The position numbers were made by a program, and so were the translations under genes. Positions 1 to 64,000 of a DNA stretch of 64,000 bases are shown here, one piece after another. The stretch spans positions 1,120,001 through 1,184,000 of the forward strand of contig CBDFLE010000005.1 in assembly GCA_965248925.1 (NCBI GenBank), given 5' to 3'. The DNA is from Candidatus Multivoradales bacterium. Lineage in GTDB: Bacteria > Acidobacteriota > Thermoanaerobaculia > Multivoradales > J023. The notes beneath the pieces were generated by a model. That model was not told the DNA's origin and did not search any database. It saw nothing but the letters and a program-made list of their open reading frames with translations. How positions within the stretch are numbered: the stretch's first letter is position 1; each line of letters starts with the position of its first letter.

Positions 1-2934
1 ATCAAGGTCCCGCGAAACGGCGTACTGAGCCAACAGCGACAATGCGTGGCCGCGATTGAAGCCGGCGTAGGCAGCGCCGGGGTCAAGTTCGATGAAACGA
101 TCCGAGGCCACCACCGAGGCTTGCAGCGTAGCGGTCGGGTCGGCTCCGATCTTGAGCAACCAAATACCGCGCAACAAGCGGCTCACCGAGCGGACGGAAT
201 GCACCAAGGTTCGCTGCGGGTCCATTTCGGCGGTGACGTCCATCAACTGATCAACCTCATCGAGAGCTGGCAGCGGATCGACTCCCCAATCGAGCTGCTG
301 CTCACTGCGGTGCACCTTCGCTTGGGAGAGGTAGAAATAGCCCACCAGCTCCTCCGGCTGGCTGGCGATCAGCTGCCGGGCATAGTGCTCGGCACGGAGG
401 AAATCAGCGGTGCCATCGCCTCCCCGGTTGGCTTCATAGTTGGCCCGTTGGGCAAGAATCCAGGACAAGCTGGAAGCGACGAACTGAAAGCCAGGATCGA
501 GCTCAACGGCTTGCTCAAGGCGCTCGATCGCCCGCGTCATGGCGGTGCGAGGGTCCTCCCCGGCACGCTCCAAGTAGGCCGCACGCAGGGCCTCGCCAGT
601 CCCCAACATGGCCACCGCCTCGGCCGATCCCCGGTGATCGGCCAACACCTCCGCCAGCTCTTCAAGGGCCGCTGCCGGATCTTCGGCCAAGTCCCAAACC
701 TGGTGATCGGCGAGCAGCTGCCACAGCCGGGCTTCTTCAAAATCCACCGCTGACAGGTCTGGGCGAATGGTCCGCACCTGGCCACAAGCGGCCATTCCAG
801 CGGCATGAAATTCGACCGCGCCAGGGCGCAAGTAGCGCACCGCCAAAGCCAAACGATGGCTACCAATGCGACACAGCTGCAAGAAGCCCAGAGGAGCGCT
901 ACGACCGATGACAAGCCCTTGCTGAACAGCTTGTTCGGCACTGACCAACAGCTGGTCGGCGCGATCGTGATCGCCCGCGTCCTCTGCCACCACCGCCTGC
1001 GCGCGCAACGCGCGGGCCGCCACCAGGTGGGCTTCGAATAACATTGGATCTGCCGCCACCGCCGCCCGGCTGTGGCTCAGGGCCAGCTCGGCCTGCTGGC
1101 GGTAGAGCGCCCGCCGCGCCGCCAGCAGCTCGGCGGCAGCTGGCTCATCCTCCTCGCCACGGGTCAGCATGGCCAAGGCCGCGTCGCGCAGTTCCACTTC
1201 TGCCACCAACCGCAGTTGGCCGCGGGCCAGCGGGTCTGGCAAGCGCGAGATCTCTCCGATTCGCTGCTCGTACAAGGTCGCCAGCGTCAGCCCCAGGGCC
1301 ATGGCGACTTCCGTCCGCTGCTCGCCCAAAGCCCAAGCGCGCTCCAGATGCTGCCGGGCGCTGGTCAAATCGCCCAAGCTGAGCGCCCCGCGACCCAGGG
1401 CGTAGTGCCCTTGGGCCTCCCCTAGCGAACCCAACTCGAGCATCTTCGCCTCGATGCGCGACATGCCCTCCCGCAGGCGCTCAAGCCGCGGCGTCAGGTC
1501 TTGCAGTGGCAGCAGATGGGCGACTCGTTGCTGCCACTCGATGCGCTCCGCCTCGCGGGTGATCTCGGCAGTCGCGCGGGCCAAGCGCTGGCCGCGAGCA
1601 CGCGCCCGTAGTTCCAAGACCAACCCACCCACAACCATCGCCACCAGCGCCAAGGCCGCCGCGAACGCCGCGCGATGCCGCCGCACTGCCTTGGCCAAGC
1701 GATAGGCAACACTCGGTGGACCGGCCGACACCGGCTGGTGCAGCAAGTGGCGTTCGAGATCATCCGCCAGCGCCGAGGCAGAGCCATAGCGCTGGTCCGG
1801 CTCTTTGGCAATCGCTGCCATCACCACCCAATCGAGGTCACCGAGCAGCCGCTGGCGCAGCTCCCGCGGCGAACTGCTTAAGTTGTCGGCGGCCAGTGCC
1901 CGAGTACCCTCCGTCGCGGGGCCAGCCCAGCGGCTACTAGGCTTGTCGGGATGCTCTTCCACCACCCGCCGAATCAGCTTGGCCAACGGGTCGTCCCCTT
2001 GCACGATCGGCAACTCGCCAGCGAGCAACTCGTAGAGCAAGACCCCCAAGGTGTAGACATCGGTCCGGGTATCGATGTCACGGCTGCCGTTGACCGCCTC
2101 GGGACTCATGTAGGCCAGAGTTCCGACCATCACCCCACCGGTCTCGAGGGTCGAATCGGTGAGCGGAGCAGCGAGAGATTTGGCGATACCAAAATCGATG
2201 ATCTTGGGCACCGCCTTACCGTCGATCTCCTGCACAAGGATGTTCGACGGCTTCAGATCGCGGTGAATGATCTGCCGGCGGTGGGCATGCTCGACGCCGC
2301 GACACACATCGATCATCAGCCGCAAACGCCGGTCAACGCTCAGCTGGCGGCGGTCGCAGTAGTGATTCAGGGGCAGCCCGTGCACCAGTTCGAGAGCAAA
2401 GTAGGGATAGCCGTCGGCGGTGGTTCCTGCATCGAGAATGCGACCGATGTTGGGGTGTTCGAGCCGCGCCAAAGCCTGCCGCTCGGCGGCGAAACGCGCT
2501 TTGGCGATAGCGTTGGGCAAGCTGTTGCGAATCACCTTGAGCGCTACCTGGCGCCGCATCGGCTCGGTCTGCTGGGCGAGAAACACCCGCCCCATGCCAC
2601 CGCTACCGAGCAGTTCGAGCAACCGATAGGGGCCCACTTTGACCCGGCGATCGAGAGAGGTGGAGGCCGCGGAGGCGGGCACCGTCGGCTGATCGACCTC
2701 GCTATTACTTAGCGGCGCTGCGCTTCCTTTGCTCGGCGGCGGCTGCAAGAACTCGTCGTCGAGCGCCAGATCCACGGCCAGCAATTCCGTCAGCTCTGCC
2801 GCCAGATGCGGTTGCCTGCCGCGCAACTCTTCGACCCACGCCTGGCGTTGGTGCTCGGGAAGCCGAAGGGCATTCTCGAATAACTCCAGCAAGCGGGCTG
2901 GGTTGGTGGGAGGATTTGTTGATGAGCCGCTCAA
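1..2934 (-). CDS. Hanks-type Ser/Thr protein kinase with TM segment and helical/TPR-like C-terminus (partial, runs off window start)
   Basis: Manual translation (not in ORF track): LGSGGMGRV, VALKVI, HRDLKPSNIL, KIIDFGIAK, GTLAYMSPE, DVYTLG; then hydrophobic AALALVAMVVGGL and long helical repeats; frame open to base 1; probable TTG start at 2934. Confidence 0.9.
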   Translation of the reverse strand, partial: MSGSSTNPPTNPARLLELFENALRLPEHQRQAWVEELRGRQPHLAAELTELLAVDLALDDEFLQPPPSKGSAAPLSNSEVDQPTVPASAASTSLDRRVKVGPYRLLELLGSGGMGRVFLAQQTEPMRRQVALKVIRNSLPNAIAKARFAAERQALARLEHPNIGRILDAGTTADGYPYFALELVHGLPLNHYCDRRQLSVDRRLRLMIDVCRGVEHAHRRQIIHRDLKPSNILVQEIDGKAVPKIIDFGIAKSLAAPLTDSTLETGGVMVGTLAYMSPEAVNGSRDIDTRTDVYTLGVLLYELLAGELPIVQGDDPLAKLIRRVVEEHPDKPSSRWAGPATEGTRALAADNLSSSPRELRQRLLGDLDWVVMAAIAKEPDQRYGSASALADDLERHLLHQPVSAGPPSVAYRLAKAVRRHRAAFAAALALVAMVVGGLVLELRARARGQRLARATAEITREAERIEWQQRVAHLLPLQDLTPRLERLREGMSRIEAKMLELGSLGEAQGHYALGRGALSLGDLTSARQHLERAWALGEQRTEVAMALGLTLATLYEQRIGEISRLPDPLARGQLRLVAEVELRDAALAMLTRGEEDEPAAAELLAARRALYRQQAELALSHSRAAVAADPMLFEAHLVAARALRAQAVVAEDAGDHDRADQLLVSAEQAVQQGLVIGRSAPLGFLQLCRIGSHRLALAVRYLRPGAVEFHAAGMAACGQVRTIRPDLSAVDFEEARLWQLLADHQVWDLAEDPAAALEELAEVLADHRGSAEAVAMLGTGEALRAAYLERAGEDPRTAMTRAIERLEQAVELDPGFQFVASSLSWILAQRANYEANRGGDGTADFLRAEHYARQLIASQPEELVGYFYLSQAKVHRSEQQLDWGVDPLPALDEVDQLMDVTAEMDPQRTLVHSVRSVSRLLRGIWLLKIGADPTATLQASVVASDRFIELDPGAAYAGFNRGHALSLLAQYAVSRDLD

Positions 2935-3167
2935 GACGGTTCATTCTACGGCCAACGGGCCGCCGGTTCGCCGGCGCTGAGACGGCGAATCCTCTGCCCC
3001 TTCGCTGACTTCCATGGCCTGCTTGCCCGCTCGCCGAATTTGAGTGCAAGAACCGGAGTGCCGCCAACAGCGGAACTCTCTATGCTCGCTCCATGGTCGA
3101 AACAACACCCCGTCGAGTGCTCGCTCAGCGATCCAAAAACCGAGTTAATATCAGGCAGGTTACGCCT

Positions 3168-4259
3168 ATGCATGAGCCGCCCAAAACACCCGAATACGCC
3201 AGCGACGAACAACGCTGGAACGCCGTCCGCGAACGTGACCCTCGGGCCGATGGTCGCTTTTTCTACGCCGTCAAGACCACGGGTATCTTCTGCCGCCCGG
3301 ACTGCCCGTCACGCCTGCCAAGGCGCCGGAATGTGGAGTTTTTCGACAGCAAAGGCGCTGCTGCCGGCGGCGGATACCGGCCCTGCAAACGCTGCCGGCC
3401 AACCGCCACCGCGCCGCGGCAACTCCATGCCGAAATGATCGCCCGCAGCTGTCGCCGCATCGATGAAGCTGACGAATCGCCATCGCTGACTGAGCTCGCC
3501 GCGGCAGCGGGCTTGAGCCCGGCATACTTTCACCGCTTGTTCAAGCAAGCCCTTGGCGTCACGCCGCGGCAGTATGCCGCCAGCCAACGCATGCACCGCT
3601 TCCGGGACCAATTGCAAACCAGCCCGACGGTGACCGAAGCGATCTACGCCGCCGGTTTCAATTCCAGCAGCCGGGCATATGAGAACGTCACCAGTCACCT
3701 CGGCATGTCCCCGTCGACCTACCGCCAAGGGGGCCAGGGCTTGAGCATCCGTTACGTCACGGCCCCTTGCTCCTTAGGCCACGTGGTAGTCGCCACCACC
3801 GAGCGCGGCATCTGCGCCATCGAACTGGCCGACAGCGAGGCCCAGGCGGAAAGTCTGCTGGCACTGCGCTTTCCCCAAGCCCAAGTCGAACCCGCGGCAG
3901 AGCCATTCGCCGAGATGGTGCAAGCAGTGGCAGCTTTCGTCGATGCTCCCGACGGTGGTCTCGACCTACCCCTCGATGCGCAGGGAACCGCCTTCCAACA
4001 TCGGGTTTGGGACACTCTGCGGCAAATCCCCCTCGGCACCACGGTCAGCTACGGTGAACTCGCTGCCCGCCTCGGCAAGCCCCGAGCCCACCGCGCCGTC
4101 GCCAGCGCCTGCGCCGCCAATCCCCTCGCCGTGCTGGTGCCTTGCCATCGCGTCTTTCGCGCCGACGGCGGCATCGGCGGCTACCGCTGGGGCGAGCAAC
4201 GCAAACTGGCAATGCAAAAGAAGGAGCTAGAGCTGGCTAAGGCGGCAGCCGAAAAGTAA
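3168..4259 (+). CDS. ada: Bifunctional Ada transcriptional activator / O6-methylguanine-DNA methyltransferase
   Basis: CRPDC and CKRC Zn ligands, AraC-type HTH, PCHRV active site; start could be 3093 or 3168. Confidence 0.95.
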   Translation: MHEPPKTPEYASDEQRWNAVRERDPRADGRFFYAVKTTGIFCRPDCPSRLPRRRNVEFFDSKGAAAGGGYRPCKRCRPTATAPRQLHAEMIARSCRRIDEADESPSLTELAAAAGLSPAYFHRLFKQALGVTPRQYAASQRMHRFRDQLQTSPTVTEAIYAAGFNSSSRAYENVTSHLGMSPSTYRQGGQGLSIRYVTAPCSLGHVVVATTERGICAIELADSEAQAESLLALRFPQAQVEPAAEPFAEMVQAVAAFVDAPDGGLDLPLDAQGTAFQHRVWDTLRQIPLGTTVSYGELAARLGKPRAHRAVASACAANPLAVLVPCHRVFRADGGIGGYRWGEQRKLAMQKKELELAKAAAEK

Positions 4260-4298
4260 CTTGGTGATTAACAGCCCGGGCCGCCAAGCGCTCACCAG

Positions 4299-4328
4299 AA
4301 AAGGGTCGGGGTCAAACCCCGGCCCCTT
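4299..4328 (-). terminator. Rho-independent terminator-like hairpin (possibly bidirectional)
   Basis: GGGTCGGGG-TCAAA-CCCCGGCCC stem-loop with a T-run on the minus strand, between convergent genes. Confidence 0.6.
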
Positions 4329-4347
4329 GACCGGTTCTCGGTTTCTT

Positions 4348-4711
4348 CTACTCGTCAACGACGAAGAAGACGTCGGTCGTCAAGAGCCTCTTCAACCTGC
4401 CGTTCTCGAGTTTCCAGGCAACGCCGATGAAGGGGAAGCGATTACCAATTCGGTCCCGGCCACGCCACTCGCGGAATTCGAGACCAATGGCGACGATCCC
4501 CGCATCGTCGAGACTCTGCAACTCGTCTGCTTCCGAGTAGCCATTGTGGTTGCTCTCCACGCCCTCACCAATTTCTCGTGACTCGAGTGGCTCATTCTCA
4601 TTGGCACGGAGGGTCGCGCTGCGGGTCCAACATCGACGCTCAGCTGCCGAAGGCCGATTCGGCCAGTAACGGGAGTCCTGTGGAGAGGAGGACCAGCACT
4701 TTACTGTTCAT
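4348..4711 (-). pseudogene. Disrupted secreted EF-hand-like protein
   Basis: GAGGAGG RBS + MNSKVLVLLSTGLPLLAESAFGS* signal-peptide-like start; in another frame the tail SNHNGYSEADELQSLDDAGIVAIGLEFREWRGRDRIGNRF resembles D-x-NHNG-x-SE EF-hand tails. Confidence 0.5.
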
Positions 4712-4995
4712 CGTTCGACCTCCTCAGATAGGTCGCCCTGGCTCAGCTGCGCACGGGCGAAGTCGAGGAAGTGGGCCGAGTCCACCGGGCTCGACTTCGC
4801 GAAGTCCGAGGAGAAGAAAGTCGAGAAGCGGACAGGGCCGGACTGCGGCAAGACCACGACATCTATCGCCCGGACGTACAGAAACTCAGTCCGGGTTGAA
4901 AAAGGGGGATCGAGGGGGTGTAAGACCTCGCCGCGCCCCGTCTCGCCAAGCGGGCGGATCTGTTGCATGGTGATTCCTCAAAAGGAGGAACCGCT

Positions 4996-5370
4996 ATGGA
5001 ACAACGAATCGCGAGCTTTCGTCATCAGGTCGAGGTCTACTTTGGCTGCCGCCCAGGCCGCGGATGTCGGTATCCGGCTTCCCTTCGGGCAGAAGCCGTG
5101 GAGGTGGCTTTGGAGGCGCAGTCCAACGGCGATCGGTTGGGCCGGGTGGCCGCTGCTTTGGGAGTCGGTGTGGACACGCTCCGCCGCTGGATCGAGGCAG
5201 CGCCGCCGATGCCCATTCAGCTGCGGGCGGTCGAAGTCGTAGAGGCCGAAGAAGCAGCAACCATCAATCGAGGCCATCGAGAGGGCTTGGTCCTGGTGAC
5301 TGTCGCTGGCCACCGCGTGGTGGGGCTGGCTCTGGCCGACGTGGCATTGCTTCTGGAAGCGCTCGGATGA
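4996..5370 (+). CDS. tnpA: IS66 accessory protein TnpA (HTH)
   Basis: YPASLRAEAV...VAAALGVGVDTLRRW HTH; GGAGG RBS; ATGA overlap with tnpB. Confidence 0.85.
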   Translation: MEQRIASFRHQVEVYFGCRPGRGCRYPASLRAEAVEVALEAQSNGDRLGRVAAALGVGVDTLRRWIEAAPPMPIQLRAVEVVEAEEAATINRGHREGLVLVTVAGHRVVGLALADVALLLEALG

Positions 5371-5741
5371 TCGGCTCGACCCGCCGGGTCAGCGTCTACG
5401 CCTTCGGTGCGCCTGCCGACCTCCGCAAGGGGCTCGACGGTCTCTCGGGTCTGGTGACCGGCGAGCTTGACCAAGACCCTCTCTCAGGCGATCTGTTCCT
5501 ATTCGTCAATCGGGCGCAAACCCTCGCGAAGGTTCTGGTCTGGGACGGTACCGGGCTCTGTGTCTACAGCAAGCGGCTCGAGCAGGGGCGGTTTGCCTGT
5601 CTGTGGCGCGAACGGGAAGAGGACCGGCTGCGGCTGACTATGAGTGAGCTGACCTTGTTCTTGGAGGGCAGCAAGCTGATCGGAAAGATGAGGCTCTCGC
5701 CGCCCCTATTTGTGAGGGAAAAGGTTGCTGACGCAGCCTGA
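5367..5741 (+). CDS. tnpB: IS66 accessory protein TnpB
   Basis: PADLRKGLDGL...LFLFVNR...KVLVWDGTGLCVYSKRLEQGRF motif. Confidence 0.92.
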   Translation: MIGSTRRVSVYAFGAPADLRKGLDGLSGLVTGELDQDPLSGDLFLFVNRAQTLAKVLVWDGTGLCVYSKRLEQGRFACLWREREEDRLRLTMSELTLFLEGSKLIGKMRLSPPLFVREKVADAA

Positions 5742-5760
5742 ATTCTGCTCTATAATAGAC

Positions 5761-7033
5761 CACTGCTGTCCCGTTAACTTCGCAGAAAAATAGGCTCAAA
5801 CCTCCCTGGTCTTGATAGAATCAGTCATCGCTAAACGGCTGAATCAAAGGGAGATCTGAGCCTTGGCACATCATAGCACCGTCTTCGCCCAGCTACTGCA
5901 ACTGATTTCGAGACATGAATTCGAGGCCCTCGCAAAACGCCACCACGCCGGTCGCCAGTTCCGCACTGCGAGCCGCTGGTCGCAGCTGGTGGCTCTGATG
6001 ATGGCCCAGCTGTCCGGGCGTTCTAGCTTGCGCGACATCGTTGACAATCTACGAGCGCAGCGGCACAAGCTCTACCATCTCGGCTGCCGAGTCCTGTCGC
6101 GATCCAACTTGGCACGGATCAACGAAGAGAAGCCCTATCTCCTTTTTGAAGAGCTATTTGGGAGACTTCTGGGCCGTGCTCAAGCAGTGGCGCCCAAGCA
6201 TACGTTCCGGTTCAAGAACCGCTTGTTCTCGCTTGACGCCTCGGTGATAGACCTTTGTCTGTCGATATTCCCGTGGGCGAAGTTTCGTACGACCAAGGGA
6301 GCGATCAAGCTGCATGTGGGGTTGGATCACGGTGGCTACTTGCCTGCCTTCGTTGCGATCTCGGATGGAAAAACAGGTGACATCGCGGGCTGCAAGAGCC
6401 TGACGCTGCCACGAGGAAGCATCGTAGCTTGTGATCGTGGTTACAACAGCTACAGCTGGTTTCGTCAGCTGAGCGAGAAGGGTCTTTTCTTTGTGACCCG
6501 TCTGAAGCGCGGGGCCAAGTACCGCGTGACCGAACGTCGAAGAGTCAATCGTTCCAAGGGTTTGATGAGCGACCAAACGATCGAATGGACCGGTGTGAAG
6601 GCGTGTCGTGACTGCCCGATGCCTCTGCGGAGAGTAGGCTATCGCGACCCTGAGACCGGCAAGATCTACTATTTCTTGACGAACCTGTTCCGCCTGTCAC
6701 CTCAGACCATTGCCGATATCTACCACGAACGTTGGCAAATTGAACTCTTCTTCAAGTGGATCAAGCAGAATCTGAAGATCAAGACTTTCGTCGGCACCAG
6801 CCGCAACGCCGTGCTGACTCAGCTTTGGATCGCCATGTGCGTCTACCTATTGCTCGCTTTCATCAAGCACAAGCACCGTCTTTCCAGTAGTTTACGGGAG
6901 GCCTTGCGCCTCCTTCAATTGAACCTCTTTGAGCGCCGCGACCTCATGGCCCTCTTGAAACGAGAGCCGCCGCCGATCCCAGGACTAGACGAAAGACAAC
7001 TGGTAATGGTCGGAAGTTAACGGGACAGCAGTG
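5761..7033 (+). mobile_element. IS4-family insertion sequence, copy 1 (1273 bp)
   Basis: 21-bp IRs CACTGCTGTCCCGTTAACTTC / GAAGTTAACGGGACAGCAGTG; 9-bp TSD ATAATAGAC (5752-5760, 7034-7042). Confidence 0.95.
5863..7020 (+). CDS. IS4-family DDE transposase
   Basis: LDAS, DRGY and YHERWQIELFFKWIKQNL (YREK) motifs. Confidence 0.95.
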   Translation: MAHHSTVFAQLLQLISRHEFEALAKRHHAGRQFRTASRWSQLVALMMAQLSGRSSLRDIVDNLRAQRHKLYHLGCRVLSRSNLARINEEKPYLLFEELFGRLLGRAQAVAPKHTFRFKNRLFSLDASVIDLCLSIFPWAKFRTTKGAIKLHVGLDHGGYLPAFVAISDGKTGDIAGCKSLTLPRGSIVACDRGYNSYSWFRQLSEKGLFFVTRLKRGAKYRVTERRRVNRSKGLMSDQTIEWTGVKACRDCPMPLRRVGYRDPETGKIYYFLTNLFRLSPQTIADIYHERWQIELFFKWIKQNLKIKTFVGTSRNAVLTQLWIAMCVYLLLAFIKHKHRLSSSLREALRLLQLNLFERRDLMALLKREPPPIPGLDERQLVMVGS

Positions 7034-7044
7034 ATAATAGACGC

Positions 7045-8595
7045 ATGCTTCGGATCGAGAACGAACAGCGCCCCGACGTTCTGCGTCAAATTGCGCTGCT
7101 GCTCGATCGCGAGAATCGACACCTGCACGAGCGCATCAAGAATCTGATAGTTAGCAACGCACATCTTGCAGGGGCCGGCGCTGCTACCCTGCAACTTGAG
7201 CTTGAGCAACTGCAGGAGATTCTCGCTCAACGCGAGCGTAAGATCTTCGGCCCGTCCTCGGAGAAACGCCCCAGGACGCGGACCCCAGCGTCGGAGCGTA
7301 AGCCGCAGACCGGCCACGGGCCGACTCCGCAGCCCTTGCTGCCAGTGGTCGAGAAACTCCTCGAGCTACCCATTGCAGAGCAGGTTTGCCCGACCTGCGA
7401 CGGCTCCCTTCAGCCGATGGGTGATCAGACGGAAGATTCCGACGAGATCTCCGTAGTCCGGCGACACTTCATCATGGTCAAGCACCAGCGTCAGAAGTAT
7501 CGCTGTCGCTGCAACGCGGCAGTGGTCACGGCGCCAGCGCTGCCAAAGCTGATCCCTGGAGGCCGCTACGCTCCAGAGTTCGCGGTTGAGGTGGCGATCG
7601 GTAAATACCTTGATCATCTACCTCTTGAGCGCCAGAGCCGAAGCATGGCGCGGGAAGGGCTGAACGTCAGCTCGCAGACGCTGTGGGACCAGATCGAAGC
7701 TTTGGCCAGGGTGCTGACGCCGAGCTACCTGGCTCTGCATGACAAGGTGCTCATGGCTCCGGTGGTCCACGCCGACGAGACTCACTGGCGGCTGGTGACT
7801 CGTCAAGAAAATTCCAAGTGGTGGGTGTGGAGCGTGGCCAATCGGCAGGCGGTGTTCTATCGATTGTGCGGAACTCGCTCGGAAAAATCTGCCAGGTCGA
7901 TCCTCTCTGGTTATCAGGGCATCGTGGTGTGCGACGGATACTCGGCCTACAAGGCTCTGGCCAAGAGTGAGGCCAAGAGGGACGATCAGTCGGCATCCCG
8001 CGCCGGTCCTGGATTCACACTGGCCCACTGCTGGGCACACGCACGAAGAAAATTCGCCGACGCAGAGCACAACTACCCGAAACACTGCGGTCAAGCGCTG
8101 GACATGATCAGCGATCTTTTCAAAGTGGAGCGGAAGGTACCGGCTATCCAAGTTCCGGAGCCGCAAGAGCTTCTGGATCTGCGCCTGAAGCTGCGCGCCG
8201 AGCACTCCGGGCCCATTCTCAAAAAGCTGCAAGCTTGGGCTATGGAGACCAGACCCGTAGCCCTGCCGCGCAGCGGATTGGGCAAGGCAGTCAACTACCT
8301 GCTCGGCCATTGGAAAGGGCTAACGCGTTTTCTTGAAAACCCCCTAATTCCCCTCGACAACAACCTTGCCGAGCGGGAGCTGCGAGGCGTCGTCATCGGA
8401 CGCAAGAACCACTACGGGTCGCGCTCCAAGCGGGGAACCGAGGTCGCGGCGATCCTCTACAGCCTCACCGAGAGCGCCAAGCTTGCCGGCGATGAGCCCT
8501 ACGCCTACCTGCTCAAAGCAACGCGGGCGGCTCTCGAGAATCCCGGCACTGTCACCTTGCCGGCCAGCCCCGGCGATTCACCCCCACCAAACTGA
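7045..8595 (+). CDS. tnpC: IS66 transposase TnpC
   Basis: Leucine zipper, CPTC/CRC Zn ribbon, HADET, CDGY, CWAHARRKF, DNNLAERELR. Confidence 0.95.
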   Translation: MLRIENEQRPDVLRQIALLLDRENRHLHERIKNLIVSNAHLAGAGAATLQLELEQLQEILAQRERKIFGPSSEKRPRTRTPASERKPQTGHGPTPQPLLPVVEKLLELPIAEQVCPTCDGSLQPMGDQTEDSDEISVVRRHFIMVKHQRQKYRCRCNAAVVTAPALPKLIPGGRYAPEFAVEVAIGKYLDHLPLERQSRSMAREGLNVSSQTLWDQIEALARVLTPSYLALHDKVLMAPVVHADETHWRLVTRQENSKWWVWSVANRQAVFYRLCGTRSEKSARSILSGYQGIVVCDGYSAYKALAKSEAKRDDQSASRAGPGFTLAHCWAHARRKFADAEHNYPKHCGQALDMISDLFKVERKVPAIQVPEPQELLDLRLKLRAEHSGPILKKLQAWAMETRPVALPRSGLGKAVNYLLGHWKGLTRFLENPLIPLDNNLAERELRGVVIGRKNHYGSRSKRGTEVAAILYSLTESAKLAGDEPYAYLLKATRAALENPGTVTLPASPGDSPPPN

Positions 8596-8694
8596 TCTTC
8601 GCTGCTCGAATCTGAGGACCCTGTCAAGACGTGCCAGGGCGAGGTCTTACGAGGGGGTTGGGCTGCTGCCTCTTGCCTCGGTCTTGAATCCACC

Positions 8695-8880
8695 TAACTC
8701 CATGAGATGCCAGTGTTTATCCCTTGAGTACCGGCGACGTGTGAAGCTTACCACGAGCACCTCCACACGCGTCAAGGGGGGCTCATGGGGAAGCACTGGC
8801 CAATCCTCCCCCACGGTCTTCAACGGTGGGCCACAACGAAACCGGCTAGTGCAGAAGTTTGCTAGGTTCCCGGCGCATCG
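8695..8880 (-). repeat. Copy 1 of dispersed non-coding element (IHF-like site + leftward sigma70-like promoter)
   Basis: Aligns with 17348-17559 and 21990-22225; TAAACACTG...TTA 25-mer, TTGACG-N19-TAAGCT on minus strand, shared GAAACCGG..GTGCAGAAG block. Confidence 0.7.
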
Positions 8881-8893
8881 AAACGCGTCAAGC

Positions 8894-8993
8894 GCTCGGC
8901 TATCGGCGGAATCTGCCGATTCCGGTGGCACCTTAATTGGCTTGCTCGGCTATCGGCGGAATCTGCCGATTCCGGTGGCACCTTAATTGGCTT
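8894..8993. repeat. Perfect 50-bp tandem duplication with internal hairpin
   Basis: GCTCGGCTATCGGCGGAATCTGCCGATTCCGGTGGCACCTTAATTGGCTT x2; ATCGGC...GCCGAT stem. Confidence 0.95.
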
Positions 8994-9037
8994 GGCCGAA
9001 AGGCCACGGCTTGGTTCTCACTGTACGCCCCTGCCTC

Positions 9038-11185
9038 TCACCTATAGTCGAGTGCGCCATCGAAAACTCTTAAGTCGATGAATTCTAGGCCAGTATCATT
9101 GCTATCATAAATCTTGATATAGAGGTTGCCGTTGATCACATGGGTGATGGTGTCCGATGAAAAGACATGGAAGTCCTCGATGGCTATGCTCTTGAAAATA
9201 TCATCAACTACGGCCGAATAGAGATCGGCGGCCTTGCTCCTCTGTGTACGGTCGTCTGCAATTAGAGTATATCGGAACCCAAATCTACTTAGATGACCCT
9301 CAAGAAACTCAGCCTCAAAACCACTAGCGACTTCTATCCCTTCGACTCGAAATTGCTCCTTGCGACAGTATGTTTGGCCGCAGAGTGATATGGCTCCTTT
9401 GTCCAGGAGAGAGGCCATGTGCTCCTGATAGTCGTTCACGGACATGCCGAATTCAAGGTCTAGATGGATTTTGCTCTTGGCGACGGTCCTCGTTCTTCCT
9501 TGGTCGATTGCATGGCGAAATAGACGCTCATTGTCCTGAAACTGCACTCTTGATGAAACATCTACCGTGAAGTCATCTGGCCTGAGAGTCATAAAGAGAA
9601 CTTCCCCGTCAAGAGTTCCTTTCAGCCAGAACCTCTTGCCGTTATTCTTGAAGGGCCAGAAGCTCCTCTTGTTCTCATGAGGATAGGTTTTTATTATCGA
9701 ATATTCCCTGCCCTGTAAGTAGAGGAGAAACTCATCAAAAGACTCATGAGAAGTAGTTGAAAGTCTAATTTTTGTGTAATCCTCAAGGAGGGAAACGTCG
9801 AAGCGAAAAGAGCGACCTTCTACGCCCGAGAGCCAGACATTACCATTCGGCTTGATTGCAATGACACCATTCTGCTTTCTTACATCCCAGGAAAAGTCGT
9901 CTTCTGGGAACACCTCGTTCAGGCATCGCTCATCCTCACAATTCTTACCCTGCATCAATAGATCCAGGAGGTCATAATCGGAAACATTTGGGGGGTTCAA
10001 GGCCAAGCTCACGGAGTTGACGCGATATTCTGGACTTTCTAGCACCTCTCCGAGGTAGCGAGATTTCGACATGTAGATCATGTCTAGCTGAGCAAAAAAT
10101 ATGGTGTCGCTATCATGATCGAAGGACATCTTGAAGGTGGCATCGGCGTCAAGCTTGTATTGTGTCGGAAAGACGAACCGAGACAAGGTGCCATGAGTGG
10201 TATCCAGGATGTAGTAACTGATCCGGTTGTGTTCCAGTAGCGAATCGGCCAATTGTCGGCGCTTGATTCGAAGTATCAACTTGTCGCCCATGCATGCCAA
10301 TATGCTTGTTTCGGAGATGTCAAAGTCAGGGTCTTCGAACAAGTCAACTCTTGAGAAGTGAGCTTCGTCTCCGTTGGATTTCCACAGGAAAGGATTGCGC
10401 TTCATGGGGCTGGTGTGGTATGCCGTACCAAACATCTTACCATCGGCCACCTTGAAGACCTCGGAGAGCCTCAAGGTGTCTTCTGGTGTCGATGTCCCAC
10501 TTCTTAGTACGCTATCGTAGCGAAGGTAGTACGAGTTATTCAGGCTACTGCCCGATGGGGCATACCAATACTGCTCATTTTGATAGATCGGGGTCAAATG
10601 CTGTTTCGATTGAGCTACATCAGAATTGGAGGGGCGACGACTTGCGTCTTCAGGTGCCGGCTGTATCAGTGTCCAACTGGCGCCATTATCGAGACTGCGA
10701 TATAAATTACCACCAATGAACATCTGGATAGAACCGTCACCGCTAGTGATTTGAGTGAACTTTGCGCCATCTGAATACAATAGAGGGCTCGCCAGATTCT
10801 TTGCGGTCTTTGCCCAGCGCGCGAAGAAGAAATCCGGAACGTTGTCGAGCTTATCTCCTTTGATTAGCGCATTCTGTTCAGACATTGCCGGGGTCGAAAC
10901 CTCCTCCCAAGATAGGCCGCTATCTAGCGACCTGTACACTCGGAATGGTTTGCATCTAAAGGCTGGAAGAAGGCCGTCCGTACCGCAGTCAACATCTTCG
11001 TTGTCAAAGTACCCGATTGCGATGAGGGCTCCACTAGTTGCTCGATGTAGATTAAGGATATTTAGCGATATGGAGTCAGCGTTGCGGATTGTGCCTAGGT
11101 CGACCCAGAGAGAAGAGTCCTCTTTGACACAGCCAAGCACTAGCACCAGCAGTGTAAGAAGCACGGGGTGATGTAGTCGTTTCAT
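9038..11185 (-). CDS. Hypothetical lipoprotein with BNR/Asp-box (beta-propeller) motifs
   Basis: Lipobox LVLG-C; YRSLDSGLSW and YRSLDNGASW Asp-boxes; visibly lower GC than backbone. Confidence 0.75.
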   Translation of the reverse strand: MKRLHHPVLLTLLVLVLGCVKEDSSLWVDLGTIRNADSISLNILNLHRATSGALIAIGYFDNEDVDCGTDGLLPAFRCKPFRVYRSLDSGLSWEEVSTPAMSEQNALIKGDKLDNVPDFFFARWAKTAKNLASPLLYSDGAKFTQITSGDGSIQMFIGGNLYRSLDNGASWTLIQPAPEDASRRPSNSDVAQSKQHLTPIYQNEQYWYAPSGSSLNNSYYLRYDSVLRSGTSTPEDTLRLSEVFKVADGKMFGTAYHTSPMKRNPFLWKSNGDEAHFSRVDLFEDPDFDISETSILACMGDKLILRIKRRQLADSLLEHNRISYYILDTTHGTLSRFVFPTQYKLDADATFKMSFDHDSDTIFFAQLDMIYMSKSRYLGEVLESPEYRVNSVSLALNPPNVSDYDLLDLLMQGKNCEDERCLNEVFPEDDFSWDVRKQNGVIAIKPNGNVWLSGVEGRSFRFDVSLLEDYTKIRLSTTSHESFDEFLLYLQGREYSIIKTYPHENKRSFWPFKNNGKRFWLKGTLDGEVLFMTLRPDDFTVDVSSRVQFQDNERLFRHAIDQGRTRTVAKSKIHLDLEFGMSVNDYQEHMASLLDKGAISLCGQTYCRKEQFRVEGIEVASGFEAEFLEGHLSRFGFRYTLIADDRTQRSKAADLYSAVVDDIFKSIAIEDFHVFSSDTITHVINGNLYIKIYDSNDTGLEFIDLRVFDGALDYR

Positions 11186-11363
11186 GAGAGGTGAACCCTT
11201 TTCGTTGGACAGGCTATTTCCTTTGCTAAGGTGGACTCATAGTCCATCAGTTCAGGCTGCGGTATTTCCGGGTTTCTTGTGGATCCGATATTTGCGACCT
11301 CTGCGGACCTAGCCAGTCAAACTTCTCCCTAAAATCCTCTGTCTCCACCTCTTCAGAGGATAC

Positions 11364-11447
11364 ATCCGCCAAGCCTTGCTGGACGGTACCTACTCGCCGC
11401 AGCCTGTGCGGCGAGTAGAGGTCCTGAAGCCCCCGGGGCATGAGCGA
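11364..11447 (+). pseudogene. Group II intron reverse transcriptase fragment (RT0/RT1 region)
   Basis: Translates IRQALLDGTYSPQPVRRVEVLKPPGHER, matching the G-x-Y-x-P-x-PVRRV-x-IPK signature. Confidence 0.8.
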
Positions 11448-11511
11448 GATGCTGCGTGGGATTGTTGGTGTCTTGCCTCCGCTCTCCGAATCTTTCCCAA
11501 CAAACAAGCCA

Positions 11512-13119
11512 CTAGCCTCTCCAATCCTTGACGTAAAGAACATTAGTGTTATTCAACTGAATCACACTCTGTTTCCGCAACATCGCGGACGCCTCTTTTC
11601 CATACTTGTCAATCTCATCAATAGCGACGAAGGACTGTTTCTCAATCGATAGATAGAAACGAAAAAGGTTCGCGACGGAGTCATTCTCGACATTCTTAAA
11701 GAGAAGCGAGTCATGCGCAATGAATGGTAGAATCGTTGCCTGGAACACCGCCAAATCTAAGACGATCAGACTTGCGTATGCCGTGCCAGTCCCAGTATCT
11801 TCGAAAACCTCGTACGTATAACTATTCTCCTCGATTCCGATCTCAGGACTCTTTCGCTCAGGCCCAAAAATCAAGGTAACAATCCTGCGAAGCGTATCAT
11901 TCAATATGTTCTTGATAAGCTCGATCTCTTCGGCCTTCCTGGCAGAGAGGCTTTTCTTAAGTCCCTTGATATCTTCTCGAAGGCACTGGTTGTTCTCGAA
12001 ATGAAGATTCTCGTGTCTCGCTTCGCCTAGATCCACTGCTAGGTCATACACACGGTCTACTATGACTGTAGGCTGATCGATAGTCGATAATGTCTTGGCC
12101 ATCCGAGCTTCGATATTCGCGATCTCAGCATCGATTCGAGCCAAGTTTTCCTTCAGGTTTGCCTCAGATCCTCGAAGCTCTGTTTTCAACAGCTTCGCAA
12201 CGCCGCTATGGAACTCCTCGACTCTCGTCAAACGCCCCTTGTCAATTTCTGGAAAAAATCTGCTTAACGCAGCAAAGTGTCGACTCTTGATATGGCGATT
12301 GCCTGTGATATTCCCTTGAATTCGAGCCAATTTGCTTTCAAGATCCAGTTTAACAGAAAGCAGTTTATCCTTATGAAGCTTCAACTCTAATACTTCACGG
12401 TTGACTACTTCCGAGATATTAGTCGCGTACTTTGCCAGGTTAACTTTAATGTCATCGATTTCAGTCTCAATCGCAGCAATCCGACTTTCATTGGCTTTGG
12501 CTTTCCGCTTGTCGATTTTCGGAATAATCTGAGTCTTGAACGCGGCGTTCAGCGCCTTCCGCTCTTCTTCTCTAACTTTGAGGCTATTGGCAAGTTTCTT
12601 GATGGGTCCAAATCGATCAAATGTCTTAATCAAGTTGTCGACGCACTCTCGACCAGGCTTGACTTGCACCACATGAAGAGGTTTTTGCACGCTTAGGTTG
12701 TCTTTGCCCCACACCCTGAAGTACAAACCAACCAAAGACCGAAAACTTATTTCCTCAAGCTGGATTCCGTAGGCTGCCTTAAGAATGGCTGTGTATTCTT
12801 CAATAGGGATCGGCGTCGTTGGCTGATAATCTTCGCTGCACTTATATACCAAATCGGGCTGAAACGTCCCTCGCCGAAAGCGCATAAGTTCCCGGTTGAA
12901 CGTGAAGGAGAAGAAATAGTCGTGGTCCCCCAGCTCGGCGACCAGATCAATATTATGCTTTAGTAATGAATTGCCGCCAAAGGCGAAGTCGATGACCATC
13001 AGGAGGGTCGACTTGCCTATGGAGTTCGTACCGTTCTCATCTCCAAGCACTACATTCAGGCCAGGGCGAAAAGGGATCCGGTCGGTGCGAAATTTGTCGC
13101 AACGAACTTCAGTCAACAT
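11512..13119 (-). CDS. ABC-three-component/Lamassu SMC-like ATPase (LmuB-like, DUF2326)
   Basis: Walker A GDENGTNSIGKST, long coiled coil, C-terminal GTGTAYASLIVLDLA...FIAHDS. Confidence 0.85.
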   Translation of the reverse strand: MLTEVRCDKFRTDRIPFRPGLNVVLGDENGTNSIGKSTLLMVIDFAFGGNSLLKHNIDLVAELGDHDYFFSFTFNRELMRFRRGTFQPDLVYKCSEDYQPTTPIPIEEYTAILKAAYGIQLEEISFRSLVGLYFRVWGKDNLSVQKPLHVVQVKPGRECVDNLIKTFDRFGPIKKLANSLKVREEERKALNAAFKTQIIPKIDKRKAKANESRIAAIETEIDDIKVNLAKYATNISEVVNREVLELKLHKDKLLSVKLDLESKLARIQGNITGNRHIKSRHFAALSRFFPEIDKGRLTRVEEFHSGVAKLLKTELRGSEANLKENLARIDAEIANIEARMAKTLSTIDQPTVIVDRVYDLAVDLGEARHENLHFENNQCLREDIKGLKKSLSARKAEEIELIKNILNDTLRRIVTLIFGPERKSPEIGIEENSYTYEVFEDTGTGTAYASLIVLDLAVFQATILPFIAHDSLLFKNVENDSVANLFRFYLSIEKQSFVAIDEIDKYGKEASAMLRKQSVIQLNNTNVLYVKDWRG

Positions 13120-13333
13120 AGGAAATGATCCGGGTGTCGAAATCTATTTCGATACATCCCAAGAGGTAGAGCACATCGATCGCCAGGAGAAATTGATCAA
13201 CGCTTTCCAACTTCTTGGCGGTTTTATTGTACAGTTTTATAAGGTCGATTGAGCCCGGTCGCTGCTCAAGGATGAGACCTACAGCGCCTAAAGCAGAGTC
13301 CTTCAGCGCCACCATCTTGTTCGGTGTGATCAT
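13109..13333 (-). CDS. ABC-three-component middle component (LmuC-like)
   Basis: 74 aa, MITPNK...FLLAIDVLYLLGCI, overlapping both the effector and ATPase genes. Confidence 0.75.
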   Translation of the reverse strand: MITPNKMVALKDSALGAVGLILEQRPGSIDLIKLYNKTAKKLESVDQFLLAIDVLYLLGCIEIDFDTRIISYVD

Positions 13334-13587
13334 TCGAATACCTCGCAGTTTTGAACGAAGAATGACGTCACGATCTCGGCCGCTTCTAGGGTATCTGGCT
13401 CAGTTTTGATGTACAACCAGTCGACGATGTTCGAAAAGACCTCGTGCTGTGGTAATCCAAGACTCTTCTGTTTAAGATAATAAACTTTCACCTGTGTCGC
13501 GATTAGGTCGGACACTGCAGGGCTCAAGCGCTCCATCTCCAGGAACTTACTCCGGATATATTGATAATAATCAGCAACATTATACTT

Positions 13588-14860
13588 CACTGCTGTCCCG
13601 TTAACTTCGCAGAAAAATAGGCTCAAACCTCCCTGGTCTTGATAGAATCAGTCATCGCTAAACGGCTGAATCAAAGGGAGATCTGAGCCTTGGCACATCA
13701 TAGCACCGTCTTCGCCCAGCTACTGCAACTGATTTCGAGACATGAATTCGAGGCCCTCGCAAAACGCCACCACGCCGGTCGCCAGTTCCGCACTGCGAGC
13801 CGCTGGTCGCAGCTGGTGGCTCTGATGATGGCCCAGCTGTCCGGGCGTTCTAGCTTGCGCGACATCGTTGACAATCTACGAGCGCAGCGGCACAAGCTCT
13901 ACCATCTCGGCTGCCGAGTCCTGTCGCGATCTAACTTGGCACGGATCAACGAAGAGAAGCCCTATCTCCTTTTTGAAGAGCTATTTGGGAGACTTCTGGG
14001 GCATGCTCAGGCAGTGGCGCCCAAGCATACGTTCCGGTTCAAGAACCGCTTGTTCTCGCTTGACGCCTCGGTGATAGACCTCTGTCTGTCGATATTCCCA
14101 TGGGCGAAGTTTCGTACGACCAAGGGAGCGATCAAGCTGCATGTGGGGTTGGATCACGGTGGCTACTTGCCTGCCTTCGTTGCGATCTCGGATGGAAAAA
14201 CAGGTGACATCGCGGGCTGCAAGAGCCTGACGCTGCCACGAGGAAGCATCGTAGCTTGTGATCGTGGTTACAACAGCTACAGCTGGTTTCGTCAGCTGAG
14301 CGAGAAGGGTCTTTTCTTTGTGACCCGTCTGAAGCGCGGGGCCAAGTACCGCGTGACCGAACGTCGAAGAGTCAATCGTTCCAAGGGTTTGATGAGCGAC
14401 CAAACGATCGAATGGACCGGTGTGAAGGCGTGTCGTGACTGCCCGATGCCTCTGCGGAGAGTAGGCTATCGCGACCCTGAGACCGGCAAGATCTACTATT
14501 TCTTGACGAACCTGTTCCGCCTGTCACCTCAGACCATTGCCGATATCTACCACGAACGTTGGCAAATTGAACTCTTCTTCAAGTGGATCAAGCAGAATCT
14601 GAAGATCAAGACTTTCGTCGGCACCAGCCGCAACGCCGTGCTGACTCAGCTTTGGATCGCCATGTGCGTCTACCTATTGCTCGCTTTCATCAAGCACAAG
14701 CACCGTCTTTCCAGTAGTTTACGGGAGGCCTTGCGCCTCCTTCAATTGAACCTCTTTGAGCGCCGCGACCTCATGGCCCTCTTGAAACGAGAGCCGCCGC
14801 CGATCCCAGGACTAGACGAAAGACAACTGGTAATCGTCGGAAGTTAACGGGACAGCAGTG
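13588..14860 (+). mobile_element. IS4-family insertion sequence, copy 2
   Basis: Same IRs and length as copy 1; 9-bp TSD ATTATACTT (13579-13587, 14861-14869). Confidence 0.95.
13690..14847 (+). CDS. IS4-family DDE transposase
   Basis: Differs from copy 1 at two residues (GRAQ/GHAQ, LVMVGS/LVIVGS). Confidence 0.95.
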   Translation: MAHHSTVFAQLLQLISRHEFEALAKRHHAGRQFRTASRWSQLVALMMAQLSGRSSLRDIVDNLRAQRHKLYHLGCRVLSRSNLARINEEKPYLLFEELFGRLLGHAQAVAPKHTFRFKNRLFSLDASVIDLCLSIFPWAKFRTTKGAIKLHVGLDHGGYLPAFVAISDGKTGDIAGCKSLTLPRGSIVACDRGYNSYSWFRQLSEKGLFFVTRLKRGAKYRVTERRRVNRSKGLMSDQTIEWTGVKACRDCPMPLRRVGYRDPETGKIYYFLTNLFRLSPQTIADIYHERWQIELFFKWIKQNLKIKTFVGTSRNAVLTQLWIAMCVYLLLAFIKHKHRLSSSLREALRLLQLNLFERRDLMALLKREPPPIPGLDERQLVIVGS

Positions 14861-15381
14861 ATTATACTTGATCTTTCTTTGAGTTGGAATCGGCATCGAT
14901 TCGTCCAATTTTGCTTCTAGACTTCTTGGGTCATACTCAAGATCTGGCTCATCGGGATAGTCCGCGACTGTGTAGAGCCCCTCAATAACAACCCGGATGT
15001 CTCTCTCGATCTTGTAGGAAGATTGAAGTGTTTGCTGCTCCTCCTGTCGAAGCAGGGATCGTTTTTTCCGCACGAGCGCCCTGTACTCGTCAGCGATTCT
15101 TGGCTTGTCAAATTTCTTATGGCATGTCGCACACAATGGAATCAAGTTGTTTGGATGATTCACGTCAGCGTGCAGCTTTACCTCATTTCTCAGCTCATAC
15201 AGTTCGCTTTTACTTGGGTTGACGGGATAGATGTGGGCTAGGTCGTACATCTTATATGACCTTAAGTTCTTGACGTAGAAGAGATCACGTCCACACAGCG
15301 GGCAAATGCCTCTAGTTTGCGTGGTTAATGCCAACTCTTCGGCAGGGCTGTATTTCCGGCGATCATTTGTCATAGGATTTC

Positions 15382-15783
15382 CGAGGTTGGATGAACTACT
15401 TCGGCATTTCGGACTATTACCGACCTGTCGCAGAAATCGACAAGTGGATCCGAAGACTCATCTGAATGTGTTACTGGAAACAGTGGCGCTGGGTGCGCAC
15501 GAAGGTCCGTCATCTGCTCGCTTTGGGAACGAGTCGTCGTCAAGCAATTTTCACCGCGCTCAGTCGCAAGAGCTACTGGGACTTGTCGAAAACCTTGGCG
15601 ACACAGACCGGAATGACGAACAAATTGCTTCAAAGTCAGGGGCTGATCAGTTTCCGCGATCTGTGGATGAAAGCCCATGGCTATGCTTGAAACGATCGTG
15701 TGCTCCATCATTGTGAATCGCCTAGTGCGGACCCGTATGCTAGGTGGCGTGTTGGCCGGGGTTAGATCCCCCGGCTACCCGAT
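15382..15783 (+). mobile_element. 3' remnant of group IIC intron (maturase X domain, domains V and VI)
   Basis: RGWMNYFG...WIRRLI*MCYWKQW...GLISFRDLW (in-frame TGA 15463); DV GAATCGCCTAGTGCGGACCCGTATGCTAGGTGG with CGC triad; DVI ending ACCCGAT. Confidence 0.9.
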
Positions 15784-17120
15784 TAGCCGTCTGCACCGGT
15801 TTGCCTAACTGCATTCCGGATGGGTGCCGGAATTGCGTTGTCGTATAGTCGGTCATCTCCGACTGACATGCCTTGTTCTAGGATGAAGTCTGCCAGAATC
15901 ATCGCCTCATCGTCGTCCACTTCGCCAGACTCTAGGATTCCAAGCAGGGAACTCTGCGCCCCCCATTGATCTGCGCCGTACGCCACTGACCACATTCCAA
16001 CAAGGCAACCGCCTCGACTCTCGGTATCGACGACAGCGTGGAACAGTCGGCCTAAGAAGCTAGCAAATCCATTCATTGCGCTGAAGGGCCATCCCACAGT
16101 TCCGAGGCACTTCTCCATTTCATCCAAGAAGACACGCACGAACCTCGCAGACTCTGCTCCTACTGCATCGCAATAGGGCGCGAGCCGATCATCGGAAGAA
16201 AAGAAGTCAATTACTGGCTCTATGTAACCGCTGTAGACGTGATCTCTATACTCGGGCTCTGCGAGTGCTCTGTGCACCTGATCCCAGTGAGGTGCCGATC
16301 CATTGTCGGCTAACAGCACCTTTAGCGCGTCATTGCGAGGCGGCGTATCGGTTCGTAATGCCTCGATTCGATCAAAGTGCTCGGCAAAGTGAGCCGCAGA
16401 TGGATAGCGCTCAGTAGCGCTTGGCCGAGTAGCCCTTTGAATTACAGGAGAGTACGAACAACGATGGTGGTGATCTGGGTCTCTGCCGGTCATGACAAAG
16501 TTGAGCAGCTTCCCTAGCGAGTAGATGTCACTCTGAACCGTAGCACTTTTGAGGCTGTCCCGCTGCTCGGGCGCAACGTAGTACGCATGGCCGTAGTTGT
16601 CGACACTGCTCCGCGTGCGGTTCGACTGAGCACTGAGGTCCCTGCCCAGGCCAAAATCGCACACGACCACAGAATTGCAGTCGCGAGTGTCCAGGACTAA
16701 TGCATTGGATGGACTGATATCCCTATGCAGGATGCCGAGCTCGTGCGCCGACTGGATTGCACTCAGAATTCGGCGGAACATTACGACGCGCTCCGGTTCC
16801 TCCAGTGCAGTGTTGTTCCTCTTAATGAACCGATGAAGATTCATAGCTGCCACAGGCATGGCGTACCAGATGCCAGGCCCAACCAAGTTTCCCGAGTGGC
16901 CTAGGAGATCAACTACGCCCGCCACGCCCCTAAGACGTTCAAGCAGTGTGATTTCCCGCTTGAGCCGTGCTTGATAGACAGGATTGTTGTTGACTGAACT
17001 CCTTAAGCTCTTCACAGCAATGCCGTCGCCAGTCTTACGGTGACTGAATCTCTTTACGAGCGCGAATGCACCCTCGCCCATGACAGCGGTAGTTTCGTAA
17101 TCGCGAAGCTCAATACTCAT
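15783..17120 (-). CDS. Soluble Ser/Thr protein kinase with uncharacterised C-terminal domain; integron-cassette-like
   Basis: GEGAFALV, AVK, HRDISPSNAL, DFGLG, YVAPEQ, DIYSLG; flanked by GTTAGCC and GGCTA(A). Confidence 0.9.
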   Translation of the reverse strand: MSIELRDYETTAVMGEGAFALVKRFSHRKTGDGIAVKSLRSSVNNNPVYQARLKREITLLERLRGVAGVVDLLGHSGNLVGPGIWYAMPVAAMNLHRFIKRNNTALEEPERVVMFRRILSAIQSAHELGILHRDISPSNALVLDTRDCNSVVVCDFGLGRDLSAQSNRTRSSVDNYGHAYYVAPEQRDSLKSATVQSDIYSLGKLLNFVMTGRDPDHHHRCSYSPVIQRATRPSATERYPSAAHFAEHFDRIEALRTDTPPRNDALKVLLADNGSAPHWDQVHRALAEPEYRDHVYSGYIEPVIDFFSSDDRLAPYCDAVGAESARFVRVFLDEMEKCLGTVGWPFSAMNGFASFLGRLFHAVVDTESRGGCLVGMWSVAYGADQWGAQSSLLGILESGEVDDDEAMILADFILEQGMSVGDDRLYDNAIPAPIRNAVRQTGADG

Positions 17121-17347
17121 TGCGAATCCGGCTAACAATAAAGGTTCTATCTGAACTCCAAGCCAAGATCTCCCATCGTGCGGACGCGCCTCCCCGAGTT
17201 CAGATGGAAGCGAGTTGTACGAAGCCGCCGCCTGGCACGGACGTTGCGTTTAGGGGTTTGTATCCCTCAGCCGGGGACGAGCCCCGAGCCATCGTGGCAG
17301 TCGAAGGCAGGTGAGATCGCGGCATAAGTAGGGGGGGATTAGAGCGC

Positions 17348-17559
17348 CTCAGAGGTCGAAAAATTCCGCCGATTTCTTCCCCGCACACGCTCTGTAAGTG
17401 CTTGACCGGTCAGTGTTTAATCCCGTCGTGCCCATAATGGAGACAGCTTACCATGCGGGGGCACTGCGATGTCAAGGGCACTGTGGGGGCAGCACTCTGC
17501 CCCGCTGCCCCGTGCTTCTCAACGGCTGACCGCACGAAACCGGTTAGTGCAGAAGGTTG
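17348..17559 (-). repeat. Copy 2 of dispersed non-coding element (truncated by IS21)
   Basis: 25-mer at 17395-17419, -10 at 17445-17450, -35 at 17470-17475; clear identity to 21990-22200. Confidence 0.8.
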
Positions 17560-17710
17560 TGTCAGTGACCGCCCATATGGAGCCAAAGCGGGATCGCCGT
17601 AATGGCGCCAGTAGAAGATCGCCGTAATGGAGCTAGTAGCTGCTCTGTTCGAGGATCTCGGGCCTCTCCCGGGGATACCTTACTGCCAGTCGAAATGGCA
17701 GGAGGTGTCC

Positions 17711-19243
17711 GTGGGGAATCGGAGGTTCGAGATGTACGAGTACCGTCATGTGCTGGTCCGAATGCGGGCTGGCGACTCAGATAGAGAATTGGCTCGTGCG
17801 GGCCTGATGGGGCGTCGCAAGTCTGGTGAATTTCGTCGTTTGGTGACGGAATTGGGCTGGCTGAAGCCGTCGCGGCCGTTGCCCGAGGTGGCGACGTTGG
17901 CGGCGCAAGCGGTCCCGAAACGACCGAAACAGTCGTCGACATCGTTGGTAGAGCCACACGCTGAGATGGTTCGTCAGTGGGCGTCCCAGGGCGTTGACGG
18001 GACGACAATCCACCAGGCGCTGGTGCGCAAGTTCGATTTCCCAGGCAGCTACTCGTCGGTGCGGCGCTATCTGCGCCGGCTGGGCAGGTCGCAGCCTCGG
18101 CGCACGGTGATCCTGGACTTTGCACCCGGCGAGGCAGCGCAGGTGGATTTCGGCTCGGGGCCGCGGCTGGTCGAGGGCGGCAGTGAGATCCGCACGTGGT
18201 TCTTCGTGATGACGCTGTGCTGGAGTCGGCACCAGTAGGCGGAGCTGGTTCTCGACCAGAAGGTGGCGACGTGGCTGGCCTGCCATCGCCGAGCCTTCGA
18301 GTTCTTCGGCGGGGTGCCCCTGCGGGTGACCATCGACAACGCCAAATGTGCGATCACGCGAGCCTGCTGGCGAGATCCGGAGGTGCAACGATCCTACGCC
18401 GAGCTCGCCGAAGGCTACGGCTTCAAGATCGACCCGTGCCCACCTCGGGATCCCCAGAAGAAGGGGCGAGTGGAGTCGGGTATCAAGTACGTGAAGCGGA
18501 ACTTCCTGCCTCTGCGGGAGTTCCGAAACCTGAGCGATGGCAATGGTCAGCTCGAAGCCTGGGTGCTCGGCCGGGCAGGCAATCGGATCCACGGCTCGAC
18601 CCGTGAGCGGCCCCTGACGCGCTTTGCCGAGACCGAGCGTGATCTGCTCCAGACCTTGCCGGCTGCCGCCCCGGAGCCTTCGACCTGGGCCCGTGCGATC
18701 GTGCCTGCAGATCACCATGTGCGCCTTGAGCATGGCCGCTACTCAGTGCCCTACACACTGATCGGTGAGCGGTTGTGGCTGCGGGCAACACCGACCGCGG
18801 TTCAGGTCTACGAGGAGTACACGATGGTGGCGGCGCACCCGCGCATGAGACCTGGAAAGCGCTCGACGGTCGATGACCACCTACCGCCGGAAGCTCTGGC
18901 GCACAAACGGCGGACACCGGATTGGTGCCGCTCGCAGGCCGAGTCGATTGGCCCTTCCTGCCAGGGGCTGATCGACGCCCTATTCGCCGACCGCGTGCTG
19001 GACAACCTGCGGGCTGCGCAAGGTGTCATCCGGCTCGCAGAGCGCTACGGAGAGGACCGATTGGAGGCCGCTTGCGAGCGGGCGCTGGCCTTCGAGAATC
19101 CGCGCTATCGGTGCGTCAAGACGATCCTCGAGCGGGGGCTCGACCAGCACTGCGTCGAGCCCCCGGAGTCCGTCCAGCTTGCCGCGAGTTACACCGGCTC
19201 GGGCCGCTTCTGCCGTGACACCCGAAATCTGTTGGCGCACTGA
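17711..19243 (+). pseudogene. istA: IS21 transposase IstA with in-frame TAG (18236-18238)
   Basis: PGEAAQVDFG, DNAK, KGRVES motifs in one frame across HQ*AE. Confidence 0.88.
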
Positions 19244-19256
19244 TGTGGAGGCCCCA

Positions 19257-20060
19257 ATGAATCCTGTACCCGAGATCGCCCCGCTGCTCAAGCGACTCCG
19301 TCTGTCGGGAATCCTCGAGAGCCTCGAGGAGCGCAATCGTCAGGCGATCACCAAGAAGCTCCCGTACACCGACTTCCTCACCCTGCTCATCCAAGACGAA
19401 GTAGCGCGGCGCGACCAGAAGAAATTCGACCTGCGCCTGAGGCGTGCGGGTTTCCAGTCGAACAAGACGATCGAGAGCTTCGACTTCGACTTCAATCCGA
19501 GCGTCCACCGCGAGCTGCTCCAAGAGCTTGCGGCCTGCCGTTTCCTCGACGAGCACGTCTGCGTGCTGATCGCCGGACCGTGCGGGACCGGCAAGAGCCA
19601 CATCGCCCAGGCGCTGGGTCACTGCGCCGTACGCGCTGGCCACGACGTGCTCTTCACCACCACGAGCAAGCTCCTCGGCTCGCTCAACGCGGCGCGCGCC
19701 ACGGGCACCTTCGAGCGTCGCTTCCAGGCCGTCGCTCGCGTCGACCTGCTGATCCTCGACGACTTCGGCCTCAAGCCCTTACGGGCACCGCAGGACGAGG
19801 ATCTCCACGATCTGGTCGCAGAGCGTTACGAGCGCACCTCGACCGTCGTCACCAGCAACCTCGATTTCACCGAGTGGGGCGACGCCTTCACTAACCGCCT
19901 GCTAGGCGCCGCCACACTCGACCGTCTGCGAGACGCCGCATACCGCGTCGTTCTCGACGGCGAGAGCTACCGAAAACCCAGGCCCATGCCGAAAGCCAGA
20001 AAGGTCGCCGAGGCCGCAAGCAAGGACCAGAAGACGAAGAAGGGAGGCCACACGGCTTGA
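19257..20060 (+). CDS. istB: IS21 helper ATPase IstB
   Basis: GPCGTGKSH Walker A, LLILDDFG Walker B, TSN, ATLDRL. Confidence 0.95.
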   Translation: MNPVPEIAPLLKRLRLSGILESLEERNRQAITKKLPYTDFLTLLIQDEVARRDQKKFDLRLRRAGFQSNKTIESFDFDFNPSVHRELLQELAACRFLDEHVCVLIAGPCGTGKSHIAQALGHCAVRAGHDVLFTTTSKLLGSLNAARATGTFERRFQAVARVDLLILDDFGLKPLRAPQDEDLHDLVAERYERTSTVVTSNLDFTEWGDAFTNRLLGAATLDRLRDAAYRVVLDGESYRKPRPMPKARKVAEAASKDQKTKKGGHTA

Positions 20061-20346
20061 GCATCCGCGAGCCGGACCGGATGGGCTATGGAAGCTGCCA
20101 CTCCTACGGAAATCGCTACGCGATTACCGCATCCGTTTGGAAAACGCTGCGCGTTTCCCACAGCTCCCACAGCCCCGACGACGGTTTGGTTGCGATGGAT
20201 CAGGATAAGGAAGAAGAGGAAAGGCAGAGCTTGCCAACTGCCTCCTCACACGATAGACACAAACCGCCTGAGATCCTCGAACGAGCACTTCTGGGTGGCT
20301 CCATTACGCCGATCATGGGTGGCTCCATTAGGGCGGTCAGTGACAG

Positions 20347-20655
20347 CTATAGGCCAGCGAACTCTTCAAGCCAAAAGGCGGAGCCCAGCTTGGCGTTAGT
20401 CGCGTCAAGAAGGCCCACTTCGGGGTGGGTGACAGAGCCAAGATTCTCGCGCTCGGGCTCTCCATTGGCCAGCATCGGGCAAGAGATCAACGTTCCGTCT
20501 GGTGCGATGGCGACAAAACAGCCGTGGTCTTTCAGCGGTTGGAGCTGCACGCAGTTATTGCACGGGTCCAAGCCGGGACGACTTGCTGGCGGATAGTAGC
20601 TCTTGGAATAGCTGTGGTGGCAGGACGGGCATTCAAAGCCTTTGTCGTTGCTCAT
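20347..20655 (-). CDS. Small Cys-rich hypothetical protein (putative Zn finger)
   Basis: CPSC and CNNC pairs; GGAG RBS; directly downstream of the integrase. Confidence 0.55.
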   Translation of the reverse strand: MSNDKGFECPSCHHSYSKSYYPPASRPGLDPCNNCVQLQPLKDHGCFVAIAPDGTLISCPMLANGEPERENLGSVTHPEVGLLDATNAKLGSAFWLEEFAGL

Positions 20656-20710
20656 TTTGGATAGCTCCTAGTAGGGTGAGATTTTAATTCTTGGCTTGGG
20701 ATCTGGCAAA

Positions 20711-20734
20711 GGACGCTCGCATGAGCGGGCGTCC
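20711..20734 (-). terminator. Hairpin downstream of integrase
   Basis: GGACGCTCGC-ATGA-GCGGGCGTCC followed by TTT on the minus strand. Confidence 0.5.
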
Positions 20735-20742
20735 GGCATCTT

Positions 20743-21801
20743 CTAGGCTGCAAGGAAGTTCGCAGTCATGCGAGCGACTACGCTGGCGGTATGGCCGTCT
20801 GTCAGGTGGGCGTAGCGCTTGACCATGGCCAGCGTCTTGTGGCCCATAGCCTCGGCGAGTTCGGCCAACGTCGCGCCGCTCATCGCGAGGTAGCTGGCAA
20901 ATGTGTGGCGAAGATCATGGAACCGGAAATTTTTGAGGCCAGCTGCCTCACAAGTCCGCTGCCATTCGCCCTGGGGGAAGGACGTTGAGCCGGTACGGCT
21001 GGGAAAGACGAGATCGGTTCCGAGGCGTCGGGCGGTCTTCCACTGTGACAGTACCTCTTCGGCTAGCCCGCTGATGGTCAGTGAGCGGCGCTCGCCGTTC
21101 TTGGTGTGGTGGATGAGTGCCACTCCGCGATTAAAATCCACATCCCTCCATTTGAGGTTCAACAGCTCGCCGCGCCGTGCTCCGGTGCAAAGGGCCATCG
21201 CCACCAGCGGATAGAGACGGGGCTCGGTGCTGTCCTTACAGGCGGCAAGTAGCCGGCGCTTTTCGTCTTCGTCGAGGAAGCGAGCACGGCCACGTCCTTG
21301 AGCGGGTTTGACGACTCTCAGACAGGGGTTGTCGTCCATCCAGAACCATTCCTTGACACCAGCGCTGAACGCTCCGCTCAAGATGGTGAGGTAGCGATGC
21401 ACGGTACCCGCCGCTAGTTGCTTGCCAGAGATCCCCTTGCCGCTGGTCAGGCCGTCTCTTGCCTCGGCGATGATGGCGGGGGTGACCTGGCTGAGCCGTG
21501 TATTTTCTCCCAGCGCCTGGCACCACCACCGAAGATTACGGGCGGTGTCCTTGGCTCGTGCCAGCCGGGGGACTTTCACTTCGATGTAGCGATCGATAAG
21601 ATCGCCCACGGTGTGCTGTTCGGCTTCGGCTTCCGGCTGATAGCGGCGTTGCCGTATCGCCTCAGTCGTACTATCGCCCCATCGTTGGGCTTCGCGCCGC
21701 GTGGAAAAAGTCTCTGAAGCCCGAGGATGCCCCTTCAAGAAAATCTGTGCCCGATACCGGATCTTGCCCTTCGCCGTCGTACGCTTTTCGATGTGTGCCA
21801 T
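20743..21801 (-). CDS. Tyrosine recombinase / phage-type integrase
   Basis: TGARRGE, TKNG, FHDLRHT, MGH...KRYAHL catalytic residues; N-terminal arm-binding-like domain; GGAGG RBS. Confidence 0.95.
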   Translation of the reverse strand: MAHIEKRTTAKGKIRYRAQIFLKGHPRASETFSTRREAQRWGDSTTEAIRQRRYQPEAEAEQHTVGDLIDRYIEVKVPRLARAKDTARNLRWWCQALGENTRLSQVTPAIIAEARDGLTSGKGISGKQLAAGTVHRYLTILSGAFSAGVKEWFWMDDNPCLRVVKPAQGRGRARFLDEDEKRRLLAACKDSTEPRLYPLVAMALCTGARRGELLNLKWRDVDFNRGVALIHHTKNGERRSLTISGLAEEVLSQWKTARRLGTDLVFPSRTGSTSFPQGEWQRTCEAAGLKNFRFHDLRHTFASYLAMSGATLAELAEAMGHKTLAMVKRYAHLTDGHTASVVARMTANFLAA

Positions 21802-21905
21802 GAGTTCCTCCAAACAGGTCGTCCCCGTGGGACGGATTTCTGTGGGGTACTCAAGGGGAAGCACTGGCCAACAACGCCCCACTGCATACAAAACGTCGCG
21901 AGACG

Positions 21906-21955
21906 TAAGTTATTGCATTTGCAGTGGTTAAGCATGGTGGAGCGTTGTCGAGTAT
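21906..21955 (-). other. Putative att remnant: tRNA/tmRNA-like 3' end (CTCCACCA) next to IHF-like site
   Basis: Minus strand ACTCGACAACGCTCCACCA then TAACCACTGCAAATGCAATAACTTA, ~105-150 bp upstream of integrase start. Confidence 0.45.
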
Positions 21956-21989
21956 TGGGTTATCTCACTTTGAAAAGGAGAGAATCACC

Positions 21990-22225
21990 GGGTCTCAGAG
22001 CCCAAAAATCCCGTCGATTTCTTCCAAGCGCACACTCTGTAAGTGCTGGACCAGTCAGTGTTTAATCCCGTCGTACCCATGATGAGAGTAGCTTGCCACT
22101 TCGCGTCTTCTGGGTGTCAAGGGGCACTGGCGGCGCAGCACTCTGCCCTGTTGCCCCATGGTTCTCAACGGCGGGCCACACGAAACCGGTTGATGCAGAA
22201 GTCTGCCAGCTTCCGGCGCATGTCG
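21990..22225 (-). repeat. Copy 3 of dispersed non-coding element
   Basis: 25-mer at 22040-22064, -10 at 22090-22095, -35 at 22115-22120. Confidence 0.8.
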
Positions 22226-22271
22226 GCAGCGTGGACCGTATGTCCAGGTTTGTTAGGATGTCCAACATGGG

Positions 22272-23549
22272 ATGTCCAGCTTGATCGACCTTGGAGATGA
22301 GAAGCTCGCGACGACGCTGGTCATGATGCCTACGCGGCTCATGACCTGGATCGCCGTCGGGTTGAGTTCTGTTCTACTCTGTGCCGCCGACGGCGGAACC
22401 TGGCCCGGTCTGCAGACGGATCGCTTCGAGCTGGTCGAGAGCGAAGGCGAATTCTACTTGAAGGAAGCTCGCGAGCTGCCGATTCCGATTCCCCGAGAGT
22501 GGTTGATTCCCGAGGCGGAGTTGGCCCAGGCGGAGCATCGCTTTGTGGCGGGATTCGACTACGCGGAGCAAGTGAGCTCTTTCCCCATGGGCGACGGCCT
22601 CCTCGGCCTGCACTTGTCTTCCTACGAGATCCAGAGGTCGGGTTCGGCCATGGCCACGGACGGACGGGATGTCTTCTTGATCTTCGATCCCGCCAGCCGG
22701 GAAACCCGATTCGGGCTCGCCCTGCCCAGTTCCAAGTGGCGGGTGCGCGTCGGCGGCTGCTTTGCCGCTTATCACACCCGGCTCCTGGTCGGCGACGTCG
22801 ACTGTGACCGTCGCCTGGACCTGGCGACTCTGGTGACGCGCCGCGACTGTGATCCTAGTCCGGGGGAGAGCGGCGTCTACAGCGGGTACCTCCGGAGCGG
22901 GCCTTTGCACTGGTACCTGCAGACCGAGACAGCCTGGAGCCACGACTCGAGCTACGACGAGCGTCTGCCGTGCGCCGGCCACAGAGACCTGCCCCTCATC
23001 GGCTTGGTGAAACATCCAGTGCAATATGTCCTGGAGCGAATCCAGAGCGAGGCGCCTCTCCTCAATCGATCGGTTTTCATCCCCGCCGCCGGCCTCGCGA
23101 TGTCGATTCCCGCCGAGTGGCGCCTCGACCTGGAGCCGAAGGTGTCGGAGATGCGAGCCTACGGGCGGGCGGCACGTTTGCGAGTCCGGCTCACCCGAAA
23201 TGAGGAGGGAGTCGACCTGAGGACTTGGTTGGACGGCTACCTCGCCAACGAGAGATTCATGGCAGCGACGGTCAAGGACAATCTCCACCGGTTCGAGATC
23301 GAAACCGAGCCCTTCCCCTCATCGACCCGTATCGCGGGGTATCGGAGCCTCTTCGGCTGGGCGGCATCGGACCCTTCCCGGATCACCTACTTCCTCGCCA
23401 ACCTCGATGGCGACTTCGTCCAGATCCATCTCGAGCTGTCTCAGGACAAAACCGCCGATGTCTGGAGAGACCATGATCGCCGCATTCTCGGCAGTCTCGA
23501 GCTCAGGCCGGCAAGCCAGCAACATGCGGCTTCCGAGGCGCCTCCGTAG
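22272..23549 (+). CDS. Hypothetical exported protein
   Basis: 425-aa ORF with signal-peptide-like segment and a GDVDCD FG-GAP-like motif; start uncertain. Confidence 0.7.
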   Translation: MSSLIDLGDEKLATTLVMMPTRLMTWIAVGLSSVLLCAADGGTWPGLQTDRFELVESEGEFYLKEARELPIPIPREWLIPEAELAQAEHRFVAGFDYAEQVSSFPMGDGLLGLHLSSYEIQRSGSAMATDGRDVFLIFDPASRETRFGLALPSSKWRVRVGGCFAAYHTRLLVGDVDCDRRLDLATLVTRRDCDPSPGESGVYSGYLRSGPLHWYLQTETAWSHDSSYDERLPCAGHRDLPLIGLVKHPVQYVLERIQSEAPLLNRSVFIPAAGLAMSIPAEWRLDLEPKVSEMRAYGRAARLRVRLTRNEEGVDLRTWLDGYLANERFMAATVKDNLHRFEIETEPFPSSTRIAGYRSLFGWAASDPSRITYFLANLDGDFVQIHLELSQDKTADVWRDHDRRILGSLELRPASQQHAASEAPP

Positions 23550-23656
23550 GTGACGCCGTTCCCTACACTCCGGGCGAGGCTCACTCACGACCGAACGAGC
23601 AGAGCAGTCTTGTCCTTCCTGCTCTCTAGAAGTACGCTCGAAGCCAGGAGACAGTC

Positions 23657-24749
23657 ATGAGACAGGGCAAGGTGTTCGCGATCGTCGTGCTGGCCACCGC
23701 TTTGCCGGCGGCCGGTCAGTCGCGCCTTGATGCTAGAACCGGCTATCCGGGGGCGGCGGACGATAGCGCAGCCGTGCAGCGATTCACCACCGAGCCGACC
23801 ACCCAAACCATCGTCGGCGGACCCCGCCGGGGCTGGCCGCGGTCTCCTACGCTTCCGCCTTGGGTTCGGCGCTGATCAGCCACCCGGTCGATCGGAGCAG
23901 CCAAACCACGTCTACGCCGGCATCTTTCGCGCTCTGCCCTACGAGTCGGCCGCCATTGCCATCGACGGTGGTCGTGATCGCTACTGGGCTTCGCGCCTGG
24001 TGCGCTTTGTCGATCCTTTTGCCAGCGCTAAAGAACAGAGTTTCGTGCTCACAGCCGGCGCCCCGGCCGCCGAGTTGATGGTGGCGGAGTGACGGCCGTT
24101 GGCCAACCTACGGCTCAGTGTCGAGGTAGATCGAGTGGCGGCAACTTTGCATTTCTCGGACCGCGACCGAAACCAGAGCATCCTCCTCGAGACTGCCGAG
24201 GCCCCGGTGCTGTGGGATATCGAGCTCGCCCTCGCCTGGCGTCGCCACCCCTTCAGGTGGGATCACGCCACCGACTACGACATCCGTACTTTGCGCCTCT
24301 CCCTCACCACCCCGAACGGCAGCCCGGCGAAGGCTCGCTTGCACTACCTTGGCGATCCCCTACTGGCTGAAGAATCGGCCGCCTGCAAGGTGGTGGCGGC
24401 CAGCTTTCCTGAGAATCTACTCAACGGCGACCGCGCCGTGGTCAAGTTCCGCCCGCGCAACACCAGCCGCCGAGCCTGGGAGATCGAGGATCCCACTGCC
24501 CTGCAGCTGCGCTATGTCATCTTCAAAGATCAAACGCCGGAGAAGATCTTCAATCGTGAACTCATCGCCCTGCCCGAGCGAGTCATTCCCGGCCAGGAAG
24601 TCGACCTGCGCCTCGACATCCAATGCCCACAAACCCACGGCGTTTACCGCCTGGATTTCGACCTCGGGGCCGTCGGCCAGGAGTTTTTCAGCCACTGGCG
24701 GGGCAAACCGGTGCTCAGCAAGCTGATGCGGCTGCGCCGCCGCCGATGA
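23657..24749 (+). pseudogene. Fragmented hypothetical exported protein
   Basis: Signal-peptide ORF 23657-23875 shifts into the frame of 23727-24092, which continues past an in-frame TGA into 24099-24749. Confidence 0.5.
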
Positions 24750-24803
24750 CGGCGGTTAGAATCAATCCGTTCACAAATCTCAAACCCAACCGGGAGGATC
24801 ACT

Positions 24804-25478
24804 ATGGCCGCTATCAGCTTCCCCAACGAATCGGCGCAATACCGCCAAGCCCGCAACGCGCTGCTCGACAAAGAAATCGAAGTGCGCGAGCAGGTAGCGC
24901 AGCTGGGCGCCCTGCGACGCCGGCTGCCGTTGGGCGGCGAAGTGCCCCAGGATTACATCTTCGAAGAGCTGGCCGATGGCGAGGTGCGGCAAGTGCGCCT
25001 GTCGCAGCTCTTCCGGGCCGATCAGGAAGCGCTGTTTCTCTATGGATTCATGTACGGAGCGGAGATGCAGCAACCCTGCCCACTGTGCGCCTCTTTCATC
25101 GACGGCTTAGAAGGCAACGCACCGCAGCTCGGCGAACGTATGCAGATGGCCATCGCCGCCCGCTCGCCGATCCATCGGGTCGCCGAGTTCGCCACCCAAA
25201 GGGGGTGGAAGAGCCTCCGCGTCCTGTCCTCGGCCGACAGTGATTTCGCCCGCGACTATCGGGTCGAAACCGACGGCGGCGGCCAGATGCCGATGGCCAA
25301 CGTCTTCATCCGCCGTGACGGCGTCACCTACCACTTCTGGGGCAGCGAGATGCTCTACGCCGACCTCGAAGGCGATGCCCGCCACATCGACCTGATGTGG
25401 CCGCTGTGGAATCTCCTCGACACCCTGCCCGAGGGCCGTGGCGAGAGCTGGTATCCACCCTTGTGGCCAGCGGTCTGA
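24804..25478 (+). CDS. DUF899 thioredoxin-like protein
   Basis: RRRLPLG, CPLCAS, ARSP, WPLWNLLDTLPEGRG. Confidence 0.88.
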   Translation: MAAISFPNESAQYRQARNALLDKEIEVREQVAQLGALRRRLPLGGEVPQDYIFEELADGEVRQVRLSQLFRADQEALFLYGFMYGAEMQQPCPLCASFIDGLEGNAPQLGERMQMAIAARSPIHRVAEFATQRGWKSLRVLSSADSDFARDYRVETDGGGQMPMANVFIRRDGVTYHFWGSEMLYADLEGDARHIDLMWPLWNLLDTLPEGRGESWYPPLWPAV

Positions 25479-25564
25479 GGAACCGAAAGCCGCTCAATCC
25501 CGCGGCGGGTAGACTCGCAGCCCACCGCCCACTCCACCGGTCAGAGAACCCCAGAGGGGACCCG

Positions 25565-27118
25565 ATGAACTCACGCAGGCTTGCTTTACCCGTTTTCGGC
25601 CTAGTTTCGTTCGCCGTCTTGCTGGTGCTGGGGCACGGTGGTGGTCTGCGAGCCACCGACCTACACTTTGGCCCCTGGTCGCTAGTGCCGCCGATCGCGG
25701 CGGTGCTACTGGCAGTTCTGACTCGCCAGGTGATCCCCTCGTTAGCCATCGGCATCGCCCTGGGTGGAGCCATCGCCGGCAAACCCAATCTGGTGCAGGA
25801 TTTCCTGATTCCGTCGATCGGCAACGCTGACTATGCCTTGATCTTACTGGTTTACCTCTGGTGCCTGGGAGGACTGATCGGCCTGTGGACGCGCACCGGC
25901 GGTGCTCGCCACTTCGCCGAGGGGGCCGCGGCTCGATTCGTTTTCGGACCGCGCTCGGCGAAGCTCTTCAGCTGGGTGCTAGGGATGATCTTTCACCAAG
26001 GTGGCACCATTAGCACGGTGCTCACCGGCACCACCGTGCGGCCAATCGCCGACCGCTACCGGGTGTCGCATGAAGAGCTGTCTTACATCGTCGATTCCAC
26101 CGCCTCACCGGCGGCCACCATCTTGCCATTCAACGTTTGGCCGTTGTATGTCGGTGGCCTGATTGTCGGCACGGTGCCGATGATCGACACCCTCGGCGAT
26201 GCGGTAGGCTTCTTTTTCCGCGCCGTACCGCTGAACTTCTACGGCTTGTTCGCCATCTTGCTGACTCTCTTATTCGCCCTCGATCTTATTCCCTTCATGC
26301 CCGGAGGGCGCTGGGGCCACCGGCCGTGGGTGGTTGGACGGCGAATGTCCGCGGCGATCGTGCGCTCCCGCGACAGCGGCCAGCTCGACCGCCCCGGCTC
26401 GCAGCCGATGGCAGCGACTGAACTCTCAGAACTCAAGGTGGCGCCGGGCTACCGGCCCGGCTTGATCGACTTCTTCGGCCCGATCGGGGTGCTGCTGGGG
26501 GTGGCGATCATCCCCTTCGTCTACAGCAGTTGGATCGTCGGCGCCGAACGCCCCTCCCTACCCATCGCCGAAGCTTTTGCCCTGGCGCTGCTGGCCGGTG
26601 TCGCCATCGCCCTGGTCAAGGGCATGTCGCTCGGCGACACCGTCGATGGGATCGTCGACGGCTGCAAGGGAGTGACCATCGGCGCGCTAATCCTGGCCCT
26701 GGCTGTAACTCTCAAGCGAGTTGCCGACCAACTCGGCACGGCTACCTACATTGTCGATGTGGCCCAGGGAGTCTTGGTGCCGATTCTTCTACCCGCCTTG
26801 CTGCTGCTGCTGGCGATGGTGGTCGCTTTTGCCACCGGCACCTCCTGGGGCACCTACGCGGTGGTCTATCCAGTGGCCATGCCGCTGGCCTGGGCGATCC
26901 ACCCTGACCCCTTCTTTCTCAGCTTATGCTTTGGCGCGGTGCTCGGCGGCAGCACCTTCGGCGATCAATGCTCACCCATTTCCGACACCACCATTCTGTC
27001 GTCGATCGCCACCGGCGCCGACTTGATGGACCACGTCTACACCCAACTGCCCCTGGCACTGACCGCCGCCAGCGCTGCAGCCGTGCTCTACACACTGTTA
27101 GCTGGGTGGGTGCTGTAG
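25565..27118 (+). CDS. NhaC-family Na+/H+ antiporter-like transporter
   Basis: SLVPP, EELSYIVDSTASP, FATGTSWGT, FGDQCSPISDTTILSS, DHVYTQLP. Confidence 0.88.
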   Translation: MNSRRLALPVFGLVSFAVLLVLGHGGGLRATDLHFGPWSLVPPIAAVLLAVLTRQVIPSLAIGIALGGAIAGKPNLVQDFLIPSIGNADYALILLVYLWCLGGLIGLWTRTGGARHFAEGAAARFVFGPRSAKLFSWVLGMIFHQGGTISTVLTGTTVRPIADRYRVSHEELSYIVDSTASPAATILPFNVWPLYVGGLIVGTVPMIDTLGDAVGFFFRAVPLNFYGLFAILLTLLFALDLIPFMPGGRWGHRPWVVGRRMSAAIVRSRDSGQLDRPGSQPMAATELSELKVAPGYRPGLIDFFGPIGVLLGVAIIPFVYSSWIVGAERPSLPIAEAFALALLAGVAIALVKGMSLGDTVDGIVDGCKGVTIGALILALAVTLKRVADQLGTATYIVDVAQGVLVPILLPALLLLLAMVVAFATGTSWGTYAVVYPVAMPLAWAIHPDPFFLSLCFGAVLGGSTFGDQCSPISDTTILSSIATGADLMDHVYTQLPLALTAASAAAVLYTLLAGWVL

Positions 27119-27137
27119 GGAATAAGCCAAGAGAAGA

Positions 27138-27512
27138 TCAGTTGACCGAGTCTTCGGTCGAGTCGCCATCGGCAGCGTCAGATTCAGAGTCTTTGACGAT
27201 CTCCAAGTGCCCCTTGCCCGCCAGTTTTGCGAGATCTAGATCGGCAACGCAGCGCACCTTGACATAGTCCAACGACAAGGCACCCACCAAGCGTACCTTA
27301 CCTTCGCCTTTTTCGAAATCGGCCGCGGAGAGGTCTGACAATTCGCGGTCCAGCTCGAAACCGAGTTCCGTCCCCCCACGAGTACCGGTGAACAAGATAT
27401 GCACGTAGTCGCGCTCGATGCACTCACCGAGTTCGGCCGTGCCGTCTTCTTGGATCGAGCGGAATACCACCGGGTGGTCTCCTTGGGACAGTTTCTCAAC
27501 CAGCTCACTCAT
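27138..27512 (-). CDS. MbtH-associated-type domain protein (no MbtH domain)
   Basis: LVEKLSQGDHPV...YVHILFTGTRGGTELG...LDYVKVRCVADLDL...GHL, recalled from proteins annotated as MbtH domain protein. Confidence 0.6.
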   Translation of the reverse strand: MSELVEKLSQGDHPVVFRSIQEDGTAELGECIERDYVHILFTGTRGGTELGFELDRELSDLSAADFEKGEGKVRLVGALSLDYVKVRCVADLDLAKLAGKGHLEIVKDSESDAADGDSTEDSVN

Positions 27513-27826
27513 TTCAGCTCCTCGCAGGATAAACCGCCAAGGCCTGATGACAGCCCTGGGGAATTATTACGGCCAAAGTATAGCCGGTGGGGCCCTCTGC
27601 ACCAGCTTGGTTGTCAGCCATCCTACTCAGCAAAGACAATTTAGCGCTAACAGAGAACTTCTTTCTCAGGCCATTGGGCGAATCATTGGCGATCTCGATG
27701 GCAGCTCTTAGCCACGGATCTGGTGTCAAGGAATGGAGACCACTCAGCAGCCCCGAGAATGGAGAAATGCAAAGCTGCCCGAGGAATAGGAACCGCTTGC
27801 CCACACACACGGCGCGCGGGCAAGGT

Positions 27827-29584
27827 TCACAGCCTAGACAGGCCTAGGCCCAAGGTGAAGGACCAGGCGGAGGTGTCCCCGGTTTCGAAACCTTCGCAGA
27901 AGATAGCTGCCTCGATACAGCCCGCGAATTCGAATTTACACACCTGAGTGACCCAGCCAGCACCGCTGGTGGCCGGCAAATATTCGGTGGCGTAGTAGAA
28001 GGTACAGCCATCGGCCGGATCGACACTCATCGAGGAATAGTCGCCCCAGCGGGAAGTGCCGGTCTGGGCGCCTGTGCCGTTGATGCAAGTGATCTCGCCC
28101 TTCAGGGTGCTAGCAGAATCTGCCGGCCGGCGACCGGCCATGCGGATCGAGGGGAAGATCGCGGCGCTACCCAACGAGTAACCGATGCCGAGGTTGCCGA
28201 GGTTGTCGGTGGCGGCAGAAGGAACCCAGCGATTCTCTCCATCCGGCGCATAAACCCCCTGATCAATCACCGTCGGCCCACCGAGCAGATCGATCTCGGT
28301 CCAACGGATGCCCGCCTGGTCGCCACCGACATCTACCGTGTGGACAACTACCGCGTTCAAGGTGCCCGCTCCCAGGTGGTAGCGCACCGTCGTGCGGTGC
28401 ATGGTGAACTGGCCAAGCACGTCGAGCAGCTGGCCGGTGCCGGGCTGCGGAATGCAGGGGCCAAAGCCGCACAGCTCAGCGTCATACTCCACCCCAACGT
28501 CCATGTAGGTGGGTCCGGTGGCAGTCGAGGTTCCCGGCCAGTCGGGGCAGATCTCGAACAGCTGGTAGCCATCGGTGGGCAAGAAAGGCATGCTACCGAA
28601 CTGTTCGTCGTCCCACATCTGAATAAAGGTCGGACAGGTACCGGCCGGCGCCGGTTTGGGTCCCAACAAGCTGGGTACCGAGACGGCGAAGAAGGCATCG
28701 TCCGCCGTTACTGCGAAGAAGAACCGGTCCTGCTGCGGTGGTGGCAAGGCAGCGGGGTCGAGCATCACGTCGCGCTCGAAAACGCTCAGCGAAGCACCGA
28801 CGAAGCCACCCGAAAATTCGTTGACGCTCAGGGTGTAGGAACTGCGAGTACCACTAGCGTCCAGCCACAGGCCCAGCTTGGGGTAGTCGTTGAAATTGGT
28901 AAAGGGGAACTGGAAGCGATGGTAGGGCCCCAGCGGATTGCTGGTGGTCGAGATAGCAAAGCACTGGTTCGGCGTGCCACTGCCGGTGAACTGGCTGAAC
29001 ACCCAACGATCGGCAAAGTGGTCGTAGAGCACGATCGGATCGCCACTGTTGTTGGTCTGGCAGGGACCACCGAAGCCGGCCCAGAAGGTGTTGCCAGCAA
29101 ATGGACCGCCACCGGCCGTCGGCGTCAGGGTGTTCTTGTCGAGGATGATCCAGCCGAGGTTGGCGTAGACGATGTAGAAATTGCCGCCGACATCGCCGAC
29201 GGTATCCGGCGGCGCCACCAGGCCCGGGTTATCGCTGTTGGAATAAGCCAAGCCAGTACCCAGCAGGCCGAGCGAACGCTGTTCATCGGCGAATTCGCGC
29301 TGCACTAGATCGGTGCCGTCGGAGACCCTTTGGATATGTTGCTGCAGAGCTGCCGGCAGCTGGTGATTCTCGATCTCACGGATTACGTTCTGCGCTTGCG
29401 GCTGTAGCTGATTGGCCTGTTGCCGCGCTAGCTCGATGAGTTCGGCCAACGGCGGCGAGGTGTCTTGGCGGATAGCGTGATGGACTGTTTTTTCAAACGC
29501 AGGCGCAGTTTCGGCGTTTACCGCCACCCCAGCAAATAGACACAGCAGGATGGTCGCAAGCACAATGGACGCACTCTTTAACAT
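27827..29584 (-). CDS. Secreted hypothetical protein (PPD...GDP...DYPK...RWGDYS family) with C-terminal GFETGD motif
   Basis: Signal peptide; family motifs; ends IFCEGFETGDTSAWS. Confidence 0.8.
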   Translation of the reverse strand: MLKSASIVLATILLCLFAGVAVNAETAPAFEKTVHHAIRQDTSPPLAELIELARQQANQLQPQAQNVIREIENHQLPAALQQHIQRVSDGTDLVQREFADEQRSLGLLGTGLAYSNSDNPGLVAPPDTVGDVGGNFYIVYANLGWIILDKNTLTPTAGGGPFAGNTFWAGFGGPCQTNNSGDPIVLYDHFADRWVFSQFTGSGTPNQCFAISTTSNPLGPYHRFQFPFTNFNDYPKLGLWLDASGTRSSYTLSVNEFSGGFVGASLSVFERDVMLDPAALPPPQQDRFFFAVTADDAFFAVSVPSLLGPKPAPAGTCPTFIQMWDDEQFGSMPFLPTDGYQLFEICPDWPGTSTATGPTYMDVGVEYDAELCGFGPCIPQPGTGQLLDVLGQFTMHRTTVRYHLGAGTLNAVVVHTVDVGGDQAGIRWTEIDLLGGPTVIDQGVYAPDGENRWVPSAATDNLGNLGIGYSLGSAAIFPSIRMAGRRPADSASTLKGEITCINGTGAQTGTSRWGDYSSMSVDPADGCTFYYATEYLPATSGAGWVTQVCKFEFAGCIEAAIFCEGFETGDTSAWSFTLGLGLSRL

Positions 29585-29676
29585 ATTTTCCCCAAGGTCG
29601 ATCGTTCCGGCACCGCCGCTTCGAGGGCTTCGGGTGCCAGGAGAAGTTGGTCGGGCTATTTGCAGCGGGCTAGAGC

Positions 29677-30741
29677 TTACCCCTGAAGGGCCGGCTTAAG
29701 CAAGGGCAAGACCGGCAGCCTGCCAGCGCTTGGTGGCGGCGACTCGGCGGCCCCCTGAGTTTGCTGGTGCTGACGCAACACAGCACGGCTGGTAGCTGGA
29801 AGATCAGCGCTGGCCAAGGCCCGTTCGATCGCTGCCGCCAGCCGCCGTCGATCAAGAGCCCCCAAGGCTTTCACCGCGCCGCGCACCAAACCGCCGTGCG
29901 GCGAGTGCAGCCAACGGGCCGCGAGGTCAAAATCCTCCACCTCGGGATGCCGTGGCAGCGCCCGCAAGGCAGTGCGGATCAGCTGGGGTCGGGGGGAGAT
30001 CGGATCGAGGTCGAGCTCGCTGCTCCTTAGCAGGTGGCGGGCGCTGCGCGACCACCAACTAGCGCCGAGCGAATGCGGCGGCCGCTGCGCCGTCGCCAGC
30101 AGATATTCGCGCGCCTCGGGGTCGACATGAGGATCGCTACCGAAAGCAGCCAACGCCGCCAGGCGCCGCTCACCCAAGGCTGCGTGCAACTGTCGGCGCG
30201 GCATCAGATCGGCAATGAACAGCCGCTGGGTTGCCGGATCAGCCTGCTTCAGCCCCTTGATCAGCAGATCGAGTAAGGCTTGGTCATCGAGTTCCGAAGA
30301 CTGAGTCAACAGTCGGCGAGCCACTCTGCTGGGCGCAAACAGCGCCTGCCCCACCCCCGGCACTCGCAGCACCTGCGGCCCCTCGGGATCCTTGCCGCTG
30401 CGGCCGGGGAAGCGCACCTTGTACCAATCCGAATAGGCGATCAGGCAGCGTTGGCCAACCTCGAGAGCGGCCACTGAACGCGGCTCCAAGCGCACGGTCA
30501 CCGCGGCCGCTGGATGCCCGTAGAGCTTGCGCTCGCGACGCAGAGTCACCCGATCCGCTGCCGGGATAGCCACCACCGTGGCTTCCATGATCTGGTGGTG
30601 TTCGCCGCGCAACGCTTGCGACGCTGGTAGCAGCAGCTTGGCGGCAATCGGCGCGACCGGGGCAAGGACCATGGCGAGCAGCAATACAGAGATCGTCGAA
30701 GGCCGTAGCAAGGTATTGGTGACGGTGGCTGGCTGGCTCAT
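29677..30741 (-). CDS. Hypothetical exported protein with HEAT-like helical C-terminus
   Basis: Long ORF, hydrophobic signal-like N-terminus, Leu/Ala-rich helices; start uncertain. Confidence 0.6.
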   Translation of the reverse strand: MSQPATVTNTLLRPSTISVLLLAMVLAPVAPIAAKLLLPASQALRGEHHQIMEATVVAIPAADRVTLRRERKLYGHPAAAVTVRLEPRSVAALEVGQRCLIAYSDWYKVRFPGRSGKDPEGPQVLRVPGVGQALFAPSRVARRLLTQSSELDDQALLDLLIKGLKQADPATQRLFIADLMPRRQLHAALGERRLAALAAFGSDPHVDPEAREYLLATAQRPPHSLGASWWSRSARHLLRSSELDLDPISPRPQLIRTALRALPRHPEVEDFDLAARWLHSPHGGLVRGAVKALGALDRRRLAAAIERALASADLPATSRAVLRQHQQTQGAAESPPPSAGRLPVLPLLKPALQG

Positions 30742-30897
30742 TTGATCGCCGATCCTACACCGCTGGCCCCCCTTCGCTGGTTGCAGATCGTCACTTCTTC
30801 CACCATGGCGACACCTACAGGCGATCCACCTAACCATTACCGCCGAAGGCGATAGACTGGGAAGCTAACGCTTCGGCCCAAAAAAGAGGAAACCCGC

Positions 30898-31458
30898 ATG
30901 CGTAAGCACCCCGGCTTTTGGATCCTGCCTTTGTGCCTGCTGCTCGCTTGCTCCGCCAGCGGCTCTGACCGTGGTTCGGAGGATGGCTCAGGCAGCAATT
31001 CTGACGGCAACTCGCTGGCCGGCACTCCGGCTCTGGTCGCCGCTGGCCAGCAAATCTCCCTCGACCTCGAGGTGATCAAATCAGAAGAGGAATGGCGCCA
31101 ACTACTGTCCGCTGAACAATTCCACATCCTGCGCCAAAAGGGCACCGAGCGCGCCTTCACCGGCGAATATTGGGATCACAAGGAAGACGGCATCTACCTC
31201 TGTGCCGCCTGCGGTCAAGAGCTGTTCGACTCACAAACCAAATTCAAGTCCGGCACCGGTTGGCCGAGCTTCTGGGATCCGAGCGTTGAGGCTCACGTAG
31301 ACACAGAGACCGATCGTAGTTTCGGCGTTAGCCGCACCGAGATCGTTTGTAGTCGCTGTGGCGGCCATCTCGGTCACGTCTTCACCGACGGTCCCCAGCC
31401 CACCGGATTGCGCTACTGCGTCAACTCCGAGTCTTTAGTCTTCGCACCGCGCAAATAG
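30898..31458 (+). CDS. msrB: Peptide-methionine (R)-S-oxide reductase, lipoprotein
   Basis: GTERAFTG, CAAC, SGTGWPSF, CSRC, GHLGHVF, RYCVNS; lipobox LLAC. Confidence 0.97.
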   Translation: MRKHPGFWILPLCLLLACSASGSDRGSEDGSGSNSDGNSLAGTPALVAAGQQISLDLEVIKSEEEWRQLLSAEQFHILRQKGTERAFTGEYWDHKEDGIYLCAACGQELFDSQTKFKSGTGWPSFWDPSVEAHVDTETDRSFGVSRTEIVCSRCGGHLGHVFTDGPQPTGLRYCVNSESLVFAPRK

Positions 31459-31475
31459 GCGAGAAGGAACTTCAG

Positions 31476-32117
31476 ATGATCCCCAAGACCTCATTTATCA
31501 CCTCACTCAAGTTCGCCGCCGGCTTACTCTTGCTCAGCCAATGCAGCGGCGCCGAAGCGCCGGCGGCCAAGGCCGCTGCGGCCGTCAACTTCGACGGCCC
31601 AACCGCCGAGGCGATTTTCGCCGGCGGCTGCTTCTGGTGCATGGAACCGCCTTTCGACAAGCTCGATGGCGTCCTCGCCACCATTTCCGGCTACATCGGC
31701 GGTAGCAAAGACGACCCGACTTACAAAGAAGTCTCGGGCGGTAGCACCGGCCACACCGAAGCGGTGCGGGTGACCTATGACCCCGAGCGCATCGACTACT
31801 CCCAGCTGCTCGAAGTCTTCTGGCACAACATCGACCCGACGGTCGAGAACCGCCAATTCTGCGATTGGGGCGACCAATACCGCACCGGCATTTTCTACCT
31901 CGACGAGACCCAGCAAGCTCTCGCCACCACCTCCAAACAGCAAGTGATCAACTCCGGCCGCTTCGCCCAGGTCTTCACCGAGGTCACCCCGGCGGCTACC
32001 TTCTACCCCGCCGAGGAGTACCATCAGGACTTCTACGTCAAGAATCCGACGCACTACAAACGCTACCGCCACGGCTGCGGCCGCGACCAGCGGTTGGCTG
32101 ATCTGTGGGGCCACTAG
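31476..32117 (+). CDS. msrA: Peptide-methionine (S)-S-oxide reductase, exported
   Basis: GGCFWCME, GHTEAV, AEEYHQDFY. Confidence 0.97.
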   Translation: MIPKTSFITSLKFAAGLLLLSQCSGAEAPAAKAAAAVNFDGPTAEAIFAGGCFWCMEPPFDKLDGVLATISGYIGGSKDDPTYKEVSGGSTGHTEAVRVTYDPERIDYSQLLEVFWHNIDPTVENRQFCDWGDQYRTGIFYLDETQQALATTSKQQVINSGRFAQVFTEVTPAATFYPAEEYHQDFYVKNPTHYKRYRHGCGRDQRLADLWGH

Positions 32118-32136
32118 ACACCGAGGAAATAGAGAC

Positions 32137-32814
32137 ATGAACCCAAGAGCTATTTGCTGGATTCTCGTCCTGCTCGCCGCGCCGCTCTGCGGCCAGTCCT
32201 TCAACGTCGACTTCGGTACCCCCGAAGCAGCGCCGCCGGCCACTTATGCCGCTGCTGGCCAGGCGGGGGTGTGGAACGCCTTCCTCGCCCTGCACGGCAC
32301 CACCCAGAGTGCCTTGGTGGACATCGATGGCAACACCACCACGGTATCGATGACCCAGGTCGGCGGCTTTGAGAACCTGACCGCCGACGATCCCACCACC
32401 ACCGGCGACGACGCCCTGCTACTCGACGACTACCTGGTGACCTTCAACAGCGATCTAGAATCCTGCCTGTTCTTCGACGGCTTGGCGGCCGGCGAGTATG
32501 AGGCTTGGGTCTACGCTTGGATGCCGCTGTCGCCAGCGGTCGAAGGCTTCACCAGCGTCGATCAGGAAGTCGGGTTTCCGCACTATCAGGTGGGCGGCAG
32601 CTGGGTGGGTCAGCATCAGGAGCTGCTGACTTACTCATACCACACCGCCGTGGTCGGCACGGACGGCAATCTCGACATGCACTCAGGCATTGTGCCGGGA
32701 GCCAATGCCGCCTTGGGCGCGGCGCTGAATGGGGTGCAGCTTCGTCGTCTTGGGTTGTTCGAGGACGGTTTCGAGTCGGGAGACACCGACGGCTGGGATG
32801 CGGCCTCGTTGTAG
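32137..32814 (+). CDS. Secreted hypothetical protein with C-terminal DGFESGD motif
   Basis: Signal peptide; ends LFEDGFESGDTDGWDAASL. Confidence 0.75.
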   Translation: MNPRAICWILVLLAAPLCGQSFNVDFGTPEAAPPATYAAAGQAGVWNAFLALHGTTQSALVDIDGNTTTVSMTQVGGFENLTADDPTTTGDDALLLDDYLVTFNSDLESCLFFDGLAAGEYEAWVYAWMPLSPAVEGFTSVDQEVGFPHYQVGGSWVGQHQELLTYSYHTAVVGTDGNLDMHSGIVPGANAALGAALNGVQLRRLGLFEDGFESGDTDGWDAASL

Positions 32815-32897
32815 GTGGCGCGGCCGCACGCCGTGCGCCCCTACCTAGAGGGGTGCGGGGTTTCGGCACCTAATAGTATTTTTCCGGGAGCAAGCCG

Positions 32898-35534
32898 ATG
32901 ATCAAGACTGCCTTCCGCCGGGTTCCCAAGCCCGGTTTCTATGAGACCAGGGCCTTCCATGACTTCACCCGCGAGTTGCGCACCTTTCATCTCGAAGGGG
33001 GTAGCCGCACGCTACAACGCCAATTTCCTCACCAGGCCAAGATGGCGGCCTTCGTCAACCAGGCGCTGCCCAGCCTGCACAAGCTCTTCGACGGCAAATG
33101 CGCCTACACCGAAGTACCGTTGGCTTGGCGACGAGAAGATTCCGCCAGTACGGGCGCCAAGCAACGGCGCAGTACGAAAGGAGGAAGTGAGGACTTGCCA
33201 CCCGAGTTGGGCGAACTCGGCCTGCATCGGCCGGCCGCCGATGCCATCGGACTAGACAGCCAGTTCAGCCCCGAACATTATTGGTGGCTGGTCCCAGTGT
33301 GGACAAACTGGTACCTGGTGCATCCCCGGTTGAACGCCACCAAAGGCAACCAATTCCCGGTTGCCGGCGAGCGCTTCAAAGCCAAGAAAGCGCAAGAGTT
33401 CAAGCCCATCGATCACGAGAGTGGCTTGCTCCTCGATCCGCGCCGCGACGAGCCCGCCTGGTATCTGGACTTCCAGCCCGACGGCTCCCTAGAAGCCCGG
33501 CAACACCCCAGTGAGCGCGTCCAGAGTCTCTTTGGTGGCCACTCGAGGGGTGAGATCACCCTACGGCTACTCGACCTCAACGCCCCCTGGATCCACCAGC
33601 CACGCCAGCAAGCCGGGTGGCAGATCCGTAGTGAAATTGAGCTGTTGCCGGTCACCTGTTCGGTCTCTCTGCTCAAGAAGTTGACCTTGCGGGCCGAGCC
33701 CTTCGCCGGCCTACGCCGCCAGCTGTTGGCCCGCTGGCTGATCGGCCAAGGCCAGCGCGGTAGCCATGAACTGTCAGACTCGCTGTTCAGCCGAGCGGTG
33801 AGCTTCTTGTTGCCCGAGATCGCCGCCGGTCTGTTGCACAACCCAATACCCCTACCGTCTACGGCGCGGGCGGCTTTCGAGCAAGTCAGCGATTTCGCGG
33901 TCAAGAAGTTTCCCGACCTGAAAAACTCGGCGGCCTACCGGAAGACTTTCGACAAGTGGCCGACGACTGTGGGTCCGCCAGCGACTAGGGGCACCCCAAC
34001 GCTGGGCCTCGACCACGACCCGGGACTCGACGACGCCAAGGGATTCTCGCTCTCCGTCCCCGCCGTGGAGAAGAGCCTGCCAGCACCGGCGAACGCACCG
34101 CAGGTCTATCTCACCGCTTCGATCACCAAGGTCGAGATCGAGAACTTCAAGGCCATTCAGCGAATAGAACTCGACTTCACCAGCACCCAGCTGGTCGAAT
34201 TGCCGGCCCGCTACGGCTATCCCGACGATCCCCCCGAGCTGCGGGCCCGAGGTTGGAAGGCCCTGCTCGGCGAGAACGGCTCGGGCAAGAGCTGCATTCT
34301 GCAAGCGATCGGTCTCGCCCTGGCCGGCAATCGGCTGGAGGAACTGTGTGAGACCTGCCAGATTGACTGGAGCCATTTGCTGCGCCGCCCGGCCAAAGAA
34401 GCACCGCGGGTCAGTCAGGGCTCGATCAAGCTGAGTTTCACCGGCGATATCGAGATCGAACTGAATTTCCATGCTGACGGTTACCGCTGGAAAGACGGTC
34501 TGGCCCCGATCACCGAACTGTTCGTCCGCGGCTACGGCGCCACCCGCTTGCTCGACAGTCCACGACCGCAGGCGGCCGACAGCAGCGACCCCACCACCCA
34601 GGAAGAACAGCGCCAGCAGCGCCATCGCGATCTTCGCCAGTTGGTGCGGGTCGACAACCTCTTCGACCCCCGCCGAGCGGTGGTCGATGCCCAGAGCTGG
34701 CTGCTATCACTGCTCGACCCCGAGGAAGTGGGCGACTTTCACGCCATCGCCACCACCCTGAAAGAACTGCTAGCCGGTAACCAGCTGCCGGGACAGAACT
34801 CCGGCGACACCCCAGGTCCAACCTTGGAGGCCGATCACCAAGCCGGAGAAGTGCTGGTCGACGGCATCCCACTGAACCAGGTGAGCGACGGTTACCGGGC
34901 GGTGATCTCCATTGTCTGCGACATCCTTGCCGGCCTCGGCCAGGGGTTGAGTGATCTGCACAACGCCCGCGGCATCGTCCTGATCGACGAGCTAGGCGCC
35001 CACCTGCACCCCAGCTGGCGAATGAATATTGTCGAGAAGCTGCGCCGTGCCCTACCCAACGTGCAATTCATCATCTCCACCCACGAGCCCCTCTGCCTGC
35101 GCGGCTTGTACGAGAATGAAGTCGTGCGGGTACGCAAGCTGGCCGAGGAGGGTGTCGTCCCGGAGACCCTCGAGCGCTCACCCAGCGACTTCCGGGTCGA
35201 CCAGCTACTGACCTCCGAATTCTTCGGCCTCGACACCACCATCGACCCCGATCTCGACCGCCGCTTCCAGACCTACTACCGCCTGCTGGCGATCGACCCG
35301 GAGGAGATCACCGCCGAGCAAAAAGTCGAGCGAGACCAGCTCGACAGCTACTTGCAGCACCACTGCCGGCCCGCCCTCGGCAATACCCGCCGCGATCAGT
35401 TGGTCTACGAGGCGATCGACAAGTTTCTCGCCGTCGAAGGGAATTTGACTCTCGAGCAGCGCCAAACGCAGCGCACAGCCGCTTTGGGCAAGATAGTCGA
35501 GATTTGGGACCGGCGCCGGGGAGGCCAGTTGTGA
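32898..35534 (+). CDS. Septu PtuA-like ABC/AAA ATPase with N-terminal degenerate HNH domain
   Basis: GENGSGKS, VSDGY, IVLIDELGAHLHPSW, STHEP; N-terminus FDGKCAYTE...YWWL...KGNQFP. Confidence 0.85.
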   Translation: MIKTAFRRVPKPGFYETRAFHDFTRELRTFHLEGGSRTLQRQFPHQAKMAAFVNQALPSLHKLFDGKCAYTEVPLAWRREDSASTGAKQRRSTKGGSEDLPPELGELGLHRPAADAIGLDSQFSPEHYWWLVPVWTNWYLVHPRLNATKGNQFPVAGERFKAKKAQEFKPIDHESGLLLDPRRDEPAWYLDFQPDGSLEARQHPSERVQSLFGGHSRGEITLRLLDLNAPWIHQPRQQAGWQIRSEIELLPVTCSVSLLKKLTLRAEPFAGLRRQLLARWLIGQGQRGSHELSDSLFSRAVSFLLPEIAAGLLHNPIPLPSTARAAFEQVSDFAVKKFPDLKNSAAYRKTFDKWPTTVGPPATRGTPTLGLDHDPGLDDAKGFSLSVPAVEKSLPAPANAPQVYLTASITKVEIENFKAIQRIELDFTSTQLVELPARYGYPDDPPELRARGWKALLGENGSGKSCILQAIGLALAGNRLEELCETCQIDWSHLLRRPAKEAPRVSQGSIKLSFTGDIEIELNFHADGYRWKDGLAPITELFVRGYGATRLLDSPRPQAADSSDPTTQEEQRQQRHRDLRQLVRVDNLFDPRRAVVDAQSWLLSLLDPEEVGDFHAIATTLKELLAGNQLPGQNSGDTPGPTLEADHQAGEVLVDGIPLNQVSDGYRAVISIVCDILAGLGQGLSDLHNARGIVLIDELGAHLHPSWRMNIVEKLRRALPNVQFIISTHEPLCLRGLYENEVVRVRKLAEEGVVPETLERSPSDFRVDQLLTSEFFGLDTTIDPDLDRRFQTYYRLLAIDPEEITAEQKVERDQLDSYLQHHCRPALGNTRRDQLVYEAIDKFLAVEGNLTLEQRQTQRTAALGKIVEIWDRRRGGQL

Positions 35535-36472
35535 TCCACCGCCAGCGGGTCGCGGATACCTCGCCCTCGGCCCTGGAGAAGCCCTACAGCAACCGTGTCA
35601 AAGACCAGAGTCTGCATGGTCAGACCGAACTCCAAGCGGTGATGAAAGCCTACAGTCAGCACCTCGACGAAGGCCAGCCAGCGGTGCAGTTCAGCTACCC
35701 CTACGAACGCTACCGCGACCGGGAAGTCAAACGCGCCCTACGCCAGCTCTTCGACGGCAAATGCGCCTACTGCGAATCGGTCTACGCCGGCACTCAGCCG
35801 ATGGACGTGGAACATTGGCGACCCAAGGGCGAGGTCCACCGCCAGGGCACCAAAGTCAAAGAGCCGGGCTACTACTGGCTCGCCTCTACTTGGAACAACC
35901 TGCTGCCCTCCTGCATCGACTGCAACCGCGCCCGCAGTCAATACGACATTTTGCGCCAAGAGATCATCAGCCTGGGCAAGGCCAACCAATTCCCTATCCG
36001 TGGCCCCCGCTGCCTGCCGCGGCCCGATTCTGACCCGACCAACATCACCCAACAACTCAACTTGCTCAATGAGCAGCCCTTGCTGATCAACCCCTGCGTC
36101 GACCTTCCCGAAGAGTTCTTCACCTATGACGGTCGCGGGGTCATTCTCCCCCGTCCCGCCGCCGGCCACGAACGGGAGCGGGCGCAAGCATCGATCCGAG
36201 TCTACGCCCTCAACCGCTCCGACCTGGTCAGCGAACGTCTGGCGATGCGGAAAATCGTCGACCACCGCCTCGGGCTGATCGCCACCCTCGCCAAGCTGTG
36301 CGCTAAGGCCCACGACGACGACTACTTGCAAGAGTCCCTCGCCGACTTGATCAGCTTCGAAATCGACAATCTGTTCGAAATGTCCCACGACCCCCGCCCC
36401 TACGCCGGCATGGTGCGCGAGATGCTGCGCGCCGTCGATGCGGCGCTCGAAGAGCATCGCGATAGGGGCTGA
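35531..36472 (+). CDS. PtuB-like HNH endonuclease
   Basis: FDGKCAYCE, DVEHWRPK, YYWLASTWNNLLPSCIDCN, KANQFP; GTGA overlap with upstream stop. Confidence 0.9.
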   Translation: MIHRQRVADTSPSALEKPYSNRVKDQSLHGQTELQAVMKAYSQHLDEGQPAVQFSYPYERYRDREVKRALRQLFDGKCAYCESVYAGTQPMDVEHWRPKGEVHRQGTKVKEPGYYWLASTWNNLLPSCIDCNRARSQYDILRQEIISLGKANQFPIRGPRCLPRPDSDPTNITQQLNLLNEQPLLINPCVDLPEEFFTYDGRGVILPRPAAGHERERAQASIRVYALNRSDLVSERLAMRKIVDHRLGLIATLAKLCAKAHDDDYLQESLADLISFEIDNLFEMSHDPRPYAGMVREMLRAVDAALEEHRDRG

Positions 36473-36702
36473 GTCAACAGTTCCGAGTACCAGCCAATGT
36501 GAGTAGCCAAAAAACCTCATTTCGTCCTGGGATGAGCCCAGTGGCCAGAATCCTCGTCTCCGACCAGCCATCGCCGGGTAGATTCGTGATCTGAGCGATG
36601 GCGCAAACTCCACCGCAGGGCGGTTAGCGACCTTGAGGGCGGCACGCACTCCTCCGGGAACTCGCTCGATCAACTGCCGTTCTCAGTAGCAACGGACAAG
36701 GT

Positions 36703-39141
36703 ATGACCTTGGTATCCAGACGCACCGCAGATTCCATCAATGCCTGGCTTGGGGAACTCAATCCAACAGGCCCTACCGTCACTTCTTGGGTGGTAACCAC
36801 CGTCTTGTGGTTGATCGCTGCAGTGGCTTGCGGCGACGACTGGCCGGCGTTTCGTGGTGCGATCGGCGATGGCCGATCGCTTGAGGTCAGCGTCATCCCC
36901 GAGGAGGGAGCGGTCAGCTTCCGCTTGACTTGGATCCGAGATCTGGGCAGCGCTTACTCTGGCATAGCGGTGGTCGGCAGTCGTCTCGTCACGCAGTATT
37001 CTGAGAGCGACTCGGATTTCCTGATCGCCCTCGATGCGACCACCGGCACCACTCTCTGGCGGCTGCGCCTGGGAGCCGCCTACAGCGGCCATGATGGCTC
37101 TCATTCCGGGCCACTAGCAACTCCCGCGGCTAACTCCAATCGGGTAGTTAGCCTGGGAGCCCACGGCGAGCTGGTCGCCGCCGACCTGGCCACCGGTGAG
37201 CTGCTGTGGCGCCGCGATCTGACCGGCGAGCTCAAGGCACGCAAGCCCCACTATGGCTTCAGCACTTCGCCGCGATTCTACGGCGACCAAGTGTTGCTGG
37301 CCCTGGGCGGCTACCAACAAGCTTTGGCTAGCTTTGACCTCGCCGACGGCTCACTGCGCTGGGCAGTGGGCAGCGACGTGATCGATTACCAATCACCCGT
37401 ACTCTGGCAAGCCGGCGGCAGCGAGCAGGTGCTGCTAGCCGGCAGCAGCTGGTTGCTGAGCATCGACCCGCGGCACGGCAAGGAGCTCTGGCGATGGGCC
37501 CATGAAGGCGCCGGAACCCGCGGGGCCTTCAGCCTGTCGGCAGTTCCAATGGCCTCGGATCAGCTCTTCCTGGCCCATCGAGACGACCTATCGCTGGTGA
37601 TCTCCGTCGACCCTGTCAGCGGGCCGAGCGGCGTCGCCTGGCAAAGTCGGGCAATTCGCAATAGCTACGCCTCTCCAGTCATTCATCAGGGCCATCTATT
37701 CGCCTATAGCTCCCGTTTCCTGAGCTGTGTCGATGCGGCCACGGGAGAGCTCTTGTGGCGCTCTCGTGAACCCGGCGACGGCTTCCCCATTCTGGTCGAC
37801 GGCCACCTCTTGATCCAAGCCAAGGACGGTGGCGTGCGGCTGGTCCGGGCTTCTCCATCGGGCTACCAAGAGCGTGCCAGGATGGAGGTCTTCGACGAGG
37901 TTAGCTGGACTTCGCCCAGTTTTTCGAACGGCTCGCTTTACAGCCGCAGCATGAGGCAGATCGCCCGACTCGAACTCGATTTTGGAGATGAGCAGCGAGA
38001 GTTGGCTACATCGTCAGCCATCCCGCCACCTTTGATCTGGCAACGGTTGCTGGCCGAGGTCGAGAGCAGCCACAGGCCAGACAAGGTGATCGATCGCTTT
38101 CTTGCCGCTCAGCAACGTATCCCCATAGTCACCGACGGCCAAGTACATTTTCTCTATCGCGGTACGGCGAGCGACGTGGCACTGGCCGGCGACCTAGCGG
38201 GTGCCAGGCGCGAGCTACCGCTGCGTCGCCTGGGCAAGACCGACTTGTTCTTCCGCTCAGTCGAAATCTCTCCGCAAGCCGCCTTCAGCTATTTGTTCTT
38301 GGTCGATTATCAGCCGGTAGTCGACCCCTTCAATCCGGTAACGGTGCTCAATACCACGTTGGGAGACGACTTCGAACCGGTGATGGGAGGTCAGTTGGAG
38401 ATGTCTTGGTTTGCTGTCACTCAGGCCGAAGCACCGACGCCATTGGTAAGTGCGGGCGGCGGCACTTTCAAGAGGCAAACCCTGAGCAGCGAAGCCTTGG
38501 GCCGCGACCTTGACTTGGCCATCTACACCCCTGCTGGCTACCACAGCCACGTCGAACTCTTACCGGTAGTCGTCCTCCTCGGTGGCAGTGAAGCGCTACG
38601 ATTGGGCGGGTACTCTCAAGTCCTCGACCGCCTGATGGGTGACACCTTGCCGGATCTGTTGGTGGTCTTCGTGCTCGAAAATGGCATCGGCGCCTTGCAG
38701 CCCTTCGCCGAGATGCTGGCCAACGACCTGATTCCGTTTGTCGAGCGACACTACCGAGCCTCTAGCAGACGCCAAGACCGGGCTCTCGCCGGAATGGGCT
38801 GGGAAGGACTGACCGCGGCCTACGCTGGCTTCGCCCAGAGCGAACTCTTCGGCCACTTGGCTTTGCAGTCAGTCTACGCTCTGACCGCACCGGCAGGCGG
38901 AGCGGCCGCTTGGGCGCAACGAGCCGCCAAGGAAAAGCCCCAGATCTACCTCGACTGGGGGCTCTACGACCTGCGTAACTCCCACGAAGCCTGGAGCACC
39001 GTCGAAGACAACCGCAGGCTTTTCGCGACTCTGCGTCAGCTGGGCTTCGAGACCAGCGGCGGCGAGGTGCCGGAGGGCTCTGGTTGGGCCAGTTGGCGGC
39101 GGCGGACAGAGCGCTGGCTGAAGCTCTTCTTCGCTGACTGA
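36703..39141 (+). CDS. PQQ-like beta-propeller protein fused to esterase-like alpha/beta domain
   Basis: DWPAFRG, repeated LDATTG/DLATG...W blades; IYTPAGY and GMGWEG in C-terminal domain. Confidence 0.8.
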   Translation: MTLVSRRTADSINAWLGELNPTGPTVTSWVVTTVLWLIAAVACGDDWPAFRGAIGDGRSLEVSVIPEEGAVSFRLTWIRDLGSAYSGIAVVGSRLVTQYSESDSDFLIALDATTGTTLWRLRLGAAYSGHDGSHSGPLATPAANSNRVVSLGAHGELVAADLATGELLWRRDLTGELKARKPHYGFSTSPRFYGDQVLLALGGYQQALASFDLADGSLRWAVGSDVIDYQSPVLWQAGGSEQVLLAGSSWLLSIDPRHGKELWRWAHEGAGTRGAFSLSAVPMASDQLFLAHRDDLSLVISVDPVSGPSGVAWQSRAIRNSYASPVIHQGHLFAYSSRFLSCVDAATGELLWRSREPGDGFPILVDGHLLIQAKDGGVRLVRASPSGYQERARMEVFDEVSWTSPSFSNGSLYSRSMRQIARLELDFGDEQRELATSSAIPPPLIWQRLLAEVESSHRPDKVIDRFLAAQQRIPIVTDGQVHFLYRGTASDVALAGDLAGARRELPLRRLGKTDLFFRSVEISPQAAFSYLFLVDYQPVVDPFNPVTVLNTTLGDDFEPVMGGQLEMSWFAVTQAEAPTPLVSAGGGTFKRQTLSSEALGRDLDLAIYTPAGYHSHVELLPVVVLLGGSEALRLGGYSQVLDRLMGDTLPDLLVVFVLENGIGALQPFAEMLANDLIPFVERHYRASSRRQDRALAGMGWEGLTAAYAGFAQSELFGHLALQSVYALTAPAGGAAAWAQRAAKEKPQIYLDWGLYDLRNSHEAWSTVEDNRRLFATLRQLGFETSGGEVPEGSGWASWRRRTERWLKLFFAD

Positions 39142-39343
39142 GCCAGCTACTTGGCTCCGGCCTCCTCGAACAAGGGTCGATGTCCCACCCGGCACCTCTG
39201 CCAGTATGGGCTCGCATCGATCCGAGGAGGACGGTAGGGCAAGCTATATCGGGCGCAGGACAGCATTTCTTGCTGCGGCGCGCTGATCGACCGCAGCTGA
39301 GCCGAGCTGTCTCAGCTGCGCGCCCAAGGCCACTTCGCCGAAT

Positions 39344-39805
39344 TCAATCTTCGTGGTGGTAGTAGACCTTGGCGACGACTCGCCAGCCGCTGTCGAATTT
39401 CAGCAGCGAGAGATAGTCGGTGTAGACCAACTCGCCGTCCTGGGATAGCTCGATCTTGACGCTGGCAGCGTGGCCGGTGACGTCGACCGAAACGAAACGA
39501 TGCTGCCACAGGTTGGTAGCGGGATCGAAATCGGCGCTGGCTTTGCGCTTAGCGGTGCCTTCGACCCACTTGGCGATCGGATATTTGCGGATGTCTTCGC
39601 CCTTGGGCGAGAAGATCGCGAAGTCCGGATGAAAGCCGTGTTCCAGAGCCTCGGGATCCAGAGCGTTGAATGCGCCGTGGACGTAGGAACTCTCAATCAA
39701 CGACTTGATCTCGCCGACTGCGGCGTCCTGGGCATCCTCGGAGGTGGCAGTCAGGGTGGCTAACGACAATAGGACGGCGACGATCAAGACAAAAGAGGTC
39801 TTCAT
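39344..39805 (-). CDS. Exported NTF2-like (lumazine-binding-like) protein
   Basis: YVHG...FHPD...VDVTGHAASVK...YTDYLSLLK...WRVVAK. Confidence 0.8.
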   Translation of the reverse strand: MKTSFVLIVAVLLSLATLTATSEDAQDAAVGEIKSLIESSYVHGAFNALDPEALEHGFHPDFAIFSPKGEDIRKYPIAKWVEGTAKRKASADFDPATNLWQHRFVSVDVTGHAASVKIELSQDGELVYTDYLSLLKFDSGWRVVAKVYYHHED

Positions 39806-40007
39806 GGGATTCTCCACGGCCGGGGCGCGCAGCGCCAGGTTCGAAGGCTCGACGACCGTCCTAGAATACCCGACTCTCGCGGTTTGCCTTCTCGGTGATT
39901 CGAACGAACAACTTTGGAACCCATCACTGTGCTTTCCCGTAGACATGGTAGATGGCACACGCTAGCTCTTCACAAGATTTTACATCCGGCAACATGCCAA
40001 GGTTTAC

Positions 40008-43000
40008 ATGCATCACGAAGACCGTGTCGAGACTTCTCTATTTGCCAATATAGCTAACAAACTTCACCCCCTGGTCACTGCACCAGCCGCCGCACGCTTG
40101 ATCATGTGGGCCGGCTTGGTGTTGTTCTGCACGCCCCTGGCCAGCGCCCAGGTGTTCACCATCGGCCACATCGGCAGCAACAATCAAGTGACCGAAGGTG
40201 GGGCGTCGTTGATCCAGTTCGATGTCGTGCTGACGCCGGCCGCGGCCGGCCCGACTTCTGTCGATGTGAGCACCAGTAGCGGCAGCGCCATCGAAGGGGT
40301 CGACTACAGTGGCAGCAGCTTCACCCTGAACTTCATCGCCGGCCAGACAATCGCGCCGGTCTTGATCACCACCACCGCCGACGTCTTGATCGAGGGCGAC
40401 GAGACCTTCAACATCGCGATCTCCAACCCCACCGGCGGCACCACGGTCGGAGCACCTTCGTCGGACATCGGCGTGATCGTGGACGACGAAGTCCCGGCGG
40501 TGATCACTATCGGCCACATCGGGAGCCAGAACACGGTTGACGAATCCGTCGCCGGCAGCACTTTCGCGCTCTTCGATGTGGTGTTGACGCCAGCCGCCGA
40601 CAACCCGGTTTCAGTTCAGGTCTCGACCAGCAACGGTAGCGCCACCGCCGGTTCGGACTACACCAGCTTCGGCCCGGTCGTGGTGACCTTCAACCCCGGC
40701 ATCACCCTGATCCCGATCAACGTCGGCATTCTCGACGATGCCCTCGACGAGGCAACCGAGAACTTCACCGTCAGCATCGCCAGCCCGACTGGTCCAGCGA
40801 CCCTAGGCACCTCATCGGACAGCGGTTTCATCACCGACGACGATCCTCTGCCCTCACTGACCGTCGACGACGTGGTGGTCGTCGAAGGCGACGCCGGCAT
40901 CACCCTCGCCACATTCACCATCACCCTCAGCGCGGCCAGCGGCCAAACGGTGACGGTGAATTTCGCCACCGCCAACGGCACCGCCACCACCGCCAACAAC
41001 GACTACGTGGCGCTGGCTCCCGGCAGCATTGCCACCTTCGCCCCCGGTGTGACGACCCAAACCGTCGACGTCCTCGTGGTTGGCGACAACAATCCCGAAC
41101 CCAACGAGACCTTTTTCGTCAACCTCTCAGGAGCCAGCAATGCCAGCATCGCTGACTCCCAGGGGCAGGGAACGATCAACAACGACGATGGCTCCCTACC
41201 GGGGTTAACGCTAGGCGACGCGACCGTCGCCGAGGGCAACGCGGGCATTACCAACGCAACCTTTCCGGTGACCCTCTCGGCCGCCTCTGGGTTGATCGTC
41301 ACGGTCAATTTCGCCACCACCGACGTCACCGCCACCACCGCCGATAACGACTATGTCGCCACTTCGGGAGTCGTCACCTTCAACCCCGGCGTCGTCAGTC
41401 AGAATCTCACCGTGCCGGTCAACGGTGACACCAAGTTCGAGTTCAACGAGACCTTCCGAGTCGATCTATCGGCGCCTTCCGGGGCGTCGATTACCGACGG
41501 CTTTGGCTCGGGAACGATCAACAACGACGACGCCACGCCGCAAATCTCGGTCACCGACATAGCCGTCACCGAAGGCAACGCCGGTACCATCAATGCCTCT
41601 TTCGCCATCTCGCTCAGTAATCCGAGCTCGCTGCCGGTTTCGGTTCAATTCAACACCTCGGACGGCTCTGCCACCATCGCCGACAACGACTACGTGGGGG
41701 CCGCCGGAACTGTCAATTTCACCGCCGGCACCACCCTGCAGGCGGTGCAAGTGGCGGTCAACGGCGATACGAAATTCGAAGGCAACGAGACCTTCGACCT
41801 GCTCTTGACCAGCCCGCTCAATGCCACCATCCTCGATGGCACCGCGATCGGCACGATCAACAACGACGACGGCGCACCACAGATCTCGATCAATGACGAC
41901 ACCGTCGTCGAAGGCAACGCCGGCACCACTCCGGCGGTCTTCAACGTCACCTTGTCCAACCCCAGCGGTTTCGTCACCACCGTTAACTTCAATACCGCCA
42001 ACGGCACCGCGACTCTGGCAGACAACGACTACGTGGCCAATTCCGGGACCCTGACCTTCGTCCCCGGCAACACCTCGCAGCTGGTGAGCGTCAACGTCAA
42101 CGGCGATCTCAACACCGAAGCTGACGAGACCTTCTTCGTCAATCTGTCCGGCGCCGGCGGCGGCTCGTTGCTCGACGCGCAGGGACTCGGCACGATCACC
42201 AACGACGATGCGGTACCGCAGATCTCGATCGGCGACGTGGTGCTCGCCGAAGGCAACGCCGGAACCTCAACCGCCGCTTTCGCGGTCACTCTCTCTAACC
42301 CCAGTGGCTCGCCGGTGACCGTGGCATTCGCCACCGCCGACGGCAGCGCCACCACCGCCGATGGCGACTACCTGAACGCCGCCGGTACCGCCACCTTCAA
42401 TCCCGGTGTGGTCTTGCAGACGGTCAATGTAACCATCAACGGTGACACCACCTTCGAAGCTAACGAGACTTTCACTGTCAACCTGTCAGCGCCGGTCGGC
42501 GCCACTATCGCCGATGGCCTCGGACTAGGAACAATCAACAACGACGACGGCCTGCCGCAGATCTCGGTCGGCGACGTGGTGCTCGCCGAGGGCAATGCCG
42601 GCACCTCCACCGCCGCTTTCGCGGTCACTCTCTCAAATCCCAGTGGCTCACCGGTGACGGTGGCCTTCGCCACCGCCGACGGCAGCGCCACCACCGCCGA
42701 TGGCGACTACCTGAACGCCACCGGCACCGCCACTTTCAATCCCCGGGTGGTCTTGCAGACGGTGAATGTCACCATCAACAGTGACACCACCTTCGAAGCT
42801 AACGAGACTTTCACTGTCAACCTGTCAGCGCCGGTCGGCGCCACTATCGCCGATGGACTCGGACTAGGAACGATCAACAACGACGACGGCGCACCACAGA
42901 TCTCGATCGGCGACGTCACCCTCACCGAGGGCAATGCCGGCACCAGTGTTGCCGCCTTCGCTGTCACCATGTCCAATCCCAGCTCGCAAGGGGTGTCTTT

Positions 43001-46000
43001 CACTTTTGCCACCAGCGACGGCAGCGCCACCACCGCCGATGGCGACTATGCCTTGACCACCGGCACCGTCACCTTCAATCCAGGCGTCGTCAGCCAGACG
43101 ATCAATGTCAATGTCACCGGCGACCTCACTTTCGAGGGCGATGAAACCTTCACCGTCGACGCCACTAGCGTTCCCGCCAATGCCACGTTGCTAGATGCGC
43201 AAGGTCTCGGCACGATCCAGAACGATGACGGCCAGCCGCAGATCTCGATCAACGACGTGCTGGTGATCGAGGGCAATGCCGGCACCATCACCGCGGTCTT
43301 CTCCATCACTCTCTCCAACCCCAGCTCGCAGGCGGTTTCCGTACTTGCCACCGCCGCGGACGGCACGGCCACCACCGCCGACGGCGACTACCTGCCCAAC
43401 TTCCTCGGTATCACGATGGCGCCGGGAGTTACTTCGACACCTTTCAACGTGACGGTCAACGGCGACACTACGTTTGAGGGTGACGAGGCCTTCAATGTGA
43501 ATCTGACGGGGGCCGTCAATGCGACCCTGCTCGACAACCAGGGACTCGGTACGATCCAGAACGACGATGGCCAGCCACAGATTCAGATCAACGATGTGAG
43601 CCTGGCCGAGGGCAACGCCGGCCTCAGCGGCTTGCTCTTCAACGTCACCTTGTCGAACCCCAGCGCGGTGCCGGTGATGGTTAATTTCGCTACCGCCGAC
43701 GGCACCGCCACCACCGCCGACGGCGATTACCAGGCGACCACCGGCACGGTGACCTTCACTCCTGGCGCCGTCGTGCAGCAAATCCCGGTGCAACTGGTCG
43801 GTGATCCGACTTTCGAAGGCGACGAGGGCTTTGTGGTCGACCTCAGCGCTCCCATCGGCGCCGCCCTGGCGGACCCGCAGGGCGCCGGTACGATTCTCAA
43901 CGACGATGGGGTGCCGTCGATGGCGATCGACGACGTCAGCCTCAGCGAAGGCGATGCCGGCAGCAGCAACCTCAGCTTCACCGTGTCACTAACCCTGGCC
44001 AGCTCGCAGCCGGTGACCGTCGACTTCGCCAGCGCTGACGCCACCGCCACCTTGGCTGACGGCGACTACGGCGCGGTGAGCGGCAACTTGACTTTCAATC
44101 CTGGTGAAGTCGCCATCACTGTCGACGTGCCGATCAATGGCGACACGACCTTCGAGAACGACGAAACTCTGACCGTGAATCTGTCGAATATTCTCGGCGC
44201 CACTCTTGGCGACGCCCAGGGCCTGGGCACCCTGCTCAACGACGATGGCCAACCTCAGGCTTCGATCGACGACGTCAACCTGGCCGAGGGCAACGCCGGT
44301 AGCGCCGACGCGGTCTTCACCGTCTCCCTATCAAACCCCAGCGCCCAGACCCTCACCCTCGATTTCCTCACCAGCGACGGCAGCGCCACGGTGGCCGACA
44401 ACGACTACCAGAGCACCAGCGGCACTCTGACCTTCAACCCGGGCGAGATCGCGCAGCAGATCCTGGTGCCGATCAACGGTGACCCGACCTTCGAAGGCGA
44501 CGAGACTTTCACCGTCGACTTGACCACACCCTCGGGGGTGACCATCGTCGATGCCCAGGGCATCGCGACCGTGCTCAACGACGACAGCGTGCCCTCGATC
44601 TCGATCACCGGCGTGACCTTGGCCGAGGGGGACAGCGGCCAAACCGTGGCCAGCTTCACGGTAGCGTTGACCTTGGCCAGCTCGCAAACCGTGACCGTCG
44701 ACTTCACCACCAACGATGGCAGCGCCACGGTGGCCGACAACGACTATCTTGCAGTCACCGGCCTGCTGACCTTCAATCCTGGCGAAGTGGCTGGAACCAT
44801 CGATGTGCCGGTCCTCGGCGATCCTCGTTTCGAAAATGACGAAGTCTTCACCGTCGACCTGAGCAACCCGAATGGCGCCAGCCTAGGGGTTGCCCAGGCC
44901 AGCGGCACGATCAGCAATGACGACCCGCTGCCCGGCCTGTCGGTAGACGATGTATTCATCGCCGAGGGAGACGCCGGCACCAGCAGTGCGACTTTCACCC
45001 TGAGCCTGTCGAACCCCAGCTCGCAGCCCGTGGCGGTAAGTTTTGCCACCAACGATGGCACCGCCACCCTCGCTGATGGCGACTATCAAGCCACCAGCGG
45101 TAGCAGCAATCTGGCCGCTGACCAAACCACGGCGACCGTGGTGGTGACCATCAACAGCGACGTCACCTTTGAAGGCAACGAGACCTTCACCGTCGACTTG
45201 AGCGCACCCAGCGGCGCCACCTTGGCCGATCCCCAAGGACTCGGCACGATCCTCAACGACGACGGAGTGCCGGCGCTAACCCTCGACGATGTGCTGCTCA
45301 GCGAGGGGGACAGCGGCCAGACCCTCGCCACCTTCACCGTCGCTCTGACCACTCCCAGCTCGCAGACCGTGACGGTGGACTTCACCACCGTGGATGGCAC
45401 CGCCACGGTGGCCGACAGCGACTACCAGGCGGCAAGCGGCGATCTGACCTTCGCCCCCGGAACGCTCAACGCTACCTTCGACGTGGCGATCAACGGCGAC
45501 CAGCGTTTTGAGCCAGACGAGGGCTTCACCACCGAGCTGTCGAATGTCATCAACGGCACCCTTGGCGACCCCATGGGTAGCGCCACGATAACCAACGACG
45601 AGCCACAACCCGGTTTGTCGATCGACGACATCCGCTTTGCCGAAGGCGACGCCGGGCCGACCCGCAGCACCTTCACCGTCTCCCTGTCGGGGGCCAGCGC
45701 ACAACCAGTGATGGTGACTTGGGCCACCGGTGACGGCACGGCTCAGGTCGCTGACGCCGATTACATCAGCGCCGCCGGCAACCTGACCTTCGCCGCCGAC
45801 GTGCTGACCCAGACTTTCGACGTAGTGGCCCGCGGCGATCAGCGCTTCGAGGGTGACGAAACCTTCGTCGTCGACCTCAGCTCGGCCCTCGGCGCCACTC
45901 TCGACGATGCCCAGGGCCTAGCGACGATCCTCAACGACGACAGCGCCGAGACCCCCACCTTCGTCATCGACGATGTAGTGCTGCAAGAAGGTGACGAAGG

Positions 46001-49000
46001 CAGCCGCGAGGCCGTCTTCACCATCACCCTGAGTTCGCCCAACAACCTCCCCTTCAGCCTCGACTACACCACCGTCGATGGCACGGCGACAGCTGGTGAG
46101 GACTATCAAGCCGGCAGTGGCAGCCTGACTCTGGCCGCCAGCGACGGCAGCGCCAGCCAGACTGTTGCCGTCACCGTCAACGGTGACACCGAGGTCGAGG
46201 AAGACGAGACTTTCCTGGTGCAGCTGTCCGCACCTTCGGCCGGTGCCACCCTCCTCGGAAACCAGGGCCAAGCGACAATCGAGAACGATGACAGTAGTGA
46301 TGACGATGGGGGCGGTGGCGATCCCCTACCAACCTTGCAGATCGACGATGTCAGTCTTGAGGAGGGTGATAGCGGCAGCCGCCAGGCGCGCTTCACCGTC
46401 ACCTTGTCAACGGCCGCTAGCCAGCCGGTGCGGGTGAGCTTCGCCAGCCTCGACGGGAGCGCCACCGCCGGCAGTGACTATCAAGCCGCTAGCGGCCAAC
46501 TGACTTTCGCGCCGTCGGAACTCACCCAAGAGGTGTCGATCGAAGTGCTCGGCGATACCGAAGTCGAGAAAGACGAGGTCTTCTTCGTGCTGCTGACTCA
46601 GCCGACCGGCGCTACCCTGGCCGATGATCGCGGCCGCGCGACAGTGCTCAATGACGATTCAGGGGATGATGGCGACGGGGACGATGGCGATGGCAGTGAC
46701 GATCCCCTGCCTACCCTATCGATCAGCGATGCCGCTAGCCGTGAAGGCAACGCTGGCCGAGCGGCGGCGGGGCTCACCGTCCACCTCTCGGCGCCGAGCG
46801 CCGACACGATCTCCGTCAGCTGGGCAACCCGCGACGGTTCGGCCCGTGCAGGCAGCGACTACACCGCCGCCAGTGGCCAGCTCACCTTCCCTCCCGGCCA
46901 GACCGAAGCCGAGCTGTCGGTAGCGATCACCGGCGATCTGGAAGTCGAGAAGGACGAGAATTTCTTTGTCGACCTGCTTTCACCCAACGGCGCCCAGCTG
47001 GCCGACAGCGAGGGTCGAGTGACCGTACTCAACGACGATCAACCCCTCGGTAAGCTGCGTTTGCGCCGTGCCGACCCGGTCACTGAGGACAGCGGCCAGG
47101 CGCGGATTCAAGTCGAGCGCTTTGGCTCCGCGGGCCGCGCCATCGCGGTCACCGCCCGTACCCGACCCCCATTACCGACCGCCAACAGCGATGCCCAAAA
47201 CCAAAGCCTGGCCCAAGTAAGCGAGGACTTCCAGGCCGCCTCTGACCGACTCAGCTGGGAAGTTGGCGAGCTCGGGATCAAGGAACTGGTCATCGACATT
47301 GTCGACGACAACCGCACCGAGCAGGAAGAGACCCTGATCATCGAACTGGTCGATCCTCAAGACGCCACCCTCGAGGAACCCTCGGAGATCGAGTTGAGGA
47401 TTCTCGACGACGACCAACCCAGAGCGCTCGAAGCAATCGGTGATACCGAGGTTGAAAGTCGGGTTCAAGAGCAGATCGAGCTGGTAGTCCGAGTTCTCGG
47501 TGAGCTGAATCGGCCGGTAGCCGGTGCCGCGGTCAGCTGGACGGTGCAAGGCAACGCCGCCATCATCCAAACAGACTCCACCGGCACCAGCAATAACGGC
47601 ATCGGCAATGGTGGCCCCAATGCTGGCGACAGCGACGATCCCGCCACTGCCGAGCAGGAAGAGAAAGAGCCAACTATCCTCAAGAGCGACGCCGATGGCT
47701 TGGTCCACCTGCCGCTGCTGCTGGGAGACCGTCCGGGCCGAGCCATGGCCCTTGCCACGCTGGTCGATAGCGAGGCCGAAGTCGAGGCCGGCGAAGCCAG
47801 CGTTTCTTTCGCGATCGCCGTCCTGGGGGATCTGGGCAATGACGACGGCGATCCCACTACCGAAGACGAAGACGTCGGCAGCGTGATCGACGAAGTCTGT
47901 GTCGACGCCGAAGGTGTCCTCGACGAATTCTGCGACTATGTCTTCGATCTCGACGACGACGACCAGCAGGAGGTGCTCGACCAACTCACCCCCACCGACG
48001 ATTTGGCCGCCCAAAGCGACCTCACCCTGGAGGTGCCGCGGGTGCAGTTGCGCAACATCGCCGCCCGCCTTGCTACCCTGCGCGGCAGCGCCACCCGCCA
48101 AGCCAGCGAGCAAATCGCCTTCGACATTCGCGGCGAGCCCTTCCGCCTAGCCGACCTGGGACAGATCAATTCAGCCTCCGGGTCGCGCCTCGCGCACTCC
48201 TACACCGCACAGGTAAAAGCCGCCCTGGTAGCCGCTGGCGCTCCAGCTCAGCTCAGCGGCGGTGCCGCGTCGGCCGACCCGCCGGTGGCACTCGACAGCG
48301 CCCCAGAAAGCAACCCTTGGGGGATCTTCGTCAACGGTCGGGTGTCGATCGGTGACCGCCCCAAGCTAGGGCGCGAGGAGGGCTTCGACTTTACTTCCCA
48401 AGGCATCACCGCGGGTGCCGATCGCCGGGTCGGTGAGCACTTCGTCCTCGGCGCCGCCGCGGGTTACTTGCTGACCGACATCGATATCGACAACTCCGGC
48501 GGTAGCCTCGACGCCACTGGTTACGCCCTATCGCTGTATTCGAGCTATTTCCGCAAGCGTTTCTATCTCGAAGGCGCCGCCACCTACGGCTGGAACGACT
48601 ACCGTCTAGAGCGTTCCATCGATCTACCCCGGCCCTTCCTCGGCCGCAGCCGTTTCACCGCTCGCGGCAATCCGGGCAGTCAGCAGATCTCCTTCGGCTT
48701 CGGCGCTGGTTATGACTTCGATCTTGGCGCCGGCAGGCTGAGTGGTTTGCTACGGGTCAGTTATATTGAAGCCGAGATCGATGGCTACAGCGAAACCGGC
48801 GCCAAACCGTTCGCCTTGATCATCGGCGAGCAGAGGCTGACCTCTTTACTGACCGAGGCCGGTGCCGAGGTCAGCTACCCCTTCAGCTTCAACGGGGGGG
48901 TGCTACAACCCAGCCTGCGCGCCTCCTACCTGCACGAATTCGCCGATGACGGCCGGCTGATCCGCGCCAGTTTGGTAGCCGATCCAGCGGGCTCCGAGTT

Positions 49001-49166
49001 CCAGGTCAGCACCGATGATCCCGATCGCAGCTTCTTCAACTTCGCCATCGGCCTGACCGCCGTCTTGCCCCGTGGCAAGAGCATCTTTCTGCTCTACGAC
49101 ACCGATCTGGCCCGCGATGATCTGAACATCTACAACCTTTCGACCGGGGTGCGGATCCAATTCTGA
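40008..49166 (+). CDS. Giant Calx-beta-repeat autotransporter adhesin (3052 aa)
   Basis: ~21 tandem ~113-aa repeats (VxEG...T.DG.A....DY...F...E..ETF.V.L...G.I.NDD); C-terminal beta-barrel ending in F. Confidence 0.92.
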   Translation: MHHEDRVETSLFANIANKLHPLVTAPAAARLIMWAGLVLFCTPLASAQVFTIGHIGSNNQVTEGGASLIQFDVVLTPAAAGPTSVDVSTSSGSAIEGVDYSGSSFTLNFIAGQTIAPVLITTTADVLIEGDETFNIAISNPTGGTTVGAPSSDIGVIVDDEVPAVITIGHIGSQNTVDESVAGSTFALFDVVLTPAADNPVSVQVSTSNGSATAGSDYTSFGPVVVTFNPGITLIPINVGILDDALDEATENFTVSIASPTGPATLGTSSDSGFITDDDPLPSLTVDDVVVVEGDAGITLATFTITLSAASGQTVTVNFATANGTATTANNDYVALAPGSIATFAPGVTTQTVDVLVVGDNNPEPNETFFVNLSGASNASIADSQGQGTINNDDGSLPGLTLGDATVAEGNAGITNATFPVTLSAASGLIVTVNFATTDVTATTADNDYVATSGVVTFNPGVVSQNLTVPVNGDTKFEFNETFRVDLSAPSGASITDGFGSGTINNDDATPQISVTDIAVTEGNAGTINASFAISLSNPSSLPVSVQFNTSDGSATIADNDYVGAAGTVNFTAGTTLQAVQVAVNGDTKFEGNETFDLLLTSPLNATILDGTAIGTINNDDGAPQISINDDTVVEGNAGTTPAVFNVTLSNPSGFVTTVNFNTANGTATLADNDYVANSGTLTFVPGNTSQLVSVNVNGDLNTEADETFFVNLSGAGGGSLLDAQGLGTITNDDAVPQISIGDVVLAEGNAGTSTAAFAVTLSNPSGSPVTVAFATADGSATTADGDYLNAAGTATFNPGVVLQTVNVTINGDTTFEANETFTVNLSAPVGATIADGLGLGTINNDDGLPQISVGDVVLAEGNAGTSTAAFAVTLSNPSGSPVTVAFATADGSATTADGDYLNATGTATFNPRVVLQTVNVTINSDTTFEANETFTVNLSAPVGATIADGLGLGTINNDDGAPQISIGDVTLTEGNAGTSVAAFAVTMSNPSSQGVSFTFATSDGSATTADGDYALTTGTVTFNPGVVSQTINVNVTGDLTFEGDETFTVDATSVPANATLLDAQGLGTIQNDDGQPQISINDVLVIEGNAGTITAVFSITLSNPSSQAVSVLATAADGTATTADGDYLPNFLGITMAPGVTSTPFNVTVNGDTTFEGDEAFNVNLTGAVNATLLDNQGLGTIQNDDGQPQIQINDVSLAEGNAGLSGLLFNVTLSNPSAVPVMVNFATADGTATTADGDYQATTGTVTFTPGAVVQQIPVQLVGDPTFEGDEGFVVDLSAPIGAALADPQGAGTILNDDGVPSMAIDDVSLSEGDAGSSNLSFTVSLTLASSQPVTVDFASADATATLADGDYGAVSGNLTFNPGEVAITVDVPINGDTTFENDETLTVNLSNILGATLGDAQGLGTLLNDDGQPQASIDDVNLAEGNAGSADAVFTVSLSNPSAQTLTLDFLTSDGSATVADNDYQSTSGTLTFNPGEIAQQILVPINGDPTFEGDETFTVDLTTPSGVTIVDAQGIATVLNDDSVPSISITGVTLAEGDSGQTVASFTVALTLASSQTVTVDFTTNDGSATVADNDYLAVTGLLTFNPGEVAGTIDVPVLGDPRFENDEVFTVDLSNPNGASLGVAQASGTISNDDPLPGLSVDDVFIAEGDAGTSSATFTLSLSNPSSQPVAVSFATNDGTATLADGDYQATSGSSNLAADQTTATVVVTINSDVTFEGNETFTVDLSAPSGATLADPQGLGTILNDDGVPALTLDDVLLSEGDSGQTLATFTVALTTPSSQTVTVDFTTVDGTATVADSDYQAASGDLTFAPGTLNATFDVAINGDQRFEPDEGFTTELSNVINGTLGDPMGSATITNDEPQPGLSIDDIRFAEGDAGPTRSTFTVSLSGASAQPVMVTWATGDGTAQVADADYISAAGNLTFAADVLTQTFDVVARGDQRFEGDETFVVDLSSALGATLDDAQGLATILNDDSAETPTFVIDDVVLQEGDEGSREAVFTITLSSPNNLPFSLDYTTVDGTATAGEDYQAGSGSLTLAASDGSASQTVAVTVNGDTEVEEDETFLVQLSAPSAGATLLGNQGQATIENDDSSDDDGGGGDPLPTLQIDDVSLEEGDSGSRQARFTVTLSTAASQPVRVSFASLDGSATAGSDYQAASGQLTFAPSELTQEVSIEVLGDTEVEKDEVFFVLLTQPTGATLADDRGRATVLNDDSGDDGDGDDGDGSDDPLPTLSISDAASREGNAGRAAAGLTVHLSAPSADTISVSWATRDGSARAGSDYTAASGQLTFPPGQTEAELSVAITGDLEVEKDENFFVDLLSPNGAQLADSEGRVTVLNDDQPLGKLRLRRADPVTEDSGQARIQVERFGSAGRAIAVTARTRPPLPTANSDAQNQSLAQVSEDFQAASDRLSWEVGELGIKELVIDIVDDNRTEQEETLIIELVDPQDATLEEPSEIELRILDDDQPRALEAIGDTEVESRVQEQIELVVRVLGELNRPVAGAAVSWTVQGNAAIIQTDSTGTSNNGIGNGGPNAGDSDDPATAEQEEKEPTILKSDADGLVHLPLLLGDRPGRAMALATLVDSEAEVEAGEASVSFAIAVLGDLGNDDGDPTTEDEDVGSVIDEVCVDAEGVLDEFCDYVFDLDDDDQQEVLDQLTPTDDLAAQSDLTLEVPRVQLRNIAARLATLRGSATRQASEQIAFDIRGEPFRLADLGQINSASGSRLAHSYTAQVKAALVAAGAPAQLSGGAASADPPVALDSAPESNPWGIFVNGRVSIGDRPKLGREEGFDFTSQGITAGADRRVGEHFVLGAAAGYLLTDIDIDNSGGSLDATGYALSLYSSYFRKRFYLEGAATYGWNDYRLERSIDLPRPFLGRSRFTARGNPGSQQISFGFGAGYDFDLGAGRLSGLLRVSYIEAEIDGYSETGAKPFALIIGEQRLTSLLTEAGAEVSYPFSFNGGVLQPSLRASYLHEFADDGRLIRASLVADPAGSEFQVSTDDPDRSFFNFAIGLTAVLPRGKSIFLLYDTDLARDDLNIYNLSTGVRIQF
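42216..42890 (+). repeat. Near-identical 339-bp tandem duplication of one Calx-beta unit
   Basis: Units starting at 42216 and 42555 differ by few bases. Confidence 0.9.
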
Positions 49167-49373
49167 TCCGCTTCGGCCCGCCAACGTCAGCCCAGATAAC
49201 TCAGCCAAAGAAGGCAAGATGCTCCGACCTTCTTTGGCACTTCCCAGTGCTACTCCGCACGCCACCGGCACGGCGCGGATGCGGCAGACGGATCCCGCTT
49301 TCTGGGTAGCGAGAGTCCAGCTTGCTAGGGCATAGAATGCTCCTCGACAGAACCTTCAGTGAGGAGCACGACG

Positions 49374-50732
49374 ATGGCAGGCGAGATCACCCGCGACAGA
49401 TGGACCAGCCGCTTTGGCTTCATCATGGCTACCGCCGGGTTCTCCATCGGCCTGGGCAATATCTGGCGCTTCCCCTACTTGACCGGTACCCACGGCGGCG
49501 GCGCCTTCCTGTTGGTCTACTTGATCTTCGCGCTAGTGATCGGCATTCCCCTGCTCAGCGCGGAAATCTCTCTCGGGCGCCAGAGCGGCCTGACGCCGAT
49601 CGCCGGCATGCAGCGACTGAGCGGCTCGAAGTCCAGTCCTTGGAATCTGATCGGCTGGCTCGGCGTTGCCGCCGCGGTTCTCATCCAGTCCTACTACGTG
49701 ATGGTGATCGGTTGGATCTTGGGCTACACAGTGATGATCCTCACCGGCAGCCTGAACGGCGCCGATACTGCCTCTCTGAGCAGCACATACCAACAGTTCA
49801 CCGCTACTCCGGGCCCGGTGTTCGGCTACACCGCGGCGGTGGTCGTGCTGCTGGCGCTGATCGTCAGCCGTGGCCTGCACCAGGGGCTGGAGCGGGTGGC
49901 CAAGGTGGCGATGCCGGTGTTGTTGCTCCTGTTGGTCGGCTTGGCGGTGCGTTCGTTGAGCTTTCCCGGCGCTCTCCGAGGCCTTGTCTGGTACTTGCAG
50001 CCCGACCTGTCGAAACTCAATGGCGCCACGCTGTTGGCCGCCCTCGGCCAAGCCTTTTACTCGATAGGCATCGGCATGGCGGTGGCCTTTGGCTTCGGCA
50101 GCTACCTCGACAGAGACCACAGTGATGTGCCTGGCAGCGCCGCCATCGTCGTCCTCTGCGACACGGCGGTGGCATTGCTCGCCGGGCTGGTGATCTTCCC
50201 GGCATTGTTCGCTTTCGACTTGCAGCCCAACGCCGGACCCGGCCTGATCTTCGAGACCCTGCCACGGCTCTTCGCCGAGATGCCCGTCGGCCAGCTCTTT
50301 GGCGTTTCCTTCTTCTGCCTCCTGCTGCTGGCGGCAATCACCTCGGCAGCGGCCCTGCACCAGGTACTGAGCACTACCCTGACCGACCTGCTGCCCATCA
50401 GACGCCGCACCTCCACTTGGCTGCTGGCAAGCATTTTTCTCGCCCTGGCGACCCTGATCATTTTGTCCTTGGGTCCGTGGACCGGGCTACGCCTTTTCGG
50501 CATGGACCTATTCGTCTTCGCAGACACCCTCTCCGGCAATTTTCTGCTGCCAGCCGGAGCCTTGCTGCTGGCCCTTTTCACCGCCCTGGTTTGGGGGTTC
50601 GAGCGTTTTCGAACTGACACCAATCGCGGCGCCGGAAGATTTCGCATCACCGCCACCTGGAAGCCGCTGATGGTGGTGCTGATCCCCCTGGCAGTAGCGC
50701 TGGTGGTGGCGGTGGGTGGCGGGATTCTCTAA
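49374..50732 (+). CDS. Sodium-dependent transporter, NSS/SNF family
   Basis: RDRW...GFSIGLGNIWRFPY...GGGAF, QAFYSIG. Confidence 0.95.
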   Translation: MAGEITRDRWTSRFGFIMATAGFSIGLGNIWRFPYLTGTHGGGAFLLVYLIFALVIGIPLLSAEISLGRQSGLTPIAGMQRLSGSKSSPWNLIGWLGVAAAVLIQSYYVMVIGWILGYTVMILTGSLNGADTASLSSTYQQFTATPGPVFGYTAAVVVLLALIVSRGLHQGLERVAKVAMPVLLLLLVGLAVRSLSFPGALRGLVWYLQPDLSKLNGATLLAALGQAFYSIGIGMAVAFGFGSYLDRDHSDVPGSAAIVVLCDTAVALLAGLVIFPALFAFDLQPNAGPGLIFETLPRLFAEMPVGQLFGVSFFCLLLLAAITSAAALHQVLSTTLTDLLPIRRRTSTWLLASIFLALATLIILSLGPWTGLRLFGMDLFVFADTLSGNFLLPAGALLLALFTALVWGFERFRTDTNRGAGRFRITATWKPLMVVLIPLAVALVVAVGGGIL

Positions 50733-50758
50733 CTCAGACGAAGTTGTCTAGTAGAGGA

Positions 50759-51802
50759 TTACTCGGGCAGGGCGGGCAGCCGGGCATCGTCGATGCCGCG
50801 AGCTTTCATCGCTTGCCGGAAGCCAACATCGATCACCTGCTGGTCAACGATCGACAGCAAGTGGTCGAGATCGCGATACTTCACCGGCGGCTGCACCCAG
50901 GGATAGCGCAGGAAGTGCTCGAACATCGAATAGGCCTGGTCGTTGCTCTCGCTGATCACCGGCACCACCGGTACCGAAGGCAAGAAAGGGACGATAAAGC
51001 TGAGTTCTTGCGGCACGCTCTTGGCACCTGAGAGGTCGGGGATTACAAAACAGGAAAGATGTGCCAGGCTGGCCACTGTCTCGGTCAGATCACGACCCGC
51101 AGGGCGGTCGAAGTCAAACATCATCGGCACCATATTGCGGCGCAGCAGATGATCTCGAAGAGCGTCGAGAATTCTCTTATAGGAGGGCTTGAAACGCCCC
51201 AGTAGCAGCACTGTTCGCTGGCTGGCGGTGTTGAATACATCGGCGATCTTGTGGTTCTCGCGCAACAGAAAAAGCAGCTGCGCCGTGTCGAGATCATCGA
51301 TCGTGGTGGTGATGGTCTCGGCCTTGGAATTCTCGCGAATGACCATCCCCCGCTGATCGGCCGGCTCACCGCGCAGATCCCAGGCACTGATGCCGTAGAT
51401 TTCCGCCTGGCGAAGAATCGCGCCGCTGAGGTTGGCGCCCACCAGCGAGGTAAAACGCAACACCGCCCGGCTGAGATCGGCGCCGCGCAGATCGGCGCGG
51501 CGCAGACTGCCGGCTCGCAAATCTGCCTCGACCAGCTTGGCGCCGATCAGCTTGGCATCGCTGAAACGAACGAAACGGGCCACGCAACCTGACAGATCGG
51601 CAGCGTCGAGCCGGGTGCGACGAAGGGTTGAGCCCACCAGTACCGAGCGGCGCAGATCGGCGCCGCGCAGATCGTAGGAGCTGAGATCGAGGTGGCGCAG
51701 GTCTGTTTCGCTGAGGTCGGGCCGTTCGTTGCTCTGCCGCCGCCACTTGCCCCAAGCGACCCTGCCCTGGCGTAAGATCTCGACATGTTGTGCATTGCTC
51801 AT
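50759..51802 (-). CDS. Pentapeptide-repeat protein with C-terminal TIR/NDT-like domain
   Basis: A(D/N)LXX repeats then VLLLGRF...FDFDRP...TETV...FVIPDLS...SVPQEL. Confidence 0.8.
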   Translation of the reverse strand: MSNAQHVEILRQGRVAWGKWRRQSNERPDLSETDLRHLDLSSYDLRGADLRRSVLVGSTLRRTRLDAADLSGCVARFVRFSDAKLIGAKLVEADLRAGSLRRADLRGADLSRAVLRFTSLVGANLSGAILRQAEIYGISAWDLRGEPADQRGMVIRENSKAETITTTIDDLDTAQLLFLLRENHKIADVFNTASQRTVLLLGRFKPSYKRILDALRDHLLRRNMVPMMFDFDRPAGRDLTETVASLAHLSCFVIPDLSGAKSVPQELSFIVPFLPSVPVVPVISESNDQAYSMFEHFLRYPWVQPPVKYRDLDHLLSIVDQQVIDVGFRQAMKARGIDDARLPALPE

Positions 51803-51812
51803 AAAGCCAATC

Positions 51813-53198
51813 TTAACCGCTCGCCGGCGGCATCGGCCCAACAACTCCCTCAGCCAACTTGCGGCGCAACTCAAGGCGCAGCAGTAGCAAGGCGGTAATC
51901 GCCTGCAGACTGACCGTCGCCACCGACAGAAACCACAGATGACGCAAGCCGAAACTAGGCTGGCGCGACAACAAAATCGCCGCCGGCACAAAAGTCAGCA
52001 AACGAGTAGCGCTGGCGAGCAGCGCTGGCAGGGTATTGCCCACCGCCTGGAACAAGCTGGAGCAAGTAAAGACCAACCCGGAAGCGACGAAATTCCACGA
52101 GATGATGCGCAAGAACTGCCCGCCGACGGCTATCACCTGCGGATCGCTAGTGAAACCGCGCACCAACAACTCTGGATCCCACTGACACAGCAAAGTCAGC
52201 ACCAGCATCAGCGAGCTGCCCATCCACACTGCGCTGCGAAAAGTGGCCCGCACCCTAGCGAATTCGCCAGCACCAAAGTTCTGCCCTGCCACTGGCGCGG
52301 CGGCAAAGGCCACTGCCATGGCGGGTAGAAAGATCGACTGCATGACCCGTGAGCCGATACCAAACCCGGCCTGCGCGGCGGCACCGAAACCTCGAATCAC
52401 CCAGTAACTCACTGTCACGTAGACAAATAGCAGGGCAAATTGGCCGCCGGCCGGCAACCCTATGCCGAGGATCTGCCGCCAGGCGGCCAGGCGGGGCCAC
52501 AGCAGCTGGCGGTCAACCTGGACGGACTTTTTGGTGCGGTGGAAATAGAGCCCCATCGCAATCACCCCAACAGTGATCGAGAGGGTGCTCGCCAGCCCCG
52601 CTCCAGCCACCCCCATCGGCCGACCGGTCAGCCATCCGGCGATCAGCATCGGCGAGAGCAGCGCGTTCAGCACCACCGAGCAGACTTGCACAATCATGGT
52701 CGGCTTCTCGATGCCGGTACCGCGCAGCGCCGAACTCATCGTCACCGCAGCAAATTGCAGCGCCAAACCGGGTAGGAACCAGCGCAGATACTCGGTGCCA
52801 GCCGCCTCTGTCGCCGGATCCGCCCCCAAGATCGACATGTAGTCGCCGACCACCAGATAGCCTCCCAGCACCATCGCCAAAGCGCAGCCCCCCCCCAGCA
52901 CCAAGCTCTGGTTGAAAATCAGGTTGGCATCGCCGGGCCGCTTCGCCCCCACCGCCTGAGCGATCAACACCATGGTGCCAACACCGAGGATTTGAGTCAG
53001 GGCAACGACTAGAAATTGCACATTGCCAGCAGCGCTGACCCCGGCAATCGCCGCGTCCCCAAGGCGGGAAACGAAATATAGATCCACCAGGTGGTAGAGG
53101 GTTTGAAAAACCATGCCGATAGCTATCGGCACAGCCAGGCGGATGATCTTGCTGAAGATCGGTCCTTGGGTCAGGTCGTTGGCGGCAGCGGTGCTCAT
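51813..53198 (-). CDS. MATE family efflux transporter
   Basis: DLTQGP, LYHLVDLYFVSRLG, GQNFGAG, multiple TM segments. Confidence 0.93.
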   Translation of the reverse strand: MSTAAANDLTQGPIFSKIIRLAVPIAIGMVFQTLYHLVDLYFVSRLGDAAIAGVSAAGNVQFLVVALTQILGVGTMVLIAQAVGAKRPGDANLIFNQSLVLGGGCALAMVLGGYLVVGDYMSILGADPATEAAGTEYLRWFLPGLALQFAAVTMSSALRGTGIEKPTMIVQVCSVVLNALLSPMLIAGWLTGRPMGVAGAGLASTLSITVGVIAMGLYFHRTKKSVQVDRQLLWPRLAAWRQILGIGLPAGGQFALLFVYVTVSYWVIRGFGAAAQAGFGIGSRVMQSIFLPAMAVAFAAAPVAGQNFGAGEFARVRATFRSAVWMGSSLMLVLTLLCQWDPELLVRGFTSDPQVIAVGGQFLRIISWNFVASGLVFTCSSLFQAVGNTLPALLASATRLLTFVPAAILLSRQPSFGLRHLWFLSVATVSLQAITALLLLRLELRRKLAEGVVGPMPPASG

Positions 53199-53443
53199 TG
53201 ACTCTTACTCACGGAAGAGGCTGCTTATACCCCGATCCTGATTGGAGGTCAACATTGCCCGACCCCGACAGTCCTGATCTTTCAGTCTTGTCTATCGATG
53301 CATTGCTATTCTTTTCGCAAGATCGAAGAAGTTGGCCTGCCGCGTTTTCCTAACCTGCATGAGTTCACGCGGCAGCCGCCCAGTGAAGTACCAGAAGATC
53401 ACGCCGTGCGGCTCGATCGGACAATGATCGAACGGAGGTTCAA

Positions 53444-53755
53444 ATGAAAATCACCTTCGTGCCGGTCAAAGGCAACCGTTCTAACACCCTGTCGTTGGAT
53501 CGACCGGTCGAGTTCCCCTTCTCCACCAGCATCCCCTGGTCCTACGAGGCGGCTGCCGGGAAGGTCTTGAGCCGAGGCCTGACCTCCGTCGACACCAATG
53601 GCGACGGCCTGGCTGACACGTTCGTGCCCGCGTCATCGAACTTTGCCGCCGGCCAGAGTCAGAAGAGCCAAACGAAACGCATCACTCCGATCGACGACGA
53701 GCTGAATTGCCACACCGGCTACACCGCCGGTGACCAGCACTGCTACTACCCCTAG
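53444..53755 (+). CDS. Small hypothetical protein
   Basis: GGAGG RBS; 103 aa with DTNGDG motif and C-terminal Cys pair. Confidence 0.5.
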   Translation: MKITFVPVKGNRSNTLSLDRPVEFPFSTSIPWSYEAAAGKVLSRGLTSVDTNGDGLADTFVPASSNFAAGQSQKSQTKRITPIDDELNCHTGYTAGDQHCYYP

Positions 53756-53833
53756 GGACATCTGGCCGCCCGCTCGTGAGGCGATCGATAAGGGCGACCA
53801 CCAGTTGGTCGCCTTTGTTGTTTGGGTCACCGA

Positions 53834-54874
53834 TCAGGGATAGAGCGGATTCCACATCCGCCGAGTCAGACCCAACCAGTCGCGATCTTGCGGCTGGGTG
53901 TTGTGGGGTTGGTAGCTAGCATCGATATGCCCCTCGGCCAGCAGATACTCGAAGATCGCTCGCGCCGCGACCCGGTGACCGATTTCGCTGGGATGGGCAT
54001 CGACACTGGGAAAGGCCGCCATCCGCACATCGGCATAGCCTAGAAAGGTGTCGAGCAGATCCAAGTAGGGCACTTGCCGCTCTTTGAGTTCCTCGCCCAA
54101 CCGCTGGTGCGCCCAGCCATTGGGGTAGCCCCTGTAATCGAACAGACTGCCCATCGCCGGGAAGATCACTCCCACTATCTGCACTCCGTGTTTCTCGCAT
54201 TCGCTGGAGAAAATCGACAACGCGCGCTCGAACTTCCGCCAGCCTTTCGACTCCGGGTTATACATCGAGGCCATATGCCCGCTCACCGCCCGGCGAGCCC
54301 GGCGACTCTCAAGCCGTAGGTAGATCCAACCCGCCACTCGCGAAGCGCGCAGCGCCCGCAACCGCCAGCCAGTTTGCGGTTGCGGCAACCTGCTGTCGCG
54401 CCACATCTCGCGGTCATCATCGTGCGGATCCTCGGGGTCATTGAGGAAGAGGCCGTGGATCAGCAGATCCGGTTGCCAGGCCAGCGCCTTCGCTAGTAGC
54501 CCTATTTGGTCGGCGGTGGCGGTGCCATTGCGGCCAAACACCCGCACCGCCACCGGCGGCACATCGCCATTCATATTCAGCAAGCGTTGCAACCGCCAGG
54601 GATAGGCATCTTGCCAAGCGTTAGCCGCGCCGACGGTGAACGAGTCACCGACAAAGGCCAGCCGAAAGACCTTCGTATCCGCGGCATCCACCCACGGATT
54701 GAGTTCGCTCTCATCAGGGTAATACTGGTAGGCGATGCGGTCGAAAGTCGGCGGTAGCTCGACCTGATCACCTACCCCGAGCAAGCGAAAGAAAGCCTCG
54801 GCCAGCAGCCAGGCGACCAGGCAACCCAAGGCCAGCAGGCCCACACGCTCCAAGACGGGTCTCAATCTGATCAT
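53834..54874 (-). CDS. SGNH/GDSL hydrolase family protein, membrane anchored
   Basis: GDSFTVG, GRNG, FLND, DAHPS. Confidence 0.88.
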   Translation of the reverse strand: MIRLRPVLERVGLLALGCLVAWLLAEAFFRLLGVGDQVELPPTFDRIAYQYYPDESELNPWVDAADTKVFRLAFVGDSFTVGAANAWQDAYPWRLQRLLNMNGDVPPVAVRVFGRNGTATADQIGLLAKALAWQPDLLIHGLFLNDPEDPHDDDREMWRDSRLPQPQTGWRLRALRASRVAGWIYLRLESRRARRAVSGHMASMYNPESKGWRKFERALSIFSSECEKHGVQIVGVIFPAMGSLFDYRGYPNGWAHQRLGEELKERQVPYLDLLDTFLGYADVRMAAFPSVDAHPSEIGHRVAARAIFEYLLAEGHIDASYQPHNTQPQDRDWLGLTRRMWNPLYP

Positions 54875-54929
54875 AGGATGGCGAGATCATAGCGCAGGTA
54901 GAGCAAAGCCTCGACCGTCGGGGCGCCAC

Positions 54930-56195
54930 CTAGTCGATCGAGAACTGTAGCTCTGAGTCCTCATCTTCGACCAGCCCCAGCGGGCCGGGGGAGCTGGGAG
55001 GCCCGCCGATGTGGAAGGTCTCTTCTTCCTCGTCTCGCTGACCGCCATGCGGAATTGGAATCGGCGCCGTTGGCTCCGGCAAGTGGGGCGCCTGGTAAGC
55101 GTGCGCTGCCTGGACCAGGTCCAGCATGTTGCTGAGGCCGAGGAGCAAGCCCTCCCGATGAGTAGCAAACGAGCGATCAGCCGCGAAGATCGGATGCTCG
55201 AAGTCGATCGCGGTGGCGTTGCTACGCCGCGGGTTATCCGGGTTGACAACGATCAGCACACTCATGCCGACATAGATCGGGTCGGCGTTCTTGATCCAGA
55301 AGTAGAGAGCGAAAACATCCCTCTCGATGGCACTCAGAGCCGCTGGTGGTGCGCCGTCCAACATTCCCTTTAGAGGATTCAGATTCTCCCTCTTGACCTT
55401 GCTGGCATTCTTGACCTTGTCCCACCCGGAAGCATTCTTCCAAGCATCCTCATCGCGGAATCCTCGCTCCCGACTGCCGCTGACCTTATCCATCCAATCG
55501 TGCTGACCGGTCTTGGCGAGACTACCCAACTTGTTCTTGCCCCGACGCTGTTGATCCGTGCCGCTGGCGCTGTACTGGCCAAGCTTCAAGTCCCGCAGCC
55601 CAGCATCGCCGCTACCCTGCTTGGCGCTGCTCAGGATCATAAAGCTCCTGCCTCCCCTAGCGATCTCCTCAGCCATTGTGTTGAGCTTGGTCACCTGCTT
55701 GTCGTTAACCGCCTGGCCAAGTTCAGTGAGGGCAGCGCGCACTGCCCTCACCGAGTAGTAGGGGCCATGAAAATCCGGCATCGACGGAGGTCGGTTCACA
55801 CCGTCGGAAAATCCCACGTACTCGTTAGTTTCCGTCACATCCATCCGCTTGACAATCCACCGAGAGCCGCTCAAGAAGCAAAGATCCTCCGCATGGCCGG
55901 CCCGCTGAATGGTCGCTGACGAAGCGGTCAGCGACGGGCCAGCGACATTAGGAGTGGGACCACGCCGCCGCTGCACCCGAGCTTTGGGCTCGTCGCTAGC
56001 AATGCGGTAGCCCAAGGCGGTGGCTCGCCGCAGCCGCTGATCAAGTGGCAAATCGCTTGAGTTCGGCGCCCGTCGAATCGTGGTGCGAGAGTCGCCAGCA
56101 GGCTCCGTGAGCCTGCGGCCGCGAGGCGAGGCGGAGTGCAAAGTGCGAGTTGACGAGTGCTGTGTCCGACGCCTGAGTGGCTTGAGGGTCCCCAT
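54930..56195 (-). CDS. Inositol polyphosphate kinase (IPK)-like protein, putative effector
   Basis: Ordered motifs AGH, VK, PDFHG, DLKLG, GFR, MSVL, IDFEH, GLLLGLSNM. Confidence 0.7.
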   Translation of the reverse strand: MGTLKPLRRRTQHSSTRTLHSASPRGRRLTEPAGDSRTTIRRAPNSSDLPLDQRLRRATALGYRIASDEPKARVQRRRGPTPNVAGPSLTASSATIQRAGHAEDLCFLSGSRWIVKRMDVTETNEYVGFSDGVNRPPSMPDFHGPYYSVRAVRAALTELGQAVNDKQVTKLNTMAEEIARGGRSFMILSSAKQGSGDAGLRDLKLGQYSASGTDQQRRGKNKLGSLAKTGQHDWMDKVSGSRERGFRDEDAWKNASGWDKVKNASKVKRENLNPLKGMLDGAPPAALSAIERDVFALYFWIKNADPIYVGMSVLIVVNPDNPRRSNATAIDFEHPIFAADRSFATHREGLLLGLSNMLDLVQAAHAYQAPHLPEPTAPIPIPHGGQRDEEEETFHIGGPPSSPGPLGLVEDEDSELQFSID

Positions 56196-56413
56196 GATCA
56201 GACATCATAGGAGTTTCTGGGGGCAAATTCGAGAGGCTTCAAGGAAGCGACCGAGAACAATGATCCGCAGCAGCAGGTCTAATGGTCAGGAAAATGACCC
56301 TCGAAATGGTCTGATTCGGCCAGGGATCCCGCGTTTTGTTAGGGAGTAAGGGTCGCCTGCGAGCCCTGCGGAGGACCCTGTTGATCCGGGAACCAACCAT
56401 CAGGAGAGAGCCC

Positions 56414-57166
56414 ATGAAAAGTCCTGTCCCCTGCCTTGCCATTCTTAGCTTGACTGTTTTCTTGCCAGCAACCCTGACTGCCCAAGACGAGATTTCGGAG
56501 ATCACCTTCGACACCCTGCCGGCAGGAACCACCGTAGTCGGAGAAATCGAATTAGAGAGCGATACCCGAGTCACCGGCAAGCTGACCACCAGCGAAGAAC
56601 TAGATACCGCCGGTGGCGTTCGTTTTCCCGACGGCACCTTGCAGCTCAGCGCCGCCGCTCCCTCGACCGCAGTCCGCAGCCTGACGGCCAAGGCCGGCCT
56701 CTACAGCAACACCATCGCCGACCTCTCCCCCACCCAAGCCTTCACCGAAATCTGTTTCAAAGCTGGCGCCATGCACTTCGACATCCACGTCGCCGGAGAG
56801 TCGACCACCGGCGGCAACTGCCTACCGGGCGATACCGGTTGGATCATCGACCGCTTCGAACGCGAGTCCGGAGCCGCCCAAGATTGGACCTCCGCGCGGG
56901 CACTGTGTTTGATGGACGGTATGCGCCTGCCGGAGCCCTTCGAGATCCAACTGACCTGCGACAACGCCGACATGTTCGCGGTTAGCGACCTGCTCGACGA
57001 CGAAGAATGGGCCACCAACGAGGTGAGTACTTTGTTCACCGGTAGCGGCGGCCGGGGAGAGATCGCCACTACCCTTCCCGCCGGATCTTGCGACGGCCTT
57101 TTCTTCAGATGGGTCGGGCGCAGCAGCAACGACAGAGAAAAGGTGCAGTTTCGCTGCGTCCGTTAG
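56414..57166 (+). CDS. Secreted hypothetical protein with C-type-lectin/DUF1566-like C-terminus
   Basis: Signal peptide; GGVRFPDGTLQ; WTSARALC...MRLPE...FRCVR. Confidence 0.65.
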   Translation: MKSPVPCLAILSLTVFLPATLTAQDEISEITFDTLPAGTTVVGEIELESDTRVTGKLTTSEELDTAGGVRFPDGTLQLSAAAPSTAVRSLTAKAGLYSNTIADLSPTQAFTEICFKAGAMHFDIHVAGESTTGGNCLPGDTGWIIDRFERESGAAQDWTSARALCLMDGMRLPEPFEIQLTCDNADMFAVSDLLDDEEWATNEVSTLFTGSGGRGEIATTLPAGSCDGLFFRWVGRSSNDREKVQFRCVR

Positions 57167-57264
57167 CGGCGTTCGCCTTCCTTGGGCTTGGTAAGCGAGG
57201 ATCTGAGGTACTAGAGAGACATCTCGGAGATCACACAAACACCAGAATACAGGGGCGTTGTTCT

Positions 57265-57404
57265 CCGTCCCGCCAGGGACGTCACTCCATAGCGAGGGAT
57301 TTCAATCCCTCGTGAAGACACAATGTGATTCGCCGGGTGCAGGCTCCGGAACCCAGCAAGTGATTGAAATCACTCGCTGACGAATAACGTCCCTGACGGG
57401 ACGG
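57265..57404. repeat. REP/REPIN-like inverted pair
   Basis: CCGTCCCGCCAGGGACG..AGCGAGGGATTTCAATCCCT and its inverted copy ending CGTCCCTGACGGGACGG. Confidence 0.7.
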
Positions 57405-57530
57405 TGTGCCGTCTACTTGGCCGAAGATGTCAACGCCGTATTGTTTTTCACCGCTGCGGCCGTGCCTCTGCGCTCCGGGATCGTTCCAGATCGCCCGGTA
57501 CAGATCTAGGCATAGATCCTCGAGTCGTCC
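57405..57530 (-). pseudogene. Fragment of restriction-endonuclease-like (PD-D/ExK) effector domain
   Basis: LEDLCLDLYRAIWNDPGAQRHGRSGEKQYGVDIFG. Confidence 0.6.
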
Positions 57531-57707
57531 GCGTTGGCCGGCGGAGGTAGATCGATCGATCGCAAGGTCCCCCCCAGGTAAGTATGTCGATCTTATCCTG
57601 CCACACCCAAAGGGCATCAGGCCGACACGTTCTGTTGGGTTATTCCACTGGCTCGCCACGCTGTGTAAGAAAGACCCCCGTTCTACTTCTCGGACCTGGA
57701 GATCTCG

Positions 57708-59570
57708 ATGACAAAAACTCAAATCTTCCGCGCTCTGCCGCTGGCCTTTCTGCCACTGCTCCCACCCTTCAGTCCGGGTGCGCTGGCAGACCTGCCGTCG
57801 CTGGATTCAGCGGCCGGCCAGGAACTCGCGGCGGGGGTGGCAGAGGCCATTCCTCTGCCACCCCCCGATCTAGTGCTGCGCCTACATGCCTTCACTAGAG
57901 ACCTAGACAGCTTGGAGCATGTCGATAGTTTCTTTCCCGGTGCGCTGCTACTACCGGCCGAAGACCTACCCTTTGGCACTCTATCGATGGCGCGACCGAT
58001 GGATGTGGTAGCCAGCTTGGTCGACGAGATTGACCGGGCCTGGGAGGCCAAGACCCGCGGCGGGGCGGCAGGTTTCGAGCATATTGTCCTGGTTGGCCAC
58101 AGCATGGGGGCACTGTTTGCGCGCAAGGTCTATGTGGCCGCCTGCGGAGAGTATGCTGAAGCTCGGTTCGAACCCGAACTTCGAGCCTCTCTGCAGCGGC
58201 TGCCCGGTACCCGCAAGGACCCGATCGGTGAGTTGATCCAACCTCGCCCGTGGGCCGCCGCGGTGCGGCGCATCATCCTCTTGGCGGGAATCAATCGCGG
58301 CTGGTCGATCTCGCACCACATGTCGCTGAGCCGAGCGGTATCTATGTCCTTCGGAGTGCTGGTCGGCAATGGATTGGGCCGCTTGCGCGGCCGACCGCCG
58401 CTAATCCTCAGTATCCGCCGCGGCGCGCCCTTCATCACTCAACTGCGGATCCAATGGCTGGCGATGCGGCGCCATGCGCGCCTCGGCCACCGTCGGGAAG
58501 GACTGGCGGTTACCGTCCAACTGCTCGGTACGATCGACGACCTGGTGTCGCCGGAGGACAACATTGATCTGGTAACCGGCGACGATTTCATCTACCTCGA
58601 CGTACCCAGAACCGGTCACAAGGATGTCATCGAATTGGGCGACTCTTCTGCCGTCGGCAAGCGGCGGCGACTGATCTTTCAGCAGGCCCTCGAGAAGCTA
58701 CCCGAGCCCCATCAGGCTGATCCTGCCAACCTGGCGGTCACCGATGTTGTTTTCGTCATCCACGGGATTCGCGACCAGGGCTTTTGGACCGATCGCATTG
58801 CTCGCCAGGTGATCGACAAAGCGCGGGAAGAGGGGCGGGTAGTGGCCGCTGAAACCTCCACCTATGGCTACTTCCCGATTCTCTCCTTCCTGCGCCCACG
58901 GGCCCGCGGCCAGAAGGTCGAGTGGCTGATGGACCGTTACACCGAAGCGCTGGCAACCTACCCCAACGCCAAGACCTTCTCCTACGTCGGCCACAGCAAC
59001 GGCACCTACCTACTGGCCCGAGCGCTGCGCGAATATCCTTCAGTAAACTTCGACAACGTCGTATTCGCCGGTAGCGTCGTGCGCCACAACCTCGATTGGA
59101 AAACCTTTCTCGACTCGGGGCAGGTCGGCAAGGTGCTCAACTTTGTCGCCTCGGCCGATTGGGTGGTGGCTTTCGGCCCCAAAACCTTCGAGTTGCTCGG
59201 CATCCAAGATCTCGGTGGCGCCGGCCACGACGGCTTCAAGGCAGCCTCTACTGAAGCCAACGTGATCGAGCCCAAGTGCTGTATCGAGGGCGGCCACGGC
59301 GCGGCCATCGCGGAGGACTTCTGGGACTCGATCGCCCATTTCGTGCTTACTGGAGAATACCAAGAGCCGCCGGGCTCGACTCATGTGGCGAGGAGATCGC
59401 CATGGGTATTCTGGCCAGCGAAAATCGCCCCGTTGCTGGTGCTCGGCCTGTTAGTCGGCCTTTTCTGGCTTGGCTTTCGCATTTGGGCCTTGCCCTGGCC
59501 TGAGTGGTTGCGCACCTTGAGCGAAGTGGCATATCTCGGCTTGCTGTGGACCATTCTCACCCGGGTCTAG
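57708..59570 (+). CDS. Tandem alpha/beta-hydrolase protein with C-terminal TM helices
   Basis: Two nucleophile elbows, VGHSMG and VGHSNG; hydrophobic tail. Confidence 0.8.
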   Translation: MTKTQIFRALPLAFLPLLPPFSPGALADLPSLDSAAGQELAAGVAEAIPLPPPDLVLRLHAFTRDLDSLEHVDSFFPGALLLPAEDLPFGTLSMARPMDVVASLVDEIDRAWEAKTRGGAAGFEHIVLVGHSMGALFARKVYVAACGEYAEARFEPELRASLQRLPGTRKDPIGELIQPRPWAAAVRRIILLAGINRGWSISHHMSLSRAVSMSFGVLVGNGLGRLRGRPPLILSIRRGAPFITQLRIQWLAMRRHARLGHRREGLAVTVQLLGTIDDLVSPEDNIDLVTGDDFIYLDVPRTGHKDVIELGDSSAVGKRRRLIFQQALEKLPEPHQADPANLAVTDVVFVIHGIRDQGFWTDRIARQVIDKAREEGRVVAAETSTYGYFPILSFLRPRARGQKVEWLMDRYTEALATYPNAKTFSYVGHSNGTYLLARALREYPSVNFDNVVFAGSVVRHNLDWKTFLDSGQVGKVLNFVASADWVVAFGPKTFELLGIQDLGGAGHDGFKAASTEANVIEPKCCIEGGHGAAIAEDFWDSIAHFVLTGEYQEPPGSTHVARRSPWVFWPAKIAPLLVLGLLVGLFWLGFRIWALPWPEWLRTLSEVAYLGLLWTILTRV

Positions 59571-59843
59571 AAAGAGAACCTCTAGCGAGAGCGCCGCTAG
59601 AGCCGCAGCAGCAGGATTTCGAGGCTGAGGGCGTACGCGCCAGGGAGGCGTTCACGACCCAGGTCTGACCGTGGAAGGAGAATAGATCGGCGCGGGGATG
59701 AACGGCAGCACCAGGGCGATCAACAACCCTGTCTCGCGGCAGCCAACGACGATTGAGACCAACTCCACCAGCAGTCCCAAGACAGCCCGGCAGAGCCTGC
59801 GCCGATAACTCTCGAACAGCGGCATGCCGCCGACCCTGAAGAC

Positions 59844-59877
59844 AAAAATGGCGGGTCGGCCCATCAGCCGCCCGCCA
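59844..59877 (-). terminator. Rho-independent terminator of TonB receptor gene
   Basis: TGGCGGGCGGC-loop-GCCGACCCGCCA followed by TTTTT. Confidence 0.75.
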
Positions 59878-59910
59878 CTCGATCGCCGAACCGCGGCTAG
59901 CCTGGCTAGG

Positions 59911-62319
59911 CTAGAACTTGATCCGCGTGTTGACCCCGAAGGTGCGGGGTTGGTTGATCAAGAAACCCACCCGAGCCAGGGTGCCGCGCTCTTGGTCGAG
60001 AGCCAACAAGGCGCGTTCGTCGGTCAGGTTGTTGATGAACACTGCCGCGTCCCACTTCTCGTTCAAAAAGCCGAGGCGCAAGTTGAGAATATCGTAGGCC
60101 GGCAGCTCGGGGTCGAAGGTGAAAGTGCTGCCGTTCAGCGGGCCGCCAATGTTGTTGGGATCAAAAGCCAGCAGATTGACGGTACCGAAACCCGCCGCCT
60201 GGTCGCCGATCTGGGTGAAACGCGAGCCCACATGCTGGTAGGTGCCGGTGAGGTAGCCCGCCCAGCCGCCTTTCATCTCCCAGCGCTGGGTGCCTGCCAC
60301 CGCCAGCTGGAACTCCGGCACTGTCGGCAGGCGATTGCCTTCTTTGATCCCCGAAACGACGCTGACGTTGCCGGCGGCATCGGTGGAAGTTAGGGTGGAA
60401 TCGAGCTGAGAATCAACATAGCTGGTCGAAATAGCAACATCGAAAAAGTTGGTCAGTTGGGCGGCAAATTCGAGCTCGATGCCGGTGCTGCTGGCGTCGG
60501 GCACGTTGAACACCACCCGCGACGAGCAGGAGCCGGCGGTCACGGTCGCCTGCAAGTCACTGATGTCCATGTGGAAAGCAGCGACGTTGAAGGTGCCGCG
60601 GCCACCCAGAATGTTGCGCTTGGCGCCGACTTCAAAATTCCACAACTCCTCGTCGTCCCAGGTGTCGTTGCCGCCAAAAGTTGCCAAATCCTCGGCGGTA
60701 CACAAGGGTAGGTTTAGTGGATCGTTGATGCCGCCGAGGCGGAAGCCCTTGGAGATCTGGGCGTTGAGCTGGGTGTCTTCGTTGAGTTGGAAGCTGGCGA
60801 TCAGGCGCGGCGCAATGCCGTCGGCCGAAGTCGAGCCGAGCATGGTGCCCGGAGCGGCAAAGATGCCGTCGAAAGTCTGTACCCGGTCCTCGGTGAAATC
60901 GTACCAACGCAGACCCGCGGTGAGGTCGAAGCGATCGCTGAAGGCATAGGTCATCTCGCCGAAGACCGCCAGCTGCTCAAATTCATAGGCCAGGTCGGAG
61001 AAAAACAGCACGTCACGACCGGCGCCGAAGTTACCAGCGGTGGGAATGCCGGTGCCAGCCTCGAATCCATCAACCAACAGACTCTGACTGTAATCACGAT
61101 CAGTGCTGCTATAGAAGGCGCCGACAACCCAATCCAGCCGATCGTTGCCACCGGCCAGGCGCAACTCTTGAGTCAGCACTTCGGCGGTGGTGCCGTCGTC
61201 CAAGGGCCCGTCAAGAGTGTAAATGTTCTCCGCCAAACCGATCGAGCCGCCGGTAATGCTGGCGGTCAGGGCGGTGGCATCACGCACCACCAACACGTCC
61301 CGGTCGGTGAAGGAAGTGACCGAGGTGAGGGTCAAATCGCCAAACTCGGCCTCGATAGTGAGGTCGACGAGCAGAAACTCGTCGGTGAACGGCTCTTCGA
61401 TCTGAGTGAACTGCTGCCGCTCACCCAGATCCACCGCCGGCCGCGTGGTGGTGAAGGGGTTGGCCAGAATGTTGTAAGCGTCAGCCCGGTTCCAACCGTC
61501 GGTATTGACTTCCTGGTAGATCAGCCGTGGGGTGATGGTCACCCGCTCATTGGGTTCGAAGCGCATCGCCAACCGCACCCCGGCGCGGTCGCCGCTGTTG
61601 ACGTCTTCGTTGACGCTGAGATCAGGCTGCACGGCATCGATAAAGCCACCCATTTCGGTGAAGTAAGCTGCGATGCGCAGCGCCGCCTTCTCGCCCATCG
61701 GCGTATTGATCGCCACCTTGGCGCTTCCACCGAACTCGCCATCGGTCATCGTGCTGAGACCAAATTCGCCAAACGATTCGCTAACCCCCAATTCGGGCTG
61801 ATTGCTGATGTAGCGCACCGTGCCCGACAAGGAACCCGAACCAAACAACGTGCCCTGGGGTCCGCGCAGCACCTCGACCCGCGACATGTCGAACAGGTCG
61901 ATATCAGGGGTAAACAGGGACAGCGAAATCACCGATTCGTCGAGGTAGACCCCGACCTGCTCCTTGACCCCTGGCTGATCGCGGACGATCTGGCCGGCTG
62001 AGACCCCGCGCATGGCGACCTGGCTCTGGCCGGGACCGAGATTCTGCACACTGAATCCCGCGATGTTGGCAGAGAGGTCTTCAATGGTCTGGACTCCGCG
62101 ATCACGCAACACTTCTTCAGTGGGCGCCACCACCGAGAAAGGCACTTCCTGCAACGTCTCTTCACGCTTCCGCGCGGTCACCGTCACCTCCTCGGAAAAC
62201 GCCTGCCCCGTCTCGGCGGCAGCTGGCTCTTCGCTTTCCTGGGCAAGCACTGGTGAGCCCAAGGTGGTGGTCAGTAGCAATGCGCCGGCCCAAGTACTGG
62301 TCGCCAAGAGGCTTTTCAT
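59911..62319 (-). CDS. TonB-dependent receptor
   Basis: EEVTVTARKREE TonB box, VEVLRGPQGTLFG plug motif, C-terminal F. Confidence 0.95.
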   Translation of the reverse strand: MKSLLATSTWAGALLLTTTLGSPVLAQESEEPAAAETGQAFSEEVTVTARKREETLQEVPFSVVAPTEEVLRDRGVQTIEDLSANIAGFSVQNLGPGQSQVAMRGVSAGQIVRDQPGVKEQVGVYLDESVISLSLFTPDIDLFDMSRVEVLRGPQGTLFGSGSLSGTVRYISNQPELGVSESFGEFGLSTMTDGEFGGSAKVAINTPMGEKAALRIAAYFTEMGGFIDAVQPDLSVNEDVNSGDRAGVRLAMRFEPNERVTITPRLIYQEVNTDGWNRADAYNILANPFTTTRPAVDLGERQQFTQIEEPFTDEFLLVDLTIEAEFGDLTLTSVTSFTDRDVLVVRDATALTASITGGSIGLAENIYTLDGPLDDGTTAEVLTQELRLAGGNDRLDWVVGAFYSSTDRDYSQSLLVDGFEAGTGIPTAGNFGAGRDVLFFSDLAYEFEQLAVFGEMTYAFSDRFDLTAGLRWYDFTEDRVQTFDGIFAAPGTMLGSTSADGIAPRLIASFQLNEDTQLNAQISKGFRLGGINDPLNLPLCTAEDLATFGGNDTWDDEELWNFEVGAKRNILGGRGTFNVAAFHMDISDLQATVTAGSCSSRVVFNVPDASSTGIELEFAAQLTNFFDVAISTSYVDSQLDSTLTSTDAAGNVSVVSGIKEGNRLPTVPEFQLAVAGTQRWEMKGGWAGYLTGTYQHVGSRFTQIGDQAAGFGTVNLLAFDPNNIGGPLNGSTFTFDPELPAYDILNLRLGFLNEKWDAAVFINNLTDERALLALDQERGTLARVGFLINQPRTFGVNTRIKF

Positions 62320-62615
62320 GACGTTGTCTCCATATCAAGGTGGTCTCTTCTGCTGGGAGAACTGCCCCCCAAGCCCGTGCCGCGCAGATCCGGCAATGCC
62401 CAGGAAATCATGTCCCCGAGTGCCTTGGTCCGCAGCGTTAGTCTGTCAAAGCCATCGAACGATAAGGCTCACGCCGAGAGGCTGTCAAACAAATTCTTGT
62501 CGCAGTTTCTCCTCTCTTGGCCGCTTGCCAAGCCTGCCGCCAGTCAGATTCCGCCCACCGAACGCGAACTAACCCCTGAACTGAAAAGCACTTGAACTCT
62601 GAGGAGGTAGTCGCC

Positions 62616-64000
62616 ATGAGGTCCTACGCTGGATTGTTGACCTTGATCTTTTCTCTGTGGCTGAGTCCACTGACCGCCCACGCCGACCTGGGAGTCAAAT
62701 CCCTCTCCGGGCCGCCGGTCGAACTCGAGCTATACCATCTGCCATCGGCCGCTGAGCTGACCGTACCGTCGAACTTATTGCTGATCGATCAGCGGACCAC
62801 TGCTCGAGATAGCAAGGCCACCGAGACCCCGGGCACCTCCTTCAGCACCGTTGCCGGGGTCGGCTTCAGCCTGCTGCAGGTGACCACTAGCTACCCCTCT
62901 TTCGGCTCCGCTATCCTCACCTCGCCAGCTGGCGCTCGCTATGAGATCCGCGGGGGTGCGATCACTTGCAATGACCGCCCTTGCAACGACGATCAAGCCA
63001 ACTTGGTGAGCGAGGCCTTCCGCCGTCAGGCGCCCGCTGGAGTCGCCATCTTCTCGATATCCGGCGCCGAGGTCGAGGGCGGCAGCTGGACCCTCACCTT
63101 GAACGGGCCCGGTCACTCGGTGACGGTCGAATCGATGATCAGCTTCGAGGAAGACAAGGTCGAGGTGGGTCTCGAGCCAGAACCCTGCCGCGGATCGACC
63201 GGCAACGCCGTTTGCGCCGCAGCCGACACCGCCCACACGGCCTACAATCTGACCGCAGGTGCCGAGCCAGTGCTCAGCCTGTCGATGACCAGCTCGGACC
63301 CGCAGGGTCGCCGAATTGAACAACGGTTGCAACCCACCTCGATTCGCTGGACCCTTAGCGAAACCAATTCCGCGACCCAGCTGCACCAACGGCAATACGA
63401 TAGCCGCCAAGCCGCCAACCTGCCGCGCAGCGCCAGCGGCCACACCCTGCTGCCCTTGCCCAGCCTCCCGGTGGGCAACTACACGGTGAGGATCGACGTC
63501 GTAGGCAACGTCGAGAATCGCGGGCGGATCGAAAGAACCGCCTTCTATCCGCTGCCGATCATTGCCCAGAGTTATCAGCTAGCCGGTACCGCCAGCGCCG
63601 AGGTGTTGGACGACGACCGGCTGCAAATACATCTCGATCTCGCTTCTTCTATCGCCGACGTCGGCCATGTCTACGCCTTCGCTGAAGTGTGGAGCGGCGA
63701 CGGCGAGACTCCCCTGGCCTGGATCGGCGGCATGACCCATCCGACCCTCGGCGATAGCCAGCGACCGACTCTGCCTCTTCTGTTGGACGCCCGCTGGCTG
63801 GCTCTGGCGGGCGAACATGGCAAAGATCTTGTGCTGCGAAATATCCGCCTCCAAGACCCCGACACTTTCATCCCCATCGATCAGCTCGACGAGCTACCAT
63901 TCAGCACTAGCCGGCTACCCCGAGCGGCATTTCAAGCTGCCAATGAAGTCAGCAAGGACGAATCGCTTTACATCGGCAAAGGCGATCGCTCAATCCCAAC
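62616..64000 (+). CDS. Secreted protein resembling conditioned-medium-factor (CMF) family (partial, runs off window end)
   Basis: Manual translation: GAGGAGG RBS, signal peptide, KSLSGPP, AEVWSG..PLAWIGGM, LDARWL, LRNIRLQDPD. Confidence 0.55.
   Translation, partial: MRSYAGLLTLIFSLWLSPLTAHADLGVKSLSGPPVELELYHLPSAAELTVPSNLLLIDQRTTARDSKATETPGTSFSTVAGVGFSLLQVTTSYPSFGSAILTSPAGARYEIRGGAITCNDRPCNDDQANLVSEAFRRQAPAGVAIFSISGAEVEGGSWTLTLNGPGHSVTVESMISFEEDKVEVGLEPEPCRGSTGNAVCAAADTAHTAYNLTAGAEPVLSLSMTSSDPQGRRIEQRLQPTSIRWTLSETNSATQLHQRQYDSRQAANLPRSASGHTLLPLPSLPVGNYTVRIDVVGNVENRGRIERTAFYPLPIIAQSYQLAGTASAEVLDDDRLQIHLDLASSIADVGHVYAFAEVWSGDGETPLAWIGGMTHPTLGDSQRPTLPLLLDARWLALAGEHGKDLVLRNIRLQDPDTFIPIDQLDELPFSTSRLPRAAFQAANEVSKDESLYIGKGDRSIP

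Follow-up and report, generated by a model that had tools for sequence, protein, structure and literature searches.

Defence islands are sites where unrelated anti-phage systems accumulate, and the element described here bears on how newly arrived defence systems are expressed and exchanged, which is poorly understood. Short intergenic repeats of the Correia/NEMIS, ERIC and REP/BIME types are able to carry promoters, hairpins and an IHF-type site, and the attC sites of integrons, which lie 3′ of their cargo, are conserved in structure as an imperfect palindrome over the entire site and little in sequence. The promoter-early stem-loop (PeSL) cassettes of T4-type phages join a stem-loop to a sigma-70-like promoter, and promoter activity, terminator activity and mini-circles are reported for them (Arbiol et al. 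2010, PMC2839356; Comeau et al. 2014, PMC4122927). Putative mobile promoters (Matus-Garcia, Nijveen and van Passel 2012; commentary PMC3575422) are an operational class that requires 80% identity or more across 50 nt or more within -150 to -50; the commentary also names Correia/NEMIS, ERIC and REP/BIME as intergenic repeats.

The window, a stretch of 64,000 nt from Candidatus Multivoradales bacterium (GCA_965248925.1, contig CBDFLE010000005.1, forward-strand positions 1,120,001-1,184,000), contains three copies of a non-coding block of ~200-240 bp that is composed of a GC-rich hairpin, promoter-like boxes and a conserved leader (Table 1). All three copies claimed by an earlier note on this DNA exist, with refined limits, and the invariant minus-strand geometry described there (a -35-like box, a 19-nt spacer, TGG and a -10-like box, 25 nt, then a 25-mer) is exact in three of three; the 17-mer said to be shared is identical at 8787-8803 and 21855-21871. 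The window copies are homologous and not chance resemblances, because their nhmmer E-values range from 3e-65 to 9e-76 in the 7.98-Mb genome and other genomes contain related copies by the dozen. Copies 2 and 3 share 83-85% identity over 95 and 80 nt, and the constant spacer lengths are partly a product of recent common descent. The right extension of copy 3 is what remains of a zf-HC2-type gene at its 3′ end.

Table 1 Coordinates of the element copies and neighbouring features in the window
Feature	Coordinates	Strand	Remarks
Copy 1, detached left-end hairpin	~4890-4919	-	Cut off from main part by IS66 insertion
IS66-family element (TnpB, TnpC)	4920-8650	+	Inside copy 1; nested IS4-like element at ~5761-7033
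Copy 1, main part	8651-8870	-	Diverged subfamily
Copy 1, 25-mer	8695-8719	-	
Copy 1, -10-like box	8745-8750	-	
Copy 1, -35-like box	8770-8775	-	
Copy 1, hairpin	8776-8812	-	
Ser/Thr protein kinase, 451 aa	15783-17138	-	187 nt downstream of copy 2 (minus reading); PADLOC Stk2 / PD-T4-6-like
Copy 2	17318-17559	-	Right end cut at 17559 by IS21
Copy 2, 25-mer	17395-17419	-	
Copy 2, -10-like box	17445-17450	-	
Copy 2, -35-like box	17470-17475	-	
Copy 2, hairpin	17476-17511	-	
IS21-family element (split istA, then istB)	17560-20345	+	Multi-repeat ends; abuts copy 2; no target duplication seen
Tyrosine recombinase, 352 aa	20743-21801	-	Not an integron integrase
Left-extension module ('fourth copy' of the earlier note)	21845-21963	-	Solo hairpin 21845-21885 and 25-mer-like stretch 21906-21930
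Copy 3	21964-22230	-	Core 21964-22160 and right extension to ~22230
Copy 3, 25-mer	22040-22064	-	
Copy 3, -10-like box	22090-22095	-	
Copy 3, -35-like box	22115-22120	-	
Copy 3, hairpin	22121-22157	-	

Across the family, the hairpin consists of a G run pairing with a C run and spans ~37 nt; it is the only palindromic part of the element, the other ~160 nt being conserved in sequence. In the diverged subfamily its fifth pair is G-C in place of C-G, and no run of T comes after it. The -35-like box reads TTGACA and the -10-like box is TAnnnT, preceded by TGG. Conservation across 35 distinct full copies reaches at least 80% in the box regions and not in the spacer between them; its 19 nt are almost free in sequence, yet their number is altered in only two of 24 aligned copies, and the whole family keeps the boxes, the distance between them and the TGG. 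The leader of ~110 nt holds the 25-mer with its putative IHF-like core, which is conserved, and closes with two small hairpins. This predicted transcribed part is the best-conserved part of the element and is better kept than the 19-nt spacer. A plain promoter does not explain that difference. A standard sigma-70 scan called a promoter in no copy, because a spacer of 19 nt exceeds the usual 16-18 nt, and overall the scan returned 6 sites, equal to the shuffle mean of 7.0 +/- 2.9. Sigma-54 and ECF-type promoters gave no good fit when judged by eye against consensus motifs.

A whole-genome profile search returned four full copies, one partial copy and one solo hairpin; the genome holds five copies in 7.98 Mb, three in the window and two on contig C6. 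Six credible genome hits were obtained with a hairpin-only profile, five of them within element copies; the hairpin does not form an abundant repeat of its own. When ~390 genomes were searched with a sequence model, the family was found in six of 24 genomes of the same taxonomic family, with one strong hit in a different family of the order, and was not found in 150 further genomes of the phylum; three sister-genus genomes had 13-27 hits each. The copies are clustered in islands, not scattered, and on 14 of the 15 contigs with at least two hits within 60 kb all hits share one orientation. Tandem and partial copies also occur. The element family is lineage-specific, with a narrow and patchy distribution among a few soil Acidobacteriota, and a cursory look at the literature on intergenic repeats, defense islands, mobile elements and promoters of Acidobacteria and Solibacter usitatus found no description of it.

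In the minus-strand reading, co-oriented copies stand before unrelated genes, many of them anti-phage: a kinase (copy 2) and an integrase (copy 3) in the window, and Gabija, Shedu and an SbcCD-like pair, among others, in relatives. Genes downstream of copies include GajA/GajB, SduA, an LmuB-like protein, PDC-S31 and kinases, and TIR, CBASS, ABC-3C, STAND and DruA genes lie near copies, with PADLOC hits in only ~7-8 of ~20 downstream operons, among which the kinase hits may be generic. Neither tRNA nor tmRNA genes were found in the window or in five loci. The nearest downstream ORF was co-directional in 23 of 33 copies and convergent in ten, as against co-directional in only 13 of 31 for the opposite reading, counts that come from a crude rule taking the longest ORF of at least 100 aa, over copies that are not independent. 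Copy 1 was scored convergent only because the IS66-family element now occupies its downstream side. The gap between element and next ORF ranged from -22 to 1610 nt. These gaps, the convergent ORFs, the missing run of T, the unusual spacer and the small share of operons with PADLOC hits speak against a reading as terminator and promoter at the head of defence operons.

Set beside the PeSL cassettes as those reports portray them, the element is likewise a composite of a stem-loop (G runs, then C runs) and a sigma-70-like promoter, putative here; it is likewise intergenic, placed before variable non-essential genes and present as many similar copies in plastic regions; and its flanks assort independently, as expected if copies are crossover points (PMC2839356, PMC4122927). 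It differs in its location in a bacterial chromosome and not a phage, in its length of ~200-240 bp with a conserved ~110-nt leader, and in its 19-nt spacer, weak -10 box and lack of an AT-rich upstream tract; promoter and terminator activity is reported for PeSLs and predicted for the element, and joints that would correspond to the PeSL mini-circles were not seen in contigs. As with putative mobile promoters, similar upstream non-coding sequence stands before non-homologous, non-paralogous genes, is shared between genera and two families and has no Rfam match (PMC3575422). Beyond this, the element has a defined anatomy, its copies cluster in islands and are co-oriented, and it is set among defence genes. 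Like Correia/NEMIS, ERIC and REP/BIME it is short, non-coding and located between genes; unlike them it lacks terminal inverted repeats, is not genome-wide and has a hairpin that is not an abundant repeat in its own right.

The reading that we favour, held with middling confidence and based on conservation and gene context, is that the element, in the minus-strand reading, is a terminator-like hairpin followed by a non-canonical promoter and a conserved leader, spread by recombination. The GC-rich hairpin is predicted most likely to stop or insulate transcription arriving from the gene upstream. The TTGACA box, the 19-nt spacer and the TGG/TAnnnT box would form a putative extended -10 promoter, probably needing a helper protein, and the leader carrying the 25-mer with its IHF-like core would follow. 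Such a module would head unrelated operons, many of them anti-phage, and may be copied to new sites through recombination or gene conversion that leaves ragged ends, and not by a transposase or integrase. Because the copies are alike, we propose that they act as crossover points that reshuffle neighbouring gene modules. If true, the unit of hairpin, promoter and leader would provide many defence operons with a switch and a crossover point that they share. A doubtful extension of this reading would make the module the bacterial-chromosome counterpart of PeSLs, in which one lineage-specific DNA-binding protein binds every copy at the invariant blocks of hairpin and leader, dozens of defence and signalling operons, unrelated to one another, form a single co-induced regulon, and whole operons move between islands and between families by way of the shared sequence.

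The conservation of the predicted transcribed part could also be read as that of a cis-acting RNA leader or small RNA gene, in which a transcript of ~110-140 nt made from the promoter, possibly with a translated 31-codon upstream frame, responds to a signal or attenuates the operon that follows. In 19 of 24 copies an ATG occupies the same column, 11 of 24 have a frame that is exactly 31 codons long, the two closing hairpins show some paired changes, and in one subfamily conservation continues downstream into a non-coding extension of ~250 nt, whose ORFs are not conserved as proteins. Against an RNA role, the RNAalifold consensus fold is weak (-3.6 kcal/mol, with one of 11 pairs compensated), leader fold z-scores lie near zero (+0.8 to -2.1), an all-against-all covariation scan found no stacked helices, and Rfam returned nothing relevant for the window at the gathering threshold or for the copies and the extended subfamily at an E-value threshold. 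The codon-position entropies of the 31-codon frame were 0.57/0.66/0.53, and its synonymous to non-synonymous ratio was 149:301, the other two frames giving 182:346 and 155:326; the small-protein reading was rejected because codon-position bias is absent. We consider a leader RNA unlikely. As part of the favoured reading, and with the same middling confidence, the element would be neither a structured RNA nor coding and would work mainly as DNA.

The flanks of the copies are mosaic. Thirteen of the 15 pairs of copies with similar left flanks are unlike in the right flank (of the other two, one is not comparable and one is a tandem pair), and 23 of the 24 pairs with similar right flanks are unlike in the left; homology breaks off at different points in different pairs of copies, leaving ragged ends of variable length. 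Together with clustering and co-orientation, these flanks are consistent with a pure junction, in which the copies would be relics of homologous exchange among the modules of defence islands and substrates for it, with no role in expression. In keeping with such a seam, synteny breaks at the element upstream of the SbcCD-like pair, whose orthologues in three other genomes have no element within ~8 kb, and IS insertions at copies are frequent in the window and in relatives' loci; the IS66-family element that splits copy 1 is flanked by an 8-bp target duplication (4912-4919 and 8651-8658). A pure junction does not account for -35-like and -10-like boxes that keep their spacing while the spacer sequence drifts, nor for the preferred direction of the genes downstream. 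In contigs from four DNA runs on one sample, which break at repeats and drop rare forms, the only joints were IS-related and none linked two copies, which argues weakly against exchange. We regard a junction devoid of any expression role as improbable; the same flanks and the synteny break also fit the crossover role proposed in the favoured reading.

A decayed, non-autonomous MITE-like element that formerly transposed and by chance carries promoter-like boxes would fit a repeat that is dispersed and patchily distributed, with a strong hit in a second family and with tandem and partial copies. The ends of the three copies compared have no terminal inverted repeats in common, a common target duplication was not noticed where flanks were aligned, and the ends vary in length. 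Five clustered copies in 7.98 Mb also contradict a MITE scattered genome-wide, which the earlier note had named as the observation that would speak against its own proposal. This origin is improbable.

The earlier note had read the element as a portable promoter plus recombination-arm unit, possibly an integron-like system whose cargo the tyrosine recombinase next door would insert at the element. The promoter half of that proposal is plausible, given the conserved boxes, spacing and TGG and the direction of downstream ORFs; the integron-like half found no support. Co-oriented repeats that punctuate unrelated genes, often defence or toxin-antitoxin genes, do recall an attC array, and one window copy adjoins an integrase, which is of a non-IntI type as the note had stated (TIGR02249, 44.1 bits against a cut-off of 265; PRK15417, 30.5 against 435). 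However, the proposed linkage to that integrase did not hold: the 189 flanking ORFs (at least 100 aa) from 20 loci of relatives, which cover ~258 kb with 37 element hits, include no tyrosine recombinase, nor is one found in any of the 74 ORFs of smaller, overlapping loci. The closest homologues of the window integrase, at 55-68% identity, lie on contigs without the element, and element-free genomes also carry homologues. Unlike attC, the element is conserved in sequence, lies 5′ of the cargo and has promoter-like boxes. The integron-like reading is largely refuted and scarcely credible, because flanking recombinases are missing, the integrase is not IntI, its homologues occur apart from the element, and the supposed fourth copy lies upstream of such homologues without the core. 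For annotation, the arrangement is not an integron and the window integrase is a bystander. The fourth copy claimed near the integrase is real as sequence and is not collinear with the element; in another genus this left-extension module precedes, without a core element, the two closest homologues of the integrase, and it recurs as the left extension of two other copies, also in another genus.

The three copies in the window of the element, a non-coding repeat of about 200-240 bp read on the minus strand, make up repeat families D1-D6 of the repeat finder. Copies 2 and 3 are the closer pair (83-85% identity in ungapped blocks of 95 and 80 nt), copy 1 stands further off (62-72% identity), and mean column identity in the alignment of all three is 76%. 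On the minus strand every copy has a -35-like hexamer, exactly 19 nt, TGG with a TAnnnT-type hexamer, exactly 25 nt and a 25-mer; the earlier note was accurate in describing three copies with fixed geometry, and the 17-mer that it reported at two places is identical at both. The blocks kept at fixed distances are a hairpin block, the two boxes, the stretch after the -10-like box, the 25-mer and two small terminal hairpins. In a diverged subfamily the main hairpin shows a paired change, its fifth pair being G-C in place of C-G.

Features in the window and in element loci of relatives (L-numbers)
Location	Strand	Feature	Remarks
4912-4919; 8651-8658		8-bp duplication	flanks IS66
4920-8650		IS66 (TnpB, TnpC) with nested IS4-like element	left of copy 1 (Pfam)
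4920-4948; 8622-8650		IS66 inverted repeats
8651-8870	minus	copy 1
8787; 21855		17-mer
8894-8993		50-bp unit, two exact tandem copies	between copy 1 and 715-aa gene
9038-11185	minus	715-aa gene	without family match
11512-15373		ABC-3C/Lamassu-like set: DUF2326 ATPase, CTD11 fragment, HNH_2 nuclease	ATPase with weak LmuB matches
~13587-14861		second copy of IS4-like element	breaks the ABC-3C/Lamassu-like set
17318-17559	minus	copy 2
17560-20345		IS21 (istA/istB)	right of copy 2 (Pfam)
20347-20655	minus	102-aa cysteine-rich ORF	directly behind integrase
20743-21801	minus	tyrosine recombinase (integrase), 352 aa	adjoins copy 3
21845-21963	minus	left-extension module	includes the solo hairpin
21964-22230	minus	copy 3
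32898-36472		Septu-type defence pair: PtuA-like ATPase (878 aa), then PtuB-like protein (322 aa)	PADLOC E-values 1e-133 and 1e-70
40008-49166		3052-aa protein	~20 Calx-beta repeats and autotransporter beta-domain
L033:12596-15452		IS hit on the element
L039:11446-12273	minus	intact zf-HC2 gene, 275 aa	another genus; two zf-HC2 anti-sigma-like motifs
L040:14373-14620; L041:8787-9038; L043:14177-14417; also L033, L036		~250-nt left extension	sister genus
L049:3927-3972		Acido-Lenti-1 RNA (Rfam RF01687)	49 bits, above gathering score

A small hairpin just left of IS66 resembles the left end seen in the other copies and, because of this hairpin and the 8-bp duplication, copy 1 is a single element that IS66 has broken in two. 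The match of copy 2 to copy 3 ends at 17559, where the end repeats of IS21 start. The contigs of four DNA runs include IS66 lacking its nested IS, and no joints between element copies were seen in them. Across all loci, copies contain or adjoin IS66 and IS21, IS110, IS200 and IS481-like elements, and such hits are unusually frequent (both IS insertions in the window, L033, L014, L046 and L047); one copy carries IS21 mid-element, with its two halves overlapping by 8 positions.

A profile search of the 7.98 Mb genome returned the three window copies, one full and one partial copy on another contig, and the solo hairpin upstream of the integrase, few enough matches to rule out a genome-wide MITE; the full copy outside the window lies between a PIN toxin-antitoxin pair and a Transposase_29 gene. 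BLAST found the element in 5 of 61 relatives, own genome included. A sequence-only covariance model built from 24 copies detected it in 6 of the 24 genomes of the family (5, 19, 27, 13, 2 and 3 matches, of which the 3 in genome G012 are weak) and, in a sample of 151 genomes from the order, in 5, one carrier belonging to another family with a strong match (E 3e-36). In a phylum sample of 151 genomes it was found in the own genome only; the Acido-Lenti-1 RNA in locus L049 points to Acidobacteriota as the phylum of the organism. On 14 of the 15 contigs with at least two matches within 60 kb, all matches have the same orientation.

No conserved neighbour was found among 189 ORFs of at least 100 aa in 20 loci (~258 kb, 37 element matches) or 74 ORFs in smaller overlapping loci. 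The defence genes among the neighbours include Gabija, Shedu, CBASS (SMODS and SAVED), TIR proteins and ABC-3C/Lamassu-like genes, and these are accompanied by STAND/NACHT ATPases, caspase/CHAT, an Mrr-kinase fusion, VMAP/Trypco genes, toxin-antitoxin genes, histidine and Ser/Thr kinases and many unknowns; the copy in the other family adjoins DruA and a MORC-type ATPase. Directly downstream of copies, PADLOC identified GajA/GajB, SduA, LmuB-like, PDC-S31 and Stk2/PD-T4-6-like kinases, with a match in only about 7-8 of ~20 downstream operons. Under a crude ORF definition (the longest non-overlapping frames of 100 aa or more), 23 of 33 copies have a co-directional nearest ORF on their left side, which lies downstream in the minus reading, and 10 have a convergent one, copy 1 being scored convergent solely owing to IS66. 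On the other side 18 are co-directional and 13 divergent, so that the plus-strand reading has only 13/31. These counts lean towards the minus reading and are not a proper statistical test, because the copies are related.

No terminal inverted repeats were common to the ends of three copies, and homology between copies runs for varying lengths and is confined to one side. Fifteen pairs resemble each other in the left flank; in 13 of them the right flanks differ, one is not comparable and one is a tandem pair. A similar right flank occurs in 24 pairs, 23 of which differ in the left flank. In the window's subfamily the right extension corresponds to the 3′ end of a zf-HC2 (anti-sigma-like) gene, of which the last ~30 codons survive; beside one copy in another genus this gene is intact. 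A conserved non-coding stretch downstream of one subfamily in a sister genus makes up one left extension; it has no Rfam or tRNA match and was not found in the own genome. Another left extension is the module that the earlier note took for a fourth copy, which is common to two copies without an integrase and also to two integrase homologues without the core element. An SbcCD-like pair has the element upstream in one genome, whereas orthologues in three others lack it within ~8 kb, and homology to these ends at the gene start. Taken together, the lack of common terminal repeats, the one-sided flank homology, the varied extensions and this break in synteny point to spread and reshuffling of the element by recombination with ragged ends.

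Folding the consensus as RNA gives a weak structure (-3.6 kcal/mol, 11 pairs, one compensated), and single copies of the leader fold no better than shuffles on the minus strand (z of +0.77, -0.07, -2.14, -0.17 and -0.33) or the plus strand (+0.72, -0.67 and -0.23). When 35 distinct copies were scanned all-against-all for covariation, no stacked helices appeared, only subfamily signal. A 31-codon frame keeps its ATG in 19 of 24 copies and its exact length in 11; all three codon positions vary alike, and the ratio of synonymous to non-synonymous changes equals that of the other two frames. The conservation pattern agrees with protein-binding DNA that has one real hairpin.

The element behaved as neither an integron, a MITE/REP nor an Rfam RNA in the tests for each class. 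In anatomy and context it is most like the PeSL cassettes of T4-type phages, in which a G-run/C-run stem-loop coupled to a sigma-70-like promoter stands in front of variable genes and mediates the shuffling of modules (PMC2839356; PMC4122927). The family also falls under the definition of a 'putative mobile promoter' (PMC3575422), and thus far is undescribed, though the kind of element is known. A standard sigma-70 scan did not call it as a promoter because the spacer is 19 nt. A promoter role is plausible and putative; such a promoter would be of the extended -10 or activator-dependent type.

An integron-like system with the element as the recombination arm of the integrase, as proposed earlier, is not supported: no tyrosine recombinase was found among the 189 ORFs or the 74 ORFs near relatives' copies, and the integrase is not IntI, every NCBIfam match, integron-integrase models included, being far under cut-off. 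Homologues occur in 21 of the 24 family genomes, some without the element. Those closest to it (55-68% identity) are encoded on contigs without an element match. In our reading the integrase is a bystander that came to lie beside copy 3 or became joined to it. The ORF behind it has a good ribosome-binding site and no family match; its stop codon abuts the IS21 end, and it may be truncated.

Follow-up and report, generated by a model that had tools for sequence, protein, structure and literature searches.

The window analysed here, a stretch of 64,000 nucleotides, raises the question of how a minus-strand operon of the ABC-3C/Lamassu type came to be bracketed by two plus-strand relics of group IIC introns (11362-11466 and 15374-15783), and whether an intron ever moved it. 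An earlier interpretation made from the letters alone (the sequence-only reading) had nested the operon inside such an intron and offered two origins, a cargo-loaded intron that once moved a defence system or an intron that had served as a neutral landing site. The locus is an ordinary decayed mosaic and not a functional unit. Its features, with the methods or scores that identified them, are as follows.

11362-11466, plus strand: left relic, part of a group IIC intron reverse transcriptase (RT) ORF, residues about 59-95, RT0/RT1 region (tblastn, blastn, alignment)
11512-13119, minus strand: ABC-3C ATPase, 535 amino acids, DUF2326/YydD-type, predicted LmuB-like SMC/Rad50 fold (Pfam, PADLOC, AlphaFold, Foldseek)
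13109-13333, minus strand: ABC-3C middle component MC7, 74 amino acids, in the LmuC position (Pfam MC7, 55.8 bits, cut-off 27; ORF coordinates)
13330-13587, minus strand: C-terminal part of the effector, CTD11 docking domain (Pfam CTD11, 74.8 bits, cut-off 27.7)
13588-14860, plus strand: IS4-family insertion sequence, 1273 bp, transposase ORF 13690-14847 (NCBIfam NF033592, Pfam DUF4372 and DDE_Tnp_1)
14870-15373, minus strand: N-terminal part of the effector, HNH nuclease domain and start of CTD11 (Pfam HNH_2, 34.5 bits, cut-off 21; PADLOC)
15374-15690, plus strand: coding part of the right relic, RT thumb/X (maturase) domain, residues about 326-430 (tblastn, blastn, Pfam GIIM)
15691-15783, plus strand: RNA part of the right relic, DV and DVI (alignment, RF00029 alignment of homologue L007, folds)
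15783-17138, minus strand: Ser/Thr kinase gene, 451 amino acids (Pfam Pkinase; PADLOC Stk2-like)

Comparison of full-length group II RTs (430-444 amino acids) with the window by tblastn matched 11364-11438 or 11447 to RT residues 59-83 or 86, with 71-84% identity (E 4e-8 to 9e-7), and 15382-15687 to residues 329-430, with 83-89% identity (E to 7e-58). At the DNA level positions 11363-11437 are 83% identical to an intact intron of the relative G017 (blastn, E 1.6e-15), and weaker homology, with a 1-nt indel, reaches about 11466 in an alignment. The flanks 11186-11361 and 11467-11511 scored no better than shuffles against that intron; the left relic comes from within the RT, abuts sequence unlike intron at both edges and lies 45 nt from the ATPase stop codon. 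A perfect 12-bp inverted repeat is found within it (11390-11418). The right relic, from 15374 or 15382 to 15784 or 15788, matches many intact introns by blastn, is 93% identical to that of G017, and scores 38.2 bits with Pfam GIIM (cut-off 23). Its ORF has an in-frame TGA at 15463-15465 and retains the native stop at 15688-15690. DV (about 15718-15747) keeps the CGC triad, all its pairs and an intact fold, while the basal helix of DVI (about 15750-15783) is damaged. The triad was located through homologue L007, in which the RF00029 model aligns GAGCC with CCGCC; the window has UCGCC in the same column. The intron ends at 15783, or at 15786 if a conserved TAG is counted as intron, and the TAA stop codon of the kinase gene (complement of 15783-15785) shares a base with that end; an authentic 3′ junction behind the kinase stop probably survives at 15783.

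Both relics have the same nearest intact relative, G017:C402, and are matched by the same RT proteins, P0002 and P0004 (84% and 89% for the left and right relic, tblastn). P0002 aligns end to end with the RT of the GsI-IIC structure 6ar1 (E 1e-131, 443 bits), whereas LtrA reaches 144 bits and the IIB RT 6me0 98 bits. By these sequence comparisons and the CGC triad the relics belong to one group IIC intron lineage. The sequence-only reading had recognised both pieces (as 11364-11447 and 15382-15783), their colinearity on the plus strand, their class and the triad, and all of this was borne out.

What that reading had passed over is the extent of the loss. Domains DI-DIV and RT residues 1-58 were absent throughout 8-18 kb of the window, the missing 5′ part amounting to two-fifths of the ribozyme, and Rfam intron models gave no match in the window; scanned in the same way, intact homologue loci matched RF02001 and RF01998 in six cases out of six and RF00029 in one. 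Together with the stop codon, the frameshift caused by the 1-nt indel and the damaged DVI, equally unremarked before, this leaves an intron unable to splice or move. Because of the missing 5′ part and RT residues and the damage to DVI, the operon must be described as lying between two relics and not inside an extant intron: the flanking intron pieces claimed earlier are there, the nesting is not.

The operon, for which the earlier description as an antisense HNH-LmuC-LmuB-type unit was accurate, is a three-gene ABC-3C system of an ordinary kind within the Lamassu superfamily, with an HNH-CTD11 effector, an MC7 middle component whose ORF overlaps the genes on both sides, and a DUF2326 SMC-like ATPase. 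The ATPase has a long coiled-coil insertion, scores 57.2 bits with Pfam DUF2326 (cut-off 28.7), and shows weak PADLOC matches to PDC-M68B and LmuB in its N-terminal region. A sequence-profile search found no solved structure for it; the best Foldseek matches of its AlphaFold model (pLDDT 82.3) were YydD 9a6c and LmuB 9hqu, 9uxh, 9ux7 and 9nyg. It has 727 homologues at E≤1e-10, the best 68% identical. The N-terminal part of the effector matches PADLOC PDC-M68A and HNH effector models. The effector-MC7-ATPase order is kept in 79 of 80 homologous operon loci from genomes and in 74 of 80 from metagenomes; a relative of the kinase occurs near none of these 160, and the kinase gene is outside the system. 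Family membership suggests a defence activity. By analogy with solved Lamassu complexes, an ATPase dimer and the middle component would use the C-terminal domain of the effector to keep this nuclease inactive, and sensing of foreign DNA structures would release the effector, which would cut DNA and abort the infection.

The effector gene is, however, split by the IS4-family element, a feature that the sequence-only reading did not mention. This element (NF033592, 287.6 bits, cut-off 115) is bounded by 21-bp perfect terminal inverted repeats and a clean 9-bp target duplication, ATTATACTT, at 13579-13587 and 14861-14869, has six other genomic copies with 99-100% identity, and would have entered the gene recently. 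When the element and one copy of the duplication are removed, the effector reads as 253 amino acids with no stop and, at 77 of 80 loci, matches the effector there over its full length. As a consequence of the interruption the system is presumably inactive. The genomic island houses, besides the operon, a further copy of this IS4-family element, IS66, IS21 and a gene for a tyrosine recombinase.

The habits of related introns bear on how the two relics could have arisen. IIC-attC introns enter immediately after the stop codon of an ORF, beside a bulged stem-loop; the right relic stands in the same way to the kinase stop codon. In PMC3001079 they are described as targeting the bottom strand of attC, at a point between this site and its ORF, and as running antisense to the genes beside them. 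The hosts in Table 3 of that report include Nitrosomonas europaea, Ca. Accumulibacter phosphatis and Ca. Methylomirabilis, which recur among the homologues of the relic lineage (L067, L069, L082 and P0070), and on the strength of these host names the lineage groups with the IIC-attC introns. The upstream exons of motif matches fold into stem-loops, most ending a few nucleotides before the site, with a mean MFE of -21.2 kcal/mol (shuffles -16.5, distant flank -12.8); in 30 of the 67 matches the MFE is lower than that of the match's own shuffles by more than 5 kcal/mol. A precedent is found in the class 1 integron plasmid NZ_MF564291.1, where aadA1 is flanked by two introns in the same orientation, antisense to the cassettes; the Rfam DV-DVI match of one stops at position 3859, the base with which the fosE stop codon begins, and that of the other ends 7 nt from aadA1.

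We favour, with a probability of roughly one half, a history that the sequence-only reading did not include, in which two IIC introns inserted, one behind the kinase gene and one behind the operon, and were later eroded by deletions. One copy would have inserted behind the kinase stop codon and a second behind the ATPase gene, leaving the operon flanked by two copies in the same orientation, and deletions would then have removed most of both. The leftover pieces do not overlap, and hence can no longer recombine to delete the operon, which in this history would never have been carried or moved by any intron. Such a history needs three deletions, since the 3′ end expected near the ATPase gene is missing and the 45 nt there are not intron-like. 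Other observations also weigh against it. A single broken intron, too, should leave fragments that are colinear and do not overlap. The right junction lies 0-3 nt from the effector ATG (15373-15371; the intron DNA homology starts there, and the X-domain fragment at 15382 is 8 nt away, as the sequence-only reading had stated), where a random deletion would be unlikely to end. Neither attC nor a target stem-loop was recognisable in the window, and no integron integrase was found in the island, whose tyrosine recombinase scores 43.7 bits (cut-off 265), or in the genome (0 of 47 matches above the cut-off). The identity of P0002 to the RTs of integron-borne introns is only 52-54%, with the clade placed from host names.

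The closest competitor is a single intron serving as a neutral landing site, as had been proposed earlier. An intron inserted behind the kinase gene would have had its RT core (residues about 96-325) replaced by the operon through illegitimate recombination, and DI-DIV together with RT residues 1-58 would have been lost in a further deletion. This agrees with the relics being colinear, non-overlapping and alike in orientation, with G017 as their common nearest relative; the equivalent pieces are 729 nt apart within one intact G017 intron, and a dead intron is a harmless site for incoming DNA. The relics differ in their divergence from that intron: third codon positions differ in 10 of 25 codons of the left relic and 9 of 102 of the right, a fourfold contrast that speaks against a single intron but comes from only 25 codons on one side and has a similar skew in the intact pair L031-L084. 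The gap in identity between the relics (-0.121) exceeds the values of 12 intact intron pairs (-0.096 to +0.044), which points to two sources, but it does so only barely, much as a single intron would allow. Against the landing site, no insertion mechanism is visible: neither terminal repeats or a target duplication nor a recombinase or transposase signature was found at the relic-operon junctions. Furthermore, about 690 nt of intron must go in the same or later events, the operon would have to arrive cut exactly at its ATG, and the habit of the lineage (PMC3001079) and the plasmid precedent give two relics with no insertion at all. The two-copy, IIC-attC-type reading fits at least as well, and we regard the landing site as possible but distinctly less probable.

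The other origin proposed earlier, in which the operon occupied domain IV of a once-mobile intron that retrohomed with an RT supplied in trans, is very improbable. It has only the topology in its favour, the operon standing in place of the RT core between colinear pieces with the catalytic triad of DV retained. The 5′ ribozyme, however, is gone, and the operon is antisense, so the intron transcript would contain its antisense RNA. The operon is single-copy, and neither the composite nor either junction flank occurs a second time in the genome; the operon has no DNA match among 40 relatives, and the right-junction 24-mer was not found in metagenome contigs. The genome has no intact RT of the relic lineage that could act in trans, the best other RTs being ≤36% identical, and no added genes are present in those intron copies of G017 and G010 that were examined. 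No group II RT was found in the flanks of homologous operons at any of 160 loci (80 genome, 80 metagenome), which argues against the cargo idea on the terms that the sequence-only reading had itself set. A natural intron-borne operon was not found among the titles and abstract openings of the literature searched. Least probable of all is a chimeric assembly of the intron-operon joins, for although a region rich in repeats (IS copies, intron relatives) can mislead assemblers, independent short-read contigs from runs X1 and X2, which share one sample that probably also gave the assembly, bridge both junctions, spanning 11200-13616 and 14833-15900 with 0 differences, and the 9-bp IS duplication is clean. 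The association of intron and operon is unique in this material and probably incidental; it has the look of a chance event in a crowded genomic island and not of a new route for moving defence genes.

Compared with known Lamassu/ABC-3C systems (LmuA-LmuC-LmuB; PMC10586767, a review, and bioRxiv 10.1101/2025.03.14.643221, the latter with the solved structure of Salmonella LmuACB), the operon has the same order of effector, small middle component and SMC-like ATPase, overlapping ORFs, an effector with an N-terminal nuclease and a C-terminal docking domain (Pfam HNH_2, CTD11, MC7), and an ATPase whose predicted fold matches LmuB chains. It differs in that the ATPase is of the DUF2326/YydD branch, the PADLOC LmuB models covering the P-loop region only (residues 11-57), in that the PADLOC names nearest to it come from weak, partial matches to PDC-M68A/B, a candidate system, and in the broken effector gene.

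With IIC-attC introns the relic lineage shares an En-less class C RT and, in its intact copies, the same Rfam ribozyme modules; the locus shares with them the orientation opposite to adjacent genes, a 3′ end touching the stop codon of a neighbouring ORF (fosE in the plasmid, 15783 here) and, if our preferred reading is right, two same-orientation copies around one gene unit. Here, in contrast, only relics of about 105 and 410 nt are left of the two copies, integrase and attC are missing as described, the RT is more distant, and what they flank is a three-gene defence operon of 2.6 kb instead of a one-gene resistance cassette. Most bacterial group II intron copies are truncated or inactivated and sited among other mobile DNA, according to Zimmerly and Semper 2015 (PMC4424553). 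The locus departs from the usual single 5′-truncated stump in having two pieces around an unrelated operon, and conforms to that account in being truncated, inactivated and outside housekeeping genes, amid IS elements and a recombinase gene.

When full-length group II RTs were compared with the plus strand of the window, two stretches were the sole convincing matches. The left one, nucleotides 11364-11438/11447, corresponds to RT residues 59-83/86 with 71-84% identity, and the right one, nucleotides 15382-15687, corresponds to residues 329-430 with 83-89% identity and includes a single TGA at 15463-15465. A DNA comparison with 81 intron loci placed the limits of the right relic at 15374/15382 and 15784/15788, its homology starting 0-3 nt from the effector ATG (15373-15371). 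At the DNA level the left relic encompasses nucleotides 11363-11437, followed by weaker homology with a 1-nt indel to about 11466. Short-read contigs from X1 and X2, two sequencing runs of one sample, cross both junctions with zero differences, and the arrangement is therefore real. The RT matches, the DNA limits and the read contigs together bear out the colinear plus-strand fragments with an antisense operon between them that a sequence-only reading had described.

Features of the locus (window coordinates)
11362-11466, plus strand: left relic, a group II intron piece
11512-15373, minus strand: operon, three overlapping ORFs (ORF scan), with the effector in two pieces
ATPase, 535 aa, minus strand: Pfam DUF2326, 57.2 bits (cut-off 28.7)
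Middle component, 74 aa, minus strand: Pfam MC7 ("ABC-3C middle component 7"), 55.8 bits (cut-off 27)
Effector piece, 98 aa, minus strand: Pfam CTD11, 74.8 bits (cut-off 27.7)
Effector piece, 200 aa, minus strand: HNH_2, 34.5 bits (cut-off 21), plus the beginning of CTD11
13588-14860: IS4-family element of 1273 bp, bounded by perfect terminal inverted repeats of 21 bp and flanked by a target duplication of 9 bp, ATTATACTT
15374-15783, plus strand: right relic, a group II intron piece
15783-17138, minus strand: kinase gene adjoining the right relic

Of 2039 candidates, 2010 are related to the X-domain relic at E≤1e-5; the closest full-length proteins measure 430 aa and share 89% identity with it. 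Both fragments match one intron ORF, as had been asked of them: the full-length homologous RT P0002 is 89% and 84% identical to the two relics, and an intact intron copy in G017, a relative of the same family, shows 93% identity to the right relic and 83% to the left, the two regions lying 729 nt apart in it. Residues 14-424 of P0002 align with the GsI-IIC RT (6ar1) with an E value of 1e-131 and 443 bits, as compared to 144 bits with the IIA RT LtrA and 98 bits with a IIB RT. Since the first match is far above the other two, the earlier assignment to group IIC is supported. P0002 also passes TIGR04416 (382 bits, cut-off 300) and its ORF stops after the X domain, the profile of an intron-encoded protein that belongs to class C and lacks an endonuclease domain.

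A CGC catalytic triad in DV, instead of AGC, is typical of group IIC introns. In the window the triad, previously recognized from sequence alone and present as UCGCC, was recovered from the RF00029 alignment of the homologous locus L007, transferred through an alignment (A1) of the window DV/DVI to its homologues. Folds show that the DV helix is kept together with the triad and that the basal helix of DVI is damaged. Section 5 of a review mentions CGC "for some introns" (PMC4424553). Rfam scans of the window yielded no intron family, whether run with gathering thresholds or with E≤10 on 6 kb and on 121 nt; the intact homologues that were scanned match RF02001 and RF01998 in six of six cases and RF00029 in one of six. 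The DV/DVI relic is thus accepted solely through its alignment to homologues. A DNA search of the 8-18 kb region revealed no homology to DI-DIV, and RT residues 1-58 and about 96-325 are absent from the window. With DI-DIV missing, a TGA in the right relic, an indel in the left one and a damaged DVI base, the locus includes neither a complete ribozyme nor an intact RT ORF with which the element could splice and move, and the proposal that the operon is nested inside an intron could not be sustained. Nor was a trans-acting partner found: the genome encodes three other intron RTs with a GIIM domain, which belong to a different lineage, and none of its intact RTs is more than 36% identical to P0002. 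Large ORFs of 838-990 aa (e.g. at G000:C6:1642761, 286689 and 308295 of this genome) have RT domains 32-36% identical to the intron RT and may be defence-associated or CRISPR-associated RT fusions.

The sequences next to the left relic, 11467-11511 (45 nt) and 11186-11361 (176 nt), have no intron likeness. A further RT piece ("PPLSESF") considered beside this relic was rejected, as its flank did not prove intron-like when tested. Nucleotides 11390-11418 of the left relic form an inverted repeat with 12 bp fully paired, whose MFE is -29.7 kcal/mol (z -3.4) when folded as the minus strand; its counterpart in the intact G017 intron contains one mismatch and one wobble pair. On the operon strand this hairpin is located about 100 nt downstream of the ATPase stop and is not followed by a T-run. 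It could act as a transcript-end hairpin, a role that might explain the survival of the left relic.

By sequence, Pfam DUF2326 is the only model whose cut-off the ATPase passes. PADLOC gave weak matches of the operon to PDC-M68A and PDC-M68B, while matches to several of its LmuB models were confined to the P-loop region of the ATPase (residues 11-57). A sequence profile of the ATPase family identified no solved relative among PDB sequences, and nothing useful on DUF2326 was found in the literature. The predicted structure (mean pLDDT 82.3) has a split ABC head with long coiled-coil helices, residues 171-418, between the head halves. A Foldseek search with this model found YydD (9a6c, E 7e-18) as the best match and then the LmuB chains 9hqu, 9hqx, 9uxh, 9ux7 and 9nyg (E 7e-12 to 1e-8; four Lamassu entries). 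The model therefore points to an SMC/Rad50-like ABC ATPase with a coiled-coil insertion, as in LmuB, and the small protein encoded between effector and ATPase has the features of an LmuC/MC component. ABC-3C systems have been placed within the Lamassu superfamily, in which HNH is among the listed LmuA effector domains and the C-terminal domains are considered docking modules (PMC10586767). In the Salmonella LmuACB complex the oligomerization domain of the effector is sequestered by two LmuB protomers and LmuC, and upon activation the effector is released to form an active nuclease tetramer (bioRxiv 10.1101/2025.03.14.643221). By analogy with the solved Lamassu complexes, CTD11 would be the sequestered part of the effector and the HNH domain would be the weapon. 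A search of sequencing runs listed no run recorded as RNA among those containing the stretch. A simple promoter and terminator scan of nucleotides 11000-17400 found no more sites than in shuffled sequences and none in the relics, and was uninformative about transcription of the operon.

Both effector domains, the N-terminal enzymatic HNH_2 and the C-terminal docking domain CTD11, are present, but the gene is split by the IS4-family element, which interrupts it within CTD11. The sequence-only reading had overlooked this insertion, which its ends, the 9-bp duplication and the reconstructed reading frame define. With 287.6 bits the transposase exceeds the cut-off (115) of the NCBIfam model for the IS4 family, and six more copies of the element, 99-100% identical, are found in the genome. 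Removal of the IS and one copy of the duplication restores a full-length effector of 253 aa with no stop, which aligns end to end with the effectors of 77 of 80 homologous loci. Judging from the clean duplication, the stop-free reading frame and the near identity of the IS copies, the knock-out is recent and clean, and since the cut lies inside CTD11 the defence system is presumably dead. No IS-free allele was seen among the assembled contigs of the sequencing runs, a kind of data from which rare variants are lost. A second copy of the IS (about 5761-7039, 9-bp duplication ATAATAGAC) interrupts an IS66 element at 5064-8595, which consists of an orf2-like gene (5064-5741) and a transposase gene (7045-8595); this island has therefore seen repeated and recent activity of the IS.

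From about 8950 to 17100, a region that contains the relics and the operon, G+C is 45-55%, as compared to about 58-67% outside. This region is part of a larger island, in which IS66, two IS4-family copies, IS21 and a tyrosine recombinase distinct from integron integrases are found. This setting matches the rule, stated in section 5 of PMC4424553, that group II introns of bacteria are mostly present as truncated copies among other mobile DNA. In the IS21-family element (17627-20060) istA appears split into two ORFs (17627-18238 and 18263-19243), which are followed by istB (19023-20060), and the tyrosine recombinase gene (20743-21891, minus strand) adjoins it. A repeat about 230 nt long, whose copies share 82-90% identity, occurs at 17330-17559, 21994-22201 and, in part, 8771-8878, that is, just upstream of istA and again near 22 kb. 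It is also found at G000:C6:5021157-5021383 and in many contigs of the relatives G004, G010 and G017, and it probably represents an IS21-family end or a small non-autonomous element. The neighbour beyond the left relic is a gene for a 715-aa putative lipoprotein with BNR-like SxDxGxSW repeats and no Pfam hit. Just past its stop there is an exact tandem duplication of about 50 nt with a small hairpin (8892-8991, minus strand), and the region downstream of this gene showed no attC cores. Coverage by two other sequencing runs, X5 and X8, is limited to the IS, the left flank and intron-like parts. In X8, which comes from a different study and another organism, a 430-nt contig matches 11200-11367 with one difference in 168 nt (99%). 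The match ends about 5 nt into the left relic and the contig 14 nt later, with a depth of 2.6 and no operon assembled; a very close relative may differ exactly at this breakpoint.

Among class C IEPs, those of the IIC-attC introns form a monophyletic subset. IIC-attC introns insert into the bottom strand of attC, antisense to the adjacent genes, and are positioned between ORF and attC (PMC3001079). Hosts named in Table 3 of that paper recur among the homologues found here, namely Nitrosomonas europaea (L067, L069), Ca. Accumulibacter phosphatis (L082) and Ca. Methylomirabilis (P0070), and P0002 is 52-54% identical to the proteins of integron-borne introns. On the basis of these host names and this level of identity the lineage may be IIC-attC-like. 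The insertion sites of group IIC introns lie past a stem-loop, either a terminator or an attC. The 5' exon of the window intron has been lost. In the homologous loci, the upstream exons of motif matches fold into stem-loops whose mean MFE, -21.2 kcal/mol, is lower than that of shuffled sequences (-16.5) and of distant flank (-12.8). The 67 motif matches, not all of which are true 5' ends, include 30 with an MFE more than 5 kcal/mol lower than that of their shuffled versions. By inspection, most of the listed folds are bulged and end a few nt before the insertion site. The right relic is antisense to the kinase gene and ends at 15783, the base with which the complement of the kinase TAA begins. 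The same stop-codon geometry is found in plasmid NZ_MF564291.1 (L265, 21314-27591), where two introns in the same orientation, antisense to the cassettes of a class 1 integron, flank aadA1. For one of them the Rfam DV-DVI match has its last position on the first base of the stop codon of fosE, and that of the other ends 7 nt from aadA1. In itself this plasmid locus is a clear case from nature in which antisense introns of one orientation bracket a gene unit. The analogy with fosE suggests that the right relic keeps an authentic retrohoming junction and that the kinase gene, which has no close orthologue in 40 relatives, has been its neighbour from the start. No attC was found in the window by inspection of repeats and cores, and no IntI above cut-off was found in the genome. 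The island recombinase (20743-21891) was rejected as an integron integrase by a profile test, and the repeats at 8771-8878, 17330-17559 and 21994-22201 were rejected as attC sites, being not attC-like and probably IS21-related. The integrase search also retrieved about 15 near-identical genes for a 372-aa tyrosine recombinase, several of them 7-12 kb apart in two clusters (G000:C5:923-976 kb and C6:3.50-3.52 Mb), which suggests tandem arrays of one integrative element.

Over the genomes and loci searched, the operon is not linked to introns. The operon is present as a single copy in its own genome, and its DNA has no match in 40 relatives, in which only the IS, the relics and some repeats were matched. 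Its ATPase has 727 homologues at E≤1e-10 in many phyla, the best with 68% identity, and 160 homologous loci were retrieved, 80 from genomes and 80 from metagenomes. The effector is upstream of the ATPase in 79 and 74 of them, respectively, and tblastn located MC7 in position in 71 and 69. None of the 160 has a tblastn match at E≤1e-3 to a group II RT (two queries), the kinase or the 715-aa protein. The sequence tested included 2 kb or more on the upstream side of the ATPase gene in 121 loci and 1 kb or more on the downstream side in 119; short relics of other intron lineages would go unnoticed in this test. A 24-mer spanning the right junction had no match in metagenome contigs, and a 27-mer of the left flank none in genome contigs. 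The expectation that the same operon would recur with intron flanks was thus not borne out. We consider, with a probability of about 0.9, that the two are associated incidentally, whichever of the following histories applies.

The first history, to which we give an even chance, is that two intron copies inserted antisense, one behind the kinase gene and the other behind the operon, and that deletions removed most of both; before erosion the arrangement would have been like that of the introns around aadA1 on the plasmid. It is modestly favoured because it needs only processes known for the lineage, plus deletions. An operon flanked by two direct intron repeats is prone to be lost through recombination, so that survivors should be left with non-overlapping stumps, as is the case here. 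At third positions the left relic differs from the G017 intron in 10 of its 25 codons and the right relic in 9 of its 102, and the identity gap, -0.121, is just outside the range of 12 intact pairs (-0.096 to +0.044). This contrast is only suggestive of two intron sources. Against this history, the left relic is an internal piece rather than a 3' end, the 45-nt gap that separates it from the ATPase stop is not intron-like, and both attC and an integron integrase are absent. Somewhat unlikely, in our judgement, is that one intron behind the kinase gene was broken by the arrival of the operon, which would account for both relics with a single intron; an insertion would be needed, yet the junctions bear no signature of one, and no repeats linking them were found.

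Leon and Roy are said to have proposed an intron intermediate for joining genes to attC sites and, as an alternative, the moving of genes by recombination between flanking introns. Two IIC-attC-type introns bracketing a promoter-less defence operon outside an integron could be a fossil of such intron-assisted cassette genesis, and if so the first case with an anti-phage system; we regard this as improbable. Least probable of all is the cargo-carrying mobile intron put forward earlier, since the operon is single-copy with no repeat composite in the genome or its relatives, none of 160 homologous operon loci has a group II RT match, the junction 24-mer is absent from metagenome contigs, and the intron copies in G017 and G010 include no extra genes.

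Had an intron carried the defence operon, this would have been a new route of immune-gene mobility; the evidence says otherwise. No natural intron with such cargo was found in titles and abstract openings of the literature, and the window locus provides none. For annotation the locus is a useful warning: an operon with colinear gene fragments on either side is not necessarily nested. The locus is better seen as an example of defence islands gathering and eroding mobile elements, of an IIC-attC-like lineage working outside integrons in a genome with no integron integrase, and of a Lamassu-type system silenced by a recently active IS. In relation to known Lamassu systems, the operon belongs to the DUF2326/YydD branch, and the locus as a whole adds one more instance of what is already known: a Lamassu-type operon of that branch, IIC-attC-like relics outside an integron, and an IS knock-out.
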